Source: Candidatus Berkelbacteria bacterium (GTDB lineage Bacteria; Patescibacteriota; UBA1384; DTJR01). From it: DNA of 64,000 nucleotides. The DNA lies in NCBI GenBank assembly GCA_029865605.1, contig JAOUGE010000004.1, positions 2,562-66,561 of the forward strand, read 5' to 3'. This document shows, one piece after another, positions 1 through 64,000 of the stretch; within the stretch, counting starts at the first letter, position 1; each line of letters begins with the position of its first letter. The notes beneath the pieces are model-generated. The model did not search any database. It had not been told where the DNA came from and was given only the letters and a program-made list of their open reading frames with translations. Position numbers and translations under genes: made by a program.

Positions 1-115
1 TGTTTCCGTCTTTTTCCCCTACATTAGGCGCACCAAAAGCACTGTCTCAAAAGTCTTATCTCCCCCGATCTGGTTTCTCCACGCCCTTTTAATATTTATT
101 TTTCTCTGTACTATT

Positions 116-709
116 TTGCCCCAATTTACTCTTTCGGCAAAAGTTATCGACTCTGTTGACAAATCTCTCATTTTTTCACTAACAGATAGAATTGGACCGA
201 TAAACCGGCTTAAGACATCTAACTTGCAATCTCTTAACCACGCTTTGGCTAAAGCAGTGGTTGTTTCGCAGACTAATACTGAATCAATAAATCTTAACTC
301 GGGCTATAACATCTCCGAGATAAAGCTTTCCAAAAAAGAAGGAGAAGTGATTTATACCCTAATAAATCAAGAGAGAGTAAAGGTCGGTATGAGCTATCTT
401 GAAGAGGATCAAAATCTTGAGCTTTTAGCAGCAAATTACGCTGTTGAAATTGCCCGCAACAGACGCCTTTCTCACGTTGGGTTAAATGGTCTGACTCCCG
501 AGGGCCGCGCCAGAGCTCTGGGAGTAAAGTTTGATTATCTTGGCGAGAATCTGGCTGTGGCGCCTGAAACGGAGATTGCCCATGAGAAACTGTTTCAATC
601 CCCCTCCCACCATAAAAATATCGTTTCGCCGGTTTTTCGGAGAATGGGGGTGGCCGTTTTGGATTTAGGTAGAGCTGGAAAAATTGTTGTTCAAGAGTTT
701 GCTAACTAA
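116..709 (+). CDS. CAP/SCP (YkwD-like) domain protein
   Basis: 197-aa ORF; C-terminal half fits the CAP/YkwD pattern (LAANYAVEIARNRRLSHVGLNG...YLGENLAV...SPSHHKNI). Confidence 0.5.
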   Translation: MPQFTLSAKVIDSVDKSLIFSLTDRIGPINRLKTSNLQSLNHALAKAVVVSQTNTESINLNSGYNISEIKLSKKEGEVIYTLINQERVKVGMSYLEEDQNLELLAANYAVEIARNRRLSHVGLNGLTPEGRARALGVKFDYLGENLAVAPETEIAHEKLFQSPSHHKNIVSPVFRRMGVAVLDLGRAGKIVVQEFAN

Positions 710-1531
710 TTGGAGGCTAATGACATGATACTGGAAGGCAGAGAGCTTGCCTCAAGAATAATAAAAGAATTGGGGGCAGCGCCGCCGCCGCGCAATTGTC
801 TTGCGGTTATTCAGGTCGGAAACGATCCCGTGAGTACTCTTTATGTGGCCAAAAAAAAAGAGATCGCCGATGAGTTGGGCGTTTGCCTTAAACTAGCCAA
901 GCTGCCGGCGACGGCTACTGAAGACAATATCTTGGCTGAAGTTCTCAGCTTGAACGATGATAGCTCGGTTGGCGGTATCCTTGTCCAGATGCCCTTACCC
1001 CAAGCCGCTGATCGAAACAAAATCGTCTCTGCAATTGAGCCAAAAAAAGATCCAGATGGCTTTCATTGCCTTTTGAAAAGTGAGAAATTCCACTGCATTC
1101 CCCCGACGGTTCTGGCAATAGACGAGATCTTGGATTTCTATCAGATAGAAAAGCGCAACAAGAATATCTTGGTTGTTGGGGGCGGTTTTTTGGTCGGGCG
1201 ACCTCTGTTCGAGTTCTGGAAGGAAAAAGGTTTCCAAGTTAGTATATTAGAGAAAGACGCAAGTAATTACTCGGAGGAGCTTAAAAGAGCCCAAATAGCG
1301 GTGGTTTCGACTGGCGGCGGCGGTAGGTTTAGTTTTCAAGACTTTTCAGCTGGCGCTGTGGTGATAGACGCTTCAACTGTCTCTGACGACGGTAAGTTAA
1401 GGGGGGATGTCGAAGTCGAGGGTTGGCCCGATGATCGCCATCTTTGTCCCGTTCCCGGCGGGATTGGGCCGGTGACAGTGGCGATGTTGTTTAAGAATTT
1501 TTACGATCTTCAAAATACGCTCACCACTTGA
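710..1531 (+). CDS. folD: bifunctional methylenetetrahydrofolate dehydrogenase/cyclohydrolase
   Basis: Full-length match to FolD conserved blocks (AVIQVGNDPVSTLYV, GGILVQMPLP, KDPDGFH, PVPGGIGPVTVAMLF). Confidence 0.85.
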   Translation: MEANDMILEGRELASRIIKELGAAPPPRNCLAVIQVGNDPVSTLYVAKKKEIADELGVCLKLAKLPATATEDNILAEVLSLNDDSSVGGILVQMPLPQAADRNKIVSAIEPKKDPDGFHCLLKSEKFHCIPPTVLAIDEILDFYQIEKRNKNILVVGGGFLVGRPLFEFWKEKGFQVSILEKDASNYSEELKRAQIAVVSTGGGGRFSFQDFSAGAVVIDASTVSDDGKLRGDVEVEGWPDDRHLCPVPGGIGPVTVAMLFKNFYDLQNTLTT

Positions 1532-1672
1532 CACAAAGACACGCGGTTCTTTTCCCAGCGGAAAAGCCCGCTCTTGAGAGAATTCTCGCGTTCCACCCGC
1601 TCGAAGCGGCTCGCTCGTCCCGACAAAGTGTCGGGACACCGGCTCGCTTCGCCTGCGAATGGTCTTTGTTAC
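1522..1672. repeat. dispersed ~150-nt intergenic repeat, copy 1 (candidate structured RNA / MITE-like)
   Basis: Near-identical to 30226-30384. Contains the GAGAATTCTC palindrome and hairpin GTCCCGACA-aag-TGTCGGGAC (1617-1637). Begins with CTTGACAC overlapping the folD stop codon. Confidence 0.6.
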
Positions 1673-1735
1673 CAAGTGGTTCGCTCGAAAAGATACGCTT
1701 TCCATTTTTCCTGATTTCGTTTAAGATATCTTTGT

Positions 1736-2923
1736 ATGAAAAGCGCAAAATTCGCAAAAACTGTATTTGTTTTGTCACTTGCAGTAGTCGTTCTAGCTTC
1801 GGGGACGATCGGTTATTTTTTGGGTAATGGCAGAATTAATTTAAAAGCCGATCTCTCTCAAAGAAGCGGTGACCTGACCGACTCCGACCTGAAGCTTTTT
1901 TGGGAAGCATATAACAAACTCAAAGAATCATATCTGGGCTCGATCGATCCCCAAAAATATCTTTATGGAGCAATCGGAGGCGGTTACAGCTCGGTTGGCG
2001 ACCCCTACACTGTTTTCCTCCCGCCTGAATTGTCGGAGGAATTTGTTAAAGAATTGTCTGGCGATCTGGAGGGGATAGGAATAAAAATCGGGATGCTTGA
2101 TGGTATGCCGGCGGTGATTGCTCCGCTTGATGATTCCCCGGCGCAAAAAGCCGGACTGAAACCGAAAGACAAAATACTTAAAGTTGATGATACTGAAACT
2201 GCGGGCGTCACTTTAGACGAGGTGGTCTCAAAAATCAGGGGTAAGGCCGGAACGAGAGTCAAGATAGTGGTGATGCGCGACGGCGAAGGGGAGACTCGTA
2301 GTTTCGAAATCGAACGGGCGAAAATTGATGTTAAAACCGTTGAGCTTGGGTATAAGGGCGATGTCGCGATTATTACTCTTAATGAGTTCGGGTTTGAAAC
2401 AAAAGATGAATTTCTCAAAGCGGTCCAGCAAGTTTCCGATAAAAATATCTCGAAAGTCATCCTTGATTTAAGAAATAATCCCGGAGGACTCCTAGACGGC
2501 GCGGTTGATATCTCGGGGGAGATTTTTTCGCGGGATACATTGGTTGTTATTGAGGAGGGCAAGGGCGAGAAGCGCGAGCTAAAAACTAGCGGTAATGAGA
2601 CCTTAAAGCAGGTTAAGCTGGCCGTTTTAATTAATGGGGGGACTGCCTCGTCGGCCGAGATTGTCGCTGGCGCCGTCCGCGATCATGGGCGGGGCAAAGT
2701 CATCGGTCAAAAAACCTTTGGCAAGGGTACGGTCCAGCAATATGAGGGGTTAACCGGCGGCTCTGCGGCGCGAATCACTGTTGCAAAATGGCTGACCCCA
2801 AAGGGCATAAATATCGACAAGAACGGTATCGTTCCCGACATTGAAGTGCCAGAAGCCCAAAATGCTCTTTTTTCCGATAATGACCCTCTGATTAATCGGG
2901 CGATTGAGGAACTATCAAAATAA
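1736..2923 (+). CDS. C-terminal processing peptidase (S41 family) with PDZ domain
   Basis: N-terminal TM segment, PDZ-like segment, S41 motifs (NNPGGLLD, LINGGTASSAEI, TFGKGTVQ). Confidence 0.8.
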   Translation: MKSAKFAKTVFVLSLAVVVLASGTIGYFLGNGRINLKADLSQRSGDLTDSDLKLFWEAYNKLKESYLGSIDPQKYLYGAIGGGYSSVGDPYTVFLPPELSEEFVKELSGDLEGIGIKIGMLDGMPAVIAPLDDSPAQKAGLKPKDKILKVDDTETAGVTLDEVVSKIRGKAGTRVKIVVMRDGEGETRSFEIERAKIDVKTVELGYKGDVAIITLNEFGFETKDEFLKAVQQVSDKNISKVILDLRNNPGGLLDGAVDISGEIFSRDTLVVIEEGKGEKRELKTSGNETLKQVKLAVLINGGTASSAEIVAGAVRDHGRGKVIGQKTFGKGTVQQYEGLTGGSAARITVAKWLTPKGINIDKNGIVPDIEVPEAQNALFSDNDPLINRAIEELSK

Positions 2924-3004
2924 TTTGGGCGTTAGCTGAAGGTTTTTATCCCTGTTCGCTTGACAATAATCTTTTTGCTATAATTTAAATAGAAGGAGGG
3001 AATA

Positions 3005-4114
3005 ATGCCCGATGTTTTAGGTAATCAACAAACAAATCAACAGGATCCGTCTAGTCTCGACTCAAGCCAAGGTAAATCGCCGCTTGAGGAAGACGCTCTG
3101 AATTCTCCGCCAAGTCCTCCGCCTCCGCCCTCTCCTTCAGGACCGGAACCTCCTCCTCCACCTCCAGCTGAGCCAACACCGCCGGCAGCGCCGCCGAGTG
3201 AAACTCCGAGCAATCCAAACGGCTCCGTACCCGATACGGAAGAATTTTTAAAAAGTATTTTAGAGGAGAGTCCTCCCGCTCCTGCTTCGCCTGAAGCTCC
3301 CGCGCCCGGAGCGCCGCCGCCTGCACCACCTCCACCTCCTCCGTCACCAACTGCGCCGCCAGCGGCGGAGGCTGAAGCTCCGCCCCCACCCCAGACAGGC
3401 GAGCCGAAAATAAAAGATAGTGTAAGCGGTTGGGACGATATTATGGCTCCTCCGGAGTCGGCTCAAGTTGGCCAAGCACCCCCACCGAGCGGAGGGGTAA
3501 GCCAAGATGTGGTTGGGGCAATGTCGAGTCAGCCGCAAGGCGGCAAGGGGCCCCTTAAGTTAATAATTCTGATCGTTGTCGTTGTTGCTATAGCGATTGG
3601 CGGCTATTTTGCCTATACTACTTTCTTCTCAACGTCTTCGCAGCAGCCAACAGAAGAATCTCTCACAACAGCTCCATCTCCTGTGGCTATTCAGACCGGT
3701 GACGAGGTTAGGAAAAGTGATTTGGCGAATCTGCAGGAAGCCCTTAAGAATTATTATGCCGGTTCTGGGAGCTATCCGCTGGCTGAGAAGCTGATTCTTT
3801 TAGGCAGTGAGGACAATGCCTTGACAACGGCGTTGGTACCAACATATATTGAAAAAATCCCACTCGATCCTGATTATCCCTCCAAGCAGTACGGTTATAT
3901 CTCTGACGGTAAGACATTTACCCTTTCAGCGATTATGGACTCAAGTGACGATCCCGCGGTAGTTTCAGAGGGCGGCTTGTATCTTTACAAAGTAACCCCG
4001 ACTACGCTAGTCTCTACTCAAGGAGAAGCAACTGCAGTTTCATCTTCGCCGACATCCGGGGAATTAGAATTCGAGACGGAGTCGGAGCTTGAGTCAGAAG
4101 GCTTGAATCTTTAA
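3005..4114 (+). CDS. proline-rich membrane-anchored protein with C-terminal T2SS GspG/pseudopilin-like domain
   Basis: RBS GGAGGG upstream. About 180 aa Pro/Ala-rich low-complexity, internal TM helix (LIILIVVVVAIAIGGYFAY), then DLANLQEALKNYYAGSGSYP...IEKIPLDPDYPSKQYGYISDGKTFTLSA resembling the GspG C-terminal domain. Confidence 0.5.
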   Translation: MPDVLGNQQTNQQDPSSLDSSQGKSPLEEDALNSPPSPPPPPSPSGPEPPPPPPAEPTPPAAPPSETPSNPNGSVPDTEEFLKSILEESPPAPASPEAPAPGAPPPAPPPPPPSPTAPPAAEAEAPPPPQTGEPKIKDSVSGWDDIMAPPESAQVGQAPPPSGGVSQDVVGAMSSQPQGGKGPLKLIILIVVVVAIAIGGYFAYTTFFSTSSQQPTEESLTTAPSPVAIQTGDEVRKSDLANLQEALKNYYAGSGSYPLAEKLILLGSEDNALTTALVPTYIEKIPLDPDYPSKQYGYISDGKTFTLSAIMDSSDDPAVVSEGGLYLYKVTPTTLVSTQGEATAVSSSPTSGELEFETESELESEGLNL

Positions 4115-4138
4115 AAAGAATTTAACTAAAGAGGTAAT

Positions 4139-4702
4139 ATGGCTATTGTCTATATTTTGCTAGGTATTGTCGGAGTAATTATTCTCTATATTATTGTTGT
4201 ATTTAATGGATTGGTGACGCTAAAGACCAGGTGCGAGGAGGCTTGGAGCGACATTGACGTTCAGCTCAAGCGCCGCTATGATCTTATTCCCAATCTCGTC
4301 AACACGGTTAAGGGCTATGCCAAACACGAAAAAGAGCTTTTTGAGAAAGTAACTGAAGCCCGCGCGAAAGCGATGGGGGCAAAAGATATCAAGGAGCAGG
4401 GCAAAGCGGAAAATATGCTGACCAATGCCTTAAAATCCGTTTTTGCCGTTGCTGAAAATTATCCTAACCTTAAGGCGAACGAGAACTTCTTGCATCTTCA
4501 GGGAGAGCTGACAGATACGGAAAACAAAATTGAGGCTTCAAGGCGGTTTTACAACGCTAATGTCAGGGATCTAAATATCAAGATTAAATCATTTCCGAGC
4601 AATGTGATCGCCAACACCTTCAAGTTTGAACCTAAGGTTTTGTTTGAAATCGCGGCTTCACAGGCCGAAGCTGCTAAGGAGCCGCCTAAAGTCGAGATGT
4701 AG
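4139..4702 (+). CDS. lemA: LemA family protein
   Basis: N-terminal TM plus LemA consensus (RRYDLIPNLV...AENYPNLKANENFLHLQGELTDTENKIEASRRFYN). Confidence 0.8.
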   Translation: MAIVYILLGIVGVIILYIIVVFNGLVTLKTRCEEAWSDIDVQLKRRYDLIPNLVNTVKGYAKHEKELFEKVTEARAKAMGAKDIKEQGKAENMLTNALKSVFAVAENYPNLKANENFLHLQGELTDTENKIEASRRFYNANVRDLNIKIKSFPSNVIANTFKFEPKVLFEIAASQAEAAKEPPKVEM

Positions 4703-4705
4703 GTT

Positions 4706-5179
4706 ATGAAGAGGATATTAATTATTATTGCCGCGATAGTAATTGTTGGGGGAGTAGCTTATTACGCCTATTCGCGGTATGCCGCTCAAAAGCGCTCCGA
4801 AGAACTAGCGGCAGAGTTTACCGAAACCGGCTTTAAGTTGGGCTCGGGCGCTGACGAGAAAGTTGTCGAGAAAATCAATGAACCCCTTAAGATTGACTAC
4901 GGAGTTAGTATTTACCCGGGCTCAAAAGCGTCGGAAACTCCCTCCGCCTATGTTGAAAACGCGGGAGTCCAATATACTATCGGGACCTTCAGCACCTCGG
5001 ATTCAGCCGATAAGGTGGTCGCTTACTATCAGAAACAATTCGGTTCCGATGCCCAGACTAACAAAGCGACTTTGGGGGACGTGGTCTATACCGTGATAAC
5101 AAAGAAAAACATCAACCGGCCGGTGGCGAGCGTTTACAGGGATGGCAAGCTCACCTCCTATATGCTAATTACTTACTAA
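4706..5179 (+). CDS. hypothetical membrane-anchored protein
   Basis: 157-aa ORF with N-terminal TM helix; no recognisable family. Confidence 0.4.
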   Translation: MKRILIIIAAIVIVGGVAYYAYSRYAAQKRSEELAAEFTETGFKLGSGADEKVVEKINEPLKIDYGVSIYPGSKASETPSAYVENAGVQYTIGTFSTSDSADKVVAYYQKQFGSDAQTNKATLGDVVYTVITKKNINRPVASVYRDGKLTSYMLITY

Positions 5180-5186
5180 ACTATGA

Positions 5187-6089
5187 ATGTATAAACAAAT
5201 CTCTTCAAACATACGCTTAACCTGGGGGCTAATGACCCTTTTTTTGATTTTTGTTATAGCTGTCGGCTGGGTTTTTGCCCGCGCTTATAGCGAGCCGATT
5301 ATTCTTGTTATCGCAGTCTTGGTCGCGGTCGCTCAGTCGCTTGTTTCCTATTATTATTCCGATAAAATCGCTCTTTTCACGACCGGCGCGAAGCAGCCGA
5401 AAAGATCGGATTTTTTGGAGCTCTTTAGGGTTGTCGAAAACCTATCCATTGCCTCCGGTTTGCCCCAACCTAAAATCTATGTCATTTCTGATCCGGCACC
5501 GAACGCCTTTGCCACTGGGCGCGACCCGAAAAATGCAACTTTAGCCGTGACGACAGGGCTTCTGCAACGCCTTAATAAGACCGAGCTCGAAGGGGTAATC
5601 TCTCACGAGATGTCTCATATCGGAAATTATGACATCCGGCTGATGACGGTTGTTGTTGTTTTAGTTGGTGTGATAGCGCTTTTGGCCGATTGGTTTTTGC
5701 GAATGCGCTTTTGGGGCTTTCGCGGCAATGATCGCGAAGGCGGCGGCGCGTATTTGGTTTTGATCGGTTTGATTCTGTCGATTTTGGCGCCGATTTCAGC
5801 GACTTTGATTCAGCTGGCAATTTCACGACGGCGCGAGTACTTGGCCGACGCAACCGGCGCTTTGATGACCCGCTATCCGGAAGGTCTGGCCAGCGCCCTT
5901 GAAAAAATAGCTTTGGAGAAGAGAGAAATGCGTCTTAAAAATCGCGCTACCGCTCATCTTTTTATTGCTGATCCTTATAAGTCCGATAAAAAATCTCAAA
6001 AGAGCGAGTCTTGGCTGGCGGTTGCCTTTTCTACGCATCCACCGATTGCCGAGCGCATCCGGCGTTTGCGGGAGATGATAGGACGCTAA
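5187..6089 (+). CDS. htpX: M48 zinc metalloprotease HtpX
   Basis: HEMSHIGNYD HExxH motif, four TM segments, typical HtpX length. Confidence 0.85.
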   Translation: MYKQISSNIRLTWGLMTLFLIFVIAVGWVFARAYSEPIILVIAVLVAVAQSLVSYYYSDKIALFTTGAKQPKRSDFLELFRVVENLSIASGLPQPKIYVISDPAPNAFATGRDPKNATLAVTTGLLQRLNKTELEGVISHEMSHIGNYDIRLMTVVVVLVGVIALLADWFLRMRFWGFRGNDREGGGAYLVLIGLILSILAPISATLIQLAISRRREYLADATGALMTRYPEGLASALEKIALEKREMRLKNRATAHLFIADPYKSDKKSQKSESWLAVAFSTHPPIAERIRRLREMIGR

Positions 6090-6116
6090 TTATTTATTTC
6101 TGGTTCTAAAATGGGT

Positions 6117-6147
6117 CGAGGCCGCCTATGGAAGGCGGCCTCGGAAT
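6117..6147 (+). terminator. GC-rich hairpin downstream of htpX
   Basis: GAGGCCGCC-tatggaa-GGCGGCCTC perfect 9-bp stem immediately after the htpX stop; no U-tract, so it could instead be an RNA structural element. Confidence 0.35.
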
Positions 6148-6348
6148 GGGTTCGTTGACGAGAGGCCCTCTGGCGACGCAATGTGCGGCTCGCGCCATGA
6201 AGTGGAAGCTAACGCGGCCGGGGCTATAGAACGTCTAGCCCGCCCGCCGCGAAACCTCATCATCAACGAACGATAAAATATACCACTTTTCCTTGAAATT
6301 GTCAATACCCTATGACACAATCAGATTAGGCTTGTTATCCTAAATAAT

Positions 6349-8070
6349 ATGATCAACAAAACCTGTCGACAGTGTAAAAAAGAATTCGCAGTCGAGGACG
6401 ACGACCTCTCATTTTACAAAAAAATCTCCCCCACTTTTGCCGGAAAGACCTTTGATATCCCCCCGCCAACCTCGTGTCCGGAGTGTCGTCAGATGCGTCG
6501 GCTTGCCTGGCGTAATGAAAGGTCGATTTATAAACGAAAATGCGATAAAACAGGCAGAGAAATCGTCAGCATTTTTTCTCCTGACAAAAAAGATTACACT
6601 GTTTACGATCAGCAGATCTGGTGGGGTGACACTTGGGACGCTATGGAATATGGACAGGACTTTGATCCCAACCAGCCGTTTTTTAAGCAATTAGGCCTGC
6701 TCAATAAAAAAGTACCTAAGCTCTCTTTAAATAATATAAACACGGTAAATAGCGAGTACGGCAATCACGTGATGGAGATAAAAAACTGCTATATGTCGGT
6801 AGTTACTTATTATGGCAGTGAGGACGTGCATTATTCTTACGGGGCATTCACTTGTAAAAACTCCATTGACTTATTCATCAGCGAGAAGTGTGAAAACAGC
6901 TATCGCCTTATATATTGTGACAACTGTTATAATTGCCGATATTCTCAACGGCTCAACAATTGCACTGATTGTTATTATTCTATTGATCTGACGGCGTGCT
7001 CGAATTGCCTTTTTTGCTCGAACTTAAAGCACAAGGAATACCACATTCACAACAAAAAATATTCTAAAGAAGATTACGAAAAAGAGCTGCAAAAATATGA
7101 TTTTGGTTCTTGGGAAAAATCAAAGCAATATTGGCAGGAGTTTGTTGAGTTAAAAAATAACTCGATCGTTAAGTTCGCTAACAATGTAAATTGCGATAAT
7201 TGTTCGGGCGATGATTTGACAAATTGCAAGGATGTGAAGTATTCCTTCAGCCAGAAGAGATCGGAACATTCAAAATACAGTTTGCGAGGGGTAAATGATA
7301 AATACTGCTATGACTATATGGGTGGGGACATAGAGTGGGGTTATGAGTTTTTGAGCTCGGGCTATGGCAGCTCTATTTTATTTTGCTATTTAGAAGAAAG
7401 GTCGGCAAACTTGGCTTATTGCATAAGCTGCTTTGGCTGCCGAGATTGCTTTGGGTGTGTGGGATTGAAGAATAAACAGTACTGCGTATTTAATAAAGAG
7501 TATTCAAAGGAAAGTTACGAAGCTTTTGTAGCAAAAATTATTGAGAGGATGATGGCGGATAAAGAGTGGGGAGAGTTTTATCCCTATCAAATGTCGCCGT
7601 TTGGTTTTAACGAGACGCTTGGCTATTCTTATTATCCAATCAAAAAAGAGGAAGCACTAAAGCTTGGCGCCAAGTGGCAGGACGATGATTTCGGTATTAA
7701 ATTTGATGGTAAATTCTATGAGCCGGAAGACGATATTGAAGAGTATAACAAGAGCCAAGAGAAGCGGGAAGAACTGTTGAATGGCGTATTGAAGTGCGAA
7801 GTTTCCGGCAAGCCGTTTAAAATAGTTCCGCAGGAACTTGCATTTTATATGGAACAAAAAGTCCCGATTCCGAGGAAACATTATGACATTAGATACAAAG
7901 AAAATTTTGCTCTTCAGAATCCCCGTAAACTCTGGCATCGCCAATGTGTGTGTGAAGAAAAAGGTCACGGTCACGAGGGAAGATGTAAAAACGAATTCGA
8001 GACAACATACGCTTCCGACAGACCGGAAAAGGTGTATTGCGAAAAGTGCTACCAGAAATCTGTTATTTAG
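6349..8070 (+). CDS. cysteine-rich paralog A1 (zinc-ribbon-like termini, tandem CxxC repeat core), function unknown
   Basis: 573 aa. N-terminus CxxC...CPxCR...RRLAWRNER..YKRKC; C-terminus ELAFY..PIPRKHYD...HRQCVCEE.GHGHEGRC..FETTYAxDRPEKVYCEKCYQKSVI; homologous to six other ORFs in the window. Confidence 0.8.
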   Translation: MINKTCRQCKKEFAVEDDDLSFYKKISPTFAGKTFDIPPPTSCPECRQMRRLAWRNERSIYKRKCDKTGREIVSIFSPDKKDYTVYDQQIWWGDTWDAMEYGQDFDPNQPFFKQLGLLNKKVPKLSLNNINTVNSEYGNHVMEIKNCYMSVVTYYGSEDVHYSYGAFTCKNSIDLFISEKCENSYRLIYCDNCYNCRYSQRLNNCTDCYYSIDLTACSNCLFCSNLKHKEYHIHNKKYSKEDYEKELQKYDFGSWEKSKQYWQEFVELKNNSIVKFANNVNCDNCSGDDLTNCKDVKYSFSQKRSEHSKYSLRGVNDKYCYDYMGGDIEWGYEFLSSGYGSSILFCYLEERSANLAYCISCFGCRDCFGCVGLKNKQYCVFNKEYSKESYEAFVAKIIERMMADKEWGEFYPYQMSPFGFNETLGYSYYPIKKEEALKLGAKWQDDDFGIKFDGKFYEPEDDIEEYNKSQEKREELLNGVLKCEVSGKPFKIVPQELAFYMEQKVPIPRKHYDIRYKENFALQNPRKLWHRQCVCEEKGHGHEGRCKNEFETTYASDRPEKVYCEKCYQKSVI

Positions 8071-8111
8071 TTTAGTCTGAATGAAATGAGGGATTACCAA
8101 AAGGCGGTCAT

Positions 8112-9770
8112 ATGACGAGAAAATGTATCTCATGTAAAAAAAATTTTGAGATTGAGAAAGAAGATTTAGCTTTTTACAAAAAAATTGGCCCTGTTATCAA
8201 TGAGAAAAAACTCGCAATCGATCCTCCTCGGGAATGTCCATCTTGCCGGGAGATCAGAAGGTGGGCTTATAGAAACCAGAGCTCGCTGTACAAGGCAAAA
8301 TCTGCCCTCTCCGGGGAAGAAATGATTTCTCTTTACCCTCCTATTACCGAATATACGGTATACAAAGAAAATGAGTGGTGGACGGACAAGTGGGATCCGC
8401 TTTCATACGGCCAAGAATATGATTTCTCCAGGCCATTTTTTGAACAGTTTTTCGAACTTCAAAAAAAAGTGCCGAGGCGGGCTCTCCAGCAGGACGGTAC
8501 TAACGAGAATTGCGAGTTTACTACCTACGGAACCAGTAATAAAAACTGCTATCTTGCCTTTGCTTGTAGTGTCTGTGAAGATGTCTACTATACTGATTGG
8601 TCTCATCAACTCAAAGATTGTATAGATTGTATTAAATGCGTGGGTGGTGAATTGCTATATGAGTGTGTAGATAGCAACAACTGCTATAATAGCATGCATT
8701 TAAAAGACTCTAACGCATGCCGGGAATCCTTTTTGCTTGAAGATTGCCAAAGTTGTGCCAATTGCATTTGCTGTAAAAATTTAGTCGAAAAAGAATATTA
8801 TTATTTCAACAAAAAAATCTCAAAACCCGAATATCAAAAAATAGTAGAAGAAGCAAAAAAAGACGATTTCAAGAAACTAGAAGAAAAGTTTAATAAATGG
8901 AAAAAGAGTCAGCCAGCTCGCTTTGCAAGGATTATCGGATCGGAAGAATGCACGGGTGATAATATTTTTAAGTGCAGAAACTGTAAGAAATGTTTTGACC
9001 TTTTGCTTGGAGCGGAGAATTGCAGGTATTGTTATTTCTGCGGAGGGGGTGCTAAGGAAATGTACGATTGCAATATGGCCGGCCAAGGGAGTGAGCTAAT
9101 TTATGAGATGCAAGCTACGGTTGGATCTTATAATTGCGCTTTTATTAACTTTTGTCGAATATCAAAAAATTGTTACTATTCTGATTCGCTTGGATCGTGT
9201 GATAGTTGTTTCGGTTGTATCGGCCTTAATCACAAAAACCATTGTATATTAAACGAGCAATACACAGAGGAAGAATACAAAAGATTACTGCCCAAAATTA
9301 TCGAGCATATGAGAAAGACCGGAGAGTGGGGGCGGGGTTTTCCGATTAAAAACTCGCCGTTTCCGTTTAACGATACTTCGGCATATGAACTTCATCCAAT
9401 CTCAAAGGAAGAGGCTTTAACGAAGGGCTACCTTTGGAATGACAATAAAGTTCTACCGCAAGACGAGAGCAAGATGACTAAAGACGTTTATCAATGCGTT
9501 TCCTGTCTAAGGAAATTCAAAATGATTCCGCACGAGTTATTTTTCTATGAAAGGATGAGCGTAAATAAACCCAAGCAATGCTTTTTCTGTCGAAGAAAAG
9601 AAAGACTAAAAAACAGAATCAGCTACTCGCTTTTTGAAAGAGAGTGCGTGTGCGAGGAGTCGGGTCACGGTCACGAGGGAAGGTGTAAGGTAGAATTTGA
9701 GACAACCTACGCACCGGATAGACCGGAGAAGGTATATTGTGAAGATTGTTATCAAAAATCTATTATATAA
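8112..9770 (+). CDS. cysteine-rich paralog A2
   Basis: 552 aa; shares the N-terminal CxxC/FYKKI module and the C-terminal CVCEESGHGHEGRC...YAPDRPEKVYCEDCYQKS module with the family. Confidence 0.8.
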   Translation: MTRKCISCKKNFEIEKEDLAFYKKIGPVINEKKLAIDPPRECPSCREIRRWAYRNQSSLYKAKSALSGEEMISLYPPITEYTVYKENEWWTDKWDPLSYGQEYDFSRPFFEQFFELQKKVPRRALQQDGTNENCEFTTYGTSNKNCYLAFACSVCEDVYYTDWSHQLKDCIDCIKCVGGELLYECVDSNNCYNSMHLKDSNACRESFLLEDCQSCANCICCKNLVEKEYYYFNKKISKPEYQKIVEEAKKDDFKKLEEKFNKWKKSQPARFARIIGSEECTGDNIFKCRNCKKCFDLLLGAENCRYCYFCGGGAKEMYDCNMAGQGSELIYEMQATVGSYNCAFINFCRISKNCYYSDSLGSCDSCFGCIGLNHKNHCILNEQYTEEEYKRLLPKIIEHMRKTGEWGRGFPIKNSPFPFNDTSAYELHPISKEEALTKGYLWNDNKVLPQDESKMTKDVYQCVSCLRKFKMIPHELFFYERMSVNKPKQCFFCRRKERLKNRISYSLFERECVCEESGHGHEGRCKVEFETTYAPDRPEKVYCEDCYQKSII

Positions 9771-9852
9771 AAACAATCTTCATGGTGAGCGAAGTCGAAT
9801 CCATGAAAAGTGCTACCAAAACGCCGTGTTATAAGGTATAATTACACTGTAA

Positions 9853-11853
9853 ATGGATAAAGAACAAGCAAGAAAACGCATCGAGGTTTTGCGCAAAGAA
9901 ATCGATGAAAATCGTTACCTTTATCATGTTCTCGACAAGCCGCGGGTTTCCGATGCGGTTGACGATTCTCTTAAAAGAGAGCTAGCCAAACTCGAGGAAC
10001 AGTTTCCCGACCTGGTAACGCCTGATTCGCCGACGCAGAGAATTGGCGGGAAGCCGCTCGATAAATTTAAAAAAGTCCGTCATAGAATCCCGATGCTCTC
10101 TTTAAATGATGCCTTCTCCGAAGATGATTTAAAAGCTTGGGAGCAGCGGCTTATCAAACTAGCCGGCGAGAAAAAGATTAAGAATTCGGGCTTCTACTGC
10201 GAGCTTAAAATGGACGGCTTGGCCGTCAGTTTGCAGTATCAAAAAGGAGTTTTAACTGTTGGCACGACCCGCGGCGACGGCCAGATAGGGGAGGATGTAA
10301 CTAATAATTTGAAAACTGTTGAGTCAGTCCCGTTAAAATTAAGGGGTGATGTGGCCGAAGAAATAGAAGTTCGCGGTGAAGTGTATTTGCCCAAAAAAGA
10401 TTTTGAAAAGTTAAATGAAGAACAAAAAAAGAAGGGCGGGCAAATATTCGCCAACCCCCGAAATATTTCTGCCGGCTCAATCCGCCAGCTCGATCCAAAA
10501 ATCACCGCTTCCCGCAATCTGCAGTTTATGATGTATTCGATCCCGACCAGGCTTGATCTTCAATCTCATCACGAAGAGCACGATTTGGCCAAAAAACTTG
10601 GCTTTAAAACAAGTGATAAAAACAAAGTTTGCAAGGACATCAACGAAGTATTATCTTTTCTTAAACATTGGGAAAAAGCGCGCCAGGGTTTGCCTTTTCA
10701 AACTGACGGAGTGGTAGTTGGGGTCGACGATAAGAAGGTTTTTGAACAATTGGGCGTTGTTGGCAAAGCGCCGAGGGGACGGATTGCCTATAAATTTGCT
10801 GCCGAAGAAGCGACTTCTCAGATTAAGGATATTGTTGTTCAAGTCGGGCGCACCGGCAAGCTCACGCCTGTGGCTCATCTTGAGCCGACTTTGGTTGCGG
10901 GCTCGACAATTTCGCGGGCGACGCTTCATAATGCTGATGAAATAAAACGTAAGGACATTAAAATTGGAGATACGGTTGTAATCCACAAGGCCGGTGATGT
11001 TATTCCCGAAGTCAAAGAAGTGATAAAGCGAATGCGAAGCGGCGACGAGAAGGAATTTCATATGCCAAAAGAGTGCCCGATTTGCGGCGGCAAGGTGATT
11101 AAAAGAGAGGGCGAGGTTGATTGGTATTGCGCAGATAGGGATTGTTCGGTAAGGGTGATGCGCTCGATCGGTCATTTTGTCTCAAAAGGTGCTTTTGAAA
11201 TAGACGGTTTGGGGCCGAAGATAATCCAAAAACTAATCGAAGTCGGGTTGGTAAAAGATGCAACCGATATTTTTGATTTAAAACAGGGCGACCTGGAACC
11301 GCTTGAAAGATTTGCCGAGAAATCGGCTCAAAACCTCGTTGAGTCTATCGAAGCAAGCAAGGAAATATCGCTTGACCGGTTTATTTACTCGCTTGGCATT
11401 CGCCACGTCGGCTCGGTTATGGCTCAGGATTTAGCCCGTCAGTTCGGAACGCTTGAAAAATTTACCAAAGCTTGCCATGAAGATTTTGACAGAATGTATG
11501 GTGTGGGAGGGAAAGTCGCCGACAGTATTATTGAATTTTTAGAAGAGGAAAAAAACCTGCGCTTGATTGAGAAAATGCAAAAACTCGGCGTGAAAATAAA
11601 AAGTTTTGAATCGGCCGTGAAAGCCGATAAGTTGAAAGATCAGAGTTTTGTTGTCACCGGTTCGCTTGAAACAATGACACGCGAGGAAGCCCATAAGAAA
11701 ATCATTCAATACGGCGGCGAAGTTCACACCAGCGTTTCATCTCAAACCAACTTTTTAATCGTCGGCGAAGAACCCGGCTCAAAGTTAGATAAAGCGAAAA
11801 AGTTAGGCGTTAAACAAATTTCAGAAAAGAATTTTCTTGAAATGATCTCGTAA
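9853..11853 (+). CDS. ligA: NAD-dependent DNA ligase
   Basis: KxDG adenylation motif (CELKMDGLAVSL), OB, Zn-finger (CPICGG), HhH and C-terminal BRCT; 666 aa. Confidence 0.9.
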   Translation: MDKEQARKRIEVLRKEIDENRYLYHVLDKPRVSDAVDDSLKRELAKLEEQFPDLVTPDSPTQRIGGKPLDKFKKVRHRIPMLSLNDAFSEDDLKAWEQRLIKLAGEKKIKNSGFYCELKMDGLAVSLQYQKGVLTVGTTRGDGQIGEDVTNNLKTVESVPLKLRGDVAEEIEVRGEVYLPKKDFEKLNEEQKKKGGQIFANPRNISAGSIRQLDPKITASRNLQFMMYSIPTRLDLQSHHEEHDLAKKLGFKTSDKNKVCKDINEVLSFLKHWEKARQGLPFQTDGVVVGVDDKKVFEQLGVVGKAPRGRIAYKFAAEEATSQIKDIVVQVGRTGKLTPVAHLEPTLVAGSTISRATLHNADEIKRKDIKIGDTVVIHKAGDVIPEVKEVIKRMRSGDEKEFHMPKECPICGGKVIKREGEVDWYCADRDCSVRVMRSIGHFVSKGAFEIDGLGPKIIQKLIEVGLVKDATDIFDLKQGDLEPLERFAEKSAQNLVESIEASKEISLDRFIYSLGIRHVGSVMAQDLARQFGTLEKFTKACHEDFDRMYGVGGKVADSIIEFLEEEKNLRLIEKMQKLGVKIKSFESAVKADKLKDQSFVVTGSLETMTREEAHKKIIQYGGEVHTSVSSQTNFLIVGEEPGSKLDKAKKLGVKQISEKNFLEMIS

Positions 11854-11902
11854 ATATTTTGCATTTTTTCCTTTTCTTGATAAGATATAAATTGAGGTTT
11901 TT

Positions 11903-12208
11903 ATGCTGAAAAAAGAAGACGTTGAACACGTCGCTAAGCTTTCGCGTTTGGAATTATCTGATGCGGAAATTGAAAAATTTACGCCGCAACTGTCTTCTGT
12001 TTTTGAAATGTTTGAAAAATTGGACGCCGAAGATTTGAAAAACGTTGAAGAAACATCGCAGGTGACAGGACTCGAAAATGTCACCCGCGAAGACGAGATA
12101 AAGTGTCTTGACGATTTAACTTGCTGCACGACCGAAGAACTGCTAAAAAATATTCCCATTAAAGAAAGCAGTTCAATTTTGGTTCCTAAAGTAATTGAGG
12201 ATAAATGA
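11903..12208 (+). CDS. gatC: Asp/Glu-tRNA amidotransferase subunit C
   Basis: 101 aa; GatC pattern (VEHVAKLSRLELSDAEIEKF...LDAEDLKNVEETSQVTG). Confidence 0.8.
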   Translation: MLKKEDVEHVAKLSRLELSDAEIEKFTPQLSSVFEMFEKLDAEDLKNVEETSQVTGLENVTREDEIKCLDDLTCCTTEELLKNIPIKESSSILVPKVIEDK

Positions 12209-13683
12209 GCAATCTATGTAATTTAACAATTGCCGAAGCTTCAAAGCAGCTTGCCGAGGGCAAGATAACTTCAGCGGATCTGACGAAGTCGGTTTTAGAA
12301 AGGATTGAACAAGTCGAGCCGAAAGTCGAGGCCTATTTGAAAGTGCTTGAGGATTCGGCACTCAAAGAAGCGGAAGCGTCGGATAAAAGACGCCAAGCTG
12401 GAAAGCCGCTTAGCAAATTGGATGGTGTTCCAATCGCGGTTAAAGATTTGTTTTGCACTAAAGACGTTGAAACAACCGCCGCCTCTAATATTCTGAAGGG
12501 GTTTGTACCGTGCTATGAAGCAACAGCGGTTAAAAAATTAAAAGATGCGGGGGTGGTTTTAGTCGGCAAATTAAATCAAGACGCTTTTGCCCACGGGTCA
12601 TCAACCGAAAATTCGGATTTCAAAGTGACCAAGAATCCATGGGATTTGGAGCGGGTGCCGGGGGGATCAAGCGGCGGCTCTGCCGCCGCCGTTGCCGCCG
12701 ATGAGTGCCTCGGCGCGCTTGGCACGGATACCGGCGGCTCGATTCGCCAGCCGGCATCTTTGTGCGGAGTCGTCGGACTCAAGCCAACCTACGGCCGTGT
12801 ATCGAGATACGGCGTAATTGCGATGGCATCTTCACTGGATGTGATTGGCCCGCTAGCCAAGACTACAGAAGACGCAGCTTTGATTATGGAAGTGATTGCC
12901 GGTCGCGATTCTCTTGACGGGACGACTTTAGGTGCACCGGTGCCGGAGTATTCGAAAGAACTTGAGAAGGATATGAAAGGTCTTAAGGTTGGCGTTCCTA
13001 AGGAATATTTTGCTGAGGGGATGGATGAGGACGTAAAAAAGGTTATCGAAAAGTCGGTTGAAAAATTAAAATCTCTTGGCGCGGAAATCGCTGAAATCTC
13101 ACTCCCCCACACCGATATGGCTCTGGCGACTTATTATATTCTTCAGCCTGCTGAAGTGAGTTCGAATCTTTCTCGCTACGATGGAATAAAGTACGGGTTT
13201 TCGACTCTGCGGGAAGAAAAAGAACAACCGCTTGAAAAAGTATATTTTGAATCCCGAGGACAGGGTTTTGGCGCGGAGGCAAAAAGAAGAGTTATGCTCG
13301 GGACCCATGTTTTATCGGCTGGCTACTACGATGCATATTACAAGAAAGCAATGAAGCTCCGCACTCTTGTAAAAAAGGATTTTGACGAGGCATTTAAAAA
13401 AGTTGATGTTATAGTTACGCCCGTCTCGCCAACTCCGGCGTTTAAAATTGGCGAAAAATCTGATAATCCAATCCAGATGTATCTTTCAGACATTTACACA
13501 GTCCCGATCAATCCCGCGGGAGTTCCGGCAATTTCAACACCAGCTGGATTTGTCGAACGTGATGGTAAAAAACTTCCGGTCGGGATACAGATTATTGGGC
13601 CTATGCTCGGCGAGCCAGTTATTCTAAATGTCTCTTATCAGCTTGAAAAAGCACTTTCTTTAAAAGATAGGCCGAAATTATGA
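12205..13683 (+). CDS. gatA: Asp/Glu-tRNA amidotransferase subunit A
   Basis: Amidase signature GGSSGGSAAAVA and catalytic Ser-cisSer-Lys context; start overlaps the gatC stop. Confidence 0.9.
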   Translation: MSNLCNLTIAEASKQLAEGKITSADLTKSVLERIEQVEPKVEAYLKVLEDSALKEAEASDKRRQAGKPLSKLDGVPIAVKDLFCTKDVETTAASNILKGFVPCYEATAVKKLKDAGVVLVGKLNQDAFAHGSSTENSDFKVTKNPWDLERVPGGSSGGSAAAVAADECLGALGTDTGGSIRQPASLCGVVGLKPTYGRVSRYGVIAMASSLDVIGPLAKTTEDAALIMEVIAGRDSLDGTTLGAPVPEYSKELEKDMKGLKVGVPKEYFAEGMDEDVKKVIEKSVEKLKSLGAEIAEISLPHTDMALATYYILQPAEVSSNLSRYDGIKYGFSTLREEKEQPLEKVYFESRGQGFGAEAKRRVMLGTHVLSAGYYDAYYKKAMKLRTLVKKDFDEAFKKVDVIVTPVSPTPAFKIGEKSDNPIQMYLSDIYTVPINPAGVPAISTPAGFVERDGKKLPVGIQIIGPMLGEPVILNVSYQLEKALSLKDRPKL

Positions 13684-14126
13684 GCAAATATCAACACAAA
13701 AAGAAAAGAAATGTGGATGGAATCGGCTCCTCATTTTTTGGCCTTTTGGAAAGAGGAGTCGAGCGGCTTTTTGAGAGGGTATTTAGGCCCAAAGCGACTT
13801 TTGCAGTTTTTTCTCGGGGCGAGTTGACCCAGCTCTGGCAGGGGATGGAAGCAATGGAACCTCGGCTGGCAATAATTGAGGCTGACAAACTTGTTGATAC
13901 AGTTTTGAAGAAAGCCGGCGTGGAGGGGGAATCATTTGCCGACCGCTTGCGCAAAGTTGAAAAGCTGGTTGACAGGAATATTTATAATGGAATGTGGGAG
14001 GCGCATAAAGCTCGCAACGAGCTTGTCCACGAAATCAATCATTCGGTAGATGTGTCAAAATCCCACGTCCTACTTGCAAAAATGAAGGATTTTTTGACCG
14101 CATTGGGGGCATTTAAAAATGACTGA
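13680..14126 (+). CDS. hypothetical protein inserted between gatA and gatB
   Basis: 148-aa ORF whose start and stop overlap gatA and gatB (translational coupling); no recognisable family. Confidence 0.45.
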   Translation: MSKYQHKKKRNVDGIGSSFFGLLERGVERLFERVFRPKATFAVFSRGELTQLWQGMEAMEPRLAIIEADKLVDTVLKKAGVEGESFADRLRKVEKLVDRNIYNGMWEAHKARNELVHEINHSVDVSKSHVLLAKMKDFLTALGAFKND

Positions 14127-15537
14127 AGAATTTAGGACGGTTATAGGACTTGAAATCCACGTTCAGCTTAACACAAGAGCCAAGATGTTTTGCGGTTGCG
14201 ATAATAACGCAGAAGGCAAAGAGCCGAATACGGTTGTTTGCCCGGTTTGTATGGGTATGCCGGGAACCTTGCCGGTTGCAAGTCGCGAGGCGATCGAAAA
14301 GACAATAAAATTGGGGCTAGCACTTGGATGCGAGATTCCCAAGATTTCAAAATTTGACCGCAAGCATTATTTTTATCCCGACCTACCTAAAGGTTATCAG
14401 ATTAGCCAATACGATCAGCCGTTTTGTAAGGGCGGACAAATAGAGCTCGAGTCAGGGACTGTCAAATTAAACAGAGTTCATTTAGAGGAGGATGCCGGAA
14501 AGTTAGTTCATCCGAAAGGGAGCAAATATTCGATCGTGGATTTAAATAGAGCCGGCACACCGCTTTTAGAGATTGTCAGCGAGCCGGATATTACCTCGCC
14601 AGCAATGGCCAAGGATTATATGAAAGAACTTCATTTGATTTTACGAAATTTAAGGATTTCAGATGCGGATATGGAAAAGGGTCAGATGCGCTGTGACGCA
14701 AATATATCAGTCCAGTTAAAAGGGGAAAGGAGAAAGGGTAAAGTAGCTAGCTCACCGATTGTGGAGATAAAAAATTTAAATTCATTTCGTTTCGTGGAAA
14801 AAGCGCTGGCACACGAAGAAAAAAAATTGCAAGAAGAATTCGAGAAGTGGCCGGAAAAAAAGACGAAACTGACTCACGGTTTTGACTCAAATCGCGGCAC
14901 GACTTATCCGATGCGCGAAAAAGAGGAAGCCAAAGACTATCGTTATTTTCCTGAGCCGGATGTTCCGCCGTTTGATTTGACTAGGTTTCCGATTGAAAAA
15001 TGGAAGAAGGAACTGCCCAAACTGCCAAGTCACCACCGTGCTCGGTTGTCTGAACTTGGCTTAACTAAAGAAGAAGCTAACATCATCGCAAAGGATGACA
15101 CGATAAAGGATGTGATCGAAAATGTAGCGGAGAAAAATAAGGCGATTATTGGGAAACTGTTGATCAATAACGTAGAGGCCAGGAAACTTTCGATTGAGGC
15201 TCTTAATCAGATTGCTGATACGATAAGAGATGGCAGCCCGTCAAATTGGGTACGAGATATGATCAGGAGGTCTGTGAAGAGCGGGAAGCTGCCTCTGGAA
15301 ATTGTTAAAGAAACAAAGGGCTTGGCACCGAGCTCGGAAGAAATCTCAGAAAAAACGAAGGAATTTACGAAATTTCTTATTTCTGAAAATCCTGATGTGG
15401 TCCAGAAACATAAGGCAGGAAAAGCCGGAGCCTTGGAGTTTTTAATCGGGCAGGGTATGAAAATGACGAAAGGCACTGTGAACCCGAAAGAGTTAAGGGA
15501 AGAACTAGTTAAGCAGTTGGAAGAGGAGAAAAGATGA
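14119..15537 (+). CDS. gatB: Asp/Glu-tRNA amidotransferase subunit B
   Basis: GLEIHVQLNTRAKMFCGC...CPVCMGMPGTLPV N-terminal GatB signature; 472 aa. Confidence 0.9.
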   Translation: MTEEFRTVIGLEIHVQLNTRAKMFCGCDNNAEGKEPNTVVCPVCMGMPGTLPVASREAIEKTIKLGLALGCEIPKISKFDRKHYFYPDLPKGYQISQYDQPFCKGGQIELESGTVKLNRVHLEEDAGKLVHPKGSKYSIVDLNRAGTPLLEIVSEPDITSPAMAKDYMKELHLILRNLRISDADMEKGQMRCDANISVQLKGERRKGKVASSPIVEIKNLNSFRFVEKALAHEEKKLQEEFEKWPEKKTKLTHGFDSNRGTTYPMREKEEAKDYRYFPEPDVPPFDLTRFPIEKWKKELPKLPSHHRARLSELGLTKEEANIIAKDDTIKDVIENVAEKNKAIIGKLLINNVEARKLSIEALNQIADTIRDGSPSNWVRDMIRRSVKSGKLPLEIVKETKGLAPSSEEISEKTKEFTKFLISENPDVVQKHKAGKAGALEFLIGQGMKMTKGTVNPKELREELVKQLEEEKR

Positions 15538-15836
15538 AAAACGTAAGAACAGCAATAATAAATTCACTTGGTGTCCTAATTTATGTGGCGATTGTCTCAA
15601 CTGTGATGACTTATGCCGAAAAGATTTTTGGCAAGATGAATACGATTGTTGGGGCAGTCGGATTTCTGATGCTTTTTACTCTTTCGGCTGGAGTTGTTGG
15701 TTCATTGATAATCGGCAAGCCGATTATGCTGTATATTGATAATAAGAAAAAGGAAGCGGTAAGTCTACTTGTTTGGACTTTGGTTTTCCTTGCTATAATT
15801 ACTATCGCAGTTTTAATTTATTTGGGGGTGAGATAA
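15534..15836 (+). CDS. small integral membrane protein (3 predicted TM helices)
   Basis: 100-aa hydrophobic ORF overlapping the gatB stop and ending 1 nt before paralog B1. Confidence 0.45.
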   Translation: MKNVRTAIINSLGVLIYVAIVSTVMTYAEKIFGKMNTIVGAVGFLMLFTLSAGVVGSLIIGKPIMLYIDNKKKEAVSLLVWTLVFLAIITIAVLIYLGVR

Positions 15837-15837
15837 A

Positions 15838-17562
15838 ATGCCACAAACAAAACAATGTAAACAGTGTAGCCAGGAATTTCAGATAACAGATGATGATTTA
15901 GAATTTTTGAAGAAAGTAAGCCCGATTTTACAGGGGCAAACTATTTTAATCTCTCCGCCGACTCTCTGTCCGACTTGCAGAGAGATCAAGAGATTATGCT
16001 GGCGGAATGAGCGAAGTTTGTACAAAAGAAAATCGGATAAGTCAGGCAGGGAAATTGTTTCTATTTATTCGCCTGATAAAACCGATTATCAGGTGTATGA
16101 TATTTCCGAATATCAAAGCGATGAATTTGACCCGATGAGTTTCGGCCAGGAATATGATTTTTCAAAAAGCTTCTTTGCCCAATACGACGAATTGCTTCAT
16201 AAGGTTCCGAGAAAAGCTAGCAACACAACTAGAAATGAAAACAGTGACTACTGTAACCAAACATGGCAAACCAAAGATTCATATCTTTGTTTTAATGTTG
16301 GTTATGCTGAGAACTGCCTTTACTGCACAGAAGCTTTCCATGTTAAAAATTGTGTAGATTGTTTTGATATAAGAGATTGCGAGTATTGCTATAGTTGTTT
16401 TGATTGCGTTAACTGTAACAAATCGAAATATATTGAACACTGTAGAGATTGTTTTGAGTGCTATTTTATTTATGACTGTTTGGGTTGCAAAAATGTTGTT
16501 CTTTCCAGCGGCCTTCATAACAAACAGTATGTCTTTGAAAATAAACAGTTAACAAAAGAGGAATACGAAGAGAGGGTAAAAAACATCGATTTTTCCAGTA
16601 GAGCTGCAATGGATGAGCTTAAAAAGCGATTCGAAGAATTGAAAAAGAGTGCCATTCATCGCGAGAACAATAATATTTCTTCAGAAAATTGCACGGGAGA
16701 TTATTTGATCGAATGTAAGGATTGCACAGATTGTTATAATGCCCTGAAAAGTGAGGGGTGCAAAAGGGTTGCCGGAATTGATGATGCTTCGCGCGATTGT
16801 CGAGATATGAACATTATTACTGAGGCGGAGCTTTGCTATGAAGGCACAAGTGTGACCGGACACAAAAACCTTTTAAGCGTTTTTGTGGTCTATGGCAGTG
16901 ATAATATATATTGTAATTTTTGCGAAAATTGCAACAACTGCTTCGGGTGTGTCGGACTAAACCACAAACAATACTGCATCTTGAATAAACAGTATGCGAA
17001 AGATGAATATGAGAAACTGCTAGCAAAAACAATTGAGAAGATGAAAGAGGACAATGAGTGGGGAGAATTTTTCCCGATGAGCATTTCTCCGTTTGGTTAT
17101 AACGAGGCATTAGTAAATGCCTATCATCCAAAATCAAAAGATGAGGCAAAAAAACTTGGTGCAAAATGGCAAGACAATGATTATTCTCTTCAATATCAGG
17201 GTGAATTTTATGCGCCAAAGGATTCTATAAAGGAATATGTTGCCTCGAATGACGAAGTAAAAAATTTGCTCAATGGAGTCTTGGAATGCGAGACAAGCGG
17301 AAAAGCATTTAAGGTCATGCCGCAGGAAATCGCTTTTTACATGGAGCATAATATTCCTGTTCCATCCAAGCACTCTGAGATTCGATACGAAGAATTATTT
17401 AAAAAAAGAAATCCCCGTAAACTCCACCACCGCCAGTGTATGTGTGAAGAATCTGGCCACGATCATGGCGGACGTTGTCCTGTTGAATTTGAAACCACCT
17501 ACGCACCCGACCGGCCGGAGAAGATTTATTGTGAAAACTGTTATCAGAAATCAGTTATATGA
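15838..17562 (+). CDS. cysteine-rich paralog B1
   Basis: 574 aa; the same conserved termini as A1 (CKQCSQEF..DDDLEF.KKVSP...CPTCREIKRLCWRNERSLYKRK; ...HRQCMCEESGHDHGGRC..FETTYAPDRPEKIYCENCYQKSVI). Confidence 0.8.
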   Translation: MPQTKQCKQCSQEFQITDDDLEFLKKVSPILQGQTILISPPTLCPTCREIKRLCWRNERSLYKRKSDKSGREIVSIYSPDKTDYQVYDISEYQSDEFDPMSFGQEYDFSKSFFAQYDELLHKVPRKASNTTRNENSDYCNQTWQTKDSYLCFNVGYAENCLYCTEAFHVKNCVDCFDIRDCEYCYSCFDCVNCNKSKYIEHCRDCFECYFIYDCLGCKNVVLSSGLHNKQYVFENKQLTKEEYEERVKNIDFSSRAAMDELKKRFEELKKSAIHRENNNISSENCTGDYLIECKDCTDCYNALKSEGCKRVAGIDDASRDCRDMNIITEAELCYEGTSVTGHKNLLSVFVVYGSDNIYCNFCENCNNCFGCVGLNHKQYCILNKQYAKDEYEKLLAKTIEKMKEDNEWGEFFPMSISPFGYNEALVNAYHPKSKDEAKKLGAKWQDNDYSLQYQGEFYAPKDSIKEYVASNDEVKNLLNGVLECETSGKAFKVMPQEIAFYMEHNIPVPSKHSEIRYEELFKKRNPRKLHHRQCMCEESGHDHGGRCPVEFETTYAPDRPEKIYCENCYQKSVI

Positions 17563-19280
17563 GCCAAAATAAAACGTGCAAGCAGTGTAATGAACAATTT
17601 ATCGTTGAAGACGAAGATCTAGAGTTCTACAAAAAAATCTTTCCGACTTTTGCCGGTAAAACTTATCATATCCCGCCGCCGACGCTGTGTCCGGATTGCA
17701 GGATGATAAGACGGCTTCTTTGGCGCAACGAGAGAGCCCTTTATAAACGGAAATGTGAACGTACGGGTAAAGAAATTGTATCGATCTATTCTCCCGACAA
17801 AAAGCATTTTAAGGTGTGGAATCAAGACGAGTGGTATAAGGACAATTGGGACCCGCTCGATTTTGGGAGGACATATAACTCTTCCGAGTCGTTCTTTAAA
17901 CAGTTTTATGAATTGCAGCAAAATGTCCCGCGTCCCGCAATGAGTTTTTTTAATTGCGAAGATTGCTATTATTGCAATTTCGTCTGGAATGCTAAAAAAT
18001 GTTATCTCTGTTGGGCAACGATGGATCTTGAGAATTGTATGTATTCGACGAGATCATTTGAATCGGTCGGATGTGTTGACTGTATTGATACGAGAAATAG
18101 CCAGCATTGCTACAGTTGTCTTGACTGCGAGAATTGCTATAAAGCTAGGTACTCAGAACGATGTAAGGATTGCTCAGAGATTTCTTTTTGTTTCGACTGT
18201 CGAGGATGTAAAAATATCTATCTTTGCACGAATCTTAGGAACAAACAATATTATATTCGGAACAAGCAGTACAGCCGCGAAGAGTATTTCCGTGTTTTAG
18301 AAAAAAATGCGGGGAGCATATCGCGGGGGAAGCAAGATACTGCCGAGTTGAAAGAGATGGAGGAAAAGTCAATTCATCCTGAAAATTACAACCTGAAGTG
18401 TGAGGACTGCTCGGGGGATTATCTGACCGAATGTAAAAACTGTTCTGAGTGTTTTTTGGTCGCCAAATCTGAAAGCAGCAAGTATATTTTGAGCGGAAAC
18501 CAGAATATAAATCATAGCTACGATATATACCAAAATGTAGATAGCGAATTTAGCTACGAAGGAATCGGCGGCTCGGGATATAAAAATATTTTTTGTGCTT
18601 GGATGATGCGCGGTAATGATAATTATTACTGTAATTTTTGTGAAAGCTGCTCAAATTGTTTTGGTTGTTTTGGGTTGAAACAAAAACAACACTGCATTTT
18701 AAACAAACAGTATTCCAAAGAGGAATACGAGAAGATTGTGTCTGAAATAATAGAGAAAATGAGCAAAGACAAGGAATGGGGCGAATATTTTCCCTCTTGG
18801 TCAGCGCCATTTTGTTACAACGAGACTATGGCAAATACCTGGTTTCCAAAGTCCCGTGACGAAGCGGTGAAGCTTGACGCCAAATGGCAAGACAATGATT
18901 ATATCCCGAATTATTCGGGAGATTATTACTCGCCTAAAGACAAAATTGAAGAATACATTGGCAACAAAGAAGAACAGGAAAAAATGGTGGAAGGGGTACT
19001 GAAGTGCGAGGTTTCGGGAAAACCATTTAAGATTATGCCTCAAGAGCTTAATTTTTATATTGAGAACAAAATTGCGATACCGACTAAGCACTATGAAGTT
19101 AGGTACTTGGAGAGATTTAATCTTAGGAACCCCCGCAAGCTTTACCGTCGCCAGTGTATGTGTGAAGAACCGGGACATAATCATGAGGGAAGATGCAAAA
19201 TTGAGTTTGAGGCTACCTACGCACCCGATCGGCCGGAGAAGATTTATTGTGAAAACTGTTATCAAAAGACGGTAATATGA
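17559..19280 (+). CDS. cysteine-rich paralog B2
   Basis: 573 aa; ATGA overlap with the B1 stop; conserved family termini. Confidence 0.8.
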   Translation: MSQNKTCKQCNEQFIVEDEDLEFYKKIFPTFAGKTYHIPPPTLCPDCRMIRRLLWRNERALYKRKCERTGKEIVSIYSPDKKHFKVWNQDEWYKDNWDPLDFGRTYNSSESFFKQFYELQQNVPRPAMSFFNCEDCYYCNFVWNAKKCYLCWATMDLENCMYSTRSFESVGCVDCIDTRNSQHCYSCLDCENCYKARYSERCKDCSEISFCFDCRGCKNIYLCTNLRNKQYYIRNKQYSREEYFRVLEKNAGSISRGKQDTAELKEMEEKSIHPENYNLKCEDCSGDYLTECKNCSECFLVAKSESSKYILSGNQNINHSYDIYQNVDSEFSYEGIGGSGYKNIFCAWMMRGNDNYYCNFCESCSNCFGCFGLKQKQHCILNKQYSKEEYEKIVSEIIEKMSKDKEWGEYFPSWSAPFCYNETMANTWFPKSRDEAVKLDAKWQDNDYIPNYSGDYYSPKDKIEEYIGNKEEQEKMVEGVLKCEVSGKPFKIMPQELNFYIENKIAIPTKHYEVRYLERFNLRNPRKLYRRQCMCEEPGHNHEGRCKIEFEATYAPDRPEKIYCENCYQKTVI

Positions 19281-20986
19281 GTATCAATCAAACCTGCAAA
19301 CAGTGTCAAAAGGAATTCTCGGTCGACAATGAAGAATTAGCCTTGCTAGATAAACTTTCTCCAACTGTTGGCGGACAAAAGCTAGATATTCCTGTACCAA
19401 CACACTGTTTTAGCTGTAGGGCAAAAAGACGTTTAGGCTGGCGAAATGAAAGGTCGCTTTACAATCGCAAATGTGACAAATCCGGTAAAGAGATTGTTTC
19501 AGTGTATCCGCCCGATTCGGAGTATAAAGTCTTTGAACAAAAGGAGTGGTGGGGCGATGGATGGGATGCCAAGGATTATGGGCAGGACTTCGATTTTACA
19601 AAATCCTTTTTTGAGCAGTTTGCAGAACTAAATAAAAAAGTCCCTAAATGTGCACTCCTAAATAAAAATCCGGATAATAGTGATTACCTAAATCGCGCCG
19701 AAGATAATAAAGACAGTTATATGTCTTTTGACCTTGGATGGAACGAAAAAATTTTTTATTCAAGGACTATTTATAATTGCAACAATCTCATTGATTGTAC
19801 TTTTTGTAGAGATCATTGCTCTTTTTCTTACGAATGCCTGAATTGTAATTCTGTTGTTAGCTCTAGTTATTGCATTGATTCTTCCAAACTATCTGAATGC
19901 CATTTTTGTTTTAATTTGCATGGTTGCCAAAACTGTATATTTTGCGCCAACCTGCATAACAAACAATATTGTATTGAAAATAAACAGTACTCCAAAGAAG
20001 AATTCGAGCAAAAGCTGAAAGAATATGACTTTGGGTCTTATCAAAAAATTCAGGAATATAAAACTAGATTCGCCAATATTGTAAAAAGTTGTGTTCATAA
20101 ATATGCGAGTAATTTAAAATGTGAGAATTGTAGTGGGGATTATCTTGAAAATTGTAAGAATATTAAAATCAGTTTTGGGGTGAAGAATTCTGAAAATGGA
20201 AGATATATGTTCGATTCCGAAAGAGGTAAAGATACAATGGATGATTGCTTTTCTGGCGGTGAGGGAGCAGAACTAAATTATGAAGTGCTTGGAGCTGGCT
20301 GGCCATACAACACGAAGTTCAATAATTCGTCGTGGCACTGCTCAAATGTCATTTATATAAACTTTTGCCAACACTGCAAGGATTGCTTTGGATGTTCGAA
20401 CATGAAAAGAGCACAGTACTGCATCCTGAATAAGCAATATTCCAAAGAAGAATACGAGAAATTAATACCCAAGATCGTGGAACATATGAAAAAAACAGGC
20501 GAATGGGGCGAGTTTTTTCCACTTCAGATGTCTGAGTTTAGTTATAACGAATCTGTTGCAAACGAGTACTTTCCTCAATCCAAAGAAGAAGTTTTACAAA
20601 ACGGTTGGAAGTGGAAAGATAAAGTCGACAACCTGGTACCGTCATCCGGTTATGTAATTGCGGACAATATTAATGAGATAACAAATGAAATTTTAGAAAA
20701 GGTATTAGTTTGTGAAGTCACCAAAAGACCTTATAAAATTCAGTCCCGGGAGCTCGCATTTTATATCGAACAAAATATCCCAATTCCTCACAAGCATCCC
20801 GATCAACGTCACCACGAGCGGCTTTCATTGCGCAACGCACTAAAGCTCCATCACCGCCAATGTATGTGCGAGGAATCTGACCATGACCATTCCGGGCGCT
20901 GTCCCGTTGAGTTTGAAACTACTTATGCTCCAGATCGGCCGGAAAAAGTGTATTGTGAAAACTGTTATCAGAAGACGGTTATATAA
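19277..20986 (+). CDS. cysteine-rich paralog B3
   Basis: 569 aa; ATGA overlap with the B2 stop; conserved family termini. Confidence 0.8.
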   Translation: MSINQTCKQCQKEFSVDNEELALLDKLSPTVGGQKLDIPVPTHCFSCRAKRRLGWRNERSLYNRKCDKSGKEIVSVYPPDSEYKVFEQKEWWGDGWDAKDYGQDFDFTKSFFEQFAELNKKVPKCALLNKNPDNSDYLNRAEDNKDSYMSFDLGWNEKIFYSRTIYNCNNLIDCTFCRDHCSFSYECLNCNSVVSSSYCIDSSKLSECHFCFNLHGCQNCIFCANLHNKQYCIENKQYSKEEFEQKLKEYDFGSYQKIQEYKTRFANIVKSCVHKYASNLKCENCSGDYLENCKNIKISFGVKNSENGRYMFDSERGKDTMDDCFSGGEGAELNYEVLGAGWPYNTKFNNSSWHCSNVIYINFCQHCKDCFGCSNMKRAQYCILNKQYSKEEYEKLIPKIVEHMKKTGEWGEFFPLQMSEFSYNESVANEYFPQSKEEVLQNGWKWKDKVDNLVPSSGYVIADNINEITNEILEKVLVCEVTKRPYKIQSRELAFYIEQNIPIPHKHPDQRHHERLSLRNALKLHHRQCMCEESDHDHSGRCPVEFETTYAPDRPEKVYCENCYQKTVI

Positions 20987-21020
20987 AAGATAAAAATTAA
21001 TCTTTAATTTAGGAGATAAT

Positions 21021-21308
21021 ATGGCAGATGAAAAACCCACCGAAAGCAGAAAACAGAGATTGGCCCGGGAGCTGAAGGCGGAAACAACTAAGACCTTTGC
21101 TACACTTCTGACTTCGGCTTTTGGCCTAATTGCCGCCTTTGCCTGGAATGACTTTGTCAGGGGGACAATAAACCGCTACATTGCGCCGGGTCAGGGGCTT
21201 AAATCCCAGCTGCTTTACGCTATTTTGGTAACGCTTTTGGCGATAGTTGTGTCTTTCCAATTAGGCAAACTGGCCGCACGCTACAAAGCGGACGACGAAA
21301 GTAAATAA
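21021..21308 (+). CDS. small membrane protein, unknown function
   Basis: 95 aa, two TM helices, RBS AGGAGA upstream. Confidence 0.45.
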   Translation: MADEKPTESRKQRLARELKAETTKTFATLLTSAFGLIAAFAWNDFVRGTINRYIAPGQGLKSQLLYAILVTLLAIVVSFQLGKLAARYKADDESK

Positions 21309-21351
21309 TTGTACTAATTAGTTATGTTATAATGTATTAAAAGAAGAGCCT

Positions 21352-22539
21352 ATGGAATCTCAATCTAGTCGAGCCTTAATTATTTTTCTCGTTGTATTAA
21401 GCTTCCTAGCCGGCATATTAGGAGGAATTGGCGGGATTGCTTTAGTTTCCTCGTCCGAGACATTGCAAAGAGGTCTCGGCATCTCCGAAAGCGGGGTTAA
21501 GCTGCCCGCACCGGAGAGAATAGAAAATATTACAGTTAAGGAAGACTCGGCAGTAATAAGCGCGGTTAGAAAAGTATCTCCCTCGGTCGTAAGCGTTGTC
21601 TTCACTAAGGATGTCAAGGTAATTAACCCTTTTAGCTTTTTCGGGGAAGGGGAATCTATCCAGCGTGAACAGGGTAGTGCTACGGGCTTTATCATCACCT
21701 CGGAAGGTCTAATCGCCACCAACAAACATGTGGCAAGCGTGGAAGGCGCTGATTATCAAGTGATTACCCCGGATGGCAAGCAATACAAGGCGGAGGTAGC
21801 TTCTTTAGACCCCTCGACCGATTTTGCAATTCTTAAAATCGATGCTAAGGGTTTGCCGGTGGTTGAGTTTGGCGACTCCGATAACGTCGAGGTAGGCCAG
21901 AGAGTGGTGGCAATCGGCAATGCTCTAGGTGAGTTTCAGAACACGGTTACCGTCGGTGTTCTTTCCGGCAAGGAAAGAACACTTGAGGCAGCCACTGCTA
22001 CTGGCGAATCGGCTTCGACCCTGGAAGGTCTTCTTCAAACTGATGCGGCAATCAATGAAGGAAATTCCGGCGGGCCGCTAATTAATTTAAAGGGGCAGGT
22101 GATTGGCATTAACACCGCAACCGCCGCTAAGGGCCAAGCGGAAGGACTTGGTTTTTCGATTCCCGTTAATTCGATTAAGACTGCCATTGAATCATATAAA
22201 AAGTACGACAAGATTGTCAGGCCTTACTTGGGAGTTCGATACGCTATGGTCGACCAGAAAATTGCTGCATTACGGGGCTTGAAAGAGGAGAAAGGAGCTT
22301 TGGTTTATGGCGACTCAAGCCGAGGTCTGGACGCGGTGGTTAAAGGTTCGCCGGCTGAGAAAGCGGGTATAAAAGAAGGCGACGTAATCTTGAAAATTAA
22401 TAATGATGAGGTCAAGGCCGGAAGTTCCTTGGCGCGACTTTTGAGCAAATATCAGCCGGGCGATGAGGTTACAATAAAAATTTTGCGTGACGGTAAAGAA
22501 CAAGATGCAAAAGTGAAACTTGGGGAAATGCCAAGCTAG
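21352..22539 (+). CDS. htrA: HtrA/DegP-family serine protease with PDZ domain
   Basis: N-terminal TM, trypsin-like catalytic motifs (TNKHV, DFAILKI, GNSGGPLIN) and C-terminal PDZ. Confidence 0.85.
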   Translation: MESQSSRALIIFLVVLSFLAGILGGIGGIALVSSSETLQRGLGISESGVKLPAPERIENITVKEDSAVISAVRKVSPSVVSVVFTKDVKVINPFSFFGEGESIQREQGSATGFIITSEGLIATNKHVASVEGADYQVITPDGKQYKAEVASLDPSTDFAILKIDAKGLPVVEFGDSDNVEVGQRVVAIGNALGEFQNTVTVGVLSGKERTLEAATATGESASTLEGLLQTDAAINEGNSGGPLINLKGQVIGINTATAAKGQAEGLGFSIPVNSIKTAIESYKKYDKIVRPYLGVRYAMVDQKIAALRGLKEEKGALVYGDSSRGLDAVVKGSPAEKAGIKEGDVILKINNDEVKAGSSLARLLSKYQPGDEVTIKILRDGKEQDAKVKLGEMPS

Positions 22540-22574
22540 CTTTGCTAGCTAAGTAAGAAGTAAAGAGTAAAATT

Positions 22575-22860
22575 CTAAAAATTCGAGGTGATGCCGTCCC
22601 GACCGCTGTTGGCGTGTCGGGACGGCATTGGGCAGAGGGTCAGGGCCCCCGCAGACAACCGAGGCAGACCGGTTGTCCGCTGGGATCGTTGGTCAGAAAT
22701 GTATCCCGTCCGTGGATCCCTTGGGGACACCGACCGCGGAAGACGAGGGCGCGACGATGGGGCTCTGGGAGCCAGCCTAACAGCTGCCGCAACAGCTTTA
22801 TCATCGCAATCACCTCTTATTTTCGAGCATAGCAAATCTAGTACGGTTATTTAAGTCGTT
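22575..22860. other. GC-rich (~60%) non-coding island; candidate structured ncRNA
   Basis: Convergent intergenic region between htrA (+) and prmC (-). Contains a perfect 13-bp-stem hairpin (22591-22628) and the hairpin GACAACCG-N8-CGGTTGTC. Both strands are open but encode only Arg/Ser/Pro-rich junk. Confidence 0.35.
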
Positions 22861-23682
22861 TCGGAAAATAGTTTTGAGTTGATATTTTTTTGTATATTCT
22901 CCAATTTCTGTTTTTTGACGCGGATCGATTTCGAGGATGGCCAGGCCGTTTTTTGCAAGACGGTTAGGCAAATCGCGAATTAGTTTTTCTATTAAATCGA
23001 GCCCATCTTTTCCGCCGTTAAGCGCGATTTTCGGTTCGTTGTAAATTGAATTTTCAGGGATAATATCAGCACTTGGCAAATAGGGGAGATTAGCCAGAAC
23101 CAGATCAAATTTTTGAGGCAGTTTTGGATTGTCCAAAAGATCGCTTTTTAAAAAAATGATTTTTGTTTTATGAATTTTAGAGTTTTTTCGGGCAACGGAA
23201 AGCGCTTTTTCACTAATATCAGTGGCATAGAGTTGAATTGTGAATTGTGAATTGCGAATCATGAATTTTCTTGATTCCTTATATAGAGAGACGGCAAGGC
23301 AACCTGTGCCTGTACCCACATCGATGATTGTTATTTTTTTATTCCTAATTCCTAATTCCAAATTCTTAATTCTGTCGTGCAGGAAGCTTAAGGCTTTTTG
23401 CACGAGCAGCTCCGTCTCGATTCGGGGGATAAGAACATCCTTATTTACAATAAATTCACGGCCGTAAAACCAGCTCTTTCCAACCGCGTACTGGTAGGGG
23501 AGTCCCCGCTCGACAATCGCCTTTTCCGCTTTTTTGAATTTTTTGCAAACGGCAGGGGAGATGGCCAAGTTTTTTTTGCGCAAGAATAACTGCTCTGACG
23601 AAATTTTAAGCAAATCCCCCGCTATCTTTTCTGAAATTTTTCGGTTGAGGATAGAGTCTTGCAGAAGATCTATCAGTTTCAT
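22810..23682 (-). CDS. prmC: release factor glutamine N5-methyltransferase (HemK/PrmC)
   Basis: SAM-binding [11 protein letters not shown] and an NLPY variant of the NPPY motif; overlaps the prfA stop. Confidence 0.7.
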
Positions 23683-24629
23683 GAGGGCGAAACGAAGCTT
23701 TCTAATTTCTTTCTTCTTTCAAAATCGGCAAGTTCATTTATCACTTTATCTAAGTCTCCGTCGAGTATTGTTTTCATATTGTTCCAAGATTTTGGAATTC
23801 GATGGTCGGTGATGCGGTCTTGTGGGTAATTGTACGTTCGTATTTTTTCGCTTCTGTCCCCTGTTCCTATCATCAAAAGCCGCGCTTCACGACCCTCTTT
23901 TCGCTTTTTTTCTTCTTCAATTTGCCATAACCTCGCGCGCAAAACACCGAGTGCTTTCTCGCGGTTTTTAAGCTGCGACCTTTCGTCTTGGGATGTGGTA
24001 ACCATTCCGGTCGGCAGGTGAGTAATGCGCACTGCCGAATCGGTTGTATTGACTGATTGGCCGCCATGTCCGGACGAGCGGAAAACATCAACTCTTATAT
24101 CTTCCGGCCGGATTTCGATTTCTCTTTCCTCTACTTCGGGCAGAACGGCAACGGTTGCGGCCGAAGTATGGAGCCGCCCCGATTTTTCGGTTTTAGGGAC
24201 TCTTTGGACTCGATGAACGCCGCCTTCGTATTTCAATTTTCCATAAGCGCCGAGCTCTGCGATAGAAATAATAGCTTCCTTAATTCCCCCAAGCGGAGTC
24301 TCGCTTTTTGAAATGATTGCCGCATTCAGATTTTGTTTCTCGCAAAACATCAAGTACATCCGGAGTAATTCTCCGGCAAAAAGTTCTGCCTCGTCCCCCC
24401 CTGTCCCGGAGCGAATTTCTACGATCGCGTTCTTTTCGTCGATTGGGTCGCTCTTGACAATCTCCTCTTCCACTTCGCGAATTTCCTCTTTGATTAACTC
24501 TTTAAAATCAGCATCGTCTGATGTTGCAAGCAGGTTTTTTAGTTCTTCGAGTTTATTAATTTTCTCTTCCATATTATTAGTATCACGTATCATCTGTTTT
24601 GTATCAAGTATCTCAAACAAAAGATACAT
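23679..24629 (-). CDS. prfA: peptide chain release factor 1
   Basis: GGQ motif ([23 protein letters not shown]) and PKT tripeptide (RF1-type PxT). Confidence 0.85.
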
Positions 24630-24650
24630 ATACCGGATATTTGCTTATAT

Positions 24651-24965
24651 TTAGGAGTTCTTATCTTGCGCTTTGGCCGGTTTTTCTTTGGGCTCTCGGT
24701 CCTTCCCTTCAACAGCGATCTTCTTAGCCGCTTTTCTTTTTGAGGCTTCCGCCTTTATCTTCTCTGATTTTTCAAGTCGGGCTTTGAAGCGGTCGAGCCT
24801 TCCGGCGGTATCAACGAATTTCTTTTCGCCGGTATAGGCAGGGTGGCACTGCGAGCAGATTTCGACTTTAAGAGTTGGCACGGTTGCGCCAATCTCAAAA
24901 CTTGCGCCGCAGGCACAGGTAACTTTTGCTTTGTCGTAATATTTTGGGTGAATATCTTTTTTCAC
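24651..24965 (-). CDS. rpmE: 50S ribosomal protein L31 with Lys-rich C-terminal extension
   Basis: [10 protein letters not shown]...CxCG...[10 protein letters not shown] zinc-ribbon L31 signature. Confidence 0.8.
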
Positions 24966-25016
24966 GAGATAAATGCTAACAGATAGTTTTCAAATTTTCA
25001 ACTCTTAAGATGCGAC

Positions 25017-25045
25017 GGCCCCGACAAGTTGACGCTGTCGGGGCC
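25017..25045. terminator. hairpin GGCCCCGACA-N9-TGTCGGGGCC between rpmE and downstream ORF
   Basis: Perfect 10-bp stem; shares the CCCGACA/TGTCGGG core with hairpins at 1617-1637 and 22591-22628. Confidence 0.35.
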
Positions 25046-25070
25046 GGTAGGCGGACGTGGTGGGTTGCTT

Positions 25071-25367
25071 CTAGTCGAAGATGGTGATTGCGAAGCTACC
25101 CACTGTTAGTCCTAGCAGGAGGGAGACGAAGCCGGCACCGAGGAGGGTTGCGCCGAAAGCGACATTCGCTAAAGATGCGGTGTCAATCGGCTCCTTTTTC
25201 TTCTGCTCGGTGCGGAGGATGCGAAACCCTACCGATGATGCGGCAAGGCCGAGCAAGATTGTCAGCACCGTGGCTCCAAGCATAGTTCTCTTCTCCTCCC
25301 ACCCTGGGTGAGCGGCGTTATCGTTGTCGGATGAACGTCGTCCGCCCGAGCGGGAGGAATGTTTCAA
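25071..25367 (-). CDS. small membrane protein, unknown
   Basis: 98 aa with two TM helices; could be a shadow ORF, as it overlaps the 5' extension of the next gene. Confidence 0.3.
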   Translation of the reverse strand: MKHSSRSGGRRSSDNDNAAHPGWEEKRTMLGATVLTILLGLAASSVGFRILRTEQKKKEPIDTASLANVAFGATLLGAGFVSLLLGLTVGSFAITIFD

Positions 25368-25404
25368 GTTGCGGATTATCCTAGAGATTATAGAATTAGA
25401 TTAT

Positions 25405-27147
25405 ATGAATGTCAAGGTAAAAAAGGCGATTTGGGCTGTTTTTTTGGTTTTAGTTACTGTGCTAATTGGATTGGCCTTCATTATCGTTCGAACCGGCTTT
25501 TTGTCTGATAAACCCGCAGTTTCTGAAAAAATAGGACTACCCACCAGCGAAAAAATATCAACCATCGTTGTTCCCCACTTTAATACTTTCCAAACCGAGC
25601 GGCGGGATTTTTTAAAGAAAATATCTGGCGAAGTTAGCCCCAAGAAAATCGTGGTTGTTTCTGTCAATCACTATGGATTGGGCGAGAAAGACTTCTTGAC
25701 GACTCAAAAATCATGGGATTTTTCAGTTGTCGACCCCAAAATTAATACTGAACTTTTTGATTCCTTAATTAAGTCAGGGCAAGTTGGCGCTGACGAAACC
25801 GTTTTTGAAAATGAGCACGGTATTAAAAATGTCCTTCCCGATTTAGCCGAATATTTTCCCGAATCTAGCTTCCTGCCGGTGATTGTTAAAGAAACCGCGT
25901 TGAGGGAAAAAACAAAAGAATTTTCCGGTTTGCTCTACAGTGAGTGCCCCGACTGTCTCTTGGTCAGCTCGATTGATTTTTCCCACTATAATCCGAACTC
26001 CTTAGCTCAAATTCATGACGTTATGTCACTCTCTGCCCTTAATAGCTTAGATGAAGAAAAAGCTTGGACAGCTGAAACGGACTCCCCCCAAGCGCTTCTA
26101 CTGACACTGCTCTGGGCGGGCAAGCGCAACACCCAAAAATTTAATCTTGAATTGAATTCCAATACGGGCGAGAAGGCGAAAAATGACGATATTGAAACAA
26201 CCAGTGTGATTCTGGGCTATTTTTCCTCCGGTGAAAAATCTCAATTTGGGAAAAAGACGACTTTCGTTATCGCCGGCGATGCGATGTTTGACCGATTTGT
26301 TTATCATAGCTTCAAAAGCAAAGGCCTCGAAGATATTTTTAAAAAATTTGGACCGAGAGTTTTTGCCGGCGCTGATTTGGCTCTTGTTAATCTTGAAGGC
26401 CCGATATCAAGCGGGCCAATAATCGATGACATCTCGCCGGATAATTTAATCTTTAACTTCCCGAGCAAAACTCCCGACGCCCTTAAATTTGCCAAGATTA
26501 AGGCAGTTTCTTTAGCCAACAACCACACTCTAAACGCAGGTGCTCAAGGGTTCAGCACTACCCAAGATATTTTGAGAAACAATTCAATTTTATTTGCTGG
26601 TCACCAGAGCCAGATTGGCGAGCAAAGTGTTCTGCGAGTTGAGGCGGAAATTCCTTTGAGTATTATCACAGTCAACTCTTTGGAGGGCTCAAACGGGGTT
26701 GGGGGACTGGTAGAAAAAGAAAAATCAGCTGGGCGGTTTGTTTTGGTTTTCCCCCACTGGGGGAATGAATATCAGAAAGTTCACTCCCCTGCCCAGCAAA
26801 AATTGGCTCGAAGTTGGATTGACTCCGGCGCCGACTTTATAGTTGGCTCACATCCTCACGTGGTTCAGGATTTTGAAATATACAAAAGCCGCCCGATCGT
26901 TTATTCTCTCGGCAATTTTGTTTTTGACCAAGGGTTTTCAAGAGAAACTCAAGAGGGGCTGATTTTAGCAGGGATAATCTCCGATAAAGAATTGCAGCTG
27001 ACTTTTTTACCGACCGAAGAGATTAGTATCAGGCCGCAATTACAGCAGGGAGATAAAAAAACAAAAAACATCGCCGAAATACTCGATATCAATTCCCAAA
27101 ATGGATTTGCGAAACTAAGTAGTGATACAATTAAAATAAATAGATAA
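25405..27147 (+). CDS. membrane-anchored fusion protein: MEMO1/AmmeMemoRadiSam-B-like domain plus CapA (PGA_cap) metallophosphatase domain
   Basis: Start taken at the internal ATG (MNVKVKK) preceding the TM helix. Middle region VVPHFNTF...VSVNHYGLGE...ENEHGIKNVLP is MEMO-like; C-terminus VIAGDAMFDR...LVNLEGP...HPHVVQ...SLGNFVFDQ is CapA-like. Confidence 0.55.
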   Translation: MNVKVKKAIWAVFLVLVTVLIGLAFIIVRTGFLSDKPAVSEKIGLPTSEKISTIVVPHFNTFQTERRDFLKKISGEVSPKKIVVVSVNHYGLGEKDFLTTQKSWDFSVVDPKINTELFDSLIKSGQVGADETVFENEHGIKNVLPDLAEYFPESSFLPVIVKETALREKTKEFSGLLYSECPDCLLVSSIDFSHYNPNSLAQIHDVMSLSALNSLDEEKAWTAETDSPQALLLTLLWAGKRNTQKFNLELNSNTGEKAKNDDIETTSVILGYFSSGEKSQFGKKTTFVIAGDAMFDRFVYHSFKSKGLEDIFKKFGPRVFAGADLALVNLEGPISSGPIIDDISPDNLIFNFPSKTPDALKFAKIKAVSLANNHTLNAGAQGFSTTQDILRNNSILFAGHQSQIGEQSVLRVEAEIPLSIITVNSLEGSNGVGGLVEKEKSAGRFVLVFPHWGNEYQKVHSPAQQKLARSWIDSGADFIVGSHPHVVQDFEIYKSRPIVYSLGNFVFDQGFSRETQEGLILAGIISDKELQLTFLPTEEISIRPQLQQGDKKTKNIAEILDINSQNGFAKLSSDTIKINR

Positions 27148-27165
27148 ATATGAGGCGGAGGGGAT

Positions 27166-28848
27166 ATGGCCGAAGAATTTGTGGATGCGCGAAAAGAGAG
27201 CGGAGCTAAGAAAATAAGCCCTATCAAGATAACTATAATTGTTCTGGCTGTTATAGCTGTGGGAGCTTTAGGATTTATCGGCTACAGCTTCGCCAAATCA
27301 AAGTATGGCTGGGGCAAAAGTGATGCCTCGCCTACCCCAACCGTCTCGGCGGTTCCTTCGCCCTCACCGACTCCTTCGGTTGTGATGGTAGTTGACGAAG
27401 GCGTGGCTTGGATTAAGCCGCCGGAAAAGCTCGATGACCTGGGCCTTTTTAGCAAGAAAGAAGGCTTTGAAGGTATGGGTGAATACCAAAGCACAGATTA
27501 TTATAAGGTAGCGACGACTACGGAGGGCTCGGAAATTATCACTGCCGTAGTTAATGTTGCCGTTCCCGGCGTGGGAGAAGATATCCACCGTTTTGTCAAA
27601 AGAGGCGGCACTTACTATCGAATCGCTCAAAACAGTTTTAACGAAAACGGCGATATGTACAATTGGGGCGGTTTTCAGCAGGAACAAAACTACGTTCTCA
27701 AATCGCTTTTGAACGAGAAAGTGATAAGCCAGGGCAAAACCGATTTGACCCATTCATTTCTTGGCGGAATTGAAGCTGCCGAAGGGTTTAGCAGCGGTGG
27801 AAAACTTATGTCGACCAAGTGGGGCGAACTTAAGCTCGAGCTTGGCCAGAGCGTTGATGAATCCGATGGGCTTGCTAAAGTCGGCCGCTATTATATCGAG
27901 CTTAATGACTCGACCAAGGCTTATTATCAGCCGAGACCCTCGTTTGCCCGAGACGATAATACCTTTGCCTTGGATTGGATAAAAGACGGCAGCGGGAAGA
28001 ACTTTGAGATGATGAGGGTATCGGGTTGCGGCGGCGCTTTCGGGGCCTTTCCGGTTGTTGTAACTAAGAGTGCTTTGAACAACAAGGTTTTAGCTGGGAC
28101 GAAAGGGGATTCAAAATTCTACACCTTTGAGAACGTTGCCGATGATATTGTTAAATTCGGCTATAAAGTCTACGAGATGGACGGTTTAGGCGGCAAAGAT
28201 GACATTAGCACTTTCGCTTCCAATTTCGGTATCAATCTATGGGTGGATGATCTAAAGACAGACGTTATCTACTCAAACGTGAAATATCTGCCGCAGGTTG
28301 AATGCGCCAAGCCGGTTGTTTATCTCTATCCACAAAAAGAAATGCCGGTAAAGGTTTTAGTCGGGGCTAATATTTCGCAGTCGGATCCGCCTTATGGCGA
28401 GGGCTGGAATGTTGTTGCTAAACCGTCCGGTCAAATAATTTCGGCTGGCAAAGTTTACCCTTATCTATTCTGGGATGGTTTGGGTTTGGGGATGTATCCG
28501 GCCATAAAGTCGGGGGCGGTAGTTGAGAGCTCAAAAGTTAAATCAACGATTACCGGCCAGCTTAAGGAAATTGGTTTAAATCAGAAAGAAATTACTGATT
28601 TTCTCGAGTTCTGGATGCCGAAGATGCCCAGTAGTCCTTATGTTAGATTAACTTGGTTTACCAATGAAGAGCTTGCTGAGCTGGCGCCGCTTAAAGTTAC
28701 ACCAAAGCCGGATTCGGTTATCAGAGTTTTCCTTGACTTTGCCGCTCTTGATAAATCAGTTGCCTTGCCTCCCCAAGTTCTGCCTAAATATGAAAGGAAA
28801 GGTTTCACGGTTGTAGAGTGGGGAGGATTGCTGCGAAGCAGCAGATAA
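27166..28848 (+). CDS. hypothetical secreted/membrane-anchored protein
   Basis: 560 aa with N-terminal TM helix and a Pro/Ser/Thr linker; no recognised family. Confidence 0.45.
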   Translation: MAEEFVDARKESGAKKISPIKITIIVLAVIAVGALGFIGYSFAKSKYGWGKSDASPTPTVSAVPSPSPTPSVVMVVDEGVAWIKPPEKLDDLGLFSKKEGFEGMGEYQSTDYYKVATTTEGSEIITAVVNVAVPGVGEDIHRFVKRGGTYYRIAQNSFNENGDMYNWGGFQQEQNYVLKSLLNEKVISQGKTDLTHSFLGGIEAAEGFSSGGKLMSTKWGELKLELGQSVDESDGLAKVGRYYIELNDSTKAYYQPRPSFARDDNTFALDWIKDGSGKNFEMMRVSGCGGAFGAFPVVVTKSALNNKVLAGTKGDSKFYTFENVADDIVKFGYKVYEMDGLGGKDDISTFASNFGINLWVDDLKTDVIYSNVKYLPQVECAKPVVYLYPQKEMPVKVLVGANISQSDPPYGEGWNVVAKPSGQIISAGKVYPYLFWDGLGLGMYPAIKSGAVVESSKVKSTITGQLKEIGLNQKEITDFLEFWMPKMPSSPYVRLTWFTNEELAELAPLKVTPKPDSVIRVFLDFAALDKSVALPPQVLPKYERKGFTVVEWGGLLRSSR

Positions 28849-28925
28849 ATAAGCTTCGGCTCTTGCACTCGTGACAGATTTAGGGTAGGATTATTTCCGT
28901 CAACTACTAAATGTAGGATTTTTTA

Positions 28926-29759
28926 ATGTCAGTTACTATTCCAACAGTCAAAGAGTTATTCAAGGCCGGGGCACATTTTGGCCATCGAAAGGCCAGAACT
29001 GATGCACGCTCCCAGGAGTATATTTTTACTTACCGCAATAAAGTTGCGGTTATTGACCTTGAGAAAACTCGCGCCGGTCTAGAAAAAGCCTTGGACTTTC
29101 TAGTAAATCAGGCGAAGCAAGGGGCAACGATTTTATTTGTTGGCACTAAAGATCAGGCAAAAGATAAGGTAAAAGAGACCGCCGAAGCCCTAAAGCAGCC
29201 CTATATTGTTTCCCGCTGGCCGGGCGGGCTTTTGACTAATTATAACGAAGTAGCGAAAAGCGTTAAGAAAATGCTCAAGATCGAAAGTAATATTGCCGAA
29301 AACAAATATGAAAACTTAACCAAGAAAGAAAGATTGCTAATTGAGAGGGATTTGAGGAAAAAGCAGACAATTTTCGGCGGTCTTAGGTATCTTGAGCGAA
29401 AACCGGATGCTTTGATCGCAATCGACGCCAAAGAAGAGGAAATTGCTATTAGAGAAGCTAGGGCCTCTGGCATTGCTACTGTGGCCATATGCGATACCAA
29501 TTCAAACCCGAAAATAATTGATTATTGCATTCCGGCAAACGACGATTCCCAACAGGCGATCGAGATTATATTTGGCCTAATTAAGGATACGATTGAGAAA
29601 AACTTCAAACCGAAGGCGTCCGCTGAGGAAAATCTTGAGGGTCGTGTTGATCGGGCCATAAGCAAGAAGGAAGACGTGAAGAAAGAAACGATACCCGCGG
29701 CTAAAAGGGCGGTTGCTAGAAAAGTAACAATGAAGAAAGCAGTAACGGCCAAGAAATAA
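28926..29759 (+). CDS. rpsB: 30S ribosomal protein S2
   Basis: Conserved S2 N-terminus (ELFKAGAHFGHRKARTDARSQEYIFTYRNKVAVIDLEKT) and Lys-rich tail. Confidence 0.9.
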   Translation: MSVTIPTVKELFKAGAHFGHRKARTDARSQEYIFTYRNKVAVIDLEKTRAGLEKALDFLVNQAKQGATILFVGTKDQAKDKVKETAEALKQPYIVSRWPGGLLTNYNEVAKSVKKMLKIESNIAENKYENLTKKERLLIERDLRKKQTIFGGLRYLERKPDALIAIDAKEEEIAIREARASGIATVAICDTNSNPKIIDYCIPANDDSQQAIEIIFGLIKDTIEKNFKPKASAEENLEGRVDRAISKKEDVKKETIPAAKRAVARKVTMKKAVTAKK

Positions 29760-29763
29760 TCCT

Positions 29764-30207
29764 ATGGAAAAAATAAAAAAACTACGTGAAAAAACCGGTG
29801 CCGGCGTAATGGATATCAAGAAAGCTCTTGACGAAACCGGCGGCGATGAAAAGAAAGCCGAGAAAGTTCTTAAAGCTAGAGGCGTTGAAATTGTCGAGAA
29901 AAAATCAAGCCGCGCCACATCGCAAGGGCTAATTGATTCTTATGTCCATTTTGGCAAGATCGGGGTTTTAGTTGAGATTAGCTGCGAAACCGATTTTGTC
30001 GCTCGGAATGAGGATTTCAAGAAATTTGTTCACGAGGTTGCTCTTCAGATAGCAGCTTCCGAGGCAAAAACAGTTGAGCAACTATTGAAAGAAGAATATT
30101 TTAAAGAGCCTGGTACAACGATTGAGGATCTTCTTAGGGGCGCAATCGCCAAAATCGGCGAAAATATTAAGATAAAAAGATTTACCAAGTACTCTCTGGG
30201 GGAATAA
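29764..30207 (+). CDS. tsf: elongation factor Ts (short form)
   Basis: UBA-like N-terminus (KLREKTGAGVMDIKKALDETGGDEKKAEKVL) and core GKIGVLVEISCETDFVARNEDF; only 147 aa. Confidence 0.8.
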   Translation: MEKIKKLREKTGAGVMDIKKALDETGGDEKKAEKVLKARGVEIVEKKSSRATSQGLIDSYVHFGKIGVLVEISCETDFVARNEDFKKFVHEVALQIAASEAKTVEQLLKEEYFKEPGTTIEDLLRGAIAKIGENIKIKRFTKYSLGE

Positions 30208-30225
30208 GGGTCGCTCACCGCTTGA

Positions 30226-30384
30226 CACGAAGATACGCTTGGATTATTAGCGGGTTCCACCCCGCGAAGCCCAGCAGAAAAAGCCCGTTCTTGAGAGAAT
30301 TCTCGCGTTCCACCTGCTCGAAGCGGCTTGCTCGTCCCGCCACAGGCGGAACACCGGCTCGCTTCGCCTGCGAATGATCTTCTT
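30226..30384. repeat. dispersed ~150-nt intergenic repeat, copy 2
   Basis: About 90% identical to 1522-1672 over the core. Hairpin GTCCCGCC-aca-GGCGGAAC shows a compensatory change relative to copy 1. Preceded by CTTGACAC-17-TATTAG, a promoter-like arrangement. Confidence 0.6.
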
Positions 30385-30481
30385 GAGCTGTGCGGTTTGC
30401 TTAAGTTCTAATTATTTTTGTCTCCTTTAGCAACTTTGATTTTTCGGCGGGAATCAGCTAAATTAAAAGAGAGGTGAAGAT

Positions 30482-31039
30482 ATGTATCAGCAGGAGATAA
30501 AAACACTAAAACAGAAATTCGATCAGATAGCCGGCCGGCTTAGCGAGGATTTGGCAACGGTTAGGACGGGGCGCGCTTCGACTTCGTTGGTTGAAAATAT
30601 TACTGTCAGTTATTATGGTTCGACTGCACCGCTCAAACAAATGGCGACTCTCTCAACACCTGACCCAAGCCAAATTGTTATTCAGCCTTGGGACAAGAAT
30701 TCTCTGGGTGATATTGAGCTGGCAATTAGAAACTCGGACTTGAATCTATCGCCCGTAAATGACGGCAACGCGGTGAGGGTTGTCCTGCCGCCGATGACCC
30801 AAGAAAGGCGCGATGAATTAATAAGAAATATTCACCGAAAAGGCGAGGAAGCGCGGGTGGCTTTGAGGTCAGTTAGGCAGGATTCCTGGGAGAAAGTAAA
30901 AAAAATGGAGAAGGACAAAAAGATTACTGAAGACGACCGTTATGCTGCAGAAAAAGAATTGAATGAATTGATTGACAGTTACAACCAAAAGGTCGAGGAG
31001 GCGATTGTTAATAAGGAGAAAGAACTAAGAAGTATCTGA
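30482..31039 (+). CDS. frr: ribosome recycling factor
   Basis: 185 aa matching the Frr fold (VRTGRASTSLVENITVSYYGSTAPLKQMATLSTPD...). Confidence 0.85.
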   Translation: MYQQEIKTLKQKFDQIAGRLSEDLATVRTGRASTSLVENITVSYYGSTAPLKQMATLSTPDPSQIVIQPWDKNSLGDIELAIRNSDLNLSPVNDGNAVRVVLPPMTQERRDELIRNIHRKGEEARVALRSVRQDSWEKVKKMEKDKKITEDDRYAAEKELNELIDSYNQKVEEAIVNKEKELRSI

Positions 31040-31045
31040 CTTATT

Positions 31046-32098
31046 ATGCTCGTTTTAACTATTCTTGCTTTTGTCATTGTCTTAAGCCTTTTAGTTTTTG
31101 TTCATGAATTTGGCCATTTTGTCATGGCGCGGCTTTCCAAAATTAAAGTTGAGGAATTCGCCTTTGGTTTTCCGCCGAGACTCATCTCAATGAAGCGCGG
31201 CGAAACGCGCTATAGTATTAATCTCATCCCTTTCGGCGGTTATGTGAAAATGCTCGGTGAAGATAAGTCAAATCCTTCACCGGATTCTTTCAGCCAGAAG
31301 AAACCGCGAGTACGTTTTTCTGTTATTGTTGCTGGGGTTGTAATGAATATTGTTTTAGCTGGGGTTTTGTTTTCGGCAGGCTATATGATGGGAATGGCGC
31401 CGGTAAGACTCGATCCGAATGCTTTGGGAGGGCAAAAAAGTTTCGAAGTAGTGGTGGCCGAAGTTGTCGGGGGCTCCCCGGCTGCTTCTGCAGGATTAGA
31501 GCGCGGTGATTCTATCTTGGGCTTTGCTTCAAGTGAAGAATTTAGCAAATTTACCCACTCCAACTTGGGCCGTGAAGTATACTTTTCGGTTAAAAAGGAC
31601 GGACGGGTACAGGAGATGACAGTTAAGCTTTCAGATAGTGAATCTACTCCCTTTGGCGTGGGCGTGGTATCTTTACCGATTGTTAAACTCCCATTTTTTA
31701 GTGCTGTATATGCAGGATTTAAGGAAATGCTCTATACAACAGGTTATATTTTCGTAATGCTAAAGGATTTAATCGTTAATTTGTTTAAGGAACATAAAGT
31801 AACAGAGCAAGTCGCGGGACCGGTTGGCATCTTTAATCTGACTGGGCAAGCAGTCAAAATGGGAATAGTTTATCTTATCCAGCTAGCAGCAATCCTTTCT
31901 ATTAATCTCGGTCTCATCAATATCCTTCCCTTTCCGGCTTTGGACGGAGGCAGAGCCGTTGTTGTTCTAGCTGAAGGTATTTTCCGCCGCAGGGTGGTAA
32001 AGGAAGAGATCGAGAATTTCTTTCATACTCTAGGTTTTGTACTTTTGATGGCCCTGATCGTCTTAATTACGTTTAAGGAGTTAAGAGCCTTGTTTTAG
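31046..32098 (+). CDS. site-2 protease, RseP-like M50 metalloprotease with PDZ
   Basis: HEFGHFVMAR HExxH in TM1, PDZ segment, LDGG motif in a late TM. Confidence 0.8.
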   Translation: MLVLTILAFVIVLSLLVFVHEFGHFVMARLSKIKVEEFAFGFPPRLISMKRGETRYSINLIPFGGYVKMLGEDKSNPSPDSFSQKKPRVRFSVIVAGVVMNIVLAGVLFSAGYMMGMAPVRLDPNALGGQKSFEVVVAEVVGGSPAASAGLERGDSILGFASSEEFSKFTHSNLGREVYFSVKKDGRVQEMTVKLSDSESTPFGVGVVSLPIVKLPFFSAVYAGFKEMLYTTGYIFVMLKDLIVNLFKEHKVTEQVAGPVGIFNLTGQAVKMGIVYLIQLAAILSINLGLINILPFPALDGGRAVVVLAEGIFRRRVVKEEIENFFHTLGFVLLMALIVLITFKELRALF

Positions 32099-32163
32099 TC
32101 CCCCCGTTTTTTAAATACTGTATACTAAAGTTAACAGGAGGGCTTATAGATTATCCTCTCATC

Positions 32164-32955
32164 GTGGGGAACTGGAAAATGAATTGCGCTTTACCCGAAG
32201 CTTTAGTTCTCGCTGGCCGAATTTCAAAGTCAGTTGAAGGGATTAAGCACCTCGAGGTCGTTTTGTGCCCTCCCAGCGTTTATATCTATTCGATTTTTGA
32301 TTATCTTAAGGCGAAACCCTTGAACTTATTTTTTGGCATTCAGAATACAATGTGGGAAGAAGAAGGTGAGTATACGGGAGAAACCTCGCTTCTTTTCGTT
32401 AAGGGTATTTGCCGCTATGTTATTTTGGGACATTCGGAGAGGCGGCACAAGTTTTCCGAGACGGATCAAGAGGTAAACAAAAAAGTGGTTTTTGCCCTTA
32501 AGTATAATTTCTTGCCGATTATTTGTGTTGGCGAAGAGGAAAGATTTCATCTCGAGGATCATTTCAAAACCGAGGTCGAAAGAATGAAGCGCCAAGGAGG
32601 GATTATTTCACAGATCGATAATGCTTTACTCGGCGTTTCTGTCGGAGAATTAAAGAATGTTGTTATCGCTTATGAGCCGGTTTGGGCTATAGGTACTGGT
32701 AACGAAGCGACTGGTGCTTACGCTGCTTCTATCTGCTATATAATAAAATCTTACTTAGCTGAAAAATACGGAGAGGATATTGCTAAAGACATAAAAATCC
32801 TTTACGGTGGTTCTACAAATTCGAGAAATACAAAGGAGTATATGCTCCAGCCTTCAATTGATGGACTTTTAGTTGGGGGTTCCTCTCTGAAAGCGGCAGA
32901 ATTTATCAAAATGTGCCAAACCATATCCGAGGTGAAAAGTGGCCGAGCTATCTAA
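32164..32955 (+). CDS. tpiA: triosephosphate isomerase
   Basis: GNWKMN at the N-terminus (GTG start), catalytic ILGHSERR and AYEPVWAIGTG. Confidence 0.85.
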   Translation: MGNWKMNCALPEALVLAGRISKSVEGIKHLEVVLCPPSVYIYSIFDYLKAKPLNLFFGIQNTMWEEEGEYTGETSLLFVKGICRYVILGHSERRHKFSETDQEVNKKVVFALKYNFLPIICVGEEERFHLEDHFKTEVERMKRQGGIISQIDNALLGVSVGELKNVVIAYEPVWAIGTGNEATGAYAASICYIIKSYLAEKYGEDIAKDIKILYGGSTNSRNTKEYMLQPSIDGLLVGGSSLKAAEFIKMCQTISEVKSGRAI

Positions 32956-34063
32956 AAGGATTGTAAGAGTCCCCCCGCACCGCCAAATTTCCAAAGCTGA
33001 CTTTCGCTTAAAGCGTGTTCTAATCAGGTTTGATCTAAATGTTCCGGTTGAAAAAGGCGAGGTTCAGGATGAAAAAAGGATAGAAGCGGCAATGCCCACT
33101 CTTAAGAAGGTTATGGAGAGAGGGGCAAAGGAGATTATCGTCATCAGCCACCTGGGGAGGCCGGAGGGTAAAAGACGGGATGAATTTTCACTTAGACCGG
33201 TCGCTCAAATAATCGCTAAAAGGTTGAGATCAAGAGTCAAACCAAAGAAAATTGAAACCGAAATAGATAGCCCGGCGCTAAAAGAATATTTTGAATTAAC
33301 CCCTCGAGTGAAATTATTTGAGAACCTGCGTTTTGATCCGGGTGAGGAAAGTAATTCTGCCTCTTTTGCAAAAAAATTGGCCTCTCTGGCTGATATTTTT
33401 GTTCAAGATGCTTTTGCTAATATTCACCGCGAGCATACTTCGATGGTTGGGCTGCCGGAATTGCTCCCGACCTATGCGGGTTTATTGCTAGAAAAAGAAG
33501 TTTATCATCTGATGAAGATCTTGAACAATCCCGACCGGCCTTTTGTTACGCTAATTGGCGGAGCGAAAGTAGCTGATAAATTGCCGATAATAGAAGCTTT
33601 TTCGAAGATTGCCGAGGCAGTTCTGGTAGCGGGCAAAACAGCTAATGAGTATATTCTTGAGGGGCATCCGAGAACGGGGGATATTTACCTGCCGACAGAT
33701 GGGATAAGTAAGCTCGGATCAATTGTGCCGATCAATGAACAGACCTTAAAGTCTGGCATTTTTGATGTTGGACCTCAAACAATAATGCTTTATAAAAGCA
33801 TTCTGGCTTCGGCGAAGACTATTTTCTGGAACGGAAATCTTGGGATGACTGAGAACAAGCGCTTTATCCACGGAACGTATGAGATTGCCCGTTTTATCGG
33901 CAAGCTTAAGGCTCATAAGGTCGCTTCCGGTGGGAACACAGATGAGGTAATCTCTGCGCTTAATCTTACTGATCAATATAGTTTTGTTTCAACCGGTGGC
34001 GGAGCAACGAGCGATTTTATCGCCGGCAAGAAATTACTTGCCCTCGAGTTGTTGCTTAGATGA
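32939..34063 (+). CDS. pgk: phosphoglycerate kinase
   Basis: RVLIRFDLNVP, LENLRFDPGEE and hinge/C-domain motifs; overlaps the tpiA end. Confidence 0.85.
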   Translation: MAELSKRIVRVPPHRQISKADFRLKRVLIRFDLNVPVEKGEVQDEKRIEAAMPTLKKVMERGAKEIIVISHLGRPEGKRRDEFSLRPVAQIIAKRLRSRVKPKKIETEIDSPALKEYFELTPRVKLFENLRFDPGEESNSASFAKKLASLADIFVQDAFANIHREHTSMVGLPELLPTYAGLLLEKEVYHLMKILNNPDRPFVTLIGGAKVADKLPIIEAFSKIAEAVLVAGKTANEYILEGHPRTGDIYLPTDGISKLGSIVPINEQTLKSGIFDVGPQTIMLYKSILASAKTIFWNGNLGMTENKRFIHGTYEIARFIGKLKAHKVASGGNTDEVISALNLTDQYSFVSTGGGATSDFIAGKKLLALELLLR

Positions 34064-34077
34064 ATTAAGGGGCGGAT

Positions 34078-34911
34078 ATGAAACTACAGGAATTGGTTGA
34101 AAAAGCTTATAAAGAGCGTTTTAGCGTTGCTGGCTTTAATGTTTATAATTTAGAGTCGGCTAAGGCGGCCGCTCGGGCAGCCGATGTGACCGGGAAGCCG
34201 GCTCTTTTAATGACAACAGAAAATGCTCTCGAATATGCTGGCTTTGGGCAGCTGGTGGCGATTGTTTTGAGGATTAAAAAGGATGCAAAAACCCCAATAT
34301 TTTTGCATTATGATCATGGAACAAGCGTGGATCTTTTGAAATTAGCGATGAAGAGCAGTTACGATTCGGTAATGTTTGACGGATCGAAGCTGCCGATTGA
34401 CCAAAACATTATGCTCTCGAAAGAGCTTCGCAAATTGGCCCATTCTAAAGGAGTGGTTTTTGAAGCGGAAATTGGCCGGGTCGGCGGCGAGGAAGAAAAT
34501 ATTAGATCGGAGGAATTTAAGACTAATCCTCCCGAAGCTTTGAGGTTCTACAACGAAGTAAAGCCCGATATGCTAGCGGTAGCAATTGGCAATATCCACG
34601 GGCGAGAAACCTCAGCCGAACATCTCGACTTTTCTCTTCTTGCTAAAATTCAGGATTTGGTTAAGTGCCCCCTGGTTTTACATGGTTGCTCGAACAGAAA
34701 TCCGCGCGAATACCAAGTAGCGGTTTCTCAAGGAGTAGTCAAAATTAATATCGATACAGAGCTTAGAGAAGCTTTCGTCGATGGGTTAAAAAGAGCATTG
34801 CATAAAAAGGAAACAAACCCGCGCAAAATTTTAAGTTATGCTTCAGATGAAGTGACGAAGTGCGCCAAAGAAAAAATCGAGATTTTTTCGTGTTCCAAGT
34901 TGCATTGCTAA
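34078..34911 (+). CDS. fba: class II fructose-bisphosphate aldolase family protein
   Basis: AGFNVYNLE, HYDHG and metal-binding His pattern of class II aldolases; 277 aa. Confidence 0.75.
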   Translation: MKLQELVEKAYKERFSVAGFNVYNLESAKAAARAADVTGKPALLMTTENALEYAGFGQLVAIVLRIKKDAKTPIFLHYDHGTSVDLLKLAMKSSYDSVMFDGSKLPIDQNIMLSKELRKLAHSKGVVFEAEIGRVGGEEENIRSEEFKTNPPEALRFYNEVKPDMLAVAIGNIHGRETSAEHLDFSLLAKIQDLVKCPLVLHGCSNRNPREYQVAVSQGVVKINIDTELREAFVDGLKRALHKKETNPRKILSYASDEVTKCAKEKIEIFSCSKLHC

Positions 34912-34953
34912 GTATTGATTGTAAAAGATCTTTTTTGTATACTATGCTCGGAT

Positions 34954-35416
34954 GCGCCTTGGCGGGACACCCCTTCCACCCTGAAAGGGGGTGGTTGCCG
35001 TGGGCAGTCGAGCTTTTGTCTATGCCTGGATGGAGGTAGATGGTGGGCAAGGCGATCCCCGCCGGCTCTCGCGCGAGGCCTTGATCGGCAAGATCGAGGC
35101 GGGCGAGAAAGGCTGGGCAGTAGTGTCGTACTTTCTGCCCGGCGGGGACGAGCTGCGGGCCACTTTGAGTCTGACCATCGCTCGATCGGATGACGCAGGC
35201 GTTGGGCTTGTCCGAATTGCGCCGGGCGACACCGCGCAGTTCCCGATTGGGAGGGTTATTGTCCCGCGAGATTCACTCGAGCTGTTTGTTGGTCTCGCCG
35301 AGGCAGAGCTTGCCAAGGCGTGCCAAACCGTCGAAGGGAGGACGTTGCCAAGTGAAGAGGAGCTCGCCCCTGTGGGGGCAGATGCAGCCTAGTGCGCGAC
35401 GTACCCCGCCAAGGCG
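34954..35416. other. GC-rich (~70%) island bounded by 13-bp perfect inverted repeats, containing a 133-aa ORF
   Basis: GCGCCTTGGCGGG (34954-34966) and CCCGCCAAGGCGC (35404-35416) are exact reverse complements. Composition contrasts sharply with the ~40% GC flanks. A terminal hairpin lies at 35433-35473. Confidence 0.5.
34991..35392 (+). CDS. hypothetical protein encoded within GC-rich island (GTG start)
   Basis: Protein-like composition (not low-complexity). Other frames are also open because of high GC, so the coding call is tentative. Confidence 0.35.
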   Translation: MVAVGSRAFVYAWMEVDGGQGDPRRLSREALIGKIEAGEKGWAVVSYFLPGGDELRATLSLTIARSDDAGVGLVRIAPGDTAQFPIGRVIVPRDSLELFVGLAEAELAKACQTVEGRTLPSEEELAPVGADAA

Positions 35417-35682
35417 CAGCACTCATCCATTCCGTGGCTCCGGCCGTCCATTGCAGGACATTAGCCGGAGCCACATCTCGTTTATTGTGCACCAGGTAGT
35501 GAAAATTTGATATTTTTTCGCTGTGAAATAATTTTTAGCAACCCAAAAAAGCTAGTTCGCAAATCCTATTTTTATTTCTCGGTCAGCTTTGAAAAAAATG
35601 ATATTTCATTTATCAAATTTCTACTACCTGGGAACTTGATAAAAATCCCTCTTTTGCTATACTCTCCAGAGTTGGAGTAAAT

Positions 35683-36879
35683 ATGCCATCTCAAAAAAAA
35701 GAACTGTCAAAAAACAGGATAAAGCTTAGCATCACTGTCCCGCCTCAGGTAATGAGCGATTTTTTTGAAAAGGAATACGGGCGGCTTGCCCCGACCGTTT
35801 CGCTTTCTGGCTTTAGGCCGGGTAAGGCGCCGCGGGTGATGACAATCGAAGCGATCGGCCATAATCGTCTCTCTCAAGGCGCGGTCACAGCCGCAATTGA
35901 TCGGTCCTATCGCGAGGCTCTTTTGGAGCATAAAACCTATCCCGTCACTCAGCCCTCAATATCTATATCGAAGCATCCTTCCTTTGATCTTAAATCTGGC
36001 GATAATGAGCTGGCCTACGAAGTTGAATTTGATATTTTGCCCGAGGCGAAGATCGGAAATTATAAGAAGATTAAAGTACCAAAAATCGATGCCGAAAAGC
36101 TGAAGGTTACACAGGATGAGGTTGAACAGGTCGTTAAATATCTTTTGCGTCAGCAGGCAAAACTCACCGATTTAGATCGCCCAGCGAAAAAAGGGGACTG
36201 GGCTCAAGTTAATTTCAAAGGTTATCTGAAGGGTGTTTATAAAGAGAAGCTCTCAAGTCCAAGCCTGCCTCTTGTTTTGGGCGAAACCAAAGTGATTCCC
36301 GGTTTCGAGGATCAGATTGTCGGTATGAAAAAAGATGAGAACAAAAAATTCACTTTAGCTTTCCCAAAGGATTTTCAGGATAAGGAATTTGCTTCAAAGT
36401 CAGTCGATTTTGAATTGCATCTTGAGCAATTAAAGGAAATTGGATTGCCGGAAGCTGATAAGGAATTTGCTAAAAAGTTTGGTCACGATAATCTTGAAAA
36501 AATGAAGAGAGCCATTAGAGAGGGTCTGGAAAAAGAAAAATTGGACCGCGAAAAGCAGACTCAAAGAGCAGCCATCTCAGGACAGATTATAAAGATGACC
36601 AATGTTAGCATCCCCAAATCCCTAATTGATAATGAAGCCGCCCGCCTAAAATCTCTTTTAGAGCAGGATCTAACTAAACAGGGGCTTTCGGTTGAAAAAT
36701 ATTTGGAAAGAACCAAAATGGATCAGAAGCGTTTTGATCGAGATCTTGAAGAGCAGGCGAAGCGTAATATTACCTTAGGCGTCGGCTTGGGTGAGGTTGG
36801 CAAAAAAGAGGGAATGAACCTGGCGCATGACTCGGCGGAAAAGGTATATGAGAGAATAATCGAACTTTGTACTAGATAG
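35683..36879 (+). CDS. tig: trigger factor
   Basis: N-terminal ribosome-binding motif region (GFRPGKAPR), PPIase middle domain, 398 aa. Confidence 0.85.
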   Translation: MPSQKKELSKNRIKLSITVPPQVMSDFFEKEYGRLAPTVSLSGFRPGKAPRVMTIEAIGHNRLSQGAVTAAIDRSYREALLEHKTYPVTQPSISISKHPSFDLKSGDNELAYEVEFDILPEAKIGNYKKIKVPKIDAEKLKVTQDEVEQVVKYLLRQQAKLTDLDRPAKKGDWAQVNFKGYLKGVYKEKLSSPSLPLVLGETKVIPGFEDQIVGMKKDENKKFTLAFPKDFQDKEFASKSVDFELHLEQLKEIGLPEADKEFAKKFGHDNLEKMKRAIREGLEKEKLDREKQTQRAAISGQIIKMTNVSIPKSLIDNEAARLKSLLEQDLTKQGLSVEKYLERTKMDQKRFDRDLEEQAKRNITLGVGLGEVGKKEGMNLAHDSAEKVYERIIELCTR

Positions 36880-36937
36880 TGTAAAGAGTTCTTGACATTT
36901 AACCTGAAAATTGCTTTAATTTTTCTAAGGAGTTAAT

Positions 36938-37519
36938 ATGTCATATTTGATCCCAACTGTTATCGAGAAGTCACAATTTGGTGAACGCGCTTACGATATT
37001 TACTCAAGGCTTTTAAAAGACAGAATTGTTTTTTTGGGCGGAGCGATTGATGACGATGTGGCTAATATTGTTATTGCCCAGCTTCTATTTTTACAATCTG
37101 AATCCGATAAAGAAGATATAAAGCTCTATGTTAATTCGCCCGGCGGAACGGTAACGGCCGCTTTAGCGATTTATGATACGATGCAGCATGTCAAACCTGA
37201 TGTTTCGACTGTTTGCGTTGGACAGGCGGCTTCTGGCGCGGCGCTTCTTTTAGCCGGAGGCAAAAAGAGCAAGCGATTTGCTTTGCCTCACGCAAGAGTT
37301 ATGATTCACCAACCCTTGGGGGGAGTTGAGGGCCAAGCCACCGATATAAAAATTCACGCTGAGGAAATATTAAAAACCAAGGATCGCCTGAATGAACTTT
37401 TGTCTAAAGCGACTGGCAAAGGAAAAAAGCAAATTGAGCAAGATACCGAGCGCGACAGGTTTTTGACGGCTGAAGAAGCCAAAGCCTACGGAATTGTAGA
37501 TAAAGTGATTTCGAAATGA
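36938..37519 (+). CDS. clpP: ATP-dependent Clp protease proteolytic subunit
   Basis: Ser-His-Asp triad context ([19 protein letters not shown]), 193 aa. Confidence 0.9.
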
Positions 37520-38484
37520 CTACCCAACAAATCTTCGATCTAGCTATTCAAGTTGGCATAAAAAACGATCCCCGCGGCAAAGCGGAGGTTGCTCGGGTTT
37601 TGAAGAAAAATCGCCGGGATTTTCGGGAGTTATCGAAGAAGAAGCAGGCCGAATATGATAAAGAGAAATTTGTCAACCCTTATTCTGACTCGAGATTTTT
37701 ATCTGGTGACAAAAACAAGAAGGTGAAGAGAGTTTTGGTTGGGATTGACATTGATTCGGCGGAGGTAATTTTAGCTAAGGAACTGGAGCGATCCGGTAAA
37801 CCGATCGACTTGATAATTGCTCACCACCCTGAAGGCGCGGCGCTGGCTGATTTGCACGAAGTTATGGATATCCAGACAGCCGTTTTGGCTCGCGCCGGCG
37901 TGCCGGAAAATATCGGCGAGGGGGTTCTGAAAGAGCGACTTGAACAGGTTTGGCGCTCAATCTCTTCCGCTAATCACTATCAAGCAGTTGATGTGGCAAA
38001 GATTTTGGGTATCCCGATGATTAATGTCCATACCCCGGCCGACAACTGTGTTTGGAAATTTGTTGATGATTATATTTCAAAAAAGAAGCCAAAAACCCTG
38101 GGCGAAATTATTGATATTCTTAAAGAAATCCCGGAGTACAAAAAAGCAACTGAACTTCATGCCGGACCGGGAATTTTTGCAGGGAGCGAAAAATCACGCG
38201 CTGGTAAGATTGTTGTTACCGGTATGACCGGCGGTACCTCTGGAAGCGAAAAGATTTATGAAAGAATGAGCCACTATGGCATCGGCACGGAAATCGCGAT
38301 GCATATTCGCGAGGAAGACCGCGATGAGGCGATTAAGCACTACATCAATGTTGTCATCGCCGGCCATATTGCTTCCGATTCATTAGGTTTGAATATTTTT
38401 GTGGACGAGCTGGAAAAGAAGGGAGTTGAAATTGTTCCATGCTCGGGATACATTAGATACTCGCGCACAAAGGCGCGTTCGTAA
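37516..38484 (+). CDS. NIF3-family (YqfO-like) dinuclear metal-binding protein
   Basis: [17 protein letters not shown] and C-terminal [12 protein letters not shown] motifs, as in NIF3. Confidence 0.55.
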
Positions 38485-38516
38485 TTTCTAAAAGCACTTT
38501 GGACTAAATAAATGGA

Positions 38517-38556
38517 GAAAGGGCGGTCGCGTTTGACGCGACCGCCCGGGTTTGTT
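38517..38556. terminator. bidirectional intrinsic terminator
   Basis: GGGCGGTCGCG-tttga-CGCGACCGCCC perfect 11-bp stem followed by GGGTTTGTTGTG, between the convergent genes at 37516 (+) and 38611 (-). Confidence 0.6.
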
Positions 38557-38610
38557 GTGGGCGGGCAAGCCGCCCACGGACCGCCCATAGCAGGGCAAGG
38601 ACTTCACCTC

Positions 38611-39345
38611 CTACAAGCTAAACGGGTGGATGATGGGCAGAGACTCACCAACGAGAGAGTACATCCTGTCCTTGACCAGCGGGGCATTCTGCTCCGACTG
38701 GATGAGGATAGCATTGGGGAAAAGTTCGCTGAGGGCTTTCCCTTCGTAGGCGTACTGGACGACCTTGCTCTGCGCGTGTTTTCTGGGATCTTGGCGAATA
38801 AGGCGGGTCAACCTGATCGCACTCTGCCGATACTCGCGGGCAAGACGTTCTGTCTCTGCGAGGCGTGAAGCGTGCGCAGCGAAGCTCTCGAAATCGATTG
38901 CTGAGCGCGCCTCGAGATCCGACCAGAGGACAGACTGCCAGTTGGCAGGTAACTCCTTTTGCCCATCTGCTATCATCATTCGCCAGAGTTCGGTAACTTC
39001 TTCCTGGTCTGTCTGCCAACCCCAGCTTCGAAGCGGCTCGAGATCCGGGACGATGATTGTGAGCCGAACCGGGATGACCCGTTCGATCTGTCCGAGCAAC
39101 TTCTTGGCCTGTCCTCCAAAGCGTTCGACAAAAACTGTCTTTCCGAGATCGAGTTCGACCTCTTCTCTATCCCTTGCAGCTTTGGGGCAGGAAAAGGTTA
39201 TGAACTCGATCTGAGATTTGCCTAGTGCTTGGCAGAGTCTGCTAAGACCGACTATCTCACCAACTTCGTGAGCTTCGATGATATCAAAAGCAGCGCGGGC
39301 TGTTGCTGAGAGCGCCTTAAGCGCTTTTCTCTCTTTGTTTCGCAC
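38611..39345 (-). CDS. hypothetical protein
   Basis: 244-aa ORF, moderately GC-rich, no recognised family. Confidence 0.4.
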   Translation of the reverse strand: MRNKERKALKALSATARAAFDIIEAHEVGEIVGLSRLCQALGKSQIEFITFSCPKAARDREEVELDLGKTVFVERFGGQAKKLLGQIERVIPVRLTIIVPDLEPLRSWGWQTDQEEVTELWRMMIADGQKELPANWQSVLWSDLEARSAIDFESFAAHASRLAETERLAREYRQSAIRLTRLIRQDPRKHAQSKVVQYAYEGKALSELFPNAILIQSEQNAPLVKDRMYSLVGESLPIIHPFSL

Positions 39346-39408
39346 AAAATCACCCCTTTCTCTTCCCGTGTCCGGGAAGAGGCTAGGCTAAATAATTAGA
39401 GATCAAAT

Positions 39409-39738
39409 TTAACGCAGGGCTCTTCCCGAGGAAGATTTTGTCCTGCGGTGATGACAAGCCATTCTTTCTAAAATCAATTTATAGCCGTTCATGCCGCGAT
39501 TGAGCCATTTTGAGACGCGGGCGACGGTCGTTGAGGATAGGCCCGTTTCCTTCTCAATTTGAGAGTAGGGGATCCTGTCGTTAAGCATCTGTGCTGCCTG
39601 CCAACGTTTTGAAAATTCAATTATTTCCTCTTCCGTTAGGAGGTCGCGGAAAAATTTTTTTGCCTCATTCAAAGTCTGCAGTTTCAAAACTGCTTTGAAG
39701 AGCCCTCTCGATTTTTGATTATCCCAATTCTTTTTCAT
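39409..39738 (-). CDS. TrpR-like DNA-binding protein, YerC/YecD family
   Basis: LLTEEEIIEFSKRWQAAQML...SQIEKETGLSSTTVARVSKWLNRGMNGYKLIL matches the YerC/YecD Trp-repressor-like fold. Confidence 0.65.
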   Translation of the reverse strand: MKKNWDNQKSRGLFKAVLKLQTLNEAKKFFRDLLTEEEIIEFSKRWQAAQMLNDRIPYSQIEKETGLSSTTVARVSKWLNRGMNGYKLILERMACHHRRTKSSSGRALR

Positions 39739-39899
39739 TGTTTACCCAACTAAAGTGCTTTACTATACTAAAGTATCATTCCATAGGGATTCTGTCAATC
39801 CCTCATTTTTTTCTCTCTAAAAGATTTCGAATCGAAAATTCACAGTGAGATTTACAGGCTTGAAAGAATGTACTACAATCTTTCTAGTCCCTGAGGGAG

Positions 39900-40109
39900 G
39901 TGATGCGAGCTGTGGCGTGCAAGTACCTTCGTGATCCCGGGAAGAGTAAGATCTACACCTGTGTTGTCTGTGGTTCGGTGGTCGTGGAGCCGGGCCGTAA
40001 CTGCGGCCCGGGTCTATGTCTAGACTACGAGGACGAGGCCAAGCTGCGTGGCGGTTGCCGCCCAAAAGAAGAATCCCCGAAGGGGGACAGGGACGAACCT
40101 AGGGGTTAG
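39900..40109 (+). CDS. small GC-rich Cys-containing protein (possible zinc-ribbon), hypothetical
   Basis: Strong RBS GGAGGTG immediately upstream; CVVCG...CGPGLC...GGC; lies in a 60%+ GC island. Confidence 0.3.
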   Translation: MMRAVACKYLRDPGKSKIYTCVVCGSVVVEPGRNCGPGLCLDYEDEAKLRGGCRPKEESPKGDRDEPRG

Positions 40110-40153
40110 CCAAACGAAGCGCTAGCCCCTATTGACTTGAAAAGCGGTATAAT

Positions 40154-41023
40154 TTGTTTAGTATGAGAAACTGCTTTTTGGTCTTTTGCAGCTTAATTTT
40201 TGTCTTATTAGTCGGGCCCTTTTTACTGACCCTGAATTTAAGCCGGACTATTGCTTCACCTGATTATGTTAAACGGTCAATCAACGGGGCTGATCTCTAT
40301 CAGAAAATCGTCAGCGTCGATTCAAAAGAATTAGCCGATTTTTTTAGCGGTGGGAATCCAAATGCAGACGCACCCCCGCCGGAATTTATCGACCAGCTTA
40401 AAAAAGCGATTGGTCAGGAAGATATCAAGCAGGCGTTCGAGAAGAATTTTGATGGGGCGGTTACGGCCCTTAAGGAGGGCAAGAGCGAATATTCGATAGA
40501 CATCAGTAATTTAAAAACCAGGCTTGTTAGGGGGGCAGACTCACCAGAGCTTTCTCAATATTTTGGCCAAATCAAAGAGAAATTTCCGGTTCATTTCCCC
40601 GATTTTATTGTTTCGTTTGCTAAAGCGATCAAATATTCTTCGCTGATCATCCTAATCGTAGGGTTGTTTCTTTGTCTACTTTTGGCCTCATCAATTCTTC
40701 TGGCAAGAGGCGCAAGATCAAAAGTGCGCACGGCAAGCCTGCTCTTTCTTATTACAGCAATCGTTGCGACTATTCCCGCCGTCTTAGGTTATGTTATTGA
40801 TGTGCCTCTTCCCAATCTTGGGTTGCCGCAGTCGATTTTTCAGGCTATTAGCGATGTTCTTAATAATCTTAAGGACGGTCTCGCTCGGCTTTTTGCTCTA
40901 GAAGCGGCCATTTTCGCCGTCTTGGCAGTGGTTCTTTTTATAATCGGATTTTTTGTCCCTCGGGCAAAGCTGAGTCCTTCTGGAGCAACGACAGCTCCGG
41001 TCCAGCCGCCAGATCAAAAATAG
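40154..41023 (+). CDS. hypothetical membrane protein
   Basis: 289 aa with N-terminal TM helix and three C-terminal TM helices. Confidence 0.45.
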   Translation: MFSMRNCFLVFCSLIFVLLVGPFLLTLNLSRTIASPDYVKRSINGADLYQKIVSVDSKELADFFSGGNPNADAPPPEFIDQLKKAIGQEDIKQAFEKNFDGAVTALKEGKSEYSIDISNLKTRLVRGADSPELSQYFGQIKEKFPVHFPDFIVSFAKAIKYSSLIILIVGLFLCLLLASSILLARGARSKVRTASLLFLITAIVATIPAVLGYVIDVPLPNLGLPQSIFQAISDVLNNLKDGLARLFALEAAIFAVLAVVLFIIGFFVPRAKLSPSGATTAPVQPPDQK

Positions 41024-41027
41024 TTCT

Positions 41028-41303
41028 ATGAAAAAAGCAATAGTGATTAAAATAACTGGACAAGTTCAAGGGGTTGGTTTCCGCTGGAGTGCAAAAAATA
41101 AGGCAGATGATCTGAAAATATTTGGCTATGCTAAAAATGAGCCAGGCGGCAGAGTCTTGATCGAAGTCGAGGGTGAAACTACTGCTGTTGATAAGTTCGT
41201 TGATTGGTGCAAGAACGGACCGGATTCTGCCCAAGTGGAGCAGCTCGATATTGAAAACACAGAGCCTAAAGGTCATCGGAGTTTTGAGATTGTTCTAAAT
41301 TAG
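41028..41303 (+). CDS. acyP: acylphosphatase
   Basis: VxGxVQGVGFR signature (ITGQVQGVGFRWSA) and GxAxN (GYAKNEPGG); 91 aa. Confidence 0.8.
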   Translation: MKKAIVIKITGQVQGVGFRWSAKNKADDLKIFGYAKNEPGGRVLIEVEGETTAVDKFVDWCKNGPDSAQVEQLDIENTEPKGHRSFEIVLN

Positions 41304-41320
41304 AATATACTCAACCTACT

Positions 41321-42574
41321 ATGACCGGCAAATTTTTAGGATTTCCCAGAGGTTTTCTTTGGGGGGCCAGCGTGTCCTCTCATCAGATAGAAGGGGGCTT
41401 GATTAATAACTGGAGCAGATGGGAGATCGAAAACGCGGGGAAGCTAGCTAAAGATGCCCGGAATTCCCCCTGGCCGAGGGAGGGGGTTTTAAAAAAAGAG
41501 GCCCGAAATCCTCCTAACTATATTTCGGGTTTAGCTTGCGACCATTATAATCTATTTAAGAGTGATTTTAATATTGCCGAAAAATTAGGTTTTAACGCCT
41601 TTCGCTTTTCGATTGATTGGTCAAGGATTGAACCCGAGGAAGGCAAGTTCGACCAGAAGGGACTCGACTTTTACCTAAGATATGTTAAAGAACTTATCGC
41701 AAGAGAAATTGAGCCCTTTGTTACTCTTTGGCATTGGCCGATCCCTCTCTGGCTTGAGAAAAAAGGCGGCTTGGAGTCAAAGGACTTTACTCTCTATTTT
41801 GTGAGGTACGCCTCTAAGCTGGCAAGATTGTTTAAAAATAAGGTGATATATATTCAGACCGTTAACGAACCGGAAATATTTACTTCGCAGTCCTATTTGC
41901 TGGGGAGATGGCCACCTGGCAGAAAAAATCCGTTTTCGTATTTGAAGGTGCTTAAGGTTTTAAGCGAAACACATAAAAAATCTTATCTTGCCGTTAAGAA
42001 AGTCTCAAAGAAATTTCAAGTTGGAATAGCTAAAAACAATGCCTATTTTGAGGCCTATAAAAATCGGCCCCAAAACAAATTTTTAAAACTCTTTGCTAAA
42101 TGGTGGTGGAACGATTATTTCTTGAATTCAATTAAGGATTATCAAGACTTTATCGGCCTTAATCATTATTTTCATTATCGGATTGATGATGGAGTTATTA
42201 GTCCCGGGGAAAAGAGGGTCCACTCCGATATTGGATGGGAGCTCTATCCTTCCTCAATTTATTTTGTTTTAAAGGATTTATTGAAATATAAAAAACCTGT
42301 CTTCATCACTGAAAACGGCTTAGCAGACTACAAGGATAAGTATCGGGGCTGGTATATCAAGGAGATTTTAAAGAACGTTTACCGGGCGGTATCGGAGGGC
42401 GTTGACGTTAAGGGCTACTTTCACTGGTCTCTTCTTGATAATTTTGAGTGGGCCGAAGGCTTCTGGCCAAGGTTTGGCTTGGTCGAGGTTGATTACGGGA
42501 CACAGAAGAGGAAAATTAGGAAGAGCGCATTTGAATATTCGAGGGTTATTCGAAATAATGGGCTAGATGATTAA
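41321..42574 (+). CDS. glycoside hydrolase family 1 beta-glucosidase
   Basis: FLWGASVSSHQIEGG, NEP acid/base and ITENG nucleophile motifs. Confidence 0.85.
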   Translation: MTGKFLGFPRGFLWGASVSSHQIEGGLINNWSRWEIENAGKLAKDARNSPWPREGVLKKEARNPPNYISGLACDHYNLFKSDFNIAEKLGFNAFRFSIDWSRIEPEEGKFDQKGLDFYLRYVKELIAREIEPFVTLWHWPIPLWLEKKGGLESKDFTLYFVRYASKLARLFKNKVIYIQTVNEPEIFTSQSYLLGRWPPGRKNPFSYLKVLKVLSETHKKSYLAVKKVSKKFQVGIAKNNAYFEAYKNRPQNKFLKLFAKWWWNDYFLNSIKDYQDFIGLNHYFHYRIDDGVISPGEKRVHSDIGWELYPSSIYFVLKDLLKYKKPVFITENGLADYKDKYRGWYIKEILKNVYRAVSEGVDVKGYFHWSLLDNFEWAEGFWPRFGLVEVDYGTQKRKIRKSAFEYSRVIRNNGLDD

Positions 42575-43061
42575 AGCTTCGCATCGGATTGGCATAGGTT
42601 TCGGGACGACTTCGGGAGTAATAACGACCCTGGGAGTTATTGTCGGTCTTAATTCAGCTTTAGACTCAAGATTTTTAGTAGTCGGCGGAATAATAACCAT
42701 TGCAGTTGCCGATGCTTTTTCTGACGCTCTGGCTATTCATGTTTCTCAAGAGACAGAGGAGTCGAAGTCATCTTCCGAGATTTGGGAATCAGCTCTGGCT
42801 ACTTTTTTTACTAAATTAGTCTTGGCTTTGTCTTTCTTAATCCCTGTTTTTATTTTTTCCTCGGTCGGAGCAATTTGGGCTAGTCTCATATGGGGTCTAT
42901 TAATAATTTGCCTCATGAGTTTTTTTATAGCAAGACATCGTCGGGTGTCTCCACTTAGGGTAATTCTTGAGCACCTTGCAATTTCAATTGTGGTGGTAAT
43001 AATTGCTAGATTTGTTGGAGTTATGGTCAGTAGCTACTTGGTTTCTCCCTACTCAATATAG
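42567..43061 (+). CDS. VIT1/CCC1-like membrane protein (short)
   Basis: Hydrophobic 164-aa ORF; the GIITIAVADAFSDALAIHVSQE segment resembles a VIT-family helix. Confidence 0.35.
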   Translation: MIKASHRIGIGFGTTSGVITTLGVIVGLNSALDSRFLVVGGIITIAVADAFSDALAIHVSQETEESKSSSEIWESALATFFTKLVLALSFLIPVFIFSSVGAIWASLIWGLLIICLMSFFIARHRRVSPLRVILEHLAISIVVVIIARFVGVMVSSYLVSPYSI

Positions 43062-43086
43062 GCCCGAAAAACCCTCAAGACAGGTG

Positions 43087-43115
43087 TTGACAATAACCTA
43101 ATCCTATAGTATTGT
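43087..43115 (+). promoter_or_regulatory. candidate sigma70 promoter of the rRNA transcription unit
   Basis: TTGACA-17-TATTGT about 260 nt upstream of the 16S; a boxA-like GCTCTTTGTTTT element lies at ~43194. Confidence 0.4.
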
Positions 43116-43296
43116 CCTATCTGGAGGCTAATTGCATTTAAGTATTTGACATAAACAGGACAAGACATGAAGCAGGCAGTCCAGCTTTCTGCTGGGCTCT
43201 TTGTTTTAGAGCCCGTAACTTGACAATTAGAATCAGTGTGGGATATGCAGCCAAGGACTCATTTCTAAGTCCCAATCTCACATTGAAAATTCTGGT

Positions 43297-43314
43297 TTGA
43301 CAAAACCAGATGAG
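43297..43314 (+). promoter_or_regulatory. 5' strand of 16S precursor processing stem
   Basis: TTGACAAAACCAGATGAG is complementary to 44907-44924 (CTCATCTGGTTTTGTCAG), as expected for an RNase III processing stem. Confidence 0.6.
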
Positions 43315-43371
43315 AACGCCTGGTGAATGGCGTTTAAGAAGTGATTTACAAAAAATATTGAGTCAAATCAA

Positions 43372-44835
43372 TTCTACTAAGAGTTTGATCCTGGCTCAGG
43401 ATGAACGCTAGCGGCGTACCTAAAACATGCAAGTCGCGCGCTTGTAAAAGCGCGGCAAACGGGTGAGTAACGCGTGGGAATCTGCCCCGAACTGGGAAAT
43501 ACCCCGCCGAAAGGTGGGTTAATGTCCCATAGTCTCCGCCTTTGGCGGAGTAAAGCTCCGGCGGTTCGGGAGGAGCCTGCGTCCTATCAGCTTGTTGGTA
43601 GGGTAAAAGCCTACCAAGGCAATGACGGGTAGGGGGTGTGAGAGCATGGCCCCCCACAACGGCACTGAGACACGGGCCGTACACCTACGGGTGGCAGCAG
43701 TTAGGAATAGTACGCAATGGGCGAAAGCCTGACGTCGTGACGCCGCGTGGAGGAAGAAGGCCTCCGGGTTGTAAACTCCTTTTCTGCAGGAAGATTATGA
43801 CTGTACTGCAGGAATAAGCATCGGCTAATTACGTGCCAGAAGCCTCGGTAATACGTGGGATGCGAGCGTTATCCGGAATTATTGGGCGTAAAGAGCGCGT
43901 AGGCGGCCAAGAAAGTCCGACCTTAAAACTAGCGGCTTAACCGCTAAGATGGGTCGGAGACTTTTTGGCTTGAGCATTTGCAGGGGCAAGCGGAATCTGC
44001 GGTGTAGGGGTAAAATCCATTGATATCGCAGAGAACACCAATGGCGAAGGCAGCTTGCTAGGCATTGTCTGACGCTGAGGCGCGAAAGCGTGGGTAGCGA
44101 ACGGGATTAGATACCCCGGTAGTCCACGCCGTAAACTATGCGAACTAGGTATTGGGATAATCGACCGTCCTGGTACCGAAGCTAACGCGTTAAGTTCGCC
44201 GCCTGGGGAGTACGAGCGCAAGCTTAAAACTCAAAGGAATTGGCGGGGGCTCGCACAAGCGGTGGAACATGGGGTTTAATTCGACAGTAAGCGGAGAACC
44301 TCACCAAGGTTTGACATCTACGGAATCCCCGAGAAACCGGGGAGTGCCCGCAAGGGAGCCGTAAGACAGGTGCTGCACGGTCGTCGTCAGCTCGTGGCTT
44401 GAGTTGTTCCGTTAAGTCGGGAAACGAGCGCAACCCCTATCGTCTGTTAAATTTCTCAGGCGAGACTGCCTCGGCAACGGGGAGGAAGGTGGGGATGACG
44501 TCAGATCAGCGTGGCCTTTATACCTTGGGCAACACCCGTGTTACAATGGCCGTTACAGAGGGTCGCAATATCGCGAGATGGAGCTAATCCCCAAAAACGG
44601 TCCAAGTTCGGATTGAAGTCTGCAATTCGACTTCATGAAGCCGGAATCGCTAGTAACCGTGGATCAGCTACGCCACGGTGAATACGTTCTCGAGCCTTGC
44701 ACACACCGCCCGTCAAGGCAGGAAAGCCGGCAATGCCTGAATCCCGCATTTTGCGGGACACGGCAGGGTCGGTGATCAGGCCTAAGTCGTAACAAGGTAT
44801 CCGTAGGGGAATCTGCGGATGGATCACCTCCTTTC
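43372..44835 (+). rRNA. rrs: 16S ribosomal RNA
   Basis: AGAGTTTGATCCTGGCTCAG at 43380; universal blocks GTGCCAGAAGCCTCGGTAATAC, ACGGGCGGTGTGT complement and GTCGTAACAAGGTA; 3' end GGATCACCTCCTTTCT. Confidence 0.95.
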
Positions 44836-44906
44836 TAGGGAGTTAAGCCCCGACCTTGAGTCGGGGAAGATCATGGTTGATCGCACGAACTCCAATTTGT
44901 GCGCTT

Positions 44907-44929
44907 CTCATCTGGTTTTGTCAGACTGG
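44907..44929 (+). promoter_or_regulatory. 3' strand of 16S processing stem; first copy of an 18-nt direct repeat
   Basis: Complementary to 43297-43314. CTGGTTTTGTCAGACTGG (44912-44929) recurs at 45846-45863 with one mismatch. Confidence 0.55.
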
Positions 44930-45028
44930 AGATTGTCCTGTATGATCTAAAGTAGTCGCCGCAAGGCGGTTTTTGTAGTTGGAGTTGGTTTTATGCTATG
45001 ATGGAACTAGATTTAATAAGGAGGATAG

Positions 45029-45844
45029 ATGGGCCCCGAACACTCACAGCACGGTCCTGAAGACATGGGAGTAACTCCACCTTCCCCAGACCCATTTGGC
45101 AGAACGAGAGAGCAAGAGCCAGAGACTTTTGTTAAGGATGAAAATTTGGCTCGGGACATGGCTGATGCCATAGCTCCAGGAATGGATAAAGCCCGTGAGA
45201 TTGAAAAAGCCGGAAGCGATGTCGTAGAAAACCGACAGAGAGTATTGGATGAATATAGCGGGCGGTTTTGGCCTGGTGGGTTGATTGGGCATCACAGTGA
45301 TATTGAATTTCCAGCCGATAATCCTCCGATAAAAAAGCAGGATGTAATTTTCGCCCGCGTCTATTGTGATTTGGCCAGACGTCATGCCGAGGAAATAGTC
45401 TGGGATCAGTCTCTTCCTAGCGATGACAAATACAAGCTCTTAGACGGGATTCAGCCGGGGATGAGTGGAGCCTTGCGAGGTGATCCGGCCGCCACAGATC
45501 TCCAATTTTACGATTCTGTAGCCAAGGGAATGGGAGGAAGGCTGGAGATACACCACGTACCTCAATTGTTGGGAAGGATAATAGGGTTTCTTGCCACGTC
45601 AAAAGCAGTAAATGAACAGACATTGAATACGATGATTGATGCTTTGGGGAGAAGGTACAGTCAGGATCGAGCTGAGGGCAGGGCCAGAGTCTTAGATATA
45701 TTGGCCCCGGAGATCGTCATGATGAGGCAAGTGCCAGAAGGCTTCTTTGCCAGTAAACACGATTTGTATGACAGATTGATGGCAGAAAGCGACCGTAAAC
45801 GGAATCCTCAAACTGGAAGATACGAATTAAAATTGGAAATCTAG
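45029..45844 (+). CDS. hypothetical protein inserted immediately downstream of 16S rRNA
   Basis: 271 aa with strong RBS AAGGAGG; flanked by the 18-nt direct repeats at 44912-44929 and 45846-45863. Confidence 0.5.
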   Translation: MGPEHSQHGPEDMGVTPPSPDPFGRTREQEPETFVKDENLARDMADAIAPGMDKAREIEKAGSDVVENRQRVLDEYSGRFWPGGLIGHHSDIEFPADNPPIKKQDVIFARVYCDLARRHAEEIVWDQSLPSDDKYKLLDGIQPGMSGALRGDPAATDLQFYDSVAKGMGGRLEIHHVPQLLGRIIGFLATSKAVNEQTLNTMIDALGRRYSQDRAEGRARVLDILAPEIVMMRQVPEGFFASKHDLYDRLMAESDRKRNPQTGRYELKLEI

Positions 45845-46064
45845 CCTGGTTTTGTCAGATTGGGAACTATTCTTTTAGCGGCGAACGATTTAGGGATCAC
45901 ACCCGCCTTTTTTTTGATTATTTGGTAAAATGAATGTGTAACCTCTGTGGTTTAGGTAGAGTTTTTGGTTATGAACCACCATTAAAGGAGGGGAGATCGA
46001 GGGAACTACTCAGCCAAAGGTAAAGAAGGACTTCCGCGATTACCCGATCGCTTTTGGGTTTGTT

Positions 46065-46406
46065 TTGTGGTGGCTATATGAAATTCCCCACCTGATTATA
46101 GTTACCACACTTAGAACTAGCAGAAAGCTGTTCTCCTTTTTTTCTATTAACTTGCTCTTTCGCACTTTGTTTCTTCCTTGGAAAAGAGACGAGATTGACA
46201 CGACTAATATGTCTCTTGACGACAAGCTTCAAGTTTGGATTATGAATCTTGTCTCAAGGTTGGCCGGTGCAGTTGTTAGGTCGATTACTATCCTGTTGGG
46301 CCTGTTAGCCGTATCTTTAACCTACGCTCTTGGAGCGGTTTCGCTTATCGGATTTATCGGGTTGCCGGTTTTAGGTGTATTGGTAATTGTTTTAAGTTTA
46401 ATTTAA
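46065..46406 (+). CDS. small membrane protein
   Basis: 113 aa with four hydrophobic segments; its stop lies 1 nt before the next start. Confidence 0.4.
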   Translation: MWWLYEIPHLIIVTTLRTSRKLFSFFSINLLFRTLFLPWKRDEIDTTNMSLDDKLQVWIMNLVSRLAGAVVRSITILLGLLAVSLTYALGAVSLIGFIGLPVLGVLVIVLSLI

Positions 46407-46407
46407 G

Positions 46408-48918
46408 ATGGATAATTTTGACTTGAAGAAAGCTCGAAATTTCGGCAAATACCGATCGGGGAAGGCGATTGAGTCGTCTCCGGTCACGGTTTTTGTCGGA
46501 TTCTTATGGTTCGCGGCCCTTATTTCCGCTCTTGTCCTTATTGCAGGTAGATTTTTTGAACCCCTTGCTTTTCTCGTGAAGGCAGGCTTTCTTACTCTCG
46601 GATTTTCGTCCCTGATTCTCTTTTACCTCTCCTTTTTACGTGCCTTTTATGTCCCCAGGGTCTATATAGACTCGGGTAATGCCGCCGAAGCTTTAAGTCT
46701 GCCGGTTATGGAGATGTTGCTTGATAGTATTAATATTGCCCGAGAGAATCAGTTTGCCGAGATCTCGCCTGTTATTCTTCTGGCTGCTCTTGATAAAAAT
46801 CAAGACGGTAAATATCTCCTCTTACGTTGCGGCTTTGGCATTGAGAAAGACACCTCGGCTATTATTGCTCAAGAAGTAGCTTCTCTGCCAAAAGGGAAGG
46901 TCGCCGAACCGGCAATTTCGCAGTCGACTCTCTTGGTTATTGAAGCGGCAAGAAAAAATGCACAAGATAACTCCAGAGGCTCGGTTTCGTCAGGGGATAT
47001 CCTACTAGCCCTTATTCAAAAGAGCGATATTTTCAAAAAAATGATGTTTGAAATCAAAATCGAAGAGCAAGACATAAAACAGGTTGTCGAGTGGCACGAG
47101 ATGCTCAAGAACTATTCCGAAGAACTGAAAAAACCGTTTTTAAAAAAAGAGACGATTGAGGGCGGAATAGGTAGGGACTGGAGCTTTGGCTATACGGTCA
47201 CTCTTAACCAATTTGCTCGCAACCTCAACCTCCAGGTTCAAGGTATCGGAGCAGTTCATATCTACGGGAGAAGTCAGGTGGTAGACGAAATCGAACGGAT
47301 TTTAGCTAAGACCGGTGAGAACAACGTTCTTCTGATCGGGGATCACGGGATAGGTAAGAAGACGATCGTTAAAGGTTTTGCTACGAAAATTGTTCAAGGA
47401 AAAGTCCTGCCCTCCTTGCGCTATATGCAGATTTTTCATGTTGACACCGGAGCGGTTTTGTCCGGCTCAAGCAATCCGGGCGAGGTCGCCTTAAGGGTGA
47501 GGAAAATTTTTAATGAAGCCGCCCGGGCTGGCAACACGATTCTCTTTTTTGATAACTTTCACGCCTTGGTTTCCTCGGAAGAGGGTGTAGGCAAGGTTAA
47601 TACCTCCGAAATTATTCTCCCCTATCTTCAGGGAAATATTAACGTTATCGGCGCAACGACGCTTGAGGATTATCACAAGCATATCGAGGCTAACCCCGGA
47701 GTTGCGGCGGTTTTTAATCGTATTGAAGTTAAAGAACCCACCCAGCCGGAGACAATCCAGATTTTGGGAGAGGTTATTCCGATTATTGAACATCGCGACG
47801 GTGTCTTTTGGCCATATCAGGCAATCAAAGAAGTGGTCAGGGTTGCCGATCGCTACATTCACAACAAACCCTTTCCCCGCAAAGCGATTGAGATTGTTGA
47901 CGAGATATCGGTTGATGTAGCCAAATCGGGAGGAAAGGTAGTTCACCCGAAAACAATCGATGAGCTTGTAAGCCGCAAACTTGAAGTGCCAGTTTCTCAA
48001 GCGGAGGGGGAAGAAGCGCAGAAACTTATGCACCTTGAGGAATTTCTGCATAAGAGAGTTATCGGCCAGGACGAAGCGATTCAGGCAGTGGCTTCAGCAA
48101 TGCGCCGAGCTCGCTCCGGAATTCAGTCCAAGCAGCGGCCGATTGGCAACTTTTTGTTCTTGGGTCCAACGGGGGTGGGAAAAACTGAAACCTCAAAGGC
48201 ATTGGCCGAGGCCTATTTTGGCTCCGAAAAAAATATGATTAGAGTTGATATGAGCGAATTTCAGGAACAATCTTCAATTTACCGCCTGATCGGCTCTCCT
48301 CCCGCCGCCGGAGCCGAAGGCGAGAAAGGCCAGCTGACAACGGCCGTTGCCGACAATCCCTTTTCTCTGATTTTACTTGATGAAATCGAAAAGGCACACC
48401 ACGATATTTCGACGCTCTTTCTGCAGGTATTCGACGACGGTCGCTTAACTGACGGGACTGGCAGAACTATTGACTTTACTAACACGATTATTATTGCTAC
48501 CTCAAACGCGGGAAGCGAGCAAATAAGACAAAACCTGTTGCGGGGAGTTCACGGCGACCAAATGAAAAAATCGCTTTTAGAATTTTTGCAGCGCCAAGGA
48601 ATCTTCCGCCCCGAATTCTTAAACCGCTTTGACGCCGTTGTCGCTTTCCACCCCCTAACCAGAGAACAGATTAAGCAGGTGGCAGGACTAATGCTTAAGA
48701 GTCTGGCCGAGCGGATGGCTGAAAAGGAGATTACGATTGAGTTTACGCCGGCCGCGGTTGAAAAGTTAGCGGCGGTAGGCTTTGATCCCGTTTATGGCGC
48801 CCGCCCGATGCGCCGGGCTATTCAGGACAAGGTGGAAAATGTTTTGGCCAATAATATTTTGGCGGGTAAAATCGCCCGCGGCTCGAAGGTAATTTTGGAT
48901 GAGAAAGATATAGTGTGA
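46408..48918 (+). CDS. Clp/Hsp100-family AAA+ ATPase (ClpC/ClpB-like) with N-terminal transmembrane region
   Basis: Two TM helices at the N-terminus; Clp_N-like repeat; degenerate D1 Walker A (GDHGIGKKT); canonical D2 (LGPTGVGKTETSKALAE, sensor-2 GARPMRR). Confidence 0.7.
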   Translation: MDNFDLKKARNFGKYRSGKAIESSPVTVFVGFLWFAALISALVLIAGRFFEPLAFLVKAGFLTLGFSSLILFYLSFLRAFYVPRVYIDSGNAAEALSLPVMEMLLDSINIARENQFAEISPVILLAALDKNQDGKYLLLRCGFGIEKDTSAIIAQEVASLPKGKVAEPAISQSTLLVIEAARKNAQDNSRGSVSSGDILLALIQKSDIFKKMMFEIKIEEQDIKQVVEWHEMLKNYSEELKKPFLKKETIEGGIGRDWSFGYTVTLNQFARNLNLQVQGIGAVHIYGRSQVVDEIERILAKTGENNVLLIGDHGIGKKTIVKGFATKIVQGKVLPSLRYMQIFHVDTGAVLSGSSNPGEVALRVRKIFNEAARAGNTILFFDNFHALVSSEEGVGKVNTSEIILPYLQGNINVIGATTLEDYHKHIEANPGVAAVFNRIEVKEPTQPETIQILGEVIPIIEHRDGVFWPYQAIKEVVRVADRYIHNKPFPRKAIEIVDEISVDVAKSGGKVVHPKTIDELVSRKLEVPVSQAEGEEAQKLMHLEEFLHKRVIGQDEAIQAVASAMRRARSGIQSKQRPIGNFLFLGPTGVGKTETSKALAEAYFGSEKNMIRVDMSEFQEQSSIYRLIGSPPAAGAEGEKGQLTTAVADNPFSLILLDEIEKAHHDISTLFLQVFDDGRLTDGTGRTIDFTNTIIIATSNAGSEQIRQNLLRGVHGDQMKKSLLEFLQRQGIFRPEFLNRFDAVVAFHPLTREQIKQVAGLMLKSLAERMAEKEITIEFTPAAVEKLAAVGFDPVYGARPMRRAIQDKVENVLANNILAGKIARGSKVILDEKDIV

Positions 48919-48930
48919 TAAGTTTGATAT

Positions 48931-50844
48931 ATGTGGTTTATGCCAATCTTTAAGAAAAACCAGACAGTAAGGCTTATCGCTTTATTTATTTATTGTAGGA
49001 TAAAAACTGTCCTTTATTTATTTTATGCTAGCTTGTTGGTGTTGTGCACTTTTTTGCCTGCAAAAGCGCTTGCTCCGCTTATAACCGTAACTGAGCTTGA
49101 CTATCAAGCTGGTCAGGGATTAGGCCAGTGTTATCGAATGGATGGTGATTTGGATGGGGACGGAATAGATGATATTGTCTCTGGTCTAATAAGATGGCAA
49201 AGCACGAATGATACCGGGCGGATTCTTATCTATTGGGGTGGGGAAAATGTCTCTTCAACGCCAGATGTGGTTATTGACGGAGAAGCCGTCAACACTCGTT
49301 TTGGTGATGGCTTGAGCGTGGGAGATTTTAATGGCGACGGTATTGACGATCTGGCGTCAGGCGCAATCGAAACGGCTACTAACGATGGCAAGGTTTACGT
49401 TCTCTATGGCCGGTCACGTGCCGCCTGGTCATCTGTTACTAACGCTTCACAGGCGAATGTAAAAATTACCGGTGACACGGATAGCCACTTAGGCAATAAA
49501 GTGGGACTAGAGGGAGATATTAATGGCGATGGCTACAACGACCTTTTAATGGGGGCGGAATATTGGGGAGCAAGTGATCAGGGTAGGGCTTATATTTTGT
49601 TTGGCGAGGATAATGATTCAATTAATATCACTGTCGCTAACGTTGATGTCATTATTAATAATGATTTTGGAGCGGGGGTTTCGGCTTTGGGGGATGACGT
49701 TTATATTGCTGATGTTGCCGGTGATAGCTATCCGGATATTTTAATTTCTGTTGGAGATTGGTTAGATGGCGACGGCGGCCAATCAAGAGTGATAATATTT
49801 AACGGGTCGGCATCTTTCCCGACAGGGACTATCAATGCTTCTACAGCCAACGCAATAATTTTAGCTAACGGGAATACCGATTTTGAAGGGTTTGGTTATG
49901 CTGTTCGAGCCGGCGATGTCAATAGCGACGGCAAAAAAGATCTGCTTGTTGGCTCCGATCACTTTATAACTACGACAGGATTGCCCCGACTATCGATTTT
50001 TTACGGCGGGCCAGGTATATCTGGAACTATGTATGCAGTTACCGATGCCGATCAAGTGATAATCGGTGAAGCAGAGGGAGATTTGTTTTCGATGGCGATT
50101 ATGACTGGCGATATCAACAATGACGGTGTCGATGATATAGCAACAACTGCCTATTTTTACCCCACGCCGTGGGTCGGCCCGGGAAGATTGTATATTTTTT
50201 ACGGCGGGTCCGGGCTTGCAAGCAAAACAAATGCTTCTCAAGCTGATTATATTATGGAAAATCCTTTGGGAATCAGCTTGATGGGCTGGTGGGTTGCTGT
50301 GGGTGATATTAATAATGACGGCTGGGACGAAGTAGGCGAAGTATATATCAAGGAGTCTGGCGTGACGACCACCCTGCGCATTTTTGGCCTCTCTCATCTA
50401 TCGCCCGTGGTGACTATTAATAGTCCATCTATTAGTTACAGTGGAGGTCAAGCAGGGGTGCAATTTACAGGTAGTGCCACCGATCCTGATAGTGGAAACA
50501 TACAACGTGTCCAATATTCACTCGATGGTGGTTCCTGGCAGAGTGCTCTGCCGTCCGATGGTTCTTTTGGCTCGACTTCGGAAGATTATTACTTTGATCT
50601 GACCATCACCAGCAATGGTTCATATGGTGTGAGAGTTCGAGCGAGTGATTCGGAAAATGCAACCACCAGCGAAGCTAGCTATGCCGTTTCGAGTTTTGAT
50701 ATTAATGGCATTATTACTCAAGCTATTCAAACGGGCATTCTCCCCGAAACAGGCGCTGGTTCGGATTTAGAACCGGCCTTGGCTTTATTGATTTTACCCT
50801 TTGTTATAACCGGCTTTGTACTATACTTTCAAAAGTTGAGATAA
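48931..50844 (+). CDS. sortase-anchored surface protein with FG-GAP (integrin-alpha-like) repeats
   Basis: Signal peptide; repeated DxNGDGxDD FG-GAP motifs; C-terminal LPETG plus hydrophobic stretch plus KLR sorting signal. Confidence 0.75.
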   Translation: MWFMPIFKKNQTVRLIALFIYCRIKTVLYLFYASLLVLCTFLPAKALAPLITVTELDYQAGQGLGQCYRMDGDLDGDGIDDIVSGLIRWQSTNDTGRILIYWGGENVSSTPDVVIDGEAVNTRFGDGLSVGDFNGDGIDDLASGAIETATNDGKVYVLYGRSRAAWSSVTNASQANVKITGDTDSHLGNKVGLEGDINGDGYNDLLMGAEYWGASDQGRAYILFGEDNDSINITVANVDVIINNDFGAGVSALGDDVYIADVAGDSYPDILISVGDWLDGDGGQSRVIIFNGSASFPTGTINASTANAIILANGNTDFEGFGYAVRAGDVNSDGKKDLLVGSDHFITTTGLPRLSIFYGGPGISGTMYAVTDADQVIIGEAEGDLFSMAIMTGDINNDGVDDIATTAYFYPTPWVGPGRLYIFYGGSGLASKTNASQADYIMENPLGISLMGWWVAVGDINNDGWDEVGEVYIKESGVTTTLRIFGLSHLSPVVTINSPSISYSGGQAGVQFTGSATDPDSGNIQRVQYSLDGGSWQSALPSDGSFGSTSEDYYFDLTITSNGSYGVRVRASDSENATTSEASYAVSSFDINGIITQAIQTGILPETGAGSDLEPALALLILPFVITGFVLYFQKLR

Positions 50845-50866
50845 GAGGTCATGTGGCATATTTTAG

Positions 50867-50895
50867 TTGACACTGGGGCAGTTTTTTTGTATTCT
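50867..50895 (+). promoter_or_regulatory. near-consensus sigma70 promoter
   Basis: TTGACA-17-TATTCT, followed at 50901-50917 by the perfect palindrome GAAGCGTTTAACGCTTC at the predicted transcript start (operator-like). Confidence 0.5.
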
Positions 50896-50936
50896 TTCGT
50901 GAAGCGTTTAACGCTTCCACACCAAATCGGGAAGAG

Positions 50937-51380
50937 GTGAGAACCTTGAGTTGGGAGTGCCGAAAGTGCCTGGAGGCAGCGATCAAGGAGAACAGGAAGG
51001 CTAAGAAGCTCAACGGGCGTCAGACTCCCGAAGGGCGGGATGCCTATGAGCGGAAAGCTACCCTGGCGCTGCGTGCTCTCTCCCTTTGCACCTCCTGTAA
51101 GTCTGGAGAGGTGCTTAACATGCGGCCGCACAGGAAAGTGAAAAACGCGATCTCTGTGTTGGCCTGTGAGCCTCTTCGTGCAAGCGGCTTTGAGTGCAGC
51201 TTCCACCTTTGCGCAGATACTCTTCTCGAAGTCATTGAGGAAGAGTACGAAGGTCGCGAGGAAGACAAGCGCGATCTCTACGACCTGGTGAGAAGGGTAA
51301 TGCGTGAGGTGCTCGGTGTGGGTACAGGGCTCAGCGAGCCCAGACGGCAGCTTTATCGCCGTTATATCTTACATCCCTAG
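50937..51380 (+). CDS. hypothetical GC-rich gene (Cys-containing, 147 aa); start may instead be the TTG at 50946
   Basis: RBS GGAAGAGGTGA, own promoter and downstream hairpin terminator (51381-51409); ~60% GC versus ~40% background. Confidence 0.45.
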   Translation: MRTLSWECRKCLEAAIKENRKAKKLNGRQTPEGRDAYERKATLALRALSLCTSCKSGEVLNMRPHRKVKNAISVLACEPLRASGFECSFHLCADTLLEVIEEEYEGREEDKRDLYDLVRRVMREVLGVGTGLSEPRRQLYRRYILHP

Positions 51381-51467
51381 GCCCGCGGTTTCGGAGGAAA
51401 CGCGCGGGCCGGCCCCACTCTCTTTATAAGTTTTTCTCCTTTTGATAAAATATGTTTGTTTTGATGC

Positions 51468-51502
51468 GGGCGATTAGCTCAGCCGGTTAGAGTGCGTCAC
51501 TG
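51468..51502 (+). pseudogene. tRNA-Ile-like 5' half (acceptor, D-arm and 5' anticodon stem only)
   Basis: GGGCGATTAGCTCAGCCGGTTAGAGTGCGTCACTG is 31/35 identical to the 5' half of the downstream tRNA-Ile. It diverges exactly at anticodon position 34/35, and no cognate 3' acceptor strand lies within 110 nt. Confidence 0.5.
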
Positions 51503-51593
51503 CGCTTTGCGGGTGGAACGCAAAGCTGATGCGGTATGATGCGCCGTGGGAGTGGAACCCGCGGCTACACCTTGATAATTATGGTCTTTTGAG

Positions 51594-51670
51594 GGGCGTA
51601 TAGCTCAGCTGGTTAGAGCGCGTCACTGATAATGACGAGGTCCATGGTTCGAGTCCATGTACGCCCACCA
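51594..51670 (+). tRNA. tRNA-Ile (anticodon GAT)
   Basis: Clean cloverleaf: acceptor GGGCGTA/TACGCCC, anticodon stem CGTCA/TGACG with loop CTGATAA, T-loop TTCGAGT, encoded CCA. Confidence 0.9.
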
Positions 51671-51738
51671 AAAGACCATAAAATAATAATTCGGAGGTTC
51701 AGCCGATATTCATTGGAAAAATAATTGTCGGCGAGGTT

Positions 51739-51755
51739 TCCTCCATCGCCCACCA
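51739..51755 (+). repeat. copy 1 of TCCTCCATCGCCCACCA (tRNA 3' acceptor + CCA-like)
   Basis: ATCGCCC is the exact complement of the GGGCGAT acceptor of the 5' half at 51468, and is followed by A+CCA. GGAGG TTCA (51693) lies upstream, but no canonical T-arm forms. Confidence 0.5.
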
Positions 51756-51848
51756 GGATTGTTTTGGTGGTAAGGACTCGAAGGCCGGAGTGCGACGGCG
51801 CGAGGCGGGGTCGCGAGCAATTTCAGCAGAAATTGACTTGTGACCGAG

Positions 51849-51865
51849 TCCTCCATCGCCCACCA
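51849..51865 (+). repeat. copy 2 of TCCTCCATCGCCCACCA
   Basis: Identical 17-mer 110 nt downstream of copy 1; preceded by the long hairpin AGGACTCG...CGAGTCCT. Confidence 0.5.
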
Positions 51866-51870
51866 TTTTT

Positions 51871-52350
51871 ATGACTTTAACCGCACATGTAGCAACGGGT
51901 ATTGCCGTCGGTTCACTCACAGACAACTCCTCTGTGGGTTTTTTTGCTGGTTGGCTTACTCACCACGTAGTTGACGGTATTCCCCACAGCGACCCAGGTT
52001 CTTGGGGAGCGGTTGGCGAAAGTGTTTTTAAAAACAGAAGATCTTTGATTTGGACGGTCTGCGATATCACAATTGCCACAACTTTATTTTTCTTGTTTCT
52101 CTCACTCTCGGGCTTTTCCACAGTACTCTTTATTTCGGTGTTGGGTGCAGCCATACCCGATTTAATAGATAACTCTCCGTTTTGGAGTAAACCGTTAAGA
52201 AAACTGCCTCCCCTAAAGTGGTTTCATCAGTTCCATGAAGTTATTCACTATACCATTAAGGTTAAGAAATATCTCTGGCTGGGAATTATGACCCAAATTT
52301 TGATAATAATTGTATCTCTTGCCGCTTTTTTGCTGTCCTCGGCTCGTTAG
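51871..52350 (+). CDS. YdjM-like membrane-bound metal-dependent hydrolase (DUF457)
   Basis: His-rich N-terminus (GWLTHHVVDGIPHSDPG) and PDLIDNSP resembling the PDIDHP motif; multiple TM helices. Confidence 0.4.
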   Translation: MTLTAHVATGIAVGSLTDNSSVGFFAGWLTHHVVDGIPHSDPGSWGAVGESVFKNRRSLIWTVCDITIATTLFFLFLSLSGFSTVLFISVLGAAIPDLIDNSPFWSKPLRKLPPLKWFHQFHEVIHYTIKVKKYLWLGIMTQILIIIVSLAAFLLSSAR

Positions 52351-52449
52351 ATCGATTCCCTCGACAGAGTTTACCCTGTTAAAGCGAACTCTCTTTAATG
52401 GGGTTTACCTATTAGTTGGGATAATATATACTTGACTTAAGGACCGAAT

Positions 52450-54699
52450 ATGAGCCAAGAAGATCTTTTAGTTGCGAAAGATTATGTTATTAAGCTGCCT
52501 AGAGCGGTTGCTTTTGAACCGAAGGCGTTTAGCGAATTTTTGCGTACTACCTCAAGGATAATGAAAAACCTTCCCTTTGCTTTTCTTATGACGATGGAGG
52601 GAAAGAAAATTTATTACGGAATAAGATCTAACAGAAGCTATTATAATGTCATTGAAAATCAGCTTTACTCCGCCTTTCCTGGCGTTGAAGTGGAAGAAAC
52701 TGAAAGAGAGATGTTTTCGGGTAGGTTTGAAAACGGGGCCAGAGCAATCCTTTGGCTTAAGCACGGCGACTTTTATCCGTTTTTAAAACACGATCAGATT
52801 GAAGGGGATTTTCTGGCTGATTTCTATAACCAATTCACTCATCTTACAGCCCAAGATCAGTTTTATTTTCAGGTGAAGATTTGTCCTTTGGACTATAATC
52901 GGATGAGATTTTCCCTAGCGAGGAGTTTAAGACTGGGTATGAAAAGTCTTAGAGATAGAGTTAATATTATTGAGGCAGTAACCTCCAAAAAGGCTTCGGC
53001 CGGGGTAAAGAGAATGGCTTACGAAGCGGCCATTGAGAAAAACAAACAGCCTCTTTTTCTCTGCGAGATTGATTTGGTTGTTTACTCTGACAGTTATGAA
53101 ACGGCGAGATTGAAATTGGAGCCGATTGCCCATGTATTTCAGAAACTAGAGAGCGATTATAATGAGTTTTATTATAAAATTCAACCCCTAGCCGAGTCGG
53201 ATGTTGATGAACTAAGATCATTTAAATTCGGCCGCCAGGCGGTTTGTTTGGCACCGGACGAACTTTCCACGATCTACCACTTCCCGCCTCACACTGACCA
53301 GGTGCCCAATCTTTATAAAATTATGTCGCCCAAAGCCGAGCCGCCAATAGGGCTCCCGACTCCAGACAATACTCCACCCGAAGAGTTGTGCCTTTTTGCC
53401 CAAACTAACTATCGAAATATCAGGGAGATTTTTGGCATCAAACGCCGCGATCGCGTCCGCCACATGTATATGATTGGCAAGTCTGGCTCTGGCAAGTCTA
53501 AACTGATGGAGTTGATGATTAAAAACGACATCGAACAAGGCCATGGTGTTTGCGTGATTGACCCTCACGGCGACTTAATTGAGAATATTCTTCCTTTTGT
53601 CCCCGAGTCAAGAGTTAAAGACACGATCTATTTTAATCCGGTTGACGAGGAATATCCGATTTCTTTTAACCCGCTGGAAAAAGTTGACCGAATGTACCGC
53701 CAGCAGGTGGCGAGCGGCTTGATCGAAATATTTAAGAAGACCTTTGGCGCTAACTGGTCACCGCGGCTTGAGCATGTCTTGCGAATGACAATATTGGCTC
53801 TTCTTGATGCGCCCAGAGCTTCGGTGATGTCGATTCTCCTTCTTTTAACCGACAGGGAGTATAGGCAAGAAGTGATAAAAAATATTGAGGATCAAGTCGT
53901 CAAGAATTTCTGGACCAATGAATTTGCCAGCTGGAGCGAAAAGTTTGACAGCGAAGCGATTATGCCCGTTTTGAACAAAATCGGCCAGTTTGTATCAACT
54001 ACGGTTATTAGAAATATCGTTGGTCAGGAAGAAAACAAAATCAATATGAAAGATATTATGGATAATCGCAAGATTATTTTCGTTAAGCTCCCCAAGGGAG
54101 TGTTAAACGAAGAAAACACCTCGCTTCTTGGCGCAATGGTTATTACCAAAATCTATCAGAACGCTCTGGCCCGTTCGGAAGTTCCCGAGCACCAGCGAGT
54201 TCCATTCTATCTTTACGTTGACGAGTTTCAAAACTTTGCCACCGATACTTTTTCAAATATTCTGTCGGAGGCAAGAAAATATAAATTGAGTTTAACCCTG
54301 GCCCACCAGTATGTTTCGCAGCTAAGCGATCTTATTAAGAGAACGGTTTTTGGTAATGTCGGTTCGATTGTTTCGTTTAGAGTAGGCCCCGAGGACGCCT
54401 TGCTTTTAGCTAAAGAGTTTGAGCCGAGATTTACCGATGCTGATATTGTCAATCTTGGCGTGAGGGAAATTTATCTAAAACTTTCAATTGACGATGAGAT
54501 TAGAGAGGCCTTCTCGGCTAGAACCCTGGCAATGCCGCAGGTTGAGACGAGCTTCAAAGAGCAGATTGTTGCCTTCACCCGTGAGAATTACTGTCGCTCT
54601 AGAGAAACCGCCGAACATGAAATCAGCCGCGAAAAATCGAAAGAAATGGAAGTTCTTGATAAACTCAAAGGCGAAAACTTCTCCGCGCCGATTTTATAA
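52450..54699 (+). CDS. DUF87/HerA-FtsK-superfamily ATPase of the TraD/VirD4/TraG coupling-protein type
   Basis: Walker A MIGKSGSGKSKLM, CVIDPHGDL (the xIDPxGE/D motif of DUF87 and T4 coupling proteins), Walker B LYVDEFQNF, arginine finger region; 749 aa. Confidence 0.6.
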   Translation: MSQEDLLVAKDYVIKLPRAVAFEPKAFSEFLRTTSRIMKNLPFAFLMTMEGKKIYYGIRSNRSYYNVIENQLYSAFPGVEVEETEREMFSGRFENGARAILWLKHGDFYPFLKHDQIEGDFLADFYNQFTHLTAQDQFYFQVKICPLDYNRMRFSLARSLRLGMKSLRDRVNIIEAVTSKKASAGVKRMAYEAAIEKNKQPLFLCEIDLVVYSDSYETARLKLEPIAHVFQKLESDYNEFYYKIQPLAESDVDELRSFKFGRQAVCLAPDELSTIYHFPPHTDQVPNLYKIMSPKAEPPIGLPTPDNTPPEELCLFAQTNYRNIREIFGIKRRDRVRHMYMIGKSGSGKSKLMELMIKNDIEQGHGVCVIDPHGDLIENILPFVPESRVKDTIYFNPVDEEYPISFNPLEKVDRMYRQQVASGLIEIFKKTFGANWSPRLEHVLRMTILALLDAPRASVMSILLLLTDREYRQEVIKNIEDQVVKNFWTNEFASWSEKFDSEAIMPVLNKIGQFVSTTVIRNIVGQEENKINMKDIMDNRKIIFVKLPKGVLNEENTSLLGAMVITKIYQNALARSEVPEHQRVPFYLYVDEFQNFATDTFSNILSEARKYKLSLTLAHQYVSQLSDLIKRTVFGNVGSIVSFRVGPEDALLLAKEFEPRFTDADIVNLGVREIYLKLSIDDEIREAFSARTLAMPQVETSFKEQIVAFTRENYCRSRETAEHEISREKSKEMEVLDKLKGENFSAPIL

Positions 54700-54719
54700 G
54701 TTATTATCTTATTTGCGGG

Positions 54720-54776
54720 TTTAGCGAGTTTTTCGGGTTTGAAATTCTAACTCGCTAAATAAATAACTCGCTAAAT
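54720..54776. promoter_or_regulatory. TTAGCGAGTT / AACTCGCTAA inverted and direct repeats upstream of paralog C1
   Basis: TTTAGCGAGTT (54720-54730) pairs with AACTCGCTAAA (54749-54759); a second AACTCGCTAAAT lies at 54765. Two more TTAGCGAGTT copies follow C1 at 56521-56540. Confidence 0.4.
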
Positions 54777-54790
54777 AGAAAAATTGAAGA

Positions 54791-56509
54791 ATGGCTATTA
54801 ATAAAACCTGCAAACAGTGTAAAAAAGGATTCGTGGTTTTGGATGATGATTTGGTCTATTTGGACAGAATTTCGCCAACCTTCGCGGGTAAAAAGTTCTC
54901 TGTTCCGGCACCATCTCTTTGTACGGACTGTCGCATGCAGAGGCGCGTAGCTTGGAGAAACGAAAGAAATCTTTATAAGAGAAAGTGCGATCTTTGTCAA
55001 GAACAGATAGTTGCTTTATATGAACAAGATTCGCCATTCGCAGTTTATTGCCAAAAATGCTTTTGGTCGGATAAGTGGAACCCACTAGAATTTGCTAAAG
55101 ATTATGATCCTTCAAGGTCTTTTATCGAACAGATTAAAGAAATACAAAAAAAAGCTCCTCGCCTAGCCCTCCTTAATACTTTTTCGGAAAATTCGGAGTT
55201 TACTAATCATTCCTCAAAAAATAAGGATTGCTATTTAGTTTTTGCTTCGTTTGATAATGAGCGCGTCATGTACTGCCGAAAAACTCGTAACTCCAAAGAT
55301 ATCTTGGATTGCACGACCTGTTTTTACGGCTCAGAGCTTTGTTACGAATGTTTTTTGATTGAGAATTGTTATTCCTTGAAATATTCAGTCAACTGCAAGA
55401 ACTGCTCAAATTCCAATTTTCTTTTTGATTGTCTGGACTGTAAGGATTGTTACATGTGTTACGGGCTTCGTAATAAACAGTATTATTTTGAAAATAAGCA
55501 ATTAAGCGAAGAGGAATATAAAAGAAGGATACCTAACTTAGGATCTCGCAAAATTCGAGATGCCGAAAGAAAAAGATTCATAGAATTTTCGAAAGATGCT
55601 GTACGCAAATATGCGAGATTTACAAACTCCGAGAATTCCACTGGTGATGATCTTATTAATTGTTCGAGATGTGTTAATTGTTATGATGTTGAAAAAGCTG
55701 AAGATTGCAAGAATTTTGAGCATGGCGAAGTCCTTAATTGGTGCGTTGATTGTTATGGTGCCGGTAACCCCGGGGAGTATCTTTACGAAGTGCACGGTAT
55801 CTTAGATGGTCATAATTGTGCTTTTACGCACGCTAGCTATCATTCGTCCCGTGTCTACTATTGTGATAATTGCCAAAACTGTCAGGATATTTTTGGCTGT
55901 GTCAGTTTAAAAAAATCTCAATATGCAATTTTAAATAAGCAATATTCGCGTGATGAATACGAAAAGAAAATTGCCGAAATAATTGAAAAAATGACCCAAG
56001 CTGGTGAGTGGGGAGAATTTTTCCCAATCGGTATGAGCCCATTTGCCTATAATGAAACCTTGGCTTCTGAATATTTTCCTCTTAAAAAAGAGGGGGTTGA
56101 GGCAATTGGCGCTAAATGGAGAGATATCACCCATGAAAAAATTAATATAGAAACAGTCATCCCGCATGATGATATATCTGTCTACATCGATTCAAAAGAG
56201 GAGGTAGAAAAATTATTAGCCTCTGCTATAAAATGTTCGGTAACCGGTATTCCTTTTAGAATCTTGCCGCAGGAAATGGTTTTCTATTTGAAAGAAAAAA
56301 TCCCGGTCCCGGAAATTCATTATGATGCACGTCATGCCGAGAGACAGAAATATGTTAACCCCCGCAAGCTTTGTAAGCGCCAATGCATGTGCGAAGAACA
56401 AGGACACCACCACGAAGGAAGATGTAAAGTAGAATTTGAAACCACATACACACCCGATAGGCCAGAGAAAGTATATTGCGAGAGGTGTTACCAGAAATCA
56501 GTTATTTGA
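54791..56509 (+). CDS. cysteine-rich paralog C1
   Basis: 572 aa; conserved family termini (CKQCKKGF...CTDCRMQRRVAWRNERNLYKRKCD; ...QCMCEEQGHHHEGRC...TPDRPEKVYCERCYQKSVI). Confidence 0.8.
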   Translation: MAINKTCKQCKKGFVVLDDDLVYLDRISPTFAGKKFSVPAPSLCTDCRMQRRVAWRNERNLYKRKCDLCQEQIVALYEQDSPFAVYCQKCFWSDKWNPLEFAKDYDPSRSFIEQIKEIQKKAPRLALLNTFSENSEFTNHSSKNKDCYLVFASFDNERVMYCRKTRNSKDILDCTTCFYGSELCYECFLIENCYSLKYSVNCKNCSNSNFLFDCLDCKDCYMCYGLRNKQYYFENKQLSEEEYKRRIPNLGSRKIRDAERKRFIEFSKDAVRKYARFTNSENSTGDDLINCSRCVNCYDVEKAEDCKNFEHGEVLNWCVDCYGAGNPGEYLYEVHGILDGHNCAFTHASYHSSRVYYCDNCQNCQDIFGCVSLKKSQYAILNKQYSRDEYEKKIAEIIEKMTQAGEWGEFFPIGMSPFAYNETLASEYFPLKKEGVEAIGAKWRDITHEKINIETVIPHDDISVYIDSKEEVEKLLASAIKCSVTGIPFRILPQEMVFYLKEKIPVPEIHYDARHAERQKYVNPRKLCKRQCMCEEQGHHHEGRCKVEFETTYTPDRPEKVYCERCYQKSVI

Positions 56510-56583
56510 TTATTACGAGTTTAGCGAGTTAGCGAGTTTCAACCCGCTAAATAACCAACTTGCCAAATAAAAAATAAATTAAT

Positions 56584-58308
56584 ATGCCTTTATCCAAAAC
56601 CTGCAAGCAATGTAGTCAGCAATTCACGGTAGAAGATGAAGACTTAGAATTCTACAAAAAAGTCTCCCCGACTTTGGGTGGAAAAACTTACGAATGGCCG
56701 GCGCCGACATTATGTATGTTTTGCCGGGGAATGAGACGGCAAGCTTGGCGCAACGAAAGAAATCTCTATAAGACTAAATGCGCTAAATCCGGCAAGGAAA
56801 TTGTAAGCGTTTATTCACCAGACAAGACCGACTATAAAGTGTATGAACTTTCCGAATGGTGGAAAGATGATTGGGACGCGATGCAATATGGCAAGGAGTT
56901 TGATTCCTCGCGGGGATTTTTTGATCAGTTTGATGAGTTATTAAAAGCTGTGCCAAGACTGTCTCTCTTTAATACCCAAACTCAAAACTGCGATTATGTA
57001 AACTACACGGCTGAATGCAAAGACTGCTATATGTCCTCCGTTATTTATTATCAATGCGATAAAGTTCATTATTCATATCTGACTTATTATTCGAAAAATA
57101 GCATTGACATAGGGTATTGTGACAAAGTTGAAAACTGCTACGAGCTGGTCAGCAGTAATGGTTGCTATGGTTGTCGGTATTCGAATCGTTTAACGAATTG
57201 TCGCGACTGCTATTTTTGCCAGGATTTAAATGGCTGCTCAGATTGCATTTTGTCAAACAACCTAACTCGCAAACAGTATTGCGTCAGAAATAAACAGTTA
57301 ACAAAAGAAGAATATGAAAAAGAAAAAAAGGAATTAGATCTTGGCTCCTATCAAAAAGTTAATGAATACTTGAAAGAATATGAGCAAATGAGAAAGGGGG
57401 CGATCGTCAAATTTGCCAATCTGCTTAATTGCGAGAATTGCGAGGGCGATAATTTGATTAACTGCAAGAATGTTAAGAAATGTTTTAGCGCAGTCAGGGT
57501 TGAAAATAGCCGTTATTCGTTTGATCAAGAGGATGGGAAAAATATCTATGACTGTGAAGGCGGCTCTTACGAGTGGGCGGTTGAATCAAACCACACAGGA
57601 TTTGGCTCTAACTTTATCGTCTGTTCTGGAGTTTTGAATTCCAGTTTTCTTTATTATTGTGAAAATTGCCATAACTGCCGTGATTGTTTCGGCTGTGTCG
57701 GTTTAAGGGGCAAGCAATTCTGCGTTTTTAATAAGCAATATAGCAAGGAAGAATATGAGCAGTTAGTAGAAAAAATTATTAAGAAGATGGTAGAAGGTGG
57801 CGAATGGGGCGAATTCTTCCCCTTTAGATTGAGTCCTTTTGGGTATAATGAATCACTGGCTAATGATTATCATCCCAAAACGAAAGAAGAGGTAAAAGGA
57901 ATCGGTGCTAAATGGCAGGATAATGATTATTCGCTTAAATACGATGGCCCCTTTTATGAACCCAAAGATAATATTAAGGACTATATTGAAAATGAGGGGG
58001 AAAGGAACAAACTGCTGGCTGGTATATTAAAGTGCGAGGTCTCGGGCAAGCCGTTTAAGCTGGTTCCGCAAGAACTCGCCTTTTACTTTGAGCAGGGAGT
58101 TCCTATACCACGCAGGCACTATGATGTTCGCTACAAAGAGCGGTTTAAGATGAGAAATCCCAAAGTATTACACCATCGCCAGTGTGTGTGCGAAGAACAA
58201 GGGCATGAGCATGAAGGAAGATGTGAGAACGAATTTGAAACGACCTATGCGCCGGATCGTCCGGAGAAAATATACTGCGAGAGGTGCTATCAGAAAAGCG
58301 TTGTGTAG
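56584..58308 (+). CDS. cysteine-rich paralog C2
   Basis: 574 aa; conserved family termini (CKQCSQQF..EDEDLEFYKKVSP; ...HRQCVCEEQGHEHEGRC...YAPDRPEKIYCERCYQKSVV). Confidence 0.8.
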   Translation: MPLSKTCKQCSQQFTVEDEDLEFYKKVSPTLGGKTYEWPAPTLCMFCRGMRRQAWRNERNLYKTKCAKSGKEIVSVYSPDKTDYKVYELSEWWKDDWDAMQYGKEFDSSRGFFDQFDELLKAVPRLSLFNTQTQNCDYVNYTAECKDCYMSSVIYYQCDKVHYSYLTYYSKNSIDIGYCDKVENCYELVSSNGCYGCRYSNRLTNCRDCYFCQDLNGCSDCILSNNLTRKQYCVRNKQLTKEEYEKEKKELDLGSYQKVNEYLKEYEQMRKGAIVKFANLLNCENCEGDNLINCKNVKKCFSAVRVENSRYSFDQEDGKNIYDCEGGSYEWAVESNHTGFGSNFIVCSGVLNSSFLYYCENCHNCRDCFGCVGLRGKQFCVFNKQYSKEEYEQLVEKIIKKMVEGGEWGEFFPFRLSPFGYNESLANDYHPKTKEEVKGIGAKWQDNDYSLKYDGPFYEPKDNIKDYIENEGERNKLLAGILKCEVSGKPFKLVPQELAFYFEQGVPIPRRHYDVRYKERFKMRNPKVLHHRQCVCEEQGHEHEGRCENEFETTYAPDRPEKIYCERCYQKSVV

Positions 58309-58323
58309 CAAAAGGAGGGTTAT

Positions 58324-58620
58324 TTGATTGTAAATATTATTTTAAATAAGTGGGTTGTGCTGGCCTTGGGGGCGTTCTTTATGCTGGTTGGCTTAAAGCC
58401 CGATTGGGTAATGAAAGCCGTTTCATTCACCGGTAAAATGTGGTGGGCGGAAAATCGCTTGGGGCGGGGCGGAACCTTTACAGTATGGAAAATTATTGGT
58501 ATACTGGCGCCGATCGCAGCAATATACTATTTCTTTACTGGCGGTATTCATTTTGACACCCCAAAAGTTTCAGATGAACCCGCCAGCTATGACGAGGGCT
58601 ACACAGACTATAATTATTAA
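58324..58620 (+). CDS. small membrane protein
   Basis: 98 aa, two TM helices, RBS AAGGAGGG upstream. Confidence 0.45.
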   Translation: MIVNIILNKWVVLALGAFFMLVGLKPDWVMKAVSFTGKMWWAENRLGRGGTFTVWKIIGILAPIAAIYYFFTGGIHFDTPKVSDEPASYDEGYTDYNY

Positions 58621-58623
58621 CTT

Positions 58624-58699
58624 GGGCCATTAGCTCATTCGGTAGAGCGTCTCCCTTGCACGGAGAAGGTGGCCGGTTCGAATCCGGCATGGTCCACCA
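58624..58699 (+). tRNA. tRNA-Ala (anticodon TGC)
   Basis: Acceptor GGGCCAT/ATGGTCC with the G3:U70 Ala identity pair, anticodon loop CTTGCAC, T-loop TTCGAAT, encoded CCA. Confidence 0.9.
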
Positions 58700-58720
58700 C
58701 TAATGTTAAAGGAGTACAGT

Positions 58721-59560
58721 ATGATGCGAGGCGAAACAGTTGAGAGCGCGCCAACGGGTGATTTTAGCGTCCCAGAGGACGAACAAAAAGCCGAAGTTGT
58801 TTTAAAAGATGTGTACGACCTGAAAAAAAGAATTAAAGTGGGTGAGGGCGAGGTATCGGCAGAAGAATACCATTCAGTTTTTGACAGGGCTTTAAGTAGG
58901 ATAAAAGATGACCATAGCCAAGGCAGGTCAACTCAAGAACAATTGATAGATGAGCTGAGCGGATTATCGAGATTGCAAAACGAGGTTGGGGCGATGGTTT
59001 TTCAAAGATTAAAATCCGCGAGGATTGATCAGTTAACTGATCTGCCGACAGCTGATTTTTTTAATATTCAAGTTCAGGAGATGTTGGATAAACAAAGAGA
59101 GTATGTTCGGGATGAAGAAGCGGAGTTTTTGACAATAGCGATTTTAATCGATGTTAATGAGCTTAAACCGATCAATGACCAAATTGGGCATAAGGCAGGC
59201 AATGTTGCCTTGAGGGAAGTCGCGAGGGTGATAATGGCCAAACTGCGCGAAGGCGACCCGATACGGTATCGGGAGCATGCCGCGGCCGGCCGGATAGGCG
59301 GGGACGAATTTGTTGTTGTAATAGACAGAGTTTTTAGCAAGACGGATGATTCCACAACCATTAGCGAATTTGTTGATAAAACCATTGAAAGATTCAGACG
59401 CGACTTTTCAATGATTGATTTCAAATATCAGGATGAAACCTATAGTGTTTCTGCTACAGTCGGCTTTGCCTATACGACTGAGTTTGTGGATACCGGCCCG
59501 GAAAAGCTACTTGAAATGGCAGATAAGGATATGTATTTTCACAAGCCGAAAAAAAGATAG
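58721..59560 (+). CDS. GGDEF-domain protein (diguanylate cyclase-like)
   Basis: RIGGDEFVVVI active-site motif; start placed at the ATG after RBS AAAGGAG (an in-frame ATG at 58703 is also possible). Confidence 0.7.
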   Translation: MMRGETVESAPTGDFSVPEDEQKAEVVLKDVYDLKKRIKVGEGEVSAEEYHSVFDRALSRIKDDHSQGRSTQEQLIDELSGLSRLQNEVGAMVFQRLKSARIDQLTDLPTADFFNIQVQEMLDKQREYVRDEEAEFLTIAILIDVNELKPINDQIGHKAGNVALREVARVIMAKLREGDPIRYREHAAAGRIGGDEFVVVIDRVFSKTDDSTTISEFVDKTIERFRRDFSMIDFKYQDETYSVSATVGFAYTTEFVDTGPEKLLEMADKDMYFHKPKKR

Positions 59561-59628
59561 TTTTTGAGTCTTATAATTTAAGTTGCGGGTTGCTTCTTCT
59601 TTAGATATAATCGTTTTGAGGAGAAAAG

Positions 59629-59793
59629 ATGTTAAAAAAGATCTTAATATCTATTTTAGTCATTTTGATCGTTGTGGTGGCGATAGTCGCCTTCGCTCGA
59701 GTAGCGACCGGTGAAGATAACTGGATCTGCGTAAACAGTGAGTGGGTAAAGCATGGTAATCCCTCAAGTCCGATGCCGGACGGCGGGTGCTGA
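59629..59793 (+). CDS. small membrane protein (54 aa) with C-terminal Cys pair
   Basis: RBS GAGGAGAAAAG before the ATG; single TM helix (ILISILVILIVVVAIVAFA); below the 60-aa cutoff of the ORF track. Confidence 0.35.
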   Translation: MLKKILISILVILIVVVAIVAFARVATGEDNWICVNSEWVKHGNPSSPMPDGGC

Positions 59794-59808
59794 AATAGCT
59801 AAAGGACA

Positions 59809-61299
59809 ATGGAAAAACAAGAATCAAAGGCCGAAGCGGAGACCGAAACCAAGCTTGAGAATTTAAATAAGCTGAAAGAGAAGGGTGTTAATCCTTATCC
59901 CTCGAAAGTAAAGGATAGAATTCTAATTAATGAGGCGCTTAAAAAAGAAGGTGAAAGGGTTTCTGTTGCCGGCAGGACGGTTTCAATTCGCGAGCATGGC
60001 AAGAGTCTTTTTGCTGATATTTATGACGAGTCGGGCAAAATTCAGATTTATCTCAAAATTGATCTCTTGGGAGAGGAAAAATTTAATGGTTTTAAACTTA
60101 TTGACGTTGGGGACATAATTGAGGCCTCGGGGGAGGTGTTTAAAACACAGGCTGGTGAGATTTCGATAAAAGTCGAGGACTATAGGCTTTTAGCTAAGAC
60201 TCTTGCCCCAATCCCATCTAGTTGGTATGGGTTGCGCGATGTTGAGGTGCGCTACCGCAAAAGATTTTTGGATTATATAGTAAATGAAAAGGCTCGAGAT
60301 AATTTGAAGACCCGTTCTCGCCTAATCAGTTTTTTAAGGCGCTTTATGGATGAGAATGATTTTATTGAAGTGGAAACCCCGATTTTGCAGGCAATTCCCG
60401 GAGGGGCAGCGGCCAAACCCTTTGTTACTCACTGTAATATTCTCGACCATGACTTTTATTTGCGCATCGCCCCCGAACTTTATTTAAAGCGCTTAACGGT
60501 AGGGGGTTTTGAAAAAGTTTACGAAATCGGGCGCGCTTTTAGAAATGAAGGTCTTTCCCATATGCACAATCCCGAATTTACGATTTTCGAATTTTATTGG
60601 GCCTATGTGGACTACGAGTTTTTGATGGAATTTACCGAAAAGATGGTAAAAGAAGCGGTTAAAGAAATTAAAGGATCGCTTCAAATTGAGTACCAGGGTA
60701 AAAAAATCGATTTTGAAAAACCGTTTGGAAAAATCACTTTTCGGGATTTGGTTATGCAGGATTGCGGAATTGATATTGATCAATTTAAAGATTTCGAAAG
60801 TCTTAAAAATGAAATTCTGGCCAAGGATATTAAAATCGAAACGATGAATGAAGTAAAGGTTTGGTCCAAACTTGTCGACGAACTTTATAAAAAAGTTTCA
60901 AGAGAGAAAATTATTGAGCCGATTTTTGTCGTTGATCACCCGGTTGAGCTTACGCCATTGGCCAAGAAAAAGGAGGATGACCCGACTAAGGCGCAGAGGT
61001 TTCAGTTGGTTACTGGTGGCGGCTTAGAATTGGTAAACGCTTACACAGAGTTAAATGACCCCTTAGACCAAGAGCAGAGATTTAAGCAGCAGCTCGAAAT
61101 GAAAAAAGCCGGCTGGGAAGAGACACAGGACTTTGACGCTAATTTCATTGAAGCGTTGAAAGTTGGGCTTCCTCCCACCGCCGGATGGGGGATGGGTATA
61201 GAGCGTTTCGTTATGCTTTTGACTGATCAGTACTCAATTAAGGAAGTAATTGCCTTCCCGACATTACGTCCTAAGAACAAAGAAGGTGAAGAAGCTTGA
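59809..61299 (+). CDS. lysS: lysyl-tRNA synthetase (class II)
   Basis: OB-fold N-domain and class II motifs 1-3 (FRNEGLSHMHNPEFTIFEFYWAY, GGGLELVNAYTELNDP, GWGMGIERFVM). Confidence 0.9.
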   Translation: MEKQESKAEAETETKLENLNKLKEKGVNPYPSKVKDRILINEALKKEGERVSVAGRTVSIREHGKSLFADIYDESGKIQIYLKIDLLGEEKFNGFKLIDVGDIIEASGEVFKTQAGEISIKVEDYRLLAKTLAPIPSSWYGLRDVEVRYRKRFLDYIVNEKARDNLKTRSRLISFLRRFMDENDFIEVETPILQAIPGGAAAKPFVTHCNILDHDFYLRIAPELYLKRLTVGGFEKVYEIGRAFRNEGLSHMHNPEFTIFEFYWAYVDYEFLMEFTEKMVKEAVKEIKGSLQIEYQGKKIDFEKPFGKITFRDLVMQDCGIDIDQFKDFESLKNEILAKDIKIETMNEVKVWSKLVDELYKKVSREKIIEPIFVVDHPVELTPLAKKKEDDPTKAQRFQLVTGGGLELVNAYTELNDPLDQEQRFKQQLEMKKAGWEETQDFDANFIEALKVGLPPTAGWGMGIERFVMLLTDQYSIKEVIAFPTLRPKNKEGEEA

Positions 61300-61365
61300 T
61301 CTGTAAAGTCCGTTCTCTGATTTCTTTCTTGCAATCAAGAGAATAATCGTGATAATGAGTGGTAA

Positions 61366-61842
61366 ATGAGAAAACTAATCGCTTACTATTCAAGGACGGG
61401 GAGGAACAGGGTTCTGGCAGAAGAACTCCGGAGAACAATTGGTGCTGACATTGAAGAAATCGTTGAGCTAAAAAATCGCAGGGGTACTTGGGGTTACTTA
61501 ACGGGCGGGTTGGATTCACTGCTTTGGCTTAAAACGAAAATAAAGCAGTATGAGCTCAATCCGAGCGATTATGCTCTTACAGTAATTGTCGCTCCGATTT
61601 GGTTTTTTAGAATCCCGCCGCCTGTAAGAACTTATCTCACTCAGAACAAGGCGAACTTTAGAAAGCTTGCTTTTTTGTCTGTCTGTGGCCGGGGTGATAG
61701 AAATACTAAAGCTACAGCCGAGATAGCAAAGATTATTGAAGAGCCGGTTTCGGCCGAACTTATGTTAGATGAAGAAGAATTTGATCAGAATAAATACCGC
61801 CGTAAATTTGCCGAGTTCGCCACAAGAATTATCTCTTGCTGA
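61366..61842 (+). CDS. flavodoxin-like fold protein
   Basis: KLIAYYSRTGRNRVLAEEL N-terminal FMN-binding loop pattern; 158 aa. Confidence 0.5.
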   Translation: MRKLIAYYSRTGRNRVLAEELRRTIGADIEEIVELKNRRGTWGYLTGGLDSLLWLKTKIKQYELNPSDYALTVIVAPIWFFRIPPPVRTYLTQNKANFRKLAFLSVCGRGDRNTKATAEIAKIIEEPVSAELMLDEEEFDQNKYRRKFAEFATRIISC

Positions 61843-61910
61843 GATCGATAAAGTTAAAGACATGAATGGCGATTAAGAGCAGTTATGATAATTGAAGACA
61901 AGGGGCAAAA

Positions 61911-62372
61911 ATGACGAAAAGATCATGGCAGGAGAAACTAAGGGACAGTAAAGATTTGCCGAAGATTGTGAAAATGAGCAAAGAACAGGCGAAAAAGTGG
62001 GGAGGGGAGACATTGGCCATTCCCTCGCCTCTTGAGATTGATGAGTTAATGAAAAAAGTCCCGAAAGGTAAGGTGACGACAGTGGCGAAATTACGAGAAA
62101 AAATTGCTAAAAAGCACAAAGCAAAGGTTGGCTGTCCCCTCACCTGCGGAATTTTTTCTTGGATCGCCGCTTATGCTGCCGAGGAAGCTCGTGCCGAGGG
62201 CAAAAAAAGCATCACTCCTTGGTGGCGAACACTTAAGGGTCAAGGCGAACTTAATCCTAAATATCCGGGCGGCGAAGATACGCAGATGAAAAAACTCAAA
62301 GCGGAGGGAATTATATTTGAGCAAAAAGGCAAAAAAGCGATTGTTAAAGATTTGGAGAAATATCTGATTTAG
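61911..62372 (+). CDS. alkyltransferase-like (ATL) protein, MGMT DNA-binding domain without catalytic Cys
   Basis: KGKVTTVAKL...ITPWWRTLKGQGEL parallels the MGMT helix-turn-helix and the PCHRV region, with Trp replacing the active-site Cys as in ATL proteins. Confidence 0.4.
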   Translation: MTKRSWQEKLRDSKDLPKIVKMSKEQAKKWGGETLAIPSPLEIDELMKKVPKGKVTTVAKLREKIAKKHKAKVGCPLTCGIFSWIAAYAAEEARAEGKKSITPWWRTLKGQGELNPKYPGGEDTQMKKLKAEGIIFEQKGKKAIVKDLEKYLI

Positions 62373-63116
62373 ATGACTATCTTACTCTGGATTATTTTAT
62401 CAGGGATTATTCTGGCGCTGATCTCATTAACGGGCGCCCTGGTACTGGTTTTAACGAAATCCAAATTTGAAAAAATCATAGAATTTTTAGTTGCTTTCGC
62501 CGCCGGTGCGCTTTTGGCTGGCGCGTTTTTTCATCTAATTCCGGAGGCGGTCGAAGGAATGGGCAACAATCTGCCGGTTTATCTTTGGATTGTCGGAGGG
62601 ATAGTCGCATTTGGAATTTTGGAACAGTATATCCACTGGCATCACTGTCACCTGCCACCAGGTGAGCATAAAGAACCGTTCTCATATCTCATACTTGTTG
62701 CCGACACTGTTCACAATTTAATCGACGGGCTGGCGGTCGGAGCGAGCTTTCTAGTATCTTCTGGGGTTGGGATTGCCACGACTCTGGCAGTGATTGCTCA
62801 CGAGGTTCCTCAAGAGCTCGGGGATTTTGGAATTTTAATTCACGGCGGCTGGGAAAAATCGAAGGCGATTTGGTTTAATTTCTTTTCATCCATTACATTT
62901 ATAATCGGCGCGCTTCTAATTTATTTTTTAAGGACGAATATAAACCCGTCTTTCCTTCTTGCTTTCGCCGCCGGCAGCTTCATCTACATTGGGGCGGTTG
63001 ATATAATTCCGGAGATTACCCGCGCCTGCGAGCCGCGGCAGAAAATTACCCGCTATTCTTTTTTTGTTCTTGGCATTTTAATTTTTCTAGCTATAAAATT
63101 GCTGTTGAGTGAATAG
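62373..63116 (+). CDS. ZIP-family zinc/metal transporter (ZupT-like)
   Basis: HEVPQELGDFGIL metal-binding TM motif, His-rich loop (HWHHCH), eight hydrophobic segments. Confidence 0.75.
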   Translation: MTILLWIILSGIILALISLTGALVLVLTKSKFEKIIEFLVAFAAGALLAGAFFHLIPEAVEGMGNNLPVYLWIVGGIVAFGILEQYIHWHHCHLPPGEHKEPFSYLILVADTVHNLIDGLAVGASFLVSSGVGIATTLAVIAHEVPQELGDFGILIHGGWEKSKAIWFNFFSSITFIIGALLIYFLRTNINPSFLLAFAAGSFIYIGAVDIIPEITRACEPRQKITRYSFFVLGILIFLAIKLLLSE

Positions 63117-63208
63117 ATATTGAATATTTTTTAAAGAGGGCTAATCTATAATTAGCCGTTCGTGACTATGCGAGCGGAAAACAACTCAGGGCTAAAGGAG
63201 GGATTGAC

Positions 63209-63442
63209 TTGAGCTATCCGGGACGGCGTCGAAAGGGCTCGGAGGTTACGGCCCGCGTCAGCCGGCTATGTCGCTCTCCGGGTCTAGGCGACAACGGAGA
63301 GGATGTGATGGAGGAGGCACAGCGGAGCGCCGAGCGGGCCTCCAGCGACTTCCTTGAGGGGTATGACGGGCGGGACATGGTCACCGATGATGGCCGGCTG
63401 ATCCACGAGGGGTACAGCGACGCTGGGTCAGACCCGCCCTAG
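63209..63442 (+). CDS. small acidic GC-rich ORF, hypothetical
   Basis: 77 aa, ~62% GC island, RBS AAAGGAGGG upstream. Confidence 0.3.
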   Translation: MSYPGRRRKGSEVTARVSRLCRSPGLGDNGEDVMEEAQRSAERASSDFLEGYDGRDMVTDDGRLIHEGYSDAGSDPP

Positions 63443-63565
63443 CGACGAACGGCGACAGGGGGCGAGTCGACCCTTACGCGTTGTATATCGATCGAGAAAT
63501 CATTTTTATAGCTTCTTGTTTTTGGACTAAAGTTAAAAGTAAATGCGTCGGGGAGAAGACGCCTC

Positions 63566-63594
63566 TTGACAATTATGAACATATGTTCATAATA
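63566..63594 (+). promoter_or_regulatory. sigma70 promoter with embedded perfect 16-bp palindromic operator
   Basis: TTGACA-17-ATAATA; the spacer and -10 contain ATGAACATATGTTCAT (63575-63590). Confidence 0.55.
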
Positions 63595-63610
63595 GTATTG
63601 GAGTCTAATT

Positions 63611-63895
63611 ATGTCGAGAACAAAAAAATGTCGGTGTGTTGAGTTCAAGCCAAGCTGCCTTTGTTTCAAGCCCCAAGGAAAAAGGAGCAAGTGTGGTTGT
63701 GAAGTAAGTCTTTTCGAAGACGAGCTCGAGAGTATTAAATTGATTGATTTTGATGGTTTGGACCAGCTAGGTGCGGCGAGAAAAATGAAAGTTTCACGAG
63801 TGACCGTTCAGCGAATTTATAAAAGTGCTCGTGAGAAAATAGCCAATGCTCTTATTCTAGGTAAAGAGATTGCATTTAGAAGGGGAGGTGATTGA
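63611..63895 (+). CDS. DUF134/UPF0251-family predicted DNA-binding protein
   Basis: N-terminal Cys cluster (KKCRCVEFKPSCLCFKP) and C-terminal HTH-like segment (MKVSRVTVQRIYKSAREKIANALILGKEI) typical of UPF0251. Confidence 0.65.
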   Translation: MSRTKKCRCVEFKPSCLCFKPQGKRSKCGCEVSLFEDELESIKLIDFDGLDQLGAARKMKVSRVTVQRIYKSAREKIANALILGKEIAFRRGGD

Positions 63896-63896
63896 G

Positions 63897-63983
63897 ATGT
63901 CATGCTGCTGTTGCTGCAAGTGCTGTAAGTGCGATGAATGCACCTGCTGCGAAGAAGATGGAAAGGAAGAGTCGGATAAATAA
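63897..63983 (+). CDS. 28-aa cysteine-rich peptide MSCCCCCKCCKCDECTCCEEDGKEESDK (metallothionein-like or RiPP-precursor-like)
   Basis: Strong RBS GGGGAGGTG 6 nt upstream; 11 of 28 residues are Cys; 2 nt after the DUF134 stop. Confidence 0.5.
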   Translation: MSCCCCCKCCKCDECTCCEEDGKEESDK

Positions 63984-64000
63984 ACCGTCTCGTTTGTATG

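Follow-up and report, generated by a model that had tools for sequence, protein, structure and literature searches.

Organization of the rRNA Region

The analyzed window is a 64,000-nt stretch of a Candidatus Berkelbacteria (CPR/Patescibacteria) MAG. Its rRNA locus is a colinear, expanded region of 24.5 kb, in which the 16S, tRNA-Ile, tRNA-Ala, 23S, and 5S genes follow one another on the plus strand (Table 1). The 16S and 23S genes are 19,495 nt apart, and about 18 CDSs and both tRNA genes, all on the plus strand, lie between them. The 23S and 5S genes were located on the ENA contig, which is identical to the window across 11,628 nt of overlap. An earlier note on this DNA described a fragmented operon in which no 23S or 5S gene follows and suggested searching for them elsewhere in the assembly. 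The statement is correct inside the window, but the same contig and strand carry both genes just beyond its end, and the operon is not fragmented in the sense of lacking them. The two spacer tRNAs reported in that note are present; together with the intervening genes they form an arrangement conserved across the whole group and do not reflect a local accident.

Table 1. Features of the expanded rRNA region (positions in the window; window-equivalent positions for 23S and 5S).
Feature	Position	Strand	Details
TTGACA(A) hexamer, likely -35 element of a dedicated 16S promoter	43220-43225	+	conserved
Pre-16S stem, leader (5') strand	43291-43319	+	core CTGACAAAACCAGATGAGAA; also in the leaders of L011 and L083
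16S rRNA	43373-44834	+	Rfam RF00177, 1452.7 bits, model positions 1-1533; full length, no insertions
Pre-16S stem, trailer (3') strand	44901-44930	+	TTCTCATCTGGTTTTGTCAG...
R1, trailer module copy 1	44912-44975	+	stem 3' strand, spacer of ~30 nt, intrinsic terminator
Predicted intrinsic terminator of the 16S unit	44954-44978	+	GCCGCAAGGCGG, then U-tract; terminator scan, fold
Putative ORF271 expression signals	44994-45024	+	extended -10 TGcTATGAT, 44994-45002; SD AAGGAGG, 45018-45024
ORF271, orphan protein, inserted cargo	45029-45844	+	271 aa
R2, trailer module copy 2, preserved core	45846-45863	+	begins 2 nt past the stop codon of ORF271
Decayed rest of R2	45864-45916	+	weak hairpin, T8 run (fold); likely ORF271 terminator
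p113, small membrane-like protein	45996-46406	+	tblastn matches adjoining 16S in >40 loci
ClpA/B-family double-AAA+ ATPase	46408-48918	+	Pfam AAA_2, ClpB_D2-small, AAA, AAA_lid_9; conserved partner of p113
tRNA-Ile(GAT)	51594-51670	+	followed by conserved p159
p159	51871-52350	+	follows tRNA-Ile in relatives too
tRNA-Ala(TGC)	58624-58699	+	23S start 5.6 kb downstream
23S rRNA	64330-67349	+	same ENA contig, start 330 nt beyond the window end
5S rRNA	67726-67842	+	same ENA contig, after 23S
Junction sequences			empty-site junction, R then GAACTATTC... / p113 upstream block; inserted segment X starts TAGTTGGAG...

The possibility of mis-joined contigs, raised in the same note, is contradicted by the agreement of independent assemblies and samples. 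An independent Logan contig (SRR7132115) is identical through the 16S end, ORF271, and p113, which excludes an assembly artifact, and the sister lineage (L001, L097, L141), sampled in different metagenomes, shows the same arrangement.

The layout 16S, p113, ClpB-like ATPase, tRNA-Ile, p159, tRNA-Ala, 23S was found in dozens of Berkelbacteria-like MAGs, and the synteny of the blocks 16S-p113-ClpB, tRNA-Ile-p159, and tRNA-Ala-23S is conserved across many MAGs. The spread-out 16S-tRNA-tRNA-23S-5S layout is the normal, inherited arrangement of this group. The probable start codon of p113, according to a start-codon survey, is the ATC at 45996, preceded by an SD sequence at 45984-45991. Unlinked rRNA genes in CPR bacteria have already been published (Brewer et al., 2019/2020, 10.1101/705046; Lui et al., 2021, PMC8172020), and the passages of these papers that were searched include a circular Berkelbacteria (UBA1384) genome with a 16S-23S distance of 26,291 bp. 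The present locus is unlinked by the definitions of both Brewer and Lui, since its 16S-23S gap exceeds 1500-2000 bp and protein genes and tRNAs separate the rRNA genes. The same passages do not describe p113-ClpB after 16S, p159 after tRNA-Ile, or a trailer-flanked insertion. Since the splitting of CPR rRNA genes by protein genes is already documented, the term fragmented operon adds little; since the spread-out layout is inherited in the group, the finding at this locus is real and only moderately unusual.

The Predicted 16S Transcription Unit

The 16S gene, which had been placed at 43372-44835, is present with the slightly revised boundaries of its Rfam match. Its flanks contain an inverted repeat of 22 nt (43295-43316 and 44905-44926) with 21/22 complementary positions (95%), which bears out the complementary stem noted earlier as 17/18 nt. 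The predicted duplex has an energy of -47.7 kcal/mol, compared to -15.8 +/- 4.3 kcal/mol in random windows. The complementary leader and trailer are conserved in the relatives L011 and L083, and TTGACAA occurs at the equivalent place in the leaders of the same two genomes; the hexamer at this position is the likely -35 element of a promoter dedicated to 16S. In 26 metagenome trailers and about nine GTDB genomes, the motif CTC(A/G)TCTGGTTTTGTCAG is kept 60-230 nt beyond the end of 16S. Distant CPR bacteria have a different leader/trailer pair in which complementarity is maintained (GGTTGTAAGAA / TTCTTACAACC).

According to in silico predictions, a terminator follows the 16S stem, and the 16S and 23S genes have separate TTGACA promoter-like sites and processing stems; the transcription signals named here are consensus matches only. 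The 16S gene would form a self-contained unit with a promoter of its own, a long stem between leader and trailer, and an intrinsic terminator at its end.

ORF271, an Orphan Gene behind the 16S Terminator

The 271-aa ORF with a strong ribosome-binding site that had been noted behind the 16S gene is confirmed, with AAGGAGG located 5 nt upstream of its ATG. In L001 and L141, the upstream region retains TGtTATAAT or TATGAT together with AAGGAGG, and the conservation of these signals suggests that they act as the promoter and SD sequence of ORF271. Comparison with the L001 ortholog (69% identical) yielded a dN/dS of 0.23, indicative of purifying selection; ORF271 is therefore a real gene. Its neighbors are p113, the ClpB-like ATPase, and an FG-GAP protein.

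The ORF271 family is represented by three lineages among 15 billion proteins: the present one, its sister, and a distant one with 28% identity. In all three the gene is always at the same site, behind 16S. An exhaustive HMMER search of 1.84 billion representatives and two word-indexed searches retrieved only the window protein, the 69% ortholog, and the 28% homolog, and an HMM built from four ORF271 sequences detected nothing new among all ORFs of ~150 fetched loci. The comparison with homing endonucleases and selfish elements suggested in the earlier note revealed no similarity: ORF271 matched nothing in Pfam, PHROGs, NCBIfam, or PADLOC, a PDB profile search gave no hit, and neither did tblastn searches of phage and plasmid sequences. 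Neither an anti-phage defense system nor phage or plasmid cargo was recognized by PADLOC, PHROGs, or tblastn. The AlphaFold2 model, based on a two-sequence alignment, is helical with a pLDDT of only 49, and Foldseek returned no PDB match below E=0.4. ORF271 is an orphan, all-helical in this low-confidence model, and it may be accessory cargo unrelated to rRNA function.

Duplication of the 16S Trailer

The ORF had been described as bracketed by 18-nt direct repeats. A repeat does exist at both sites, 44912-44929 and 45846-45863, but it matches at 17/18 positions and is not perfect (CAGACTGG vs. CAGATTGG). When the 3.6-kb region was simulated 1000 times with a first-order Markov model, two simulations produced an equally good repeat (~0.002 expected by chance). 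The 14-nt core of the repeat is present three times in the 64-kb window, where 0.47 copies would be expected; the leader strand of the 16S stem supplies the third.

Comparison with the sister lineage extends the repeat considerably. The segment 44920-44975 aligns at 45/56 positions with the sequence after ORF271 in L001 (score 48; shuffle maximum 29), in which the counterpart of the R2 core is degenerate (CCTAGTTTTTGTCAAACTTGG). The part of R2 in L001 and L141 that corresponds to 45864-45916 retains a 22/23 copy of the R1 terminator, and in L141 and L097 a 22/23 terminator repeat is located on both sides of the ORF. The extent of the trailer duplication is evident from these alignments, and the 18-nt repeat is the best-kept core of this older duplication of ~64 nt, which comprised the stem 3' strand and the intrinsic terminator. 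Flanking trailer repeats are significant only at ORF271-bearing loci; in L029, L065, L087, L110, L118, and L131, which carry other inserts there, no repeat exceeded shuffle controls, and L127 was marginal. The second copy of the motif in L110 is part of an 80-nt repetition inside ClpB, where the contig ends and is most likely chimeric. The upstream regions of ORF271 and p113 in the window share only the 18-nt repeat, and a simple tandem duplication of the promoter region was therefore rejected.

The preservation of 17/18 positions in the R2 stem core amid a decayed R2 is not explained by neutral decay alone and counts against the insertion scenario preferred below. A rival reading holds that R2 functions as an RNA element that, on read-through transcripts, pairs with the 16S leader in competition with the genuine trailer strand; ORF271 expression or its 3'-end formation would then be coupled to 16S processing. 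Besides the better conservation of the stem core relative to the rest of R2, this would agree with the R2-leader pairing, a 12-nt perfect match with an 8-nt TCCCAATC/GATTGGGA extension, whose predicted duplex energy is -32.6 kcal/mol compared to -15.8 +/- 4.3 kcal/mol in random windows. However, complementarity to the leader arises automatically once the stem strand is duplicated, and the partner of the extra 8 nt is absent from the leaders of L011 and L083. In addition, the R2 core of L001/L141 carries two substitutions and two indels, and a good predicted intrinsic terminator separates 16S from ORF271. The L001 and L141 sequences begin within the 16S gene and do not include its leader. Such a role of R2 is very improbable in our estimation.

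Empty Sites and the Direction of Change

The insertion of an ORF into the 16S 3' flank, as proposed in the earlier note, is borne out by the comparison of relatives that it had called for. In ~19 relatives, comprising at least five GTDB genomes (L011, L022, L024, L053, L079) and ~14 metagenome contigs of the same clade, both ORF271 and the second trailer copy are absent. These empty sites contain a single CTC(A/G)TCTGGTTTTGTCAG, followed within 158-390 nt by a terminator, a promoter, an SD sequence, and p113; the hairpin and T-run after the stem strand are present in all of them. In the window, subtraction of the repeat spacing (934 nt) from the 16S-p113 gap (1231 nt) leaves 297 nt, which fits the size of an empty site. 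One trailer module is joined straight to the p113 upstream block GGGGTGAATTTT..CTTGATACTGTATACTT in the empty-site contig L100, and the same block follows R2 in L001. Among the empty-site relatives are the nearest outgroups; the ClpB proteins of the window and L001 are 87% identical, whereas identity to every empty-site relative is 72% or less.

The presence or absence of the insert can be read directly from these loci; parsimony suggests a gain here instead of losses elsewhere. A protein 28% identical to ORF271 (P0003, from L084, SRR8925741) occupies the same site, which could mean either an older origin followed by many losses or repeated insertion. The former possibility implies that the trailer-flanked ORF271 was ancestral to the clade and that R1-R2 recombination removed it cleanly from most relatives, restoring a single-copy site. 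Direct repeats of ~64 nt or more would favor exactly such a deletion, and the 28% homolog is compatible with the divergence of a fast-evolving gene across the clade, given that an ORF271 identity of 69% accompanies a ClpB identity of 87% and that ClpB itself is ~60% identical across the clade. Nevertheless, many independent losses would be needed to account for ~19 empty sites on several deep branches, and the original insertion or duplication would still be required, so that this scenario changes the timing of the event and not its nature. We consider it quite unlikely.

Gene gain has recurred at the spot behind the 16S terminator, where relatives carry different cargo. In one of them, L029, the trailer hairpin contains a GIY-YIG ORF.

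Origin of the Insertion

The ORF271 segment was probably inserted behind the 16S unit with duplication of the trailer, within the inherited expanded layout. A segment of ~870 nt would have entered right behind the 16S unit in an ancestor common to this and one sister lineage, bringing its own extended -10 promoter, an SD sequence, and the orphan gene. The insertion would have duplicated the trailer module (stem 3' strand and terminator, ~64 nt or more) to give R1-X-R2, where X is the inserted segment. The copies may then have decayed differently, the present genome keeping the stem part of R2 (17/18) and the sister lineage the terminator part (22/23). At present R2 would serve mainly as the ORF271 terminator and as an insulator before the p113-ClpB promoter.

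Judging from how long the duplication is and from the absence of mobility genes, recombination at the highly conserved trailer, and not transposition or homing, is the most likely mechanism. Candidate routes include Campbell-type integration of a circle with trailer homology and other duplication-generating repair. The insert resembles an element at att sites in its flanking direct repeats and in the single copy at the empty site; it holds only ORF271 and encodes no tyrosine or serine recombinase.

A classical mobile element or homing endonuclease inserted with target-site duplication, or an assembly chimera, is extremely improbable and already largely refuted. A single ORF between direct repeats could suggest such an element, all the more so as the introns and spacers of CPR rRNA genes are known to host selfish LAGLIDADG or GIY-YIG homing endonuclease ORFs, according to work cited in the searched passages of PMC8172020 and 10.1101/705046, and as L029 carries the GIY-YIG ORF mentioned above. 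However, ORF271, the sole ORF of the insert, contains no nuclease, transposase, or integrase domain: it had no Pfam, PHROGs, or NCBIfam match, and no LAGLIDADG, GIY-YIG, HNH, or His-Cys box domain was detected, nor a significant fold match for its all-alpha, low-confidence model. The insert ends have no terminal inverted repeats. The duplication, which spans at least 18 nt and, with the sister lineage taken into account, ~64 nt, far exceeds the short (2-14 bp) target-site duplication of transposons, and the 18-nt repeat was rejected as one, being the surviving core of the longer trailer duplication. A chimera is at odds with the agreement of independent assemblies and samples.

A rival explanation is that ORF271 and its flanking trailer copies constitute a mobile cassette without a recombinase that has entered 16S trailers repeatedly across Berkelbacteria lineages. 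The trailer would act as a portable homology arm or attachment site, and recombination between the two repeats would excise a circle able to re-integrate into related trailers. All three lineages of this very rare family have the gene at the same site, after CTCATCTGGTTTTGTCAG and the terminator. In L084 the stop codon of the ORF is followed by a copy of the trailer start, whose hairpin 1 is identical (16/16) to that of the L065 trailer. The 933-nt L084 contig consists of 30 nt of the repeat end, 873 unique nt, and 30 nt of the repeat start, as expected if a k=31 assembly had stopped at a repeat whose copies are still identical; this form suggests that the event in L084 is recent and separate from the decayed one described here. 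The extents of the repeats differ as well, ranging from hairpin 1 to the stem strand in L084 and from the stem strand to the terminator in the window. Against repeated entry, the family comprises three lineages only, which provide no statistical pattern, and the window and L001 have the X/R2 junction 2 nt after the stop codon in common, so that their insertion is one old event. The L084 argument depends on contig-end logic and one 933-nt contig, the other inserts of relatives at this site lack flanking trailer repeats, and no circular junction was observed. Overall, we regard repeated entry as unlikely, while giving it some weight. The specific proposal that ORF271 and one trailer copy form a minimal, enzyme-less cassette, spreading among Berkelbacteria via the near-invariant 16S 3' trailer by circle excision and Campbell-style integration, is tentative and likewise unlikely, by a shade the more so.

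The new observations are that the expanded rRNA region is strictly colinear with gene content conserved across the group, that the site just behind the 16S terminator recurrently gains genes, the cargo differing among relatives, and that one clean case offers both empty and filled alleles, with copies of a duplicated rRNA trailer on either side of the gained gene. Should the trailer prove to be a reusable recombination target, it would show how streamlined genomes poor in mobile elements acquire accessory genes, and it would matter for reading 16S-adjacent sequence in MAG binning and assembly. Should the cassette proposal be true, genomes without classical mobile-element machinery would gain genes through the rRNA flank as a universal docking site.

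Comparison with Known Systems

The wide 16S-23S distance is shared with the published unlinked or expanded CPR rRNA loci, for which the searched passages of the respective papers classify distances and spacer types. The selfish ORFs of CPR rRNA loci resemble ORF271 in being single ORFs next to or within an rRNA precursor with a patchy distribution among relatives, and L029 has a true GIY-YIG ORF of this kind. Unlike them, ORF271 has no endonuclease domain, is located outside the 16S unit, past its terminator, and has its own predicted promoter and a long flanking duplication.

As in the pre-rRNA stems of model bacteria, the flanks of the mature 16S rRNA are predicted to form a long helix, but the stem sequence itself is nearly invariant within this clade. 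In model bacteria, leader/trailer stems flanking 16S are RNase III substrates. Genomic islands at tRNA 3' ends arise by Campbell-type single-crossover integration, which duplicates the att sequence. The present insert differs from such islands in its small size (~0.9 kb, one cargo gene), in the lack of an integrase in or near it, and in its target, the 16S trailer and not a tRNA. It resembles them in that the direct repeats duplicate the 3' flank of a stable RNA over tens of nucleotides, while the empty site contains one copy.

The 16S rRNA unit and its duplicated trailer

Rfam searches of the 64-kb window revealed three RNA genes, namely a single 16S rRNA and two genes typed as tRNAs by ARAGORN (see table). 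The 16S gene is flanked by complementary sequences, and the leader/trailer duplex as predicted exceeds the 22-nt inverted repeat (43272-43320 with 44900-44936), with an energy of -47.7 kcal/mol versus -15.8 ± 4.3 kcal/mol for random windows; the solitary 16S gene with a flanking stem described in the earlier note is thus confirmed. A conserved hairpin directly 3' of the leader stem (43320-43345), also present in the leaders of the related loci L011 and L083, is followed by GGCGTTTAAGAAG, which resembles boxA, an antitermination element in other bacteria (GCTCTTTAACAA). The universal 515F primer site (43833-43851) reads GTGCCAGAAGCCTCGGTAA in place of GTGCCAGCMGCCGCGGTAA; standard amplicon primers would probably miss the organism. 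Insertions within the 16S gene are found in the sister lineage and many relatives (L001, 1-120; L141, 190-330 and ~2380-2415; further loci), one recurrent site being just 5' of the last 45-50 nt; alignments to the window 16S break at 1410-1420. The window's own 16S (1462 nt) contains no such insertions.

Positions of the features discussed, in window coordinates
Feature	Position	Strand	Remarks
Leader/trailer inverted repeat	43295-43316 and 44905-44926		22 nt, 95% complementarity
16S rRNA	43373-44834	+	Full-length bacterial; Rfam
Direct repeat	44912-44929 and 45846-45863		17/18 match
Extended -10 element	44994-45002	+	TGcTATGAT; conserved as TGtTATAAT / TATGAT
ORF271	45029-45844	+	271 codons, between direct repeats; AAGGAGG 5 nt before ATG
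p113	45975-46406	+	Small protein gene after the 16S unit
tRNA-Ile(GAT)	51594-51670	+	Rfam; type by ARAGORN
p159	51871-52350	+	159-aa protein gene after tRNA-Ile
tRNA-Ala(TGC)	58624-58699	+	Rfam; type by ARAGORN
23S rRNA	64330-67349 (window-equivalent)	+	ENA contig fetched past window end
5S rRNA	67726-67842 (window-equivalent)	+	ENA contig fetched past window end

The 271-codon gene behind the 16S (ORF271), with its strong ribosome-binding site, was found as previously described. The 18-nt direct repeats reported around it are present, but they match at 17 rather than all 18 positions (CAGACTGG versus CAGATTGG). When the 3.6-kb region was simulated 1000 times under a Markov model, 2 runs gave an equally good repeat. 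The window contains just three copies of the 14-nt repeat core, one of which is the complementary leader strand. The stop codon of ORF271 ends 2 nt ahead of the second repeat. At the same distance from the stop codon, the sister lineage (L001, L097, and L141) contains a degenerate stem copy (CCTAGTTTTTGTCAAACTTGG), followed by ~45 extra nt and then by GTCAGACTAAAAATGCTCTGTATGGCTAAATAACCCGCCGCAAGGCGGTTTTTG. The latter segment aligns with window positions 44920-44975, i.e., the first copy and terminator (45/56, score 48 versus 29 for the best of 100 shuffles), and repeats the sister lineage's own 16S terminator (22/23, score 41 versus a shuffle maximum of 25-28). These alignments indicate that the original duplication spanned the whole trailer module (the 16S 3' flank), beginning with the stem 3' strand and including the terminator (~64 nt, 44912-44975 in the window). 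The stem part of copy 2 is kept in the window lineage and the terminator part in the sister lineage. The repeats, previously taken for an 18-nt insertion signature, are therefore a decayed duplication of the trailer module and not a transposon-type scar.

Copy 2 can pair with the 16S leader via a 12-nt perfect match and an extra 8-nt segment (TCCCAATC/GATTGGGA; -32.6 kcal/mol), and a regulatory role of such pairing would account for its 17/18 preservation, which otherwise lacks an explanation. We consider this role highly improbable, since complementarity to the leader is automatic once a stem strand is duplicated, the sister lineage's orthologous copy 2 is degenerate, conservation of the extra leader segment does not extend to L011 or L083, and a terminator separates the 16S gene from ORF271.

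In comparison with its sister orthologue, ORF271 has a dN/dS of 0.23 (dS ~0.94); it is a real gene. The sister and window lineages are 69% identical in ORF271 and 87% in ClpB; ORF271 is absent from all other clade members (ClpB identity ≤72%). A distant homologue, P0003, is described below. The protein is predicted to be all-helical, although the model is poor (pLDDT 49), and has no significant sequence or fold match. Homing-endonuclease or selfish-element similarity, raised in the earlier note, was not found: domain searches of the insert gave no transposase, integrase, or homing-endonuclease domain, no phage or plasmid relative was detected, and the insert ends lack terminal inverted repeats. 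Our working position is that ORF271 is accessory cargo unrelated to ribosome biogenesis, because most close relatives lack it and yet retain the same 16S unit.

Empty and filled sites in relatives

The trailer strand, CTC(A/G)TCTGGTTTTGTCAG, is nearly invariant in the window's clade. Behind it, the nearest relatives have a hairpin-plus-T-run terminator, a promoter-like stretch, AGGAGG, and p113. Such empty sites (GTDB loci L011, L022, L024, L053, and L079, and ~14 metagenome contigs) measure 158-300 nt from the trailer motif to p113 and 255-390 nt from the 16S end to p113. The latter distance in the window is 1231 nt to the listed p113 start; subtraction of the 934-nt repeat spacing gives 297 nt, the size of an empty site. 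The empty sites thus bear out the proposed insertion into the 16S 3' spacer. In the empty-site contig L100, one trailer module is joined directly to the block upstream of p113 (GGGGTGAATTTT..CTTGATACTGTATACTT) found behind copy 2 in L001, from which the filled site can be read as R1-X-R2-(p113 upstream) and the empty site as R-(p113 upstream), R1 and R2 being the trailer copies. The inserted segment X (~870 nt) comprises an extended -10 promoter, a Shine-Dalgarno sequence, and ORF271.

Unrelated cargo occupies the same place in other relatives, including a sigma-factor-like, an exonuclease III-like, and a phosphotransferase-like ORF, ankyrin-like ORFs, and blocks of 2-8 kb, and no significant trailer repeat was found around these inserts. 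The place behind the 16S gene is a general hot spot for gene gain, with ORF271 the sole case bearing a clear duplication scar. In the related locus L029, within the first 360 nt after the 16S end, the second trailer hairpin has an 88-aa ORF for a GIY-YIG nuclease (Pfam E=8e-17) in its loop. This ORF is thus located inside the pre-16S precursor, after the 16S 3' end and before the processing-stem strand. Contig L110 (Ga0265595_1003090) ends, midway through the ClpB N-terminus, in 80 nt that repeat the organism's 16S trailer (CTCATCTGGTTTTGTCAGATCATAAG...); this is most probably a chimeric contig end and not a biological feature.

The conserved p113 gene itself appears to start at an isoleucine codon, no ATG being available. 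An in-frame ATC, ATA, or ATT is located 5-8 nt after a strong AGGAGG in ~23 of ~28 clade members (relatives considered: L001, L011, L022, L053, L079, L087, L099, L100, L103, L104, L110, L118, L127, L131, L136, and L137); in the window, it is ATC at 45996, after the Shine-Dalgarno sequence at 45984-45991. Gene callers place the start later, at TTG (113 versus ~136 aa).

An exhaustive profile search yielded one more ORF271 homologue, P0003 (28% identical, pairwise E-value 3e-12), carried by the 933-nt Logan contig L084. Its gene directly follows CTCATCTGGTTTTGTCAGG, a terminator, a promoter, and AAGGAGG, and after the stop codon comes TGCGCCTCTTGGCGCA..ATGGT, a 16/16 match to the trailer hairpin of locus L065 that is first behind the 16S gene and directly adjoins it. 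In L084, 873 unique nt are preceded by 30 nt of trailer end and followed by 30 nt of trailer start, the form that a k=31 graph would yield for a unique segment between two still-identical trailer copies, or for a chromosomal trailer plus an excised circle. This one short contig leaves two possibilities, neither of them rated likely: the cassette may be older than the branch uniting the window and L001, have been lost many times, and have had its repeats homogenised in L084, or a mobile cassette may have inserted repeatedly, with repeats that differ in extent.

Mechanism and fate of the insertion

The data show that a defined site is polymorphic for presence or absence of the insert, that a duplication of at least ~64 nt flanks it, that it holds one cargo gene together with expression signals for this gene, and that it is older than a split with dS ~1. 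A duplication of this length does not match a transposon target-site duplication. A single crossover between the chromosome and a circular DNA with trailer homology (Campbell-type integration) would yield such a duplication, as would some duplication-generating repair or slippage events. We therefore favour recombination at the highly conserved trailer as the inferred mechanism. After insertion, copy 1 would remain the working stem strand and 16S terminator, and copy 2 or what is left of it (a weak hairpin with T8 in the window, a well-kept terminator in the sister lineage) would most plausibly terminate ORF271 ahead of the p113-ClpB promoter.

Layout of the rRNA region

The protein encoded by ORF271 has an identical counterpart, annotated as hypothetical, in a Candidatus Berkelbacteria MAG, where its gene is on a 114,558-bp ENA contig. 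This contig and the window agree in full over an 11,628-nt overlap. On this contig, the 23S gene starts 330 nt beyond the window end and is followed by 5S on the same strand; the rRNA region is therefore colinear, and the earlier statement that no 23S or 5S follows was an artefact of the window boundary. The order is 16S - 5 CDS - tRNA-Ile - 5 CDS - tRNA-Ala - 8 CDS - 23S - 5S, all on the + strand, within ~24.5 kb. Assembly error was excluded, as an independent Logan assembly (SRR7132115) agrees exactly from the 16S end through ORF271 to p113, and another Logan contig confirms the sequence as far as the 23S start. In the part of the contig around 23S and 5S (L004 11524-15480, window-equivalent ~63896-67852), the 23S gene has its own TTGACA promoter-like site and its own 23-nt leader/trailer stem (GACAACATCACTCGAGTCGTTGTC / GACAACGACTCGAGTGATGTTGT), and a small hydrophobic ORF beginning ATGAAGAGCCCG is located in the 376-nt spacer between 23S and 5S. 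Between tRNA-Ile and tRNA-Ala (52450-58620) are encoded a VirD4/TraG-type coupling ATPase, with a VirD4-like gene at the same place in L022, L099, and L136, and two large domain-less proteins (572 and 574 aa).

A GTDB scan (one genome per species) for the distinctive 16S 3' end gave 78 CPR loci, whose downstream sequences were analysed by tblastn, ARAGORN, and blastn. In ~20 loci, one of them in the complete Berkelbacteria genome CP011213, 16S is directly followed by p113 and a ClpA/B-family double-AAA+ ATPase; p159 very often comes next after tRNA-Ile, and tRNA-Ala and 23S are located beyond it. Searching metagenomes with the trailer motif added 26 trailers of the window's clade, with the same synteny. 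By tblastn, more than 20 relatives have p159 beside tRNA-Ile. No Pfam or NCBIfam match was obtained for p159, and the ENA gene calls omit it, giving in its place an overlapping, probably spurious 73-aa minus-strand ORF (51699-51926). The ClpB-like gene of L065 consists of two well-conserved parts (3606-5399 and 6633-7235 downstream of 16S) separated by ~1.2 kb, which may be an intein or other insertion.

The fragmented operon with displaced tRNAs is thus real, but it is not a local oddity: given the conserved synteny and the published unlinked CPR rRNA genes, the spread-out layout is inherited, a known ancestral condition of CPR/Berkelbacteria. Unlinked rRNA genes in CPR are reported by Brewer et al. 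(10.1101/705046) and Lui et al. (PMC8172020); the latter give 27 of 34 circularised CPR genomes as unlinked and note protein genes in the spacers, and their S1 table includes a Berkelbacteria (UBA1384) genome with a 16S-23S distance of 26,291 bp.

Follow-up and report, generated by a model that had tools for sequence, protein, structure and literature searches.

An intact tRNA-Ile gene lies inside an older, broken copy of the same gene in a candidate phyla radiation bacterium

Textbook accounts recognise two ways in which bacterial tRNA genes are disrupted, namely interruption by self-splicing introns and loss of the 3' end to integrating elements; we know of no splicing endonuclease in bacteria. 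Homing endonuclease genes and introns run through a cycle of invasion, decay, loss and re-invasion; among known homing elements we are aware of none that nests in itself like a Russian doll. GOLLD and ROOL are large ornate RNAs of 600-800 nt that lie next to tRNAs or contain them. Integrases of phages, ICEs and islands are said (Williams in 2002 reportedly gives examples) to target the anticodon loop, the T loop or the 3' end of a tRNA gene, which is restored in the process. Group I introns are found in the anticodon loops of bacterial tRNAs, such as cyanobacterial tRNA-Leu and Azoarcus tRNA-Ile (PMC4390854), and a review describes bacterial tRNA introns as self-splicing ribozymes (PMC4390854). 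Disrupted tRNA genes of archaea carry multiple introns or introns with non-canonical bulge-helix-bulge (BHB) motifs, and introns are transposed between archaeal tRNA genes (PMC4390854). Split and tri-split archaeal tRNAs have also been described (Fujishima 2009, 2010, as cited in PMC10714607). In the full-text literature we found no account of a tRNA gene nested in its own copy, nor of tRNA introns in the candidate phyla radiation (CPR).

Here we describe a locus in which an intact tRNA-Ile(GAU) gene lies inside an older broken copy of the same gene, next to a separate foldback element. It belongs to a CPR (Patescibacteria) bacterium with a bacterial 16S, and it was studied within one stretch of DNA of 64,000 nucleotides (the window) and in related loci, designated here by L and a number. 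Like integrative elements, the inserts at these loci have a tRNA gene as target, enter at loops (anticodon, variable and T), keep the function and leave partial repeats. Unlike them, the incoming DNA is a whole tRNA of the same identity with its leader, not just a displaced 3' part, and the result is a nest with 5' and 3' relics, made by an insert of only 126-181 bp that has no integrase. Interruption of the anticodon loop, including that of tRNA-Ile, is shared with bacterial group I introns, and in L048 it is exact; however, a ribozyme core is missing, most of the insert, which is too small for one, is made up of another tRNA, and the exons in the window are no longer spliceable. As in the disrupted tRNAs of archaea, inserts occur at several loops of the cloverleaf (anticodon, variable, T and D), halves are separated, and short structured inserts appear to spread among tRNA loops. 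In contrast to those tRNAs, the host is a bacterium, inspection revealed no BHB motif, and the insert contains a complete tRNA. The states of the locus recall a homing cycle, since they are scattered over the ClpC tree and include pristine (L048, L068), decayed (window, L062, L012, L063) and absent (L051, L066) forms. Homing elements differ in that no endonuclease is seen here and the cassette carries a fresh target of its own, which makes it open to re-invasion and hence to Russian-doll nests. Finally, structured non-coding sequence surrounds a tRNA gene as in GOLLD and ROOL, but it has no Rfam match (E<=10), measures about 400 nt, and is itself a tRNA-Ile gene.

An earlier note on this DNA had reported a degenerate 5' half of tRNA-Ile with two copies of its cognate 3' end further downstream, and our analysis bore out these observations. 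The 5' copy at 51468-51502, GGGCGATTAGCTCAGCCGGTTAGAGTGCGTCACTG, is 89% identical to nt 1-35 of the intact gene at 51594-51670, and a scan of the 64 kb found no other match with up to three mismatches (0 expected); the copied part of tRNA-Ile amounts to 34-35 nt. Its acceptor strand reads GGGCGAT against GGGCGTA in the intact tRNA-Ile, which is the AT/TA swap described before, and directly 3' of the copy stands the 8-bp hairpin (GCTTTGCG / GGTGGAA / CGCAAAGC, 51504-51526). Rather than being a common repeat unrelated to tRNAs, the 17-mer TCCTCCATCGCCCACCA occurs exactly twice in the window, at 51739-51755 and 51849-51865. No additional match with up to three mismatches was found in the 64 kb (0.11 expected), and none of 100 shuffles reached two copies. 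The ATCGCCC of the 17-mer is the exact complement of the GGGCGAT in the acceptor of the 5' copy. The stretch 51468-51575 is not recognised as a canonical tRNA: neither ARAGORN, whether or not its intron mode was on, nor the Rfam tRNA model (E<=10) called one in it or on a span covering the pieces. One alternative offered in the note, a disrupted tRNA paralog, turned out to be correct: a single old tRNA-Ile gene, broken at its anticodon, accounts for both the 5' part and the first 17-mer. The earlier reading had missed the main point, namely that the intact tRNA-Ile is located within the broken one. The features are listed in Table 1.

Table 1. Features of the tRNA-Ile locus and its surroundings, in positions of the window
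Feature	Position	Strand	Description
16S rRNA gene	43373-44834		Followed in order by ClpC-like ATPase, FG-GAP protein, ORF147, tRNA-Ile locus, ORF159
Promoter-like site	51423..51451	+	TTTATA, 17-nt spacer, TAAAAT, TG before; putative function from consensus match
Outer tRNA-Ile 5' part	51468..51501	+	nt 1-33: acceptor GGGCGAT, D arm, anticodon-stem 5' strand, C32 U33
Hairpin H1	51502..51528	+	GC / GCTTTGCG / GGTGGAA / CGCAAAGC / TG; opens the insert; H family member
Hairpin H2	51541..51567	+	GC / GCCGTGGG / AGTGGAA / CCCGCGGC / TA; starts 53 nt upstream of the working tRNA
Inner-gene leader	51572..51593	+	-10-like TTGATAATTA (TTGATAAT), then left arm of helix (51579-51593)
Inner intact tRNA-Ile(GAU)	51594..51670	+	ARAGORN; Rfam tRNA model, 73.4 bits
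Trailer AAAAGACCATAA	51670..51681	+	Right arm of leader/trailer helix
Outer tRNA-Ile 3' part	51683..51755	+	Alignment to tRNA-Ile 3' half; ends with first 17-mer, 51739-51755
Unit B	51764..51865	+	Conserved folded element of about 102 nt; homologue L066 10750-10859; 9 compensatory pairs
ORF159	51871..52350	+	Conserved small protein; 42-52% identity to ORFs in L051, L057, L065, L063
tRNA-Ala	58624		Preceded, after ORF159, by type IV coupling protein, two ~570-aa proteins, ORF98

The outer gene can be recognised on both sides of the insert. Its 5' part is 94% identical to nt 1-35 of the intact GGGCGAT-type tRNA-Ile of L045, and the outer allele is intact in the relatives L045, L049, L062 and L068. 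The promoter-like site lies upstream of this part, 17 nt from the first base of the outer gene, and the G at 51502 may be either G34 of the outer gene or the first base of hairpin H1. The 3' part starts with ATAAT (nt 35-39), continues with TCGGAGGTT after a 7-nt deletion of GACGAGG, and ends with a 32-nt T-loop hairpin (51701-51732) and CGAG+GTT+TCCTCC ATCGCCC ACCA. When the 17-mer was excluded, its alignment to the 3' half scored 24.8 versus 11.1 +/- 3.0 for shuffles, and none of 1000 shuffles scored as high. Since the rest of the 3' half precedes the first 17-mer, 51468-51501 and 51683-51755 are two parts of one gene. All seven acceptor pairs are preserved, as are the D stem, in which one pair is G-U, and the T stem (GGAGG/CCTCC). 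Nevertheless, the outer gene is no longer able to make a tRNA, because the 3' strand of its anticodon stem is deleted and its T loop is broken by the 32-nt insert; ARAGORN calls no tRNA after in-silico removal of the insert, with intron mode on or off. The outer allele, with acceptor GGGCGAT/ATCGCCC, and the inner allele differ in their acceptor and T stems, where the changes are compensated, and the same holds in L065 and L048. These compensated differences indicate that outer and inner copies were both once real tRNA genes and not slippage copies. The tRNA-Ala of the same window has no partial copies there.

The insert comprises 181 bp (51502-51682) and interrupts the outer gene after nt 33/34. 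In order, it contains the 27-nt hairpins H1 and H2, the -10-like element, and the intact tRNA-Ile between the two arms of the leader/trailer helix. Its tRNA-Ile, with acceptor GGGCGTA/TACGCCC and an encoded CCA, is the only tRNA called by ARAGORN and Rfam at the locus, and nt 1-37 of this allele are identical to those of L050, the closest relative by ClpC. Leader and trailer pair with each other over 22-nt arms that are 91% complementary, with 51579-51593 opposite 51670-51681, and the leader resembles those of L065, L068 and L057. The inner gene would be the working one, and the outer shell would still provide the upstream promoter and the flanks.

The rRNA operon in the window is split by protein genes, and all genes of the area lie on one strand. 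The order 16S, ClpC, tRNA-Ile and, further on, tRNA-Ala was seen again in relatives. Because the order of 16S, ClpC and tRNA-Ile recurs, ClpC homologues were chosen as the anchor through which orthologous tRNA-Ile loci were gathered. Homologues of ORF159 follow the tRNA-Ile locus in relatives, and a look-up of its exact sequence returned no record. The T4SS coupling protein was a poor anchor, with tRNA-Ile adjacent in only one of 12 close relatives; the block that contains it adjoins different tRNAs in different genomes. In total, the comparison covered about ten loci and a single metagenome scan with a gap of 75-105 nt, a setting at which one-level nests with short inserts would be missed. 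Three pattern scans of viral contigs, for a 5' half plus hairpin, a short-gap tandem and the unit B box, gave no match.

The clearest nests were found in three relatives. L065 has on its 5' side outer nt 1-43 (GGGCGAT...TGACG), an H hairpin, TTGATAATT, a leader helix and an inner tRNA-Ile of another allele, followed on its 3' side by a trailer, an outer T arm with ATCGCCCACCA and the ORF159 homologue. Its minimum-energy fold is a cloverleaf that bears a second cloverleaf on a stalk (z = -6.5). The same plan is seen in L068, with H at the 5' junction; here the inner gene's ends match the outer 42 nt and the outer 28 nt without any difference. In both loci the insert sits in the variable region. 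L048 is a three-level nest, which reads outer 5' part, X, middle 5' part, X, intact gene, Y, middle 3' part, Y, outer 3' part, and X and Y are mutually complementary. Its junctions are identical at both levels, between anticodon nucleotides A35 and U36, and in-silico excision yielded an ARAGORN-callable tRNA-Ile for both shells. A duplicated core sequence was absent from L048. Its cassette has no H hairpin, and at least two types of cassette must thus be distinguished. As nests are present in five independent assemblies, a chimeric assembly is an unlikely source of them.

Decayed forms were observed in L062, L012 and L063: ahead of the working gene stands a 5' part that runs directly into an H-type hairpin. 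For L012 and L063, this broken copy lies in tandem with the working gene, on its upstream side, instead of surrounding it, and remnants of the variable loop and T loop are kept, with the 3' acceptor strand absent. L062 has a 48-nt insert in its outer D loop. L051 has a plain tRNA-Ile gene, and L057 and L066 have no 5' part of a shell upstream but do have a second 3' end after the gene. The insertion point varies, being after nt 33/34 in the window and L062, after 35 in L048, L012 and L063, and after 42/43 in L065 and L068. The assemblies of L050 and L062 both stop at CACTGAT.

Hairpin H1 belongs to a family with the form 5'-GC, 8-bp stem, RGYGGAA loop, stem and TA. Seven copies were aligned, of which the window contributed two, L006 three, and L062 and L065 one each. 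In this alignment 98% of the cells are paired and all eight pairs show changes on both sides, although the copies were found through a stem search and their pairing is thus partly by construction. One of the L006 copies is nested in the loop of another. Hairpins with a stem of at least 8 bp numbered nine in the 718 kb scanned, compared with about one estimated by chance; they cluster at the loci studied here and have conserved flanks. H1 scores 43.9 bits against the covariance model R1, in whose building it was itself used, and the H model also matches L068 and, more weakly, L057. Within the window there are two strong copies, both at the tRNA-Ile locus, and three weak matches besides. The 5' edge of the insert is always made up of H. 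In four lineages the distance from the start of H to the working tRNA downstream is 53-55 nt, and the GGAAC of its loop sits 17 nt upstream of a -10-like hexamer. Across copies the loop and flanks are conserved and the stems differ. H may act as a promoter or a protein-binding module. A mobile repeat of the REP or MITE type was rejected, as the stems differ in every copy and the copies are few. Pairing of a GGUGG loop with the CCACC of the tRNA 3' end was also rejected on inspection, as it fails for the GGCGG-loop copies of L065 and L068.

The earlier note had taken both 17-mers as duplicated cognate 3' ends, which is correct for the first, the 3' end of the outer gene. The second is the 3' end of unit B, a separate unit outside the nest. 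The 5' strand of unit B is antisense to the 3' end of a tRNA (TTGGTG..AAGGACTCGAA) and its 3' strand is a sense copy of that end, CGAGTCCTCCATCGCCCACCA, for which window and L066 give the consensus CGAGTCCTCCAT[C/T]GCCCACCA. Among its internal hairpins is one with an AGCA loop, whose entire stem is swapped compensatorily between the window and L066. In L066, a distant relative, the homologue directly follows the working tRNA-Ile. The acceptor-strand copy matches the local allele in each case (ATCGCCC in the window, ATTGCCC in L066). Model R2, built from these two sequences, gives them 114 bits (window) and 133 bits (L066), and no further copies of unit B were found in the collected loci. The alignment of 51756-51865 as a decayed tandem tRNA copy with leader was only weakly above shuffles (18/500), and this interpretation was dropped because L066 shows a conserved foldback element. 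Homology of unit B to the T-loop insert of L047 was likewise rejected, the match being 10 nt long and equalled by 19 of 500 shuffles.

Taken together, we consider recurrent insertion of a self-contained cassette, followed by decay, to be the most probable explanation of the locus as a whole, with a probability of roughly 0.6. A cassette composed of a complete tRNA-Ile with H at its 5' edge would enter a resident tRNA-Ile at a position that is single-stranded in a loop, and the cell would from then on depend on the incoming copy. Such events would have been repeated within the lineage, in L048 including the entry of a cassette into its own tRNA, and would have left shells in varied decay. The nests of L048 and L068 would then be young, and those of the window, L062, L012 and L063 old. 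Several points speak against this explanation. A scan of 20 window ORFs and of the neighbours of L048, which include only LAGLIDADG genes of the rRNA-intron type, revealed no recombinase, transposase or homing endonuclease linked to the nests. The insertion point varies, and the L048 cassette lacks H. In L012 and L063 the layout is tandem, and one mechanism may not account for all loci. Lineages whose ClpC proteins share only 62-67% identity have almost the same outer 5' parts, which is hard to reconcile with old, neutral relics; it would take independent events of recent date, gene conversion, or selection that acts on the shell.

In another reading, which we regard as doubtful, the shell would be not a relic but an active component of the transcription unit: a tRNA-like scaffold whose acceptor stem, D arm and T arm fold around the inner pre-tRNA and which serves processing by RNase P and RNase Z or acts as punctuation that separates the tRNA from flanking mRNAs, with H as a promoter or protein-binding module. 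In addition to the near invariance of the 5' parts, all stems of the shell are intact in L065 and L068 and the region folds as a tRNA within a tRNA. The promoter-like site lies upstream of the shell and not solely of the inner gene, and the genes of the area share one strand within a broken-up rRNA operon. The loop of H is conserved, its stems covary and its spacing is fixed. However, a shell is absent upstream in L050, L051, L057 and L066, and where it is present it tolerates the loss of the anticodon-stem 3' strand and a 32-nt T-loop insert (window), a 48-nt D-loop insert (L062), or the loss of any 3' acceptor strand (L012, L063).

Integrase scars, a working split or intron-containing tRNA, and duplication plus deletion are all less likely than nested insertion. 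For the first of these, which the earlier note had proposed as att sites, the probability is low: elements entering the 3' part of tRNA-Ile with a copy of their own would leave displaced 3' ends as direct repeats. An exact 17-nt direct repeat, which runs from inside the tRNA to its 3' end and terminates in CCA, would fit, as would the second 3' end just after the tRNA-Ile of L057 and L066. Moreover, tRNA genes are hot spots of insertion in this family: in L047, 15-17-nt repeats inside a tRNA-Ile copy bound an island with restriction-modification and Abi genes, in L068 a large serine recombinase lies directly beside tRNA-Ala, and the block with the T4SS coupling protein adjoins different tRNAs in different genomes. 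On the other hand, standard integration duplicates the 3' part only, not a 5' half, and upstream of the first 17-mer lies the remainder of a 3' half, in agreement with the 5' half further upstream. The repeats are 110 nt apart, the 93 nt between them form a conserved structured element rather than an island, and 20 scanned ORFs of the window include no integrase or recombinase domain.

A working tRNA-Ile whose insert, inner tRNA included, is removed from the RNA so that the outer halves are joined or held together is very unlikely, and the intron-containing and split tRNAs suggested before gained no support. What speaks for it comes from relatives: the L048 insert is exact, its flanks base-pair mutually and its removal restores perfect tRNA-Ile genes, and in L065 and L068 the outer gene still has its acceptor stem and its D, anticodon and T arms. 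Joining of the exons, however, leads to a functional tRNA only in L048, whose insert has no ribozyme, while simple excision in L068 and L065 gives no tRNA, and in the window the outer exons form no anticodon stem and have a disrupted T loop. Known bacterial tRNA introns are self-splicing ribozymes (PMC4390854), yet at E<=10 Rfam reported over 51200-52100 only the intact tRNA, with neither RF00028 nor any other group I/II signal, although it does detect a group I intron elsewhere on the L048 contig (3271-4058), which also has LAGLIDADG genes of the rRNA-intron type. As judged by inspection, the fold of L048 places the two junctions opposite one another at the end of one helix and has no 3-nt bulges 4 bp apart, hence no bulge-helix-bulge. 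No splicing endonuclease or ligase was seen among 20 ORFs scanned in the 64 kb. An archaeal-style split tRNA would require a complement to the trailer of the 5' half; nothing before the 3' part provides one, which counts against the split reading. A tmRNA, including a two-piece form, was rejected as well, since ARAGORN and Rfam were negative and the acceptor has G3:C70, not G3:U70. Least credible is a neutral tandem duplication of tRNA-Ile in which the first copy later lost its 3' half and the last copy its 5' half, which would give a nested look only. Tandem layouts do exist (a broken copy upstream in L012 and L063, two copies in a row in L047), and in formal terms two tandem duplications would describe the L048 repeats. 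However, each of several lineages would have needed two matched deletions. The outer and inner genes, moreover, represent different alleles whose stem changes are compensated (window, L065, L048), and so did not arise as duplicates of one another. The L048 junctions are identical at both levels with exact excision, and H is always at the 5' junction.

Beyond nested insertion as such, we tentatively suggest, as a possibility of modest weight, that the cassette represents a new selfish or replacement element of the CPR, namely a miniature tRNA-Ile cassette with a leader/trailer helix and often H, which inserts precisely into loops of tRNA-Ile genes, its own among them, and thereby builds Russian-doll nests. 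One possible route would operate at the RNA level: after cleavage of a tRNA loop, a processed pre-tRNA or hairpin would be ligated into the break by mistake, and the gene would then receive a copy of the resulting RNA. This route would fit because the loop junctions are exact, no target is duplicated, and the cassettes have helical ends. Alternatively, a hairpin-directed DNA recombinase of a new kind may be responsible.

In practical terms, nests of this kind break assemblies, confuse tRNA finders and yield false calls of split tRNAs. The H hairpin and unit B are candidates for new structured RNA motifs. If the shell has a function, a new kind of scaffold for processing, tRNA-like in form, would be at hand. 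Our analysis describes an essential tRNA gene that would have been broken repeatedly by an insertion carrying its own replacement, in several ultra-small uncultured lineages and up to three layers deep. If the cassette is mobile, it would be a minimal element of about 126-181 bp whose sole cargo is the gene that it destroys, and would offer a clean system for the turnover and horizontal spread of tRNA genes. If the route through RNA or through a hairpin recombinase is true, these loci would represent a new way of disrupting and replacing bacterial tRNA genes.

The rRNA operon of the window is split up, with 16S, tRNA-Ile and tRNA-Ala still in order. Protein genes, 6.7 kb and 7 kb of them, separate the three, everything being on the plus strand, and no 23S lies within the 64-kb window. 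The order 16S-ClpC-tRNA-Ile-...-tRNA-Ala, in which ClpC is a ClpC-like ATPase gene, is common to five comparison loci from other genomes (L012, L051, L057, L066 and L068). The working tRNA-Ile genes of this family (positions in the table) are flanked by a leader/trailer helix of 11-14 bp, which extends over C75 and A76 of the CCA that the gene encodes. Its sequence is different in each lineage. Two independent Logan contigs (L050 and L062) were found to stop at the identical point within tRNA-Ile (...GCGTCACTGAT). Branching of the assembly graph at the anticodon, owing to a nested or polymorphic insert, would be expected to give such ends.

Hairpins resembling the 27-nt family H of the tRNA-Ile insert were also observed elsewhere. 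In the window, such hairpins with a GGTGGAAC loop lie inside a non-coding repeat, whose two copies share 89% identity across 114 nt, are intergenic and antisense relative to genes, and match nothing in Rfam with E up to 1. In L006, a comparison locus, four H hairpins cluster in intergenic DNA, where other short palindromic repeats (GTGTCATTGCG...) occur as well. One of the four is inserted in the loop of another, behind its GGTG.

Further observations concern tRNA genes of comparison loci. In L001, tRNA-Asn and a duplicate of its 3' end enclose a small ORF of the GIY-YIG type, and in L065 a GIY-YIG ORF is located between tRNA-Ile and tRNA-Ala. In L047, the T arm of a second tRNA-Ile copy is interrupted by an island in which an AbiU2 gene comes after an NgoPII restriction-modification pair, with GACGAG[T/G]TCGGAGG repeats as its edges. 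A gene for a 527-aa large serine recombinase abuts or overlaps tRNA-Ala within the tRNA-Ile to tRNA-Ala interval of L068; no gene call for it was present in the sister contig L069.

Seven paralogues of a protein of about 570 aa, 37-56% identical and with no Pfam domain, are encoded in the window, and two of them accompany a type IV coupling protein. In relatives, one to three copies of this gene follow the same coupling protein. The tRNA next to the block varies by genome, being tRNA-Asn, tRNA-Ile or a tRNA-Trp pair, the last consisting of two near-identical genes on either side of a YbaK-like ORF. These differing neighbours suggest that the coupling protein and the 570-aa genes form a mobile island using tRNA genes.

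Positions of the features in the window and in comparison loci
Feature	Sequence	Positions
Split rRNA operon	window	43373-58699
Leader/trailer helix region	window	51579-51681
	L047	26-132
	L057	12355-12458
	L068	10659-10761
Contig end within tRNA-Ile	L050	4469-4505
	L062	5335-5371
Non-coding repeat	window	1554-1666; ~30270-30381 (minus strand)
H hairpin cluster	L006	2900-3290
GIY-YIG ORF	L001	5383-5837
	L065	11652-11921
Island in tRNA-Ile	L047	151-2307
Serine recombinase gene	L068	14469-16063 (minus strand)
~570-aa paralogues	window	6349-8070; 8112-9770; 15838-17562; 17559-19280; 19277-20986; 54791-56509; 56584-58308
Coupling-protein/570-aa block adjoining tRNA genes	L001	5383-5837
	L006	1-75
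	L003	9430-10065
	L012	
	L063	
	L066
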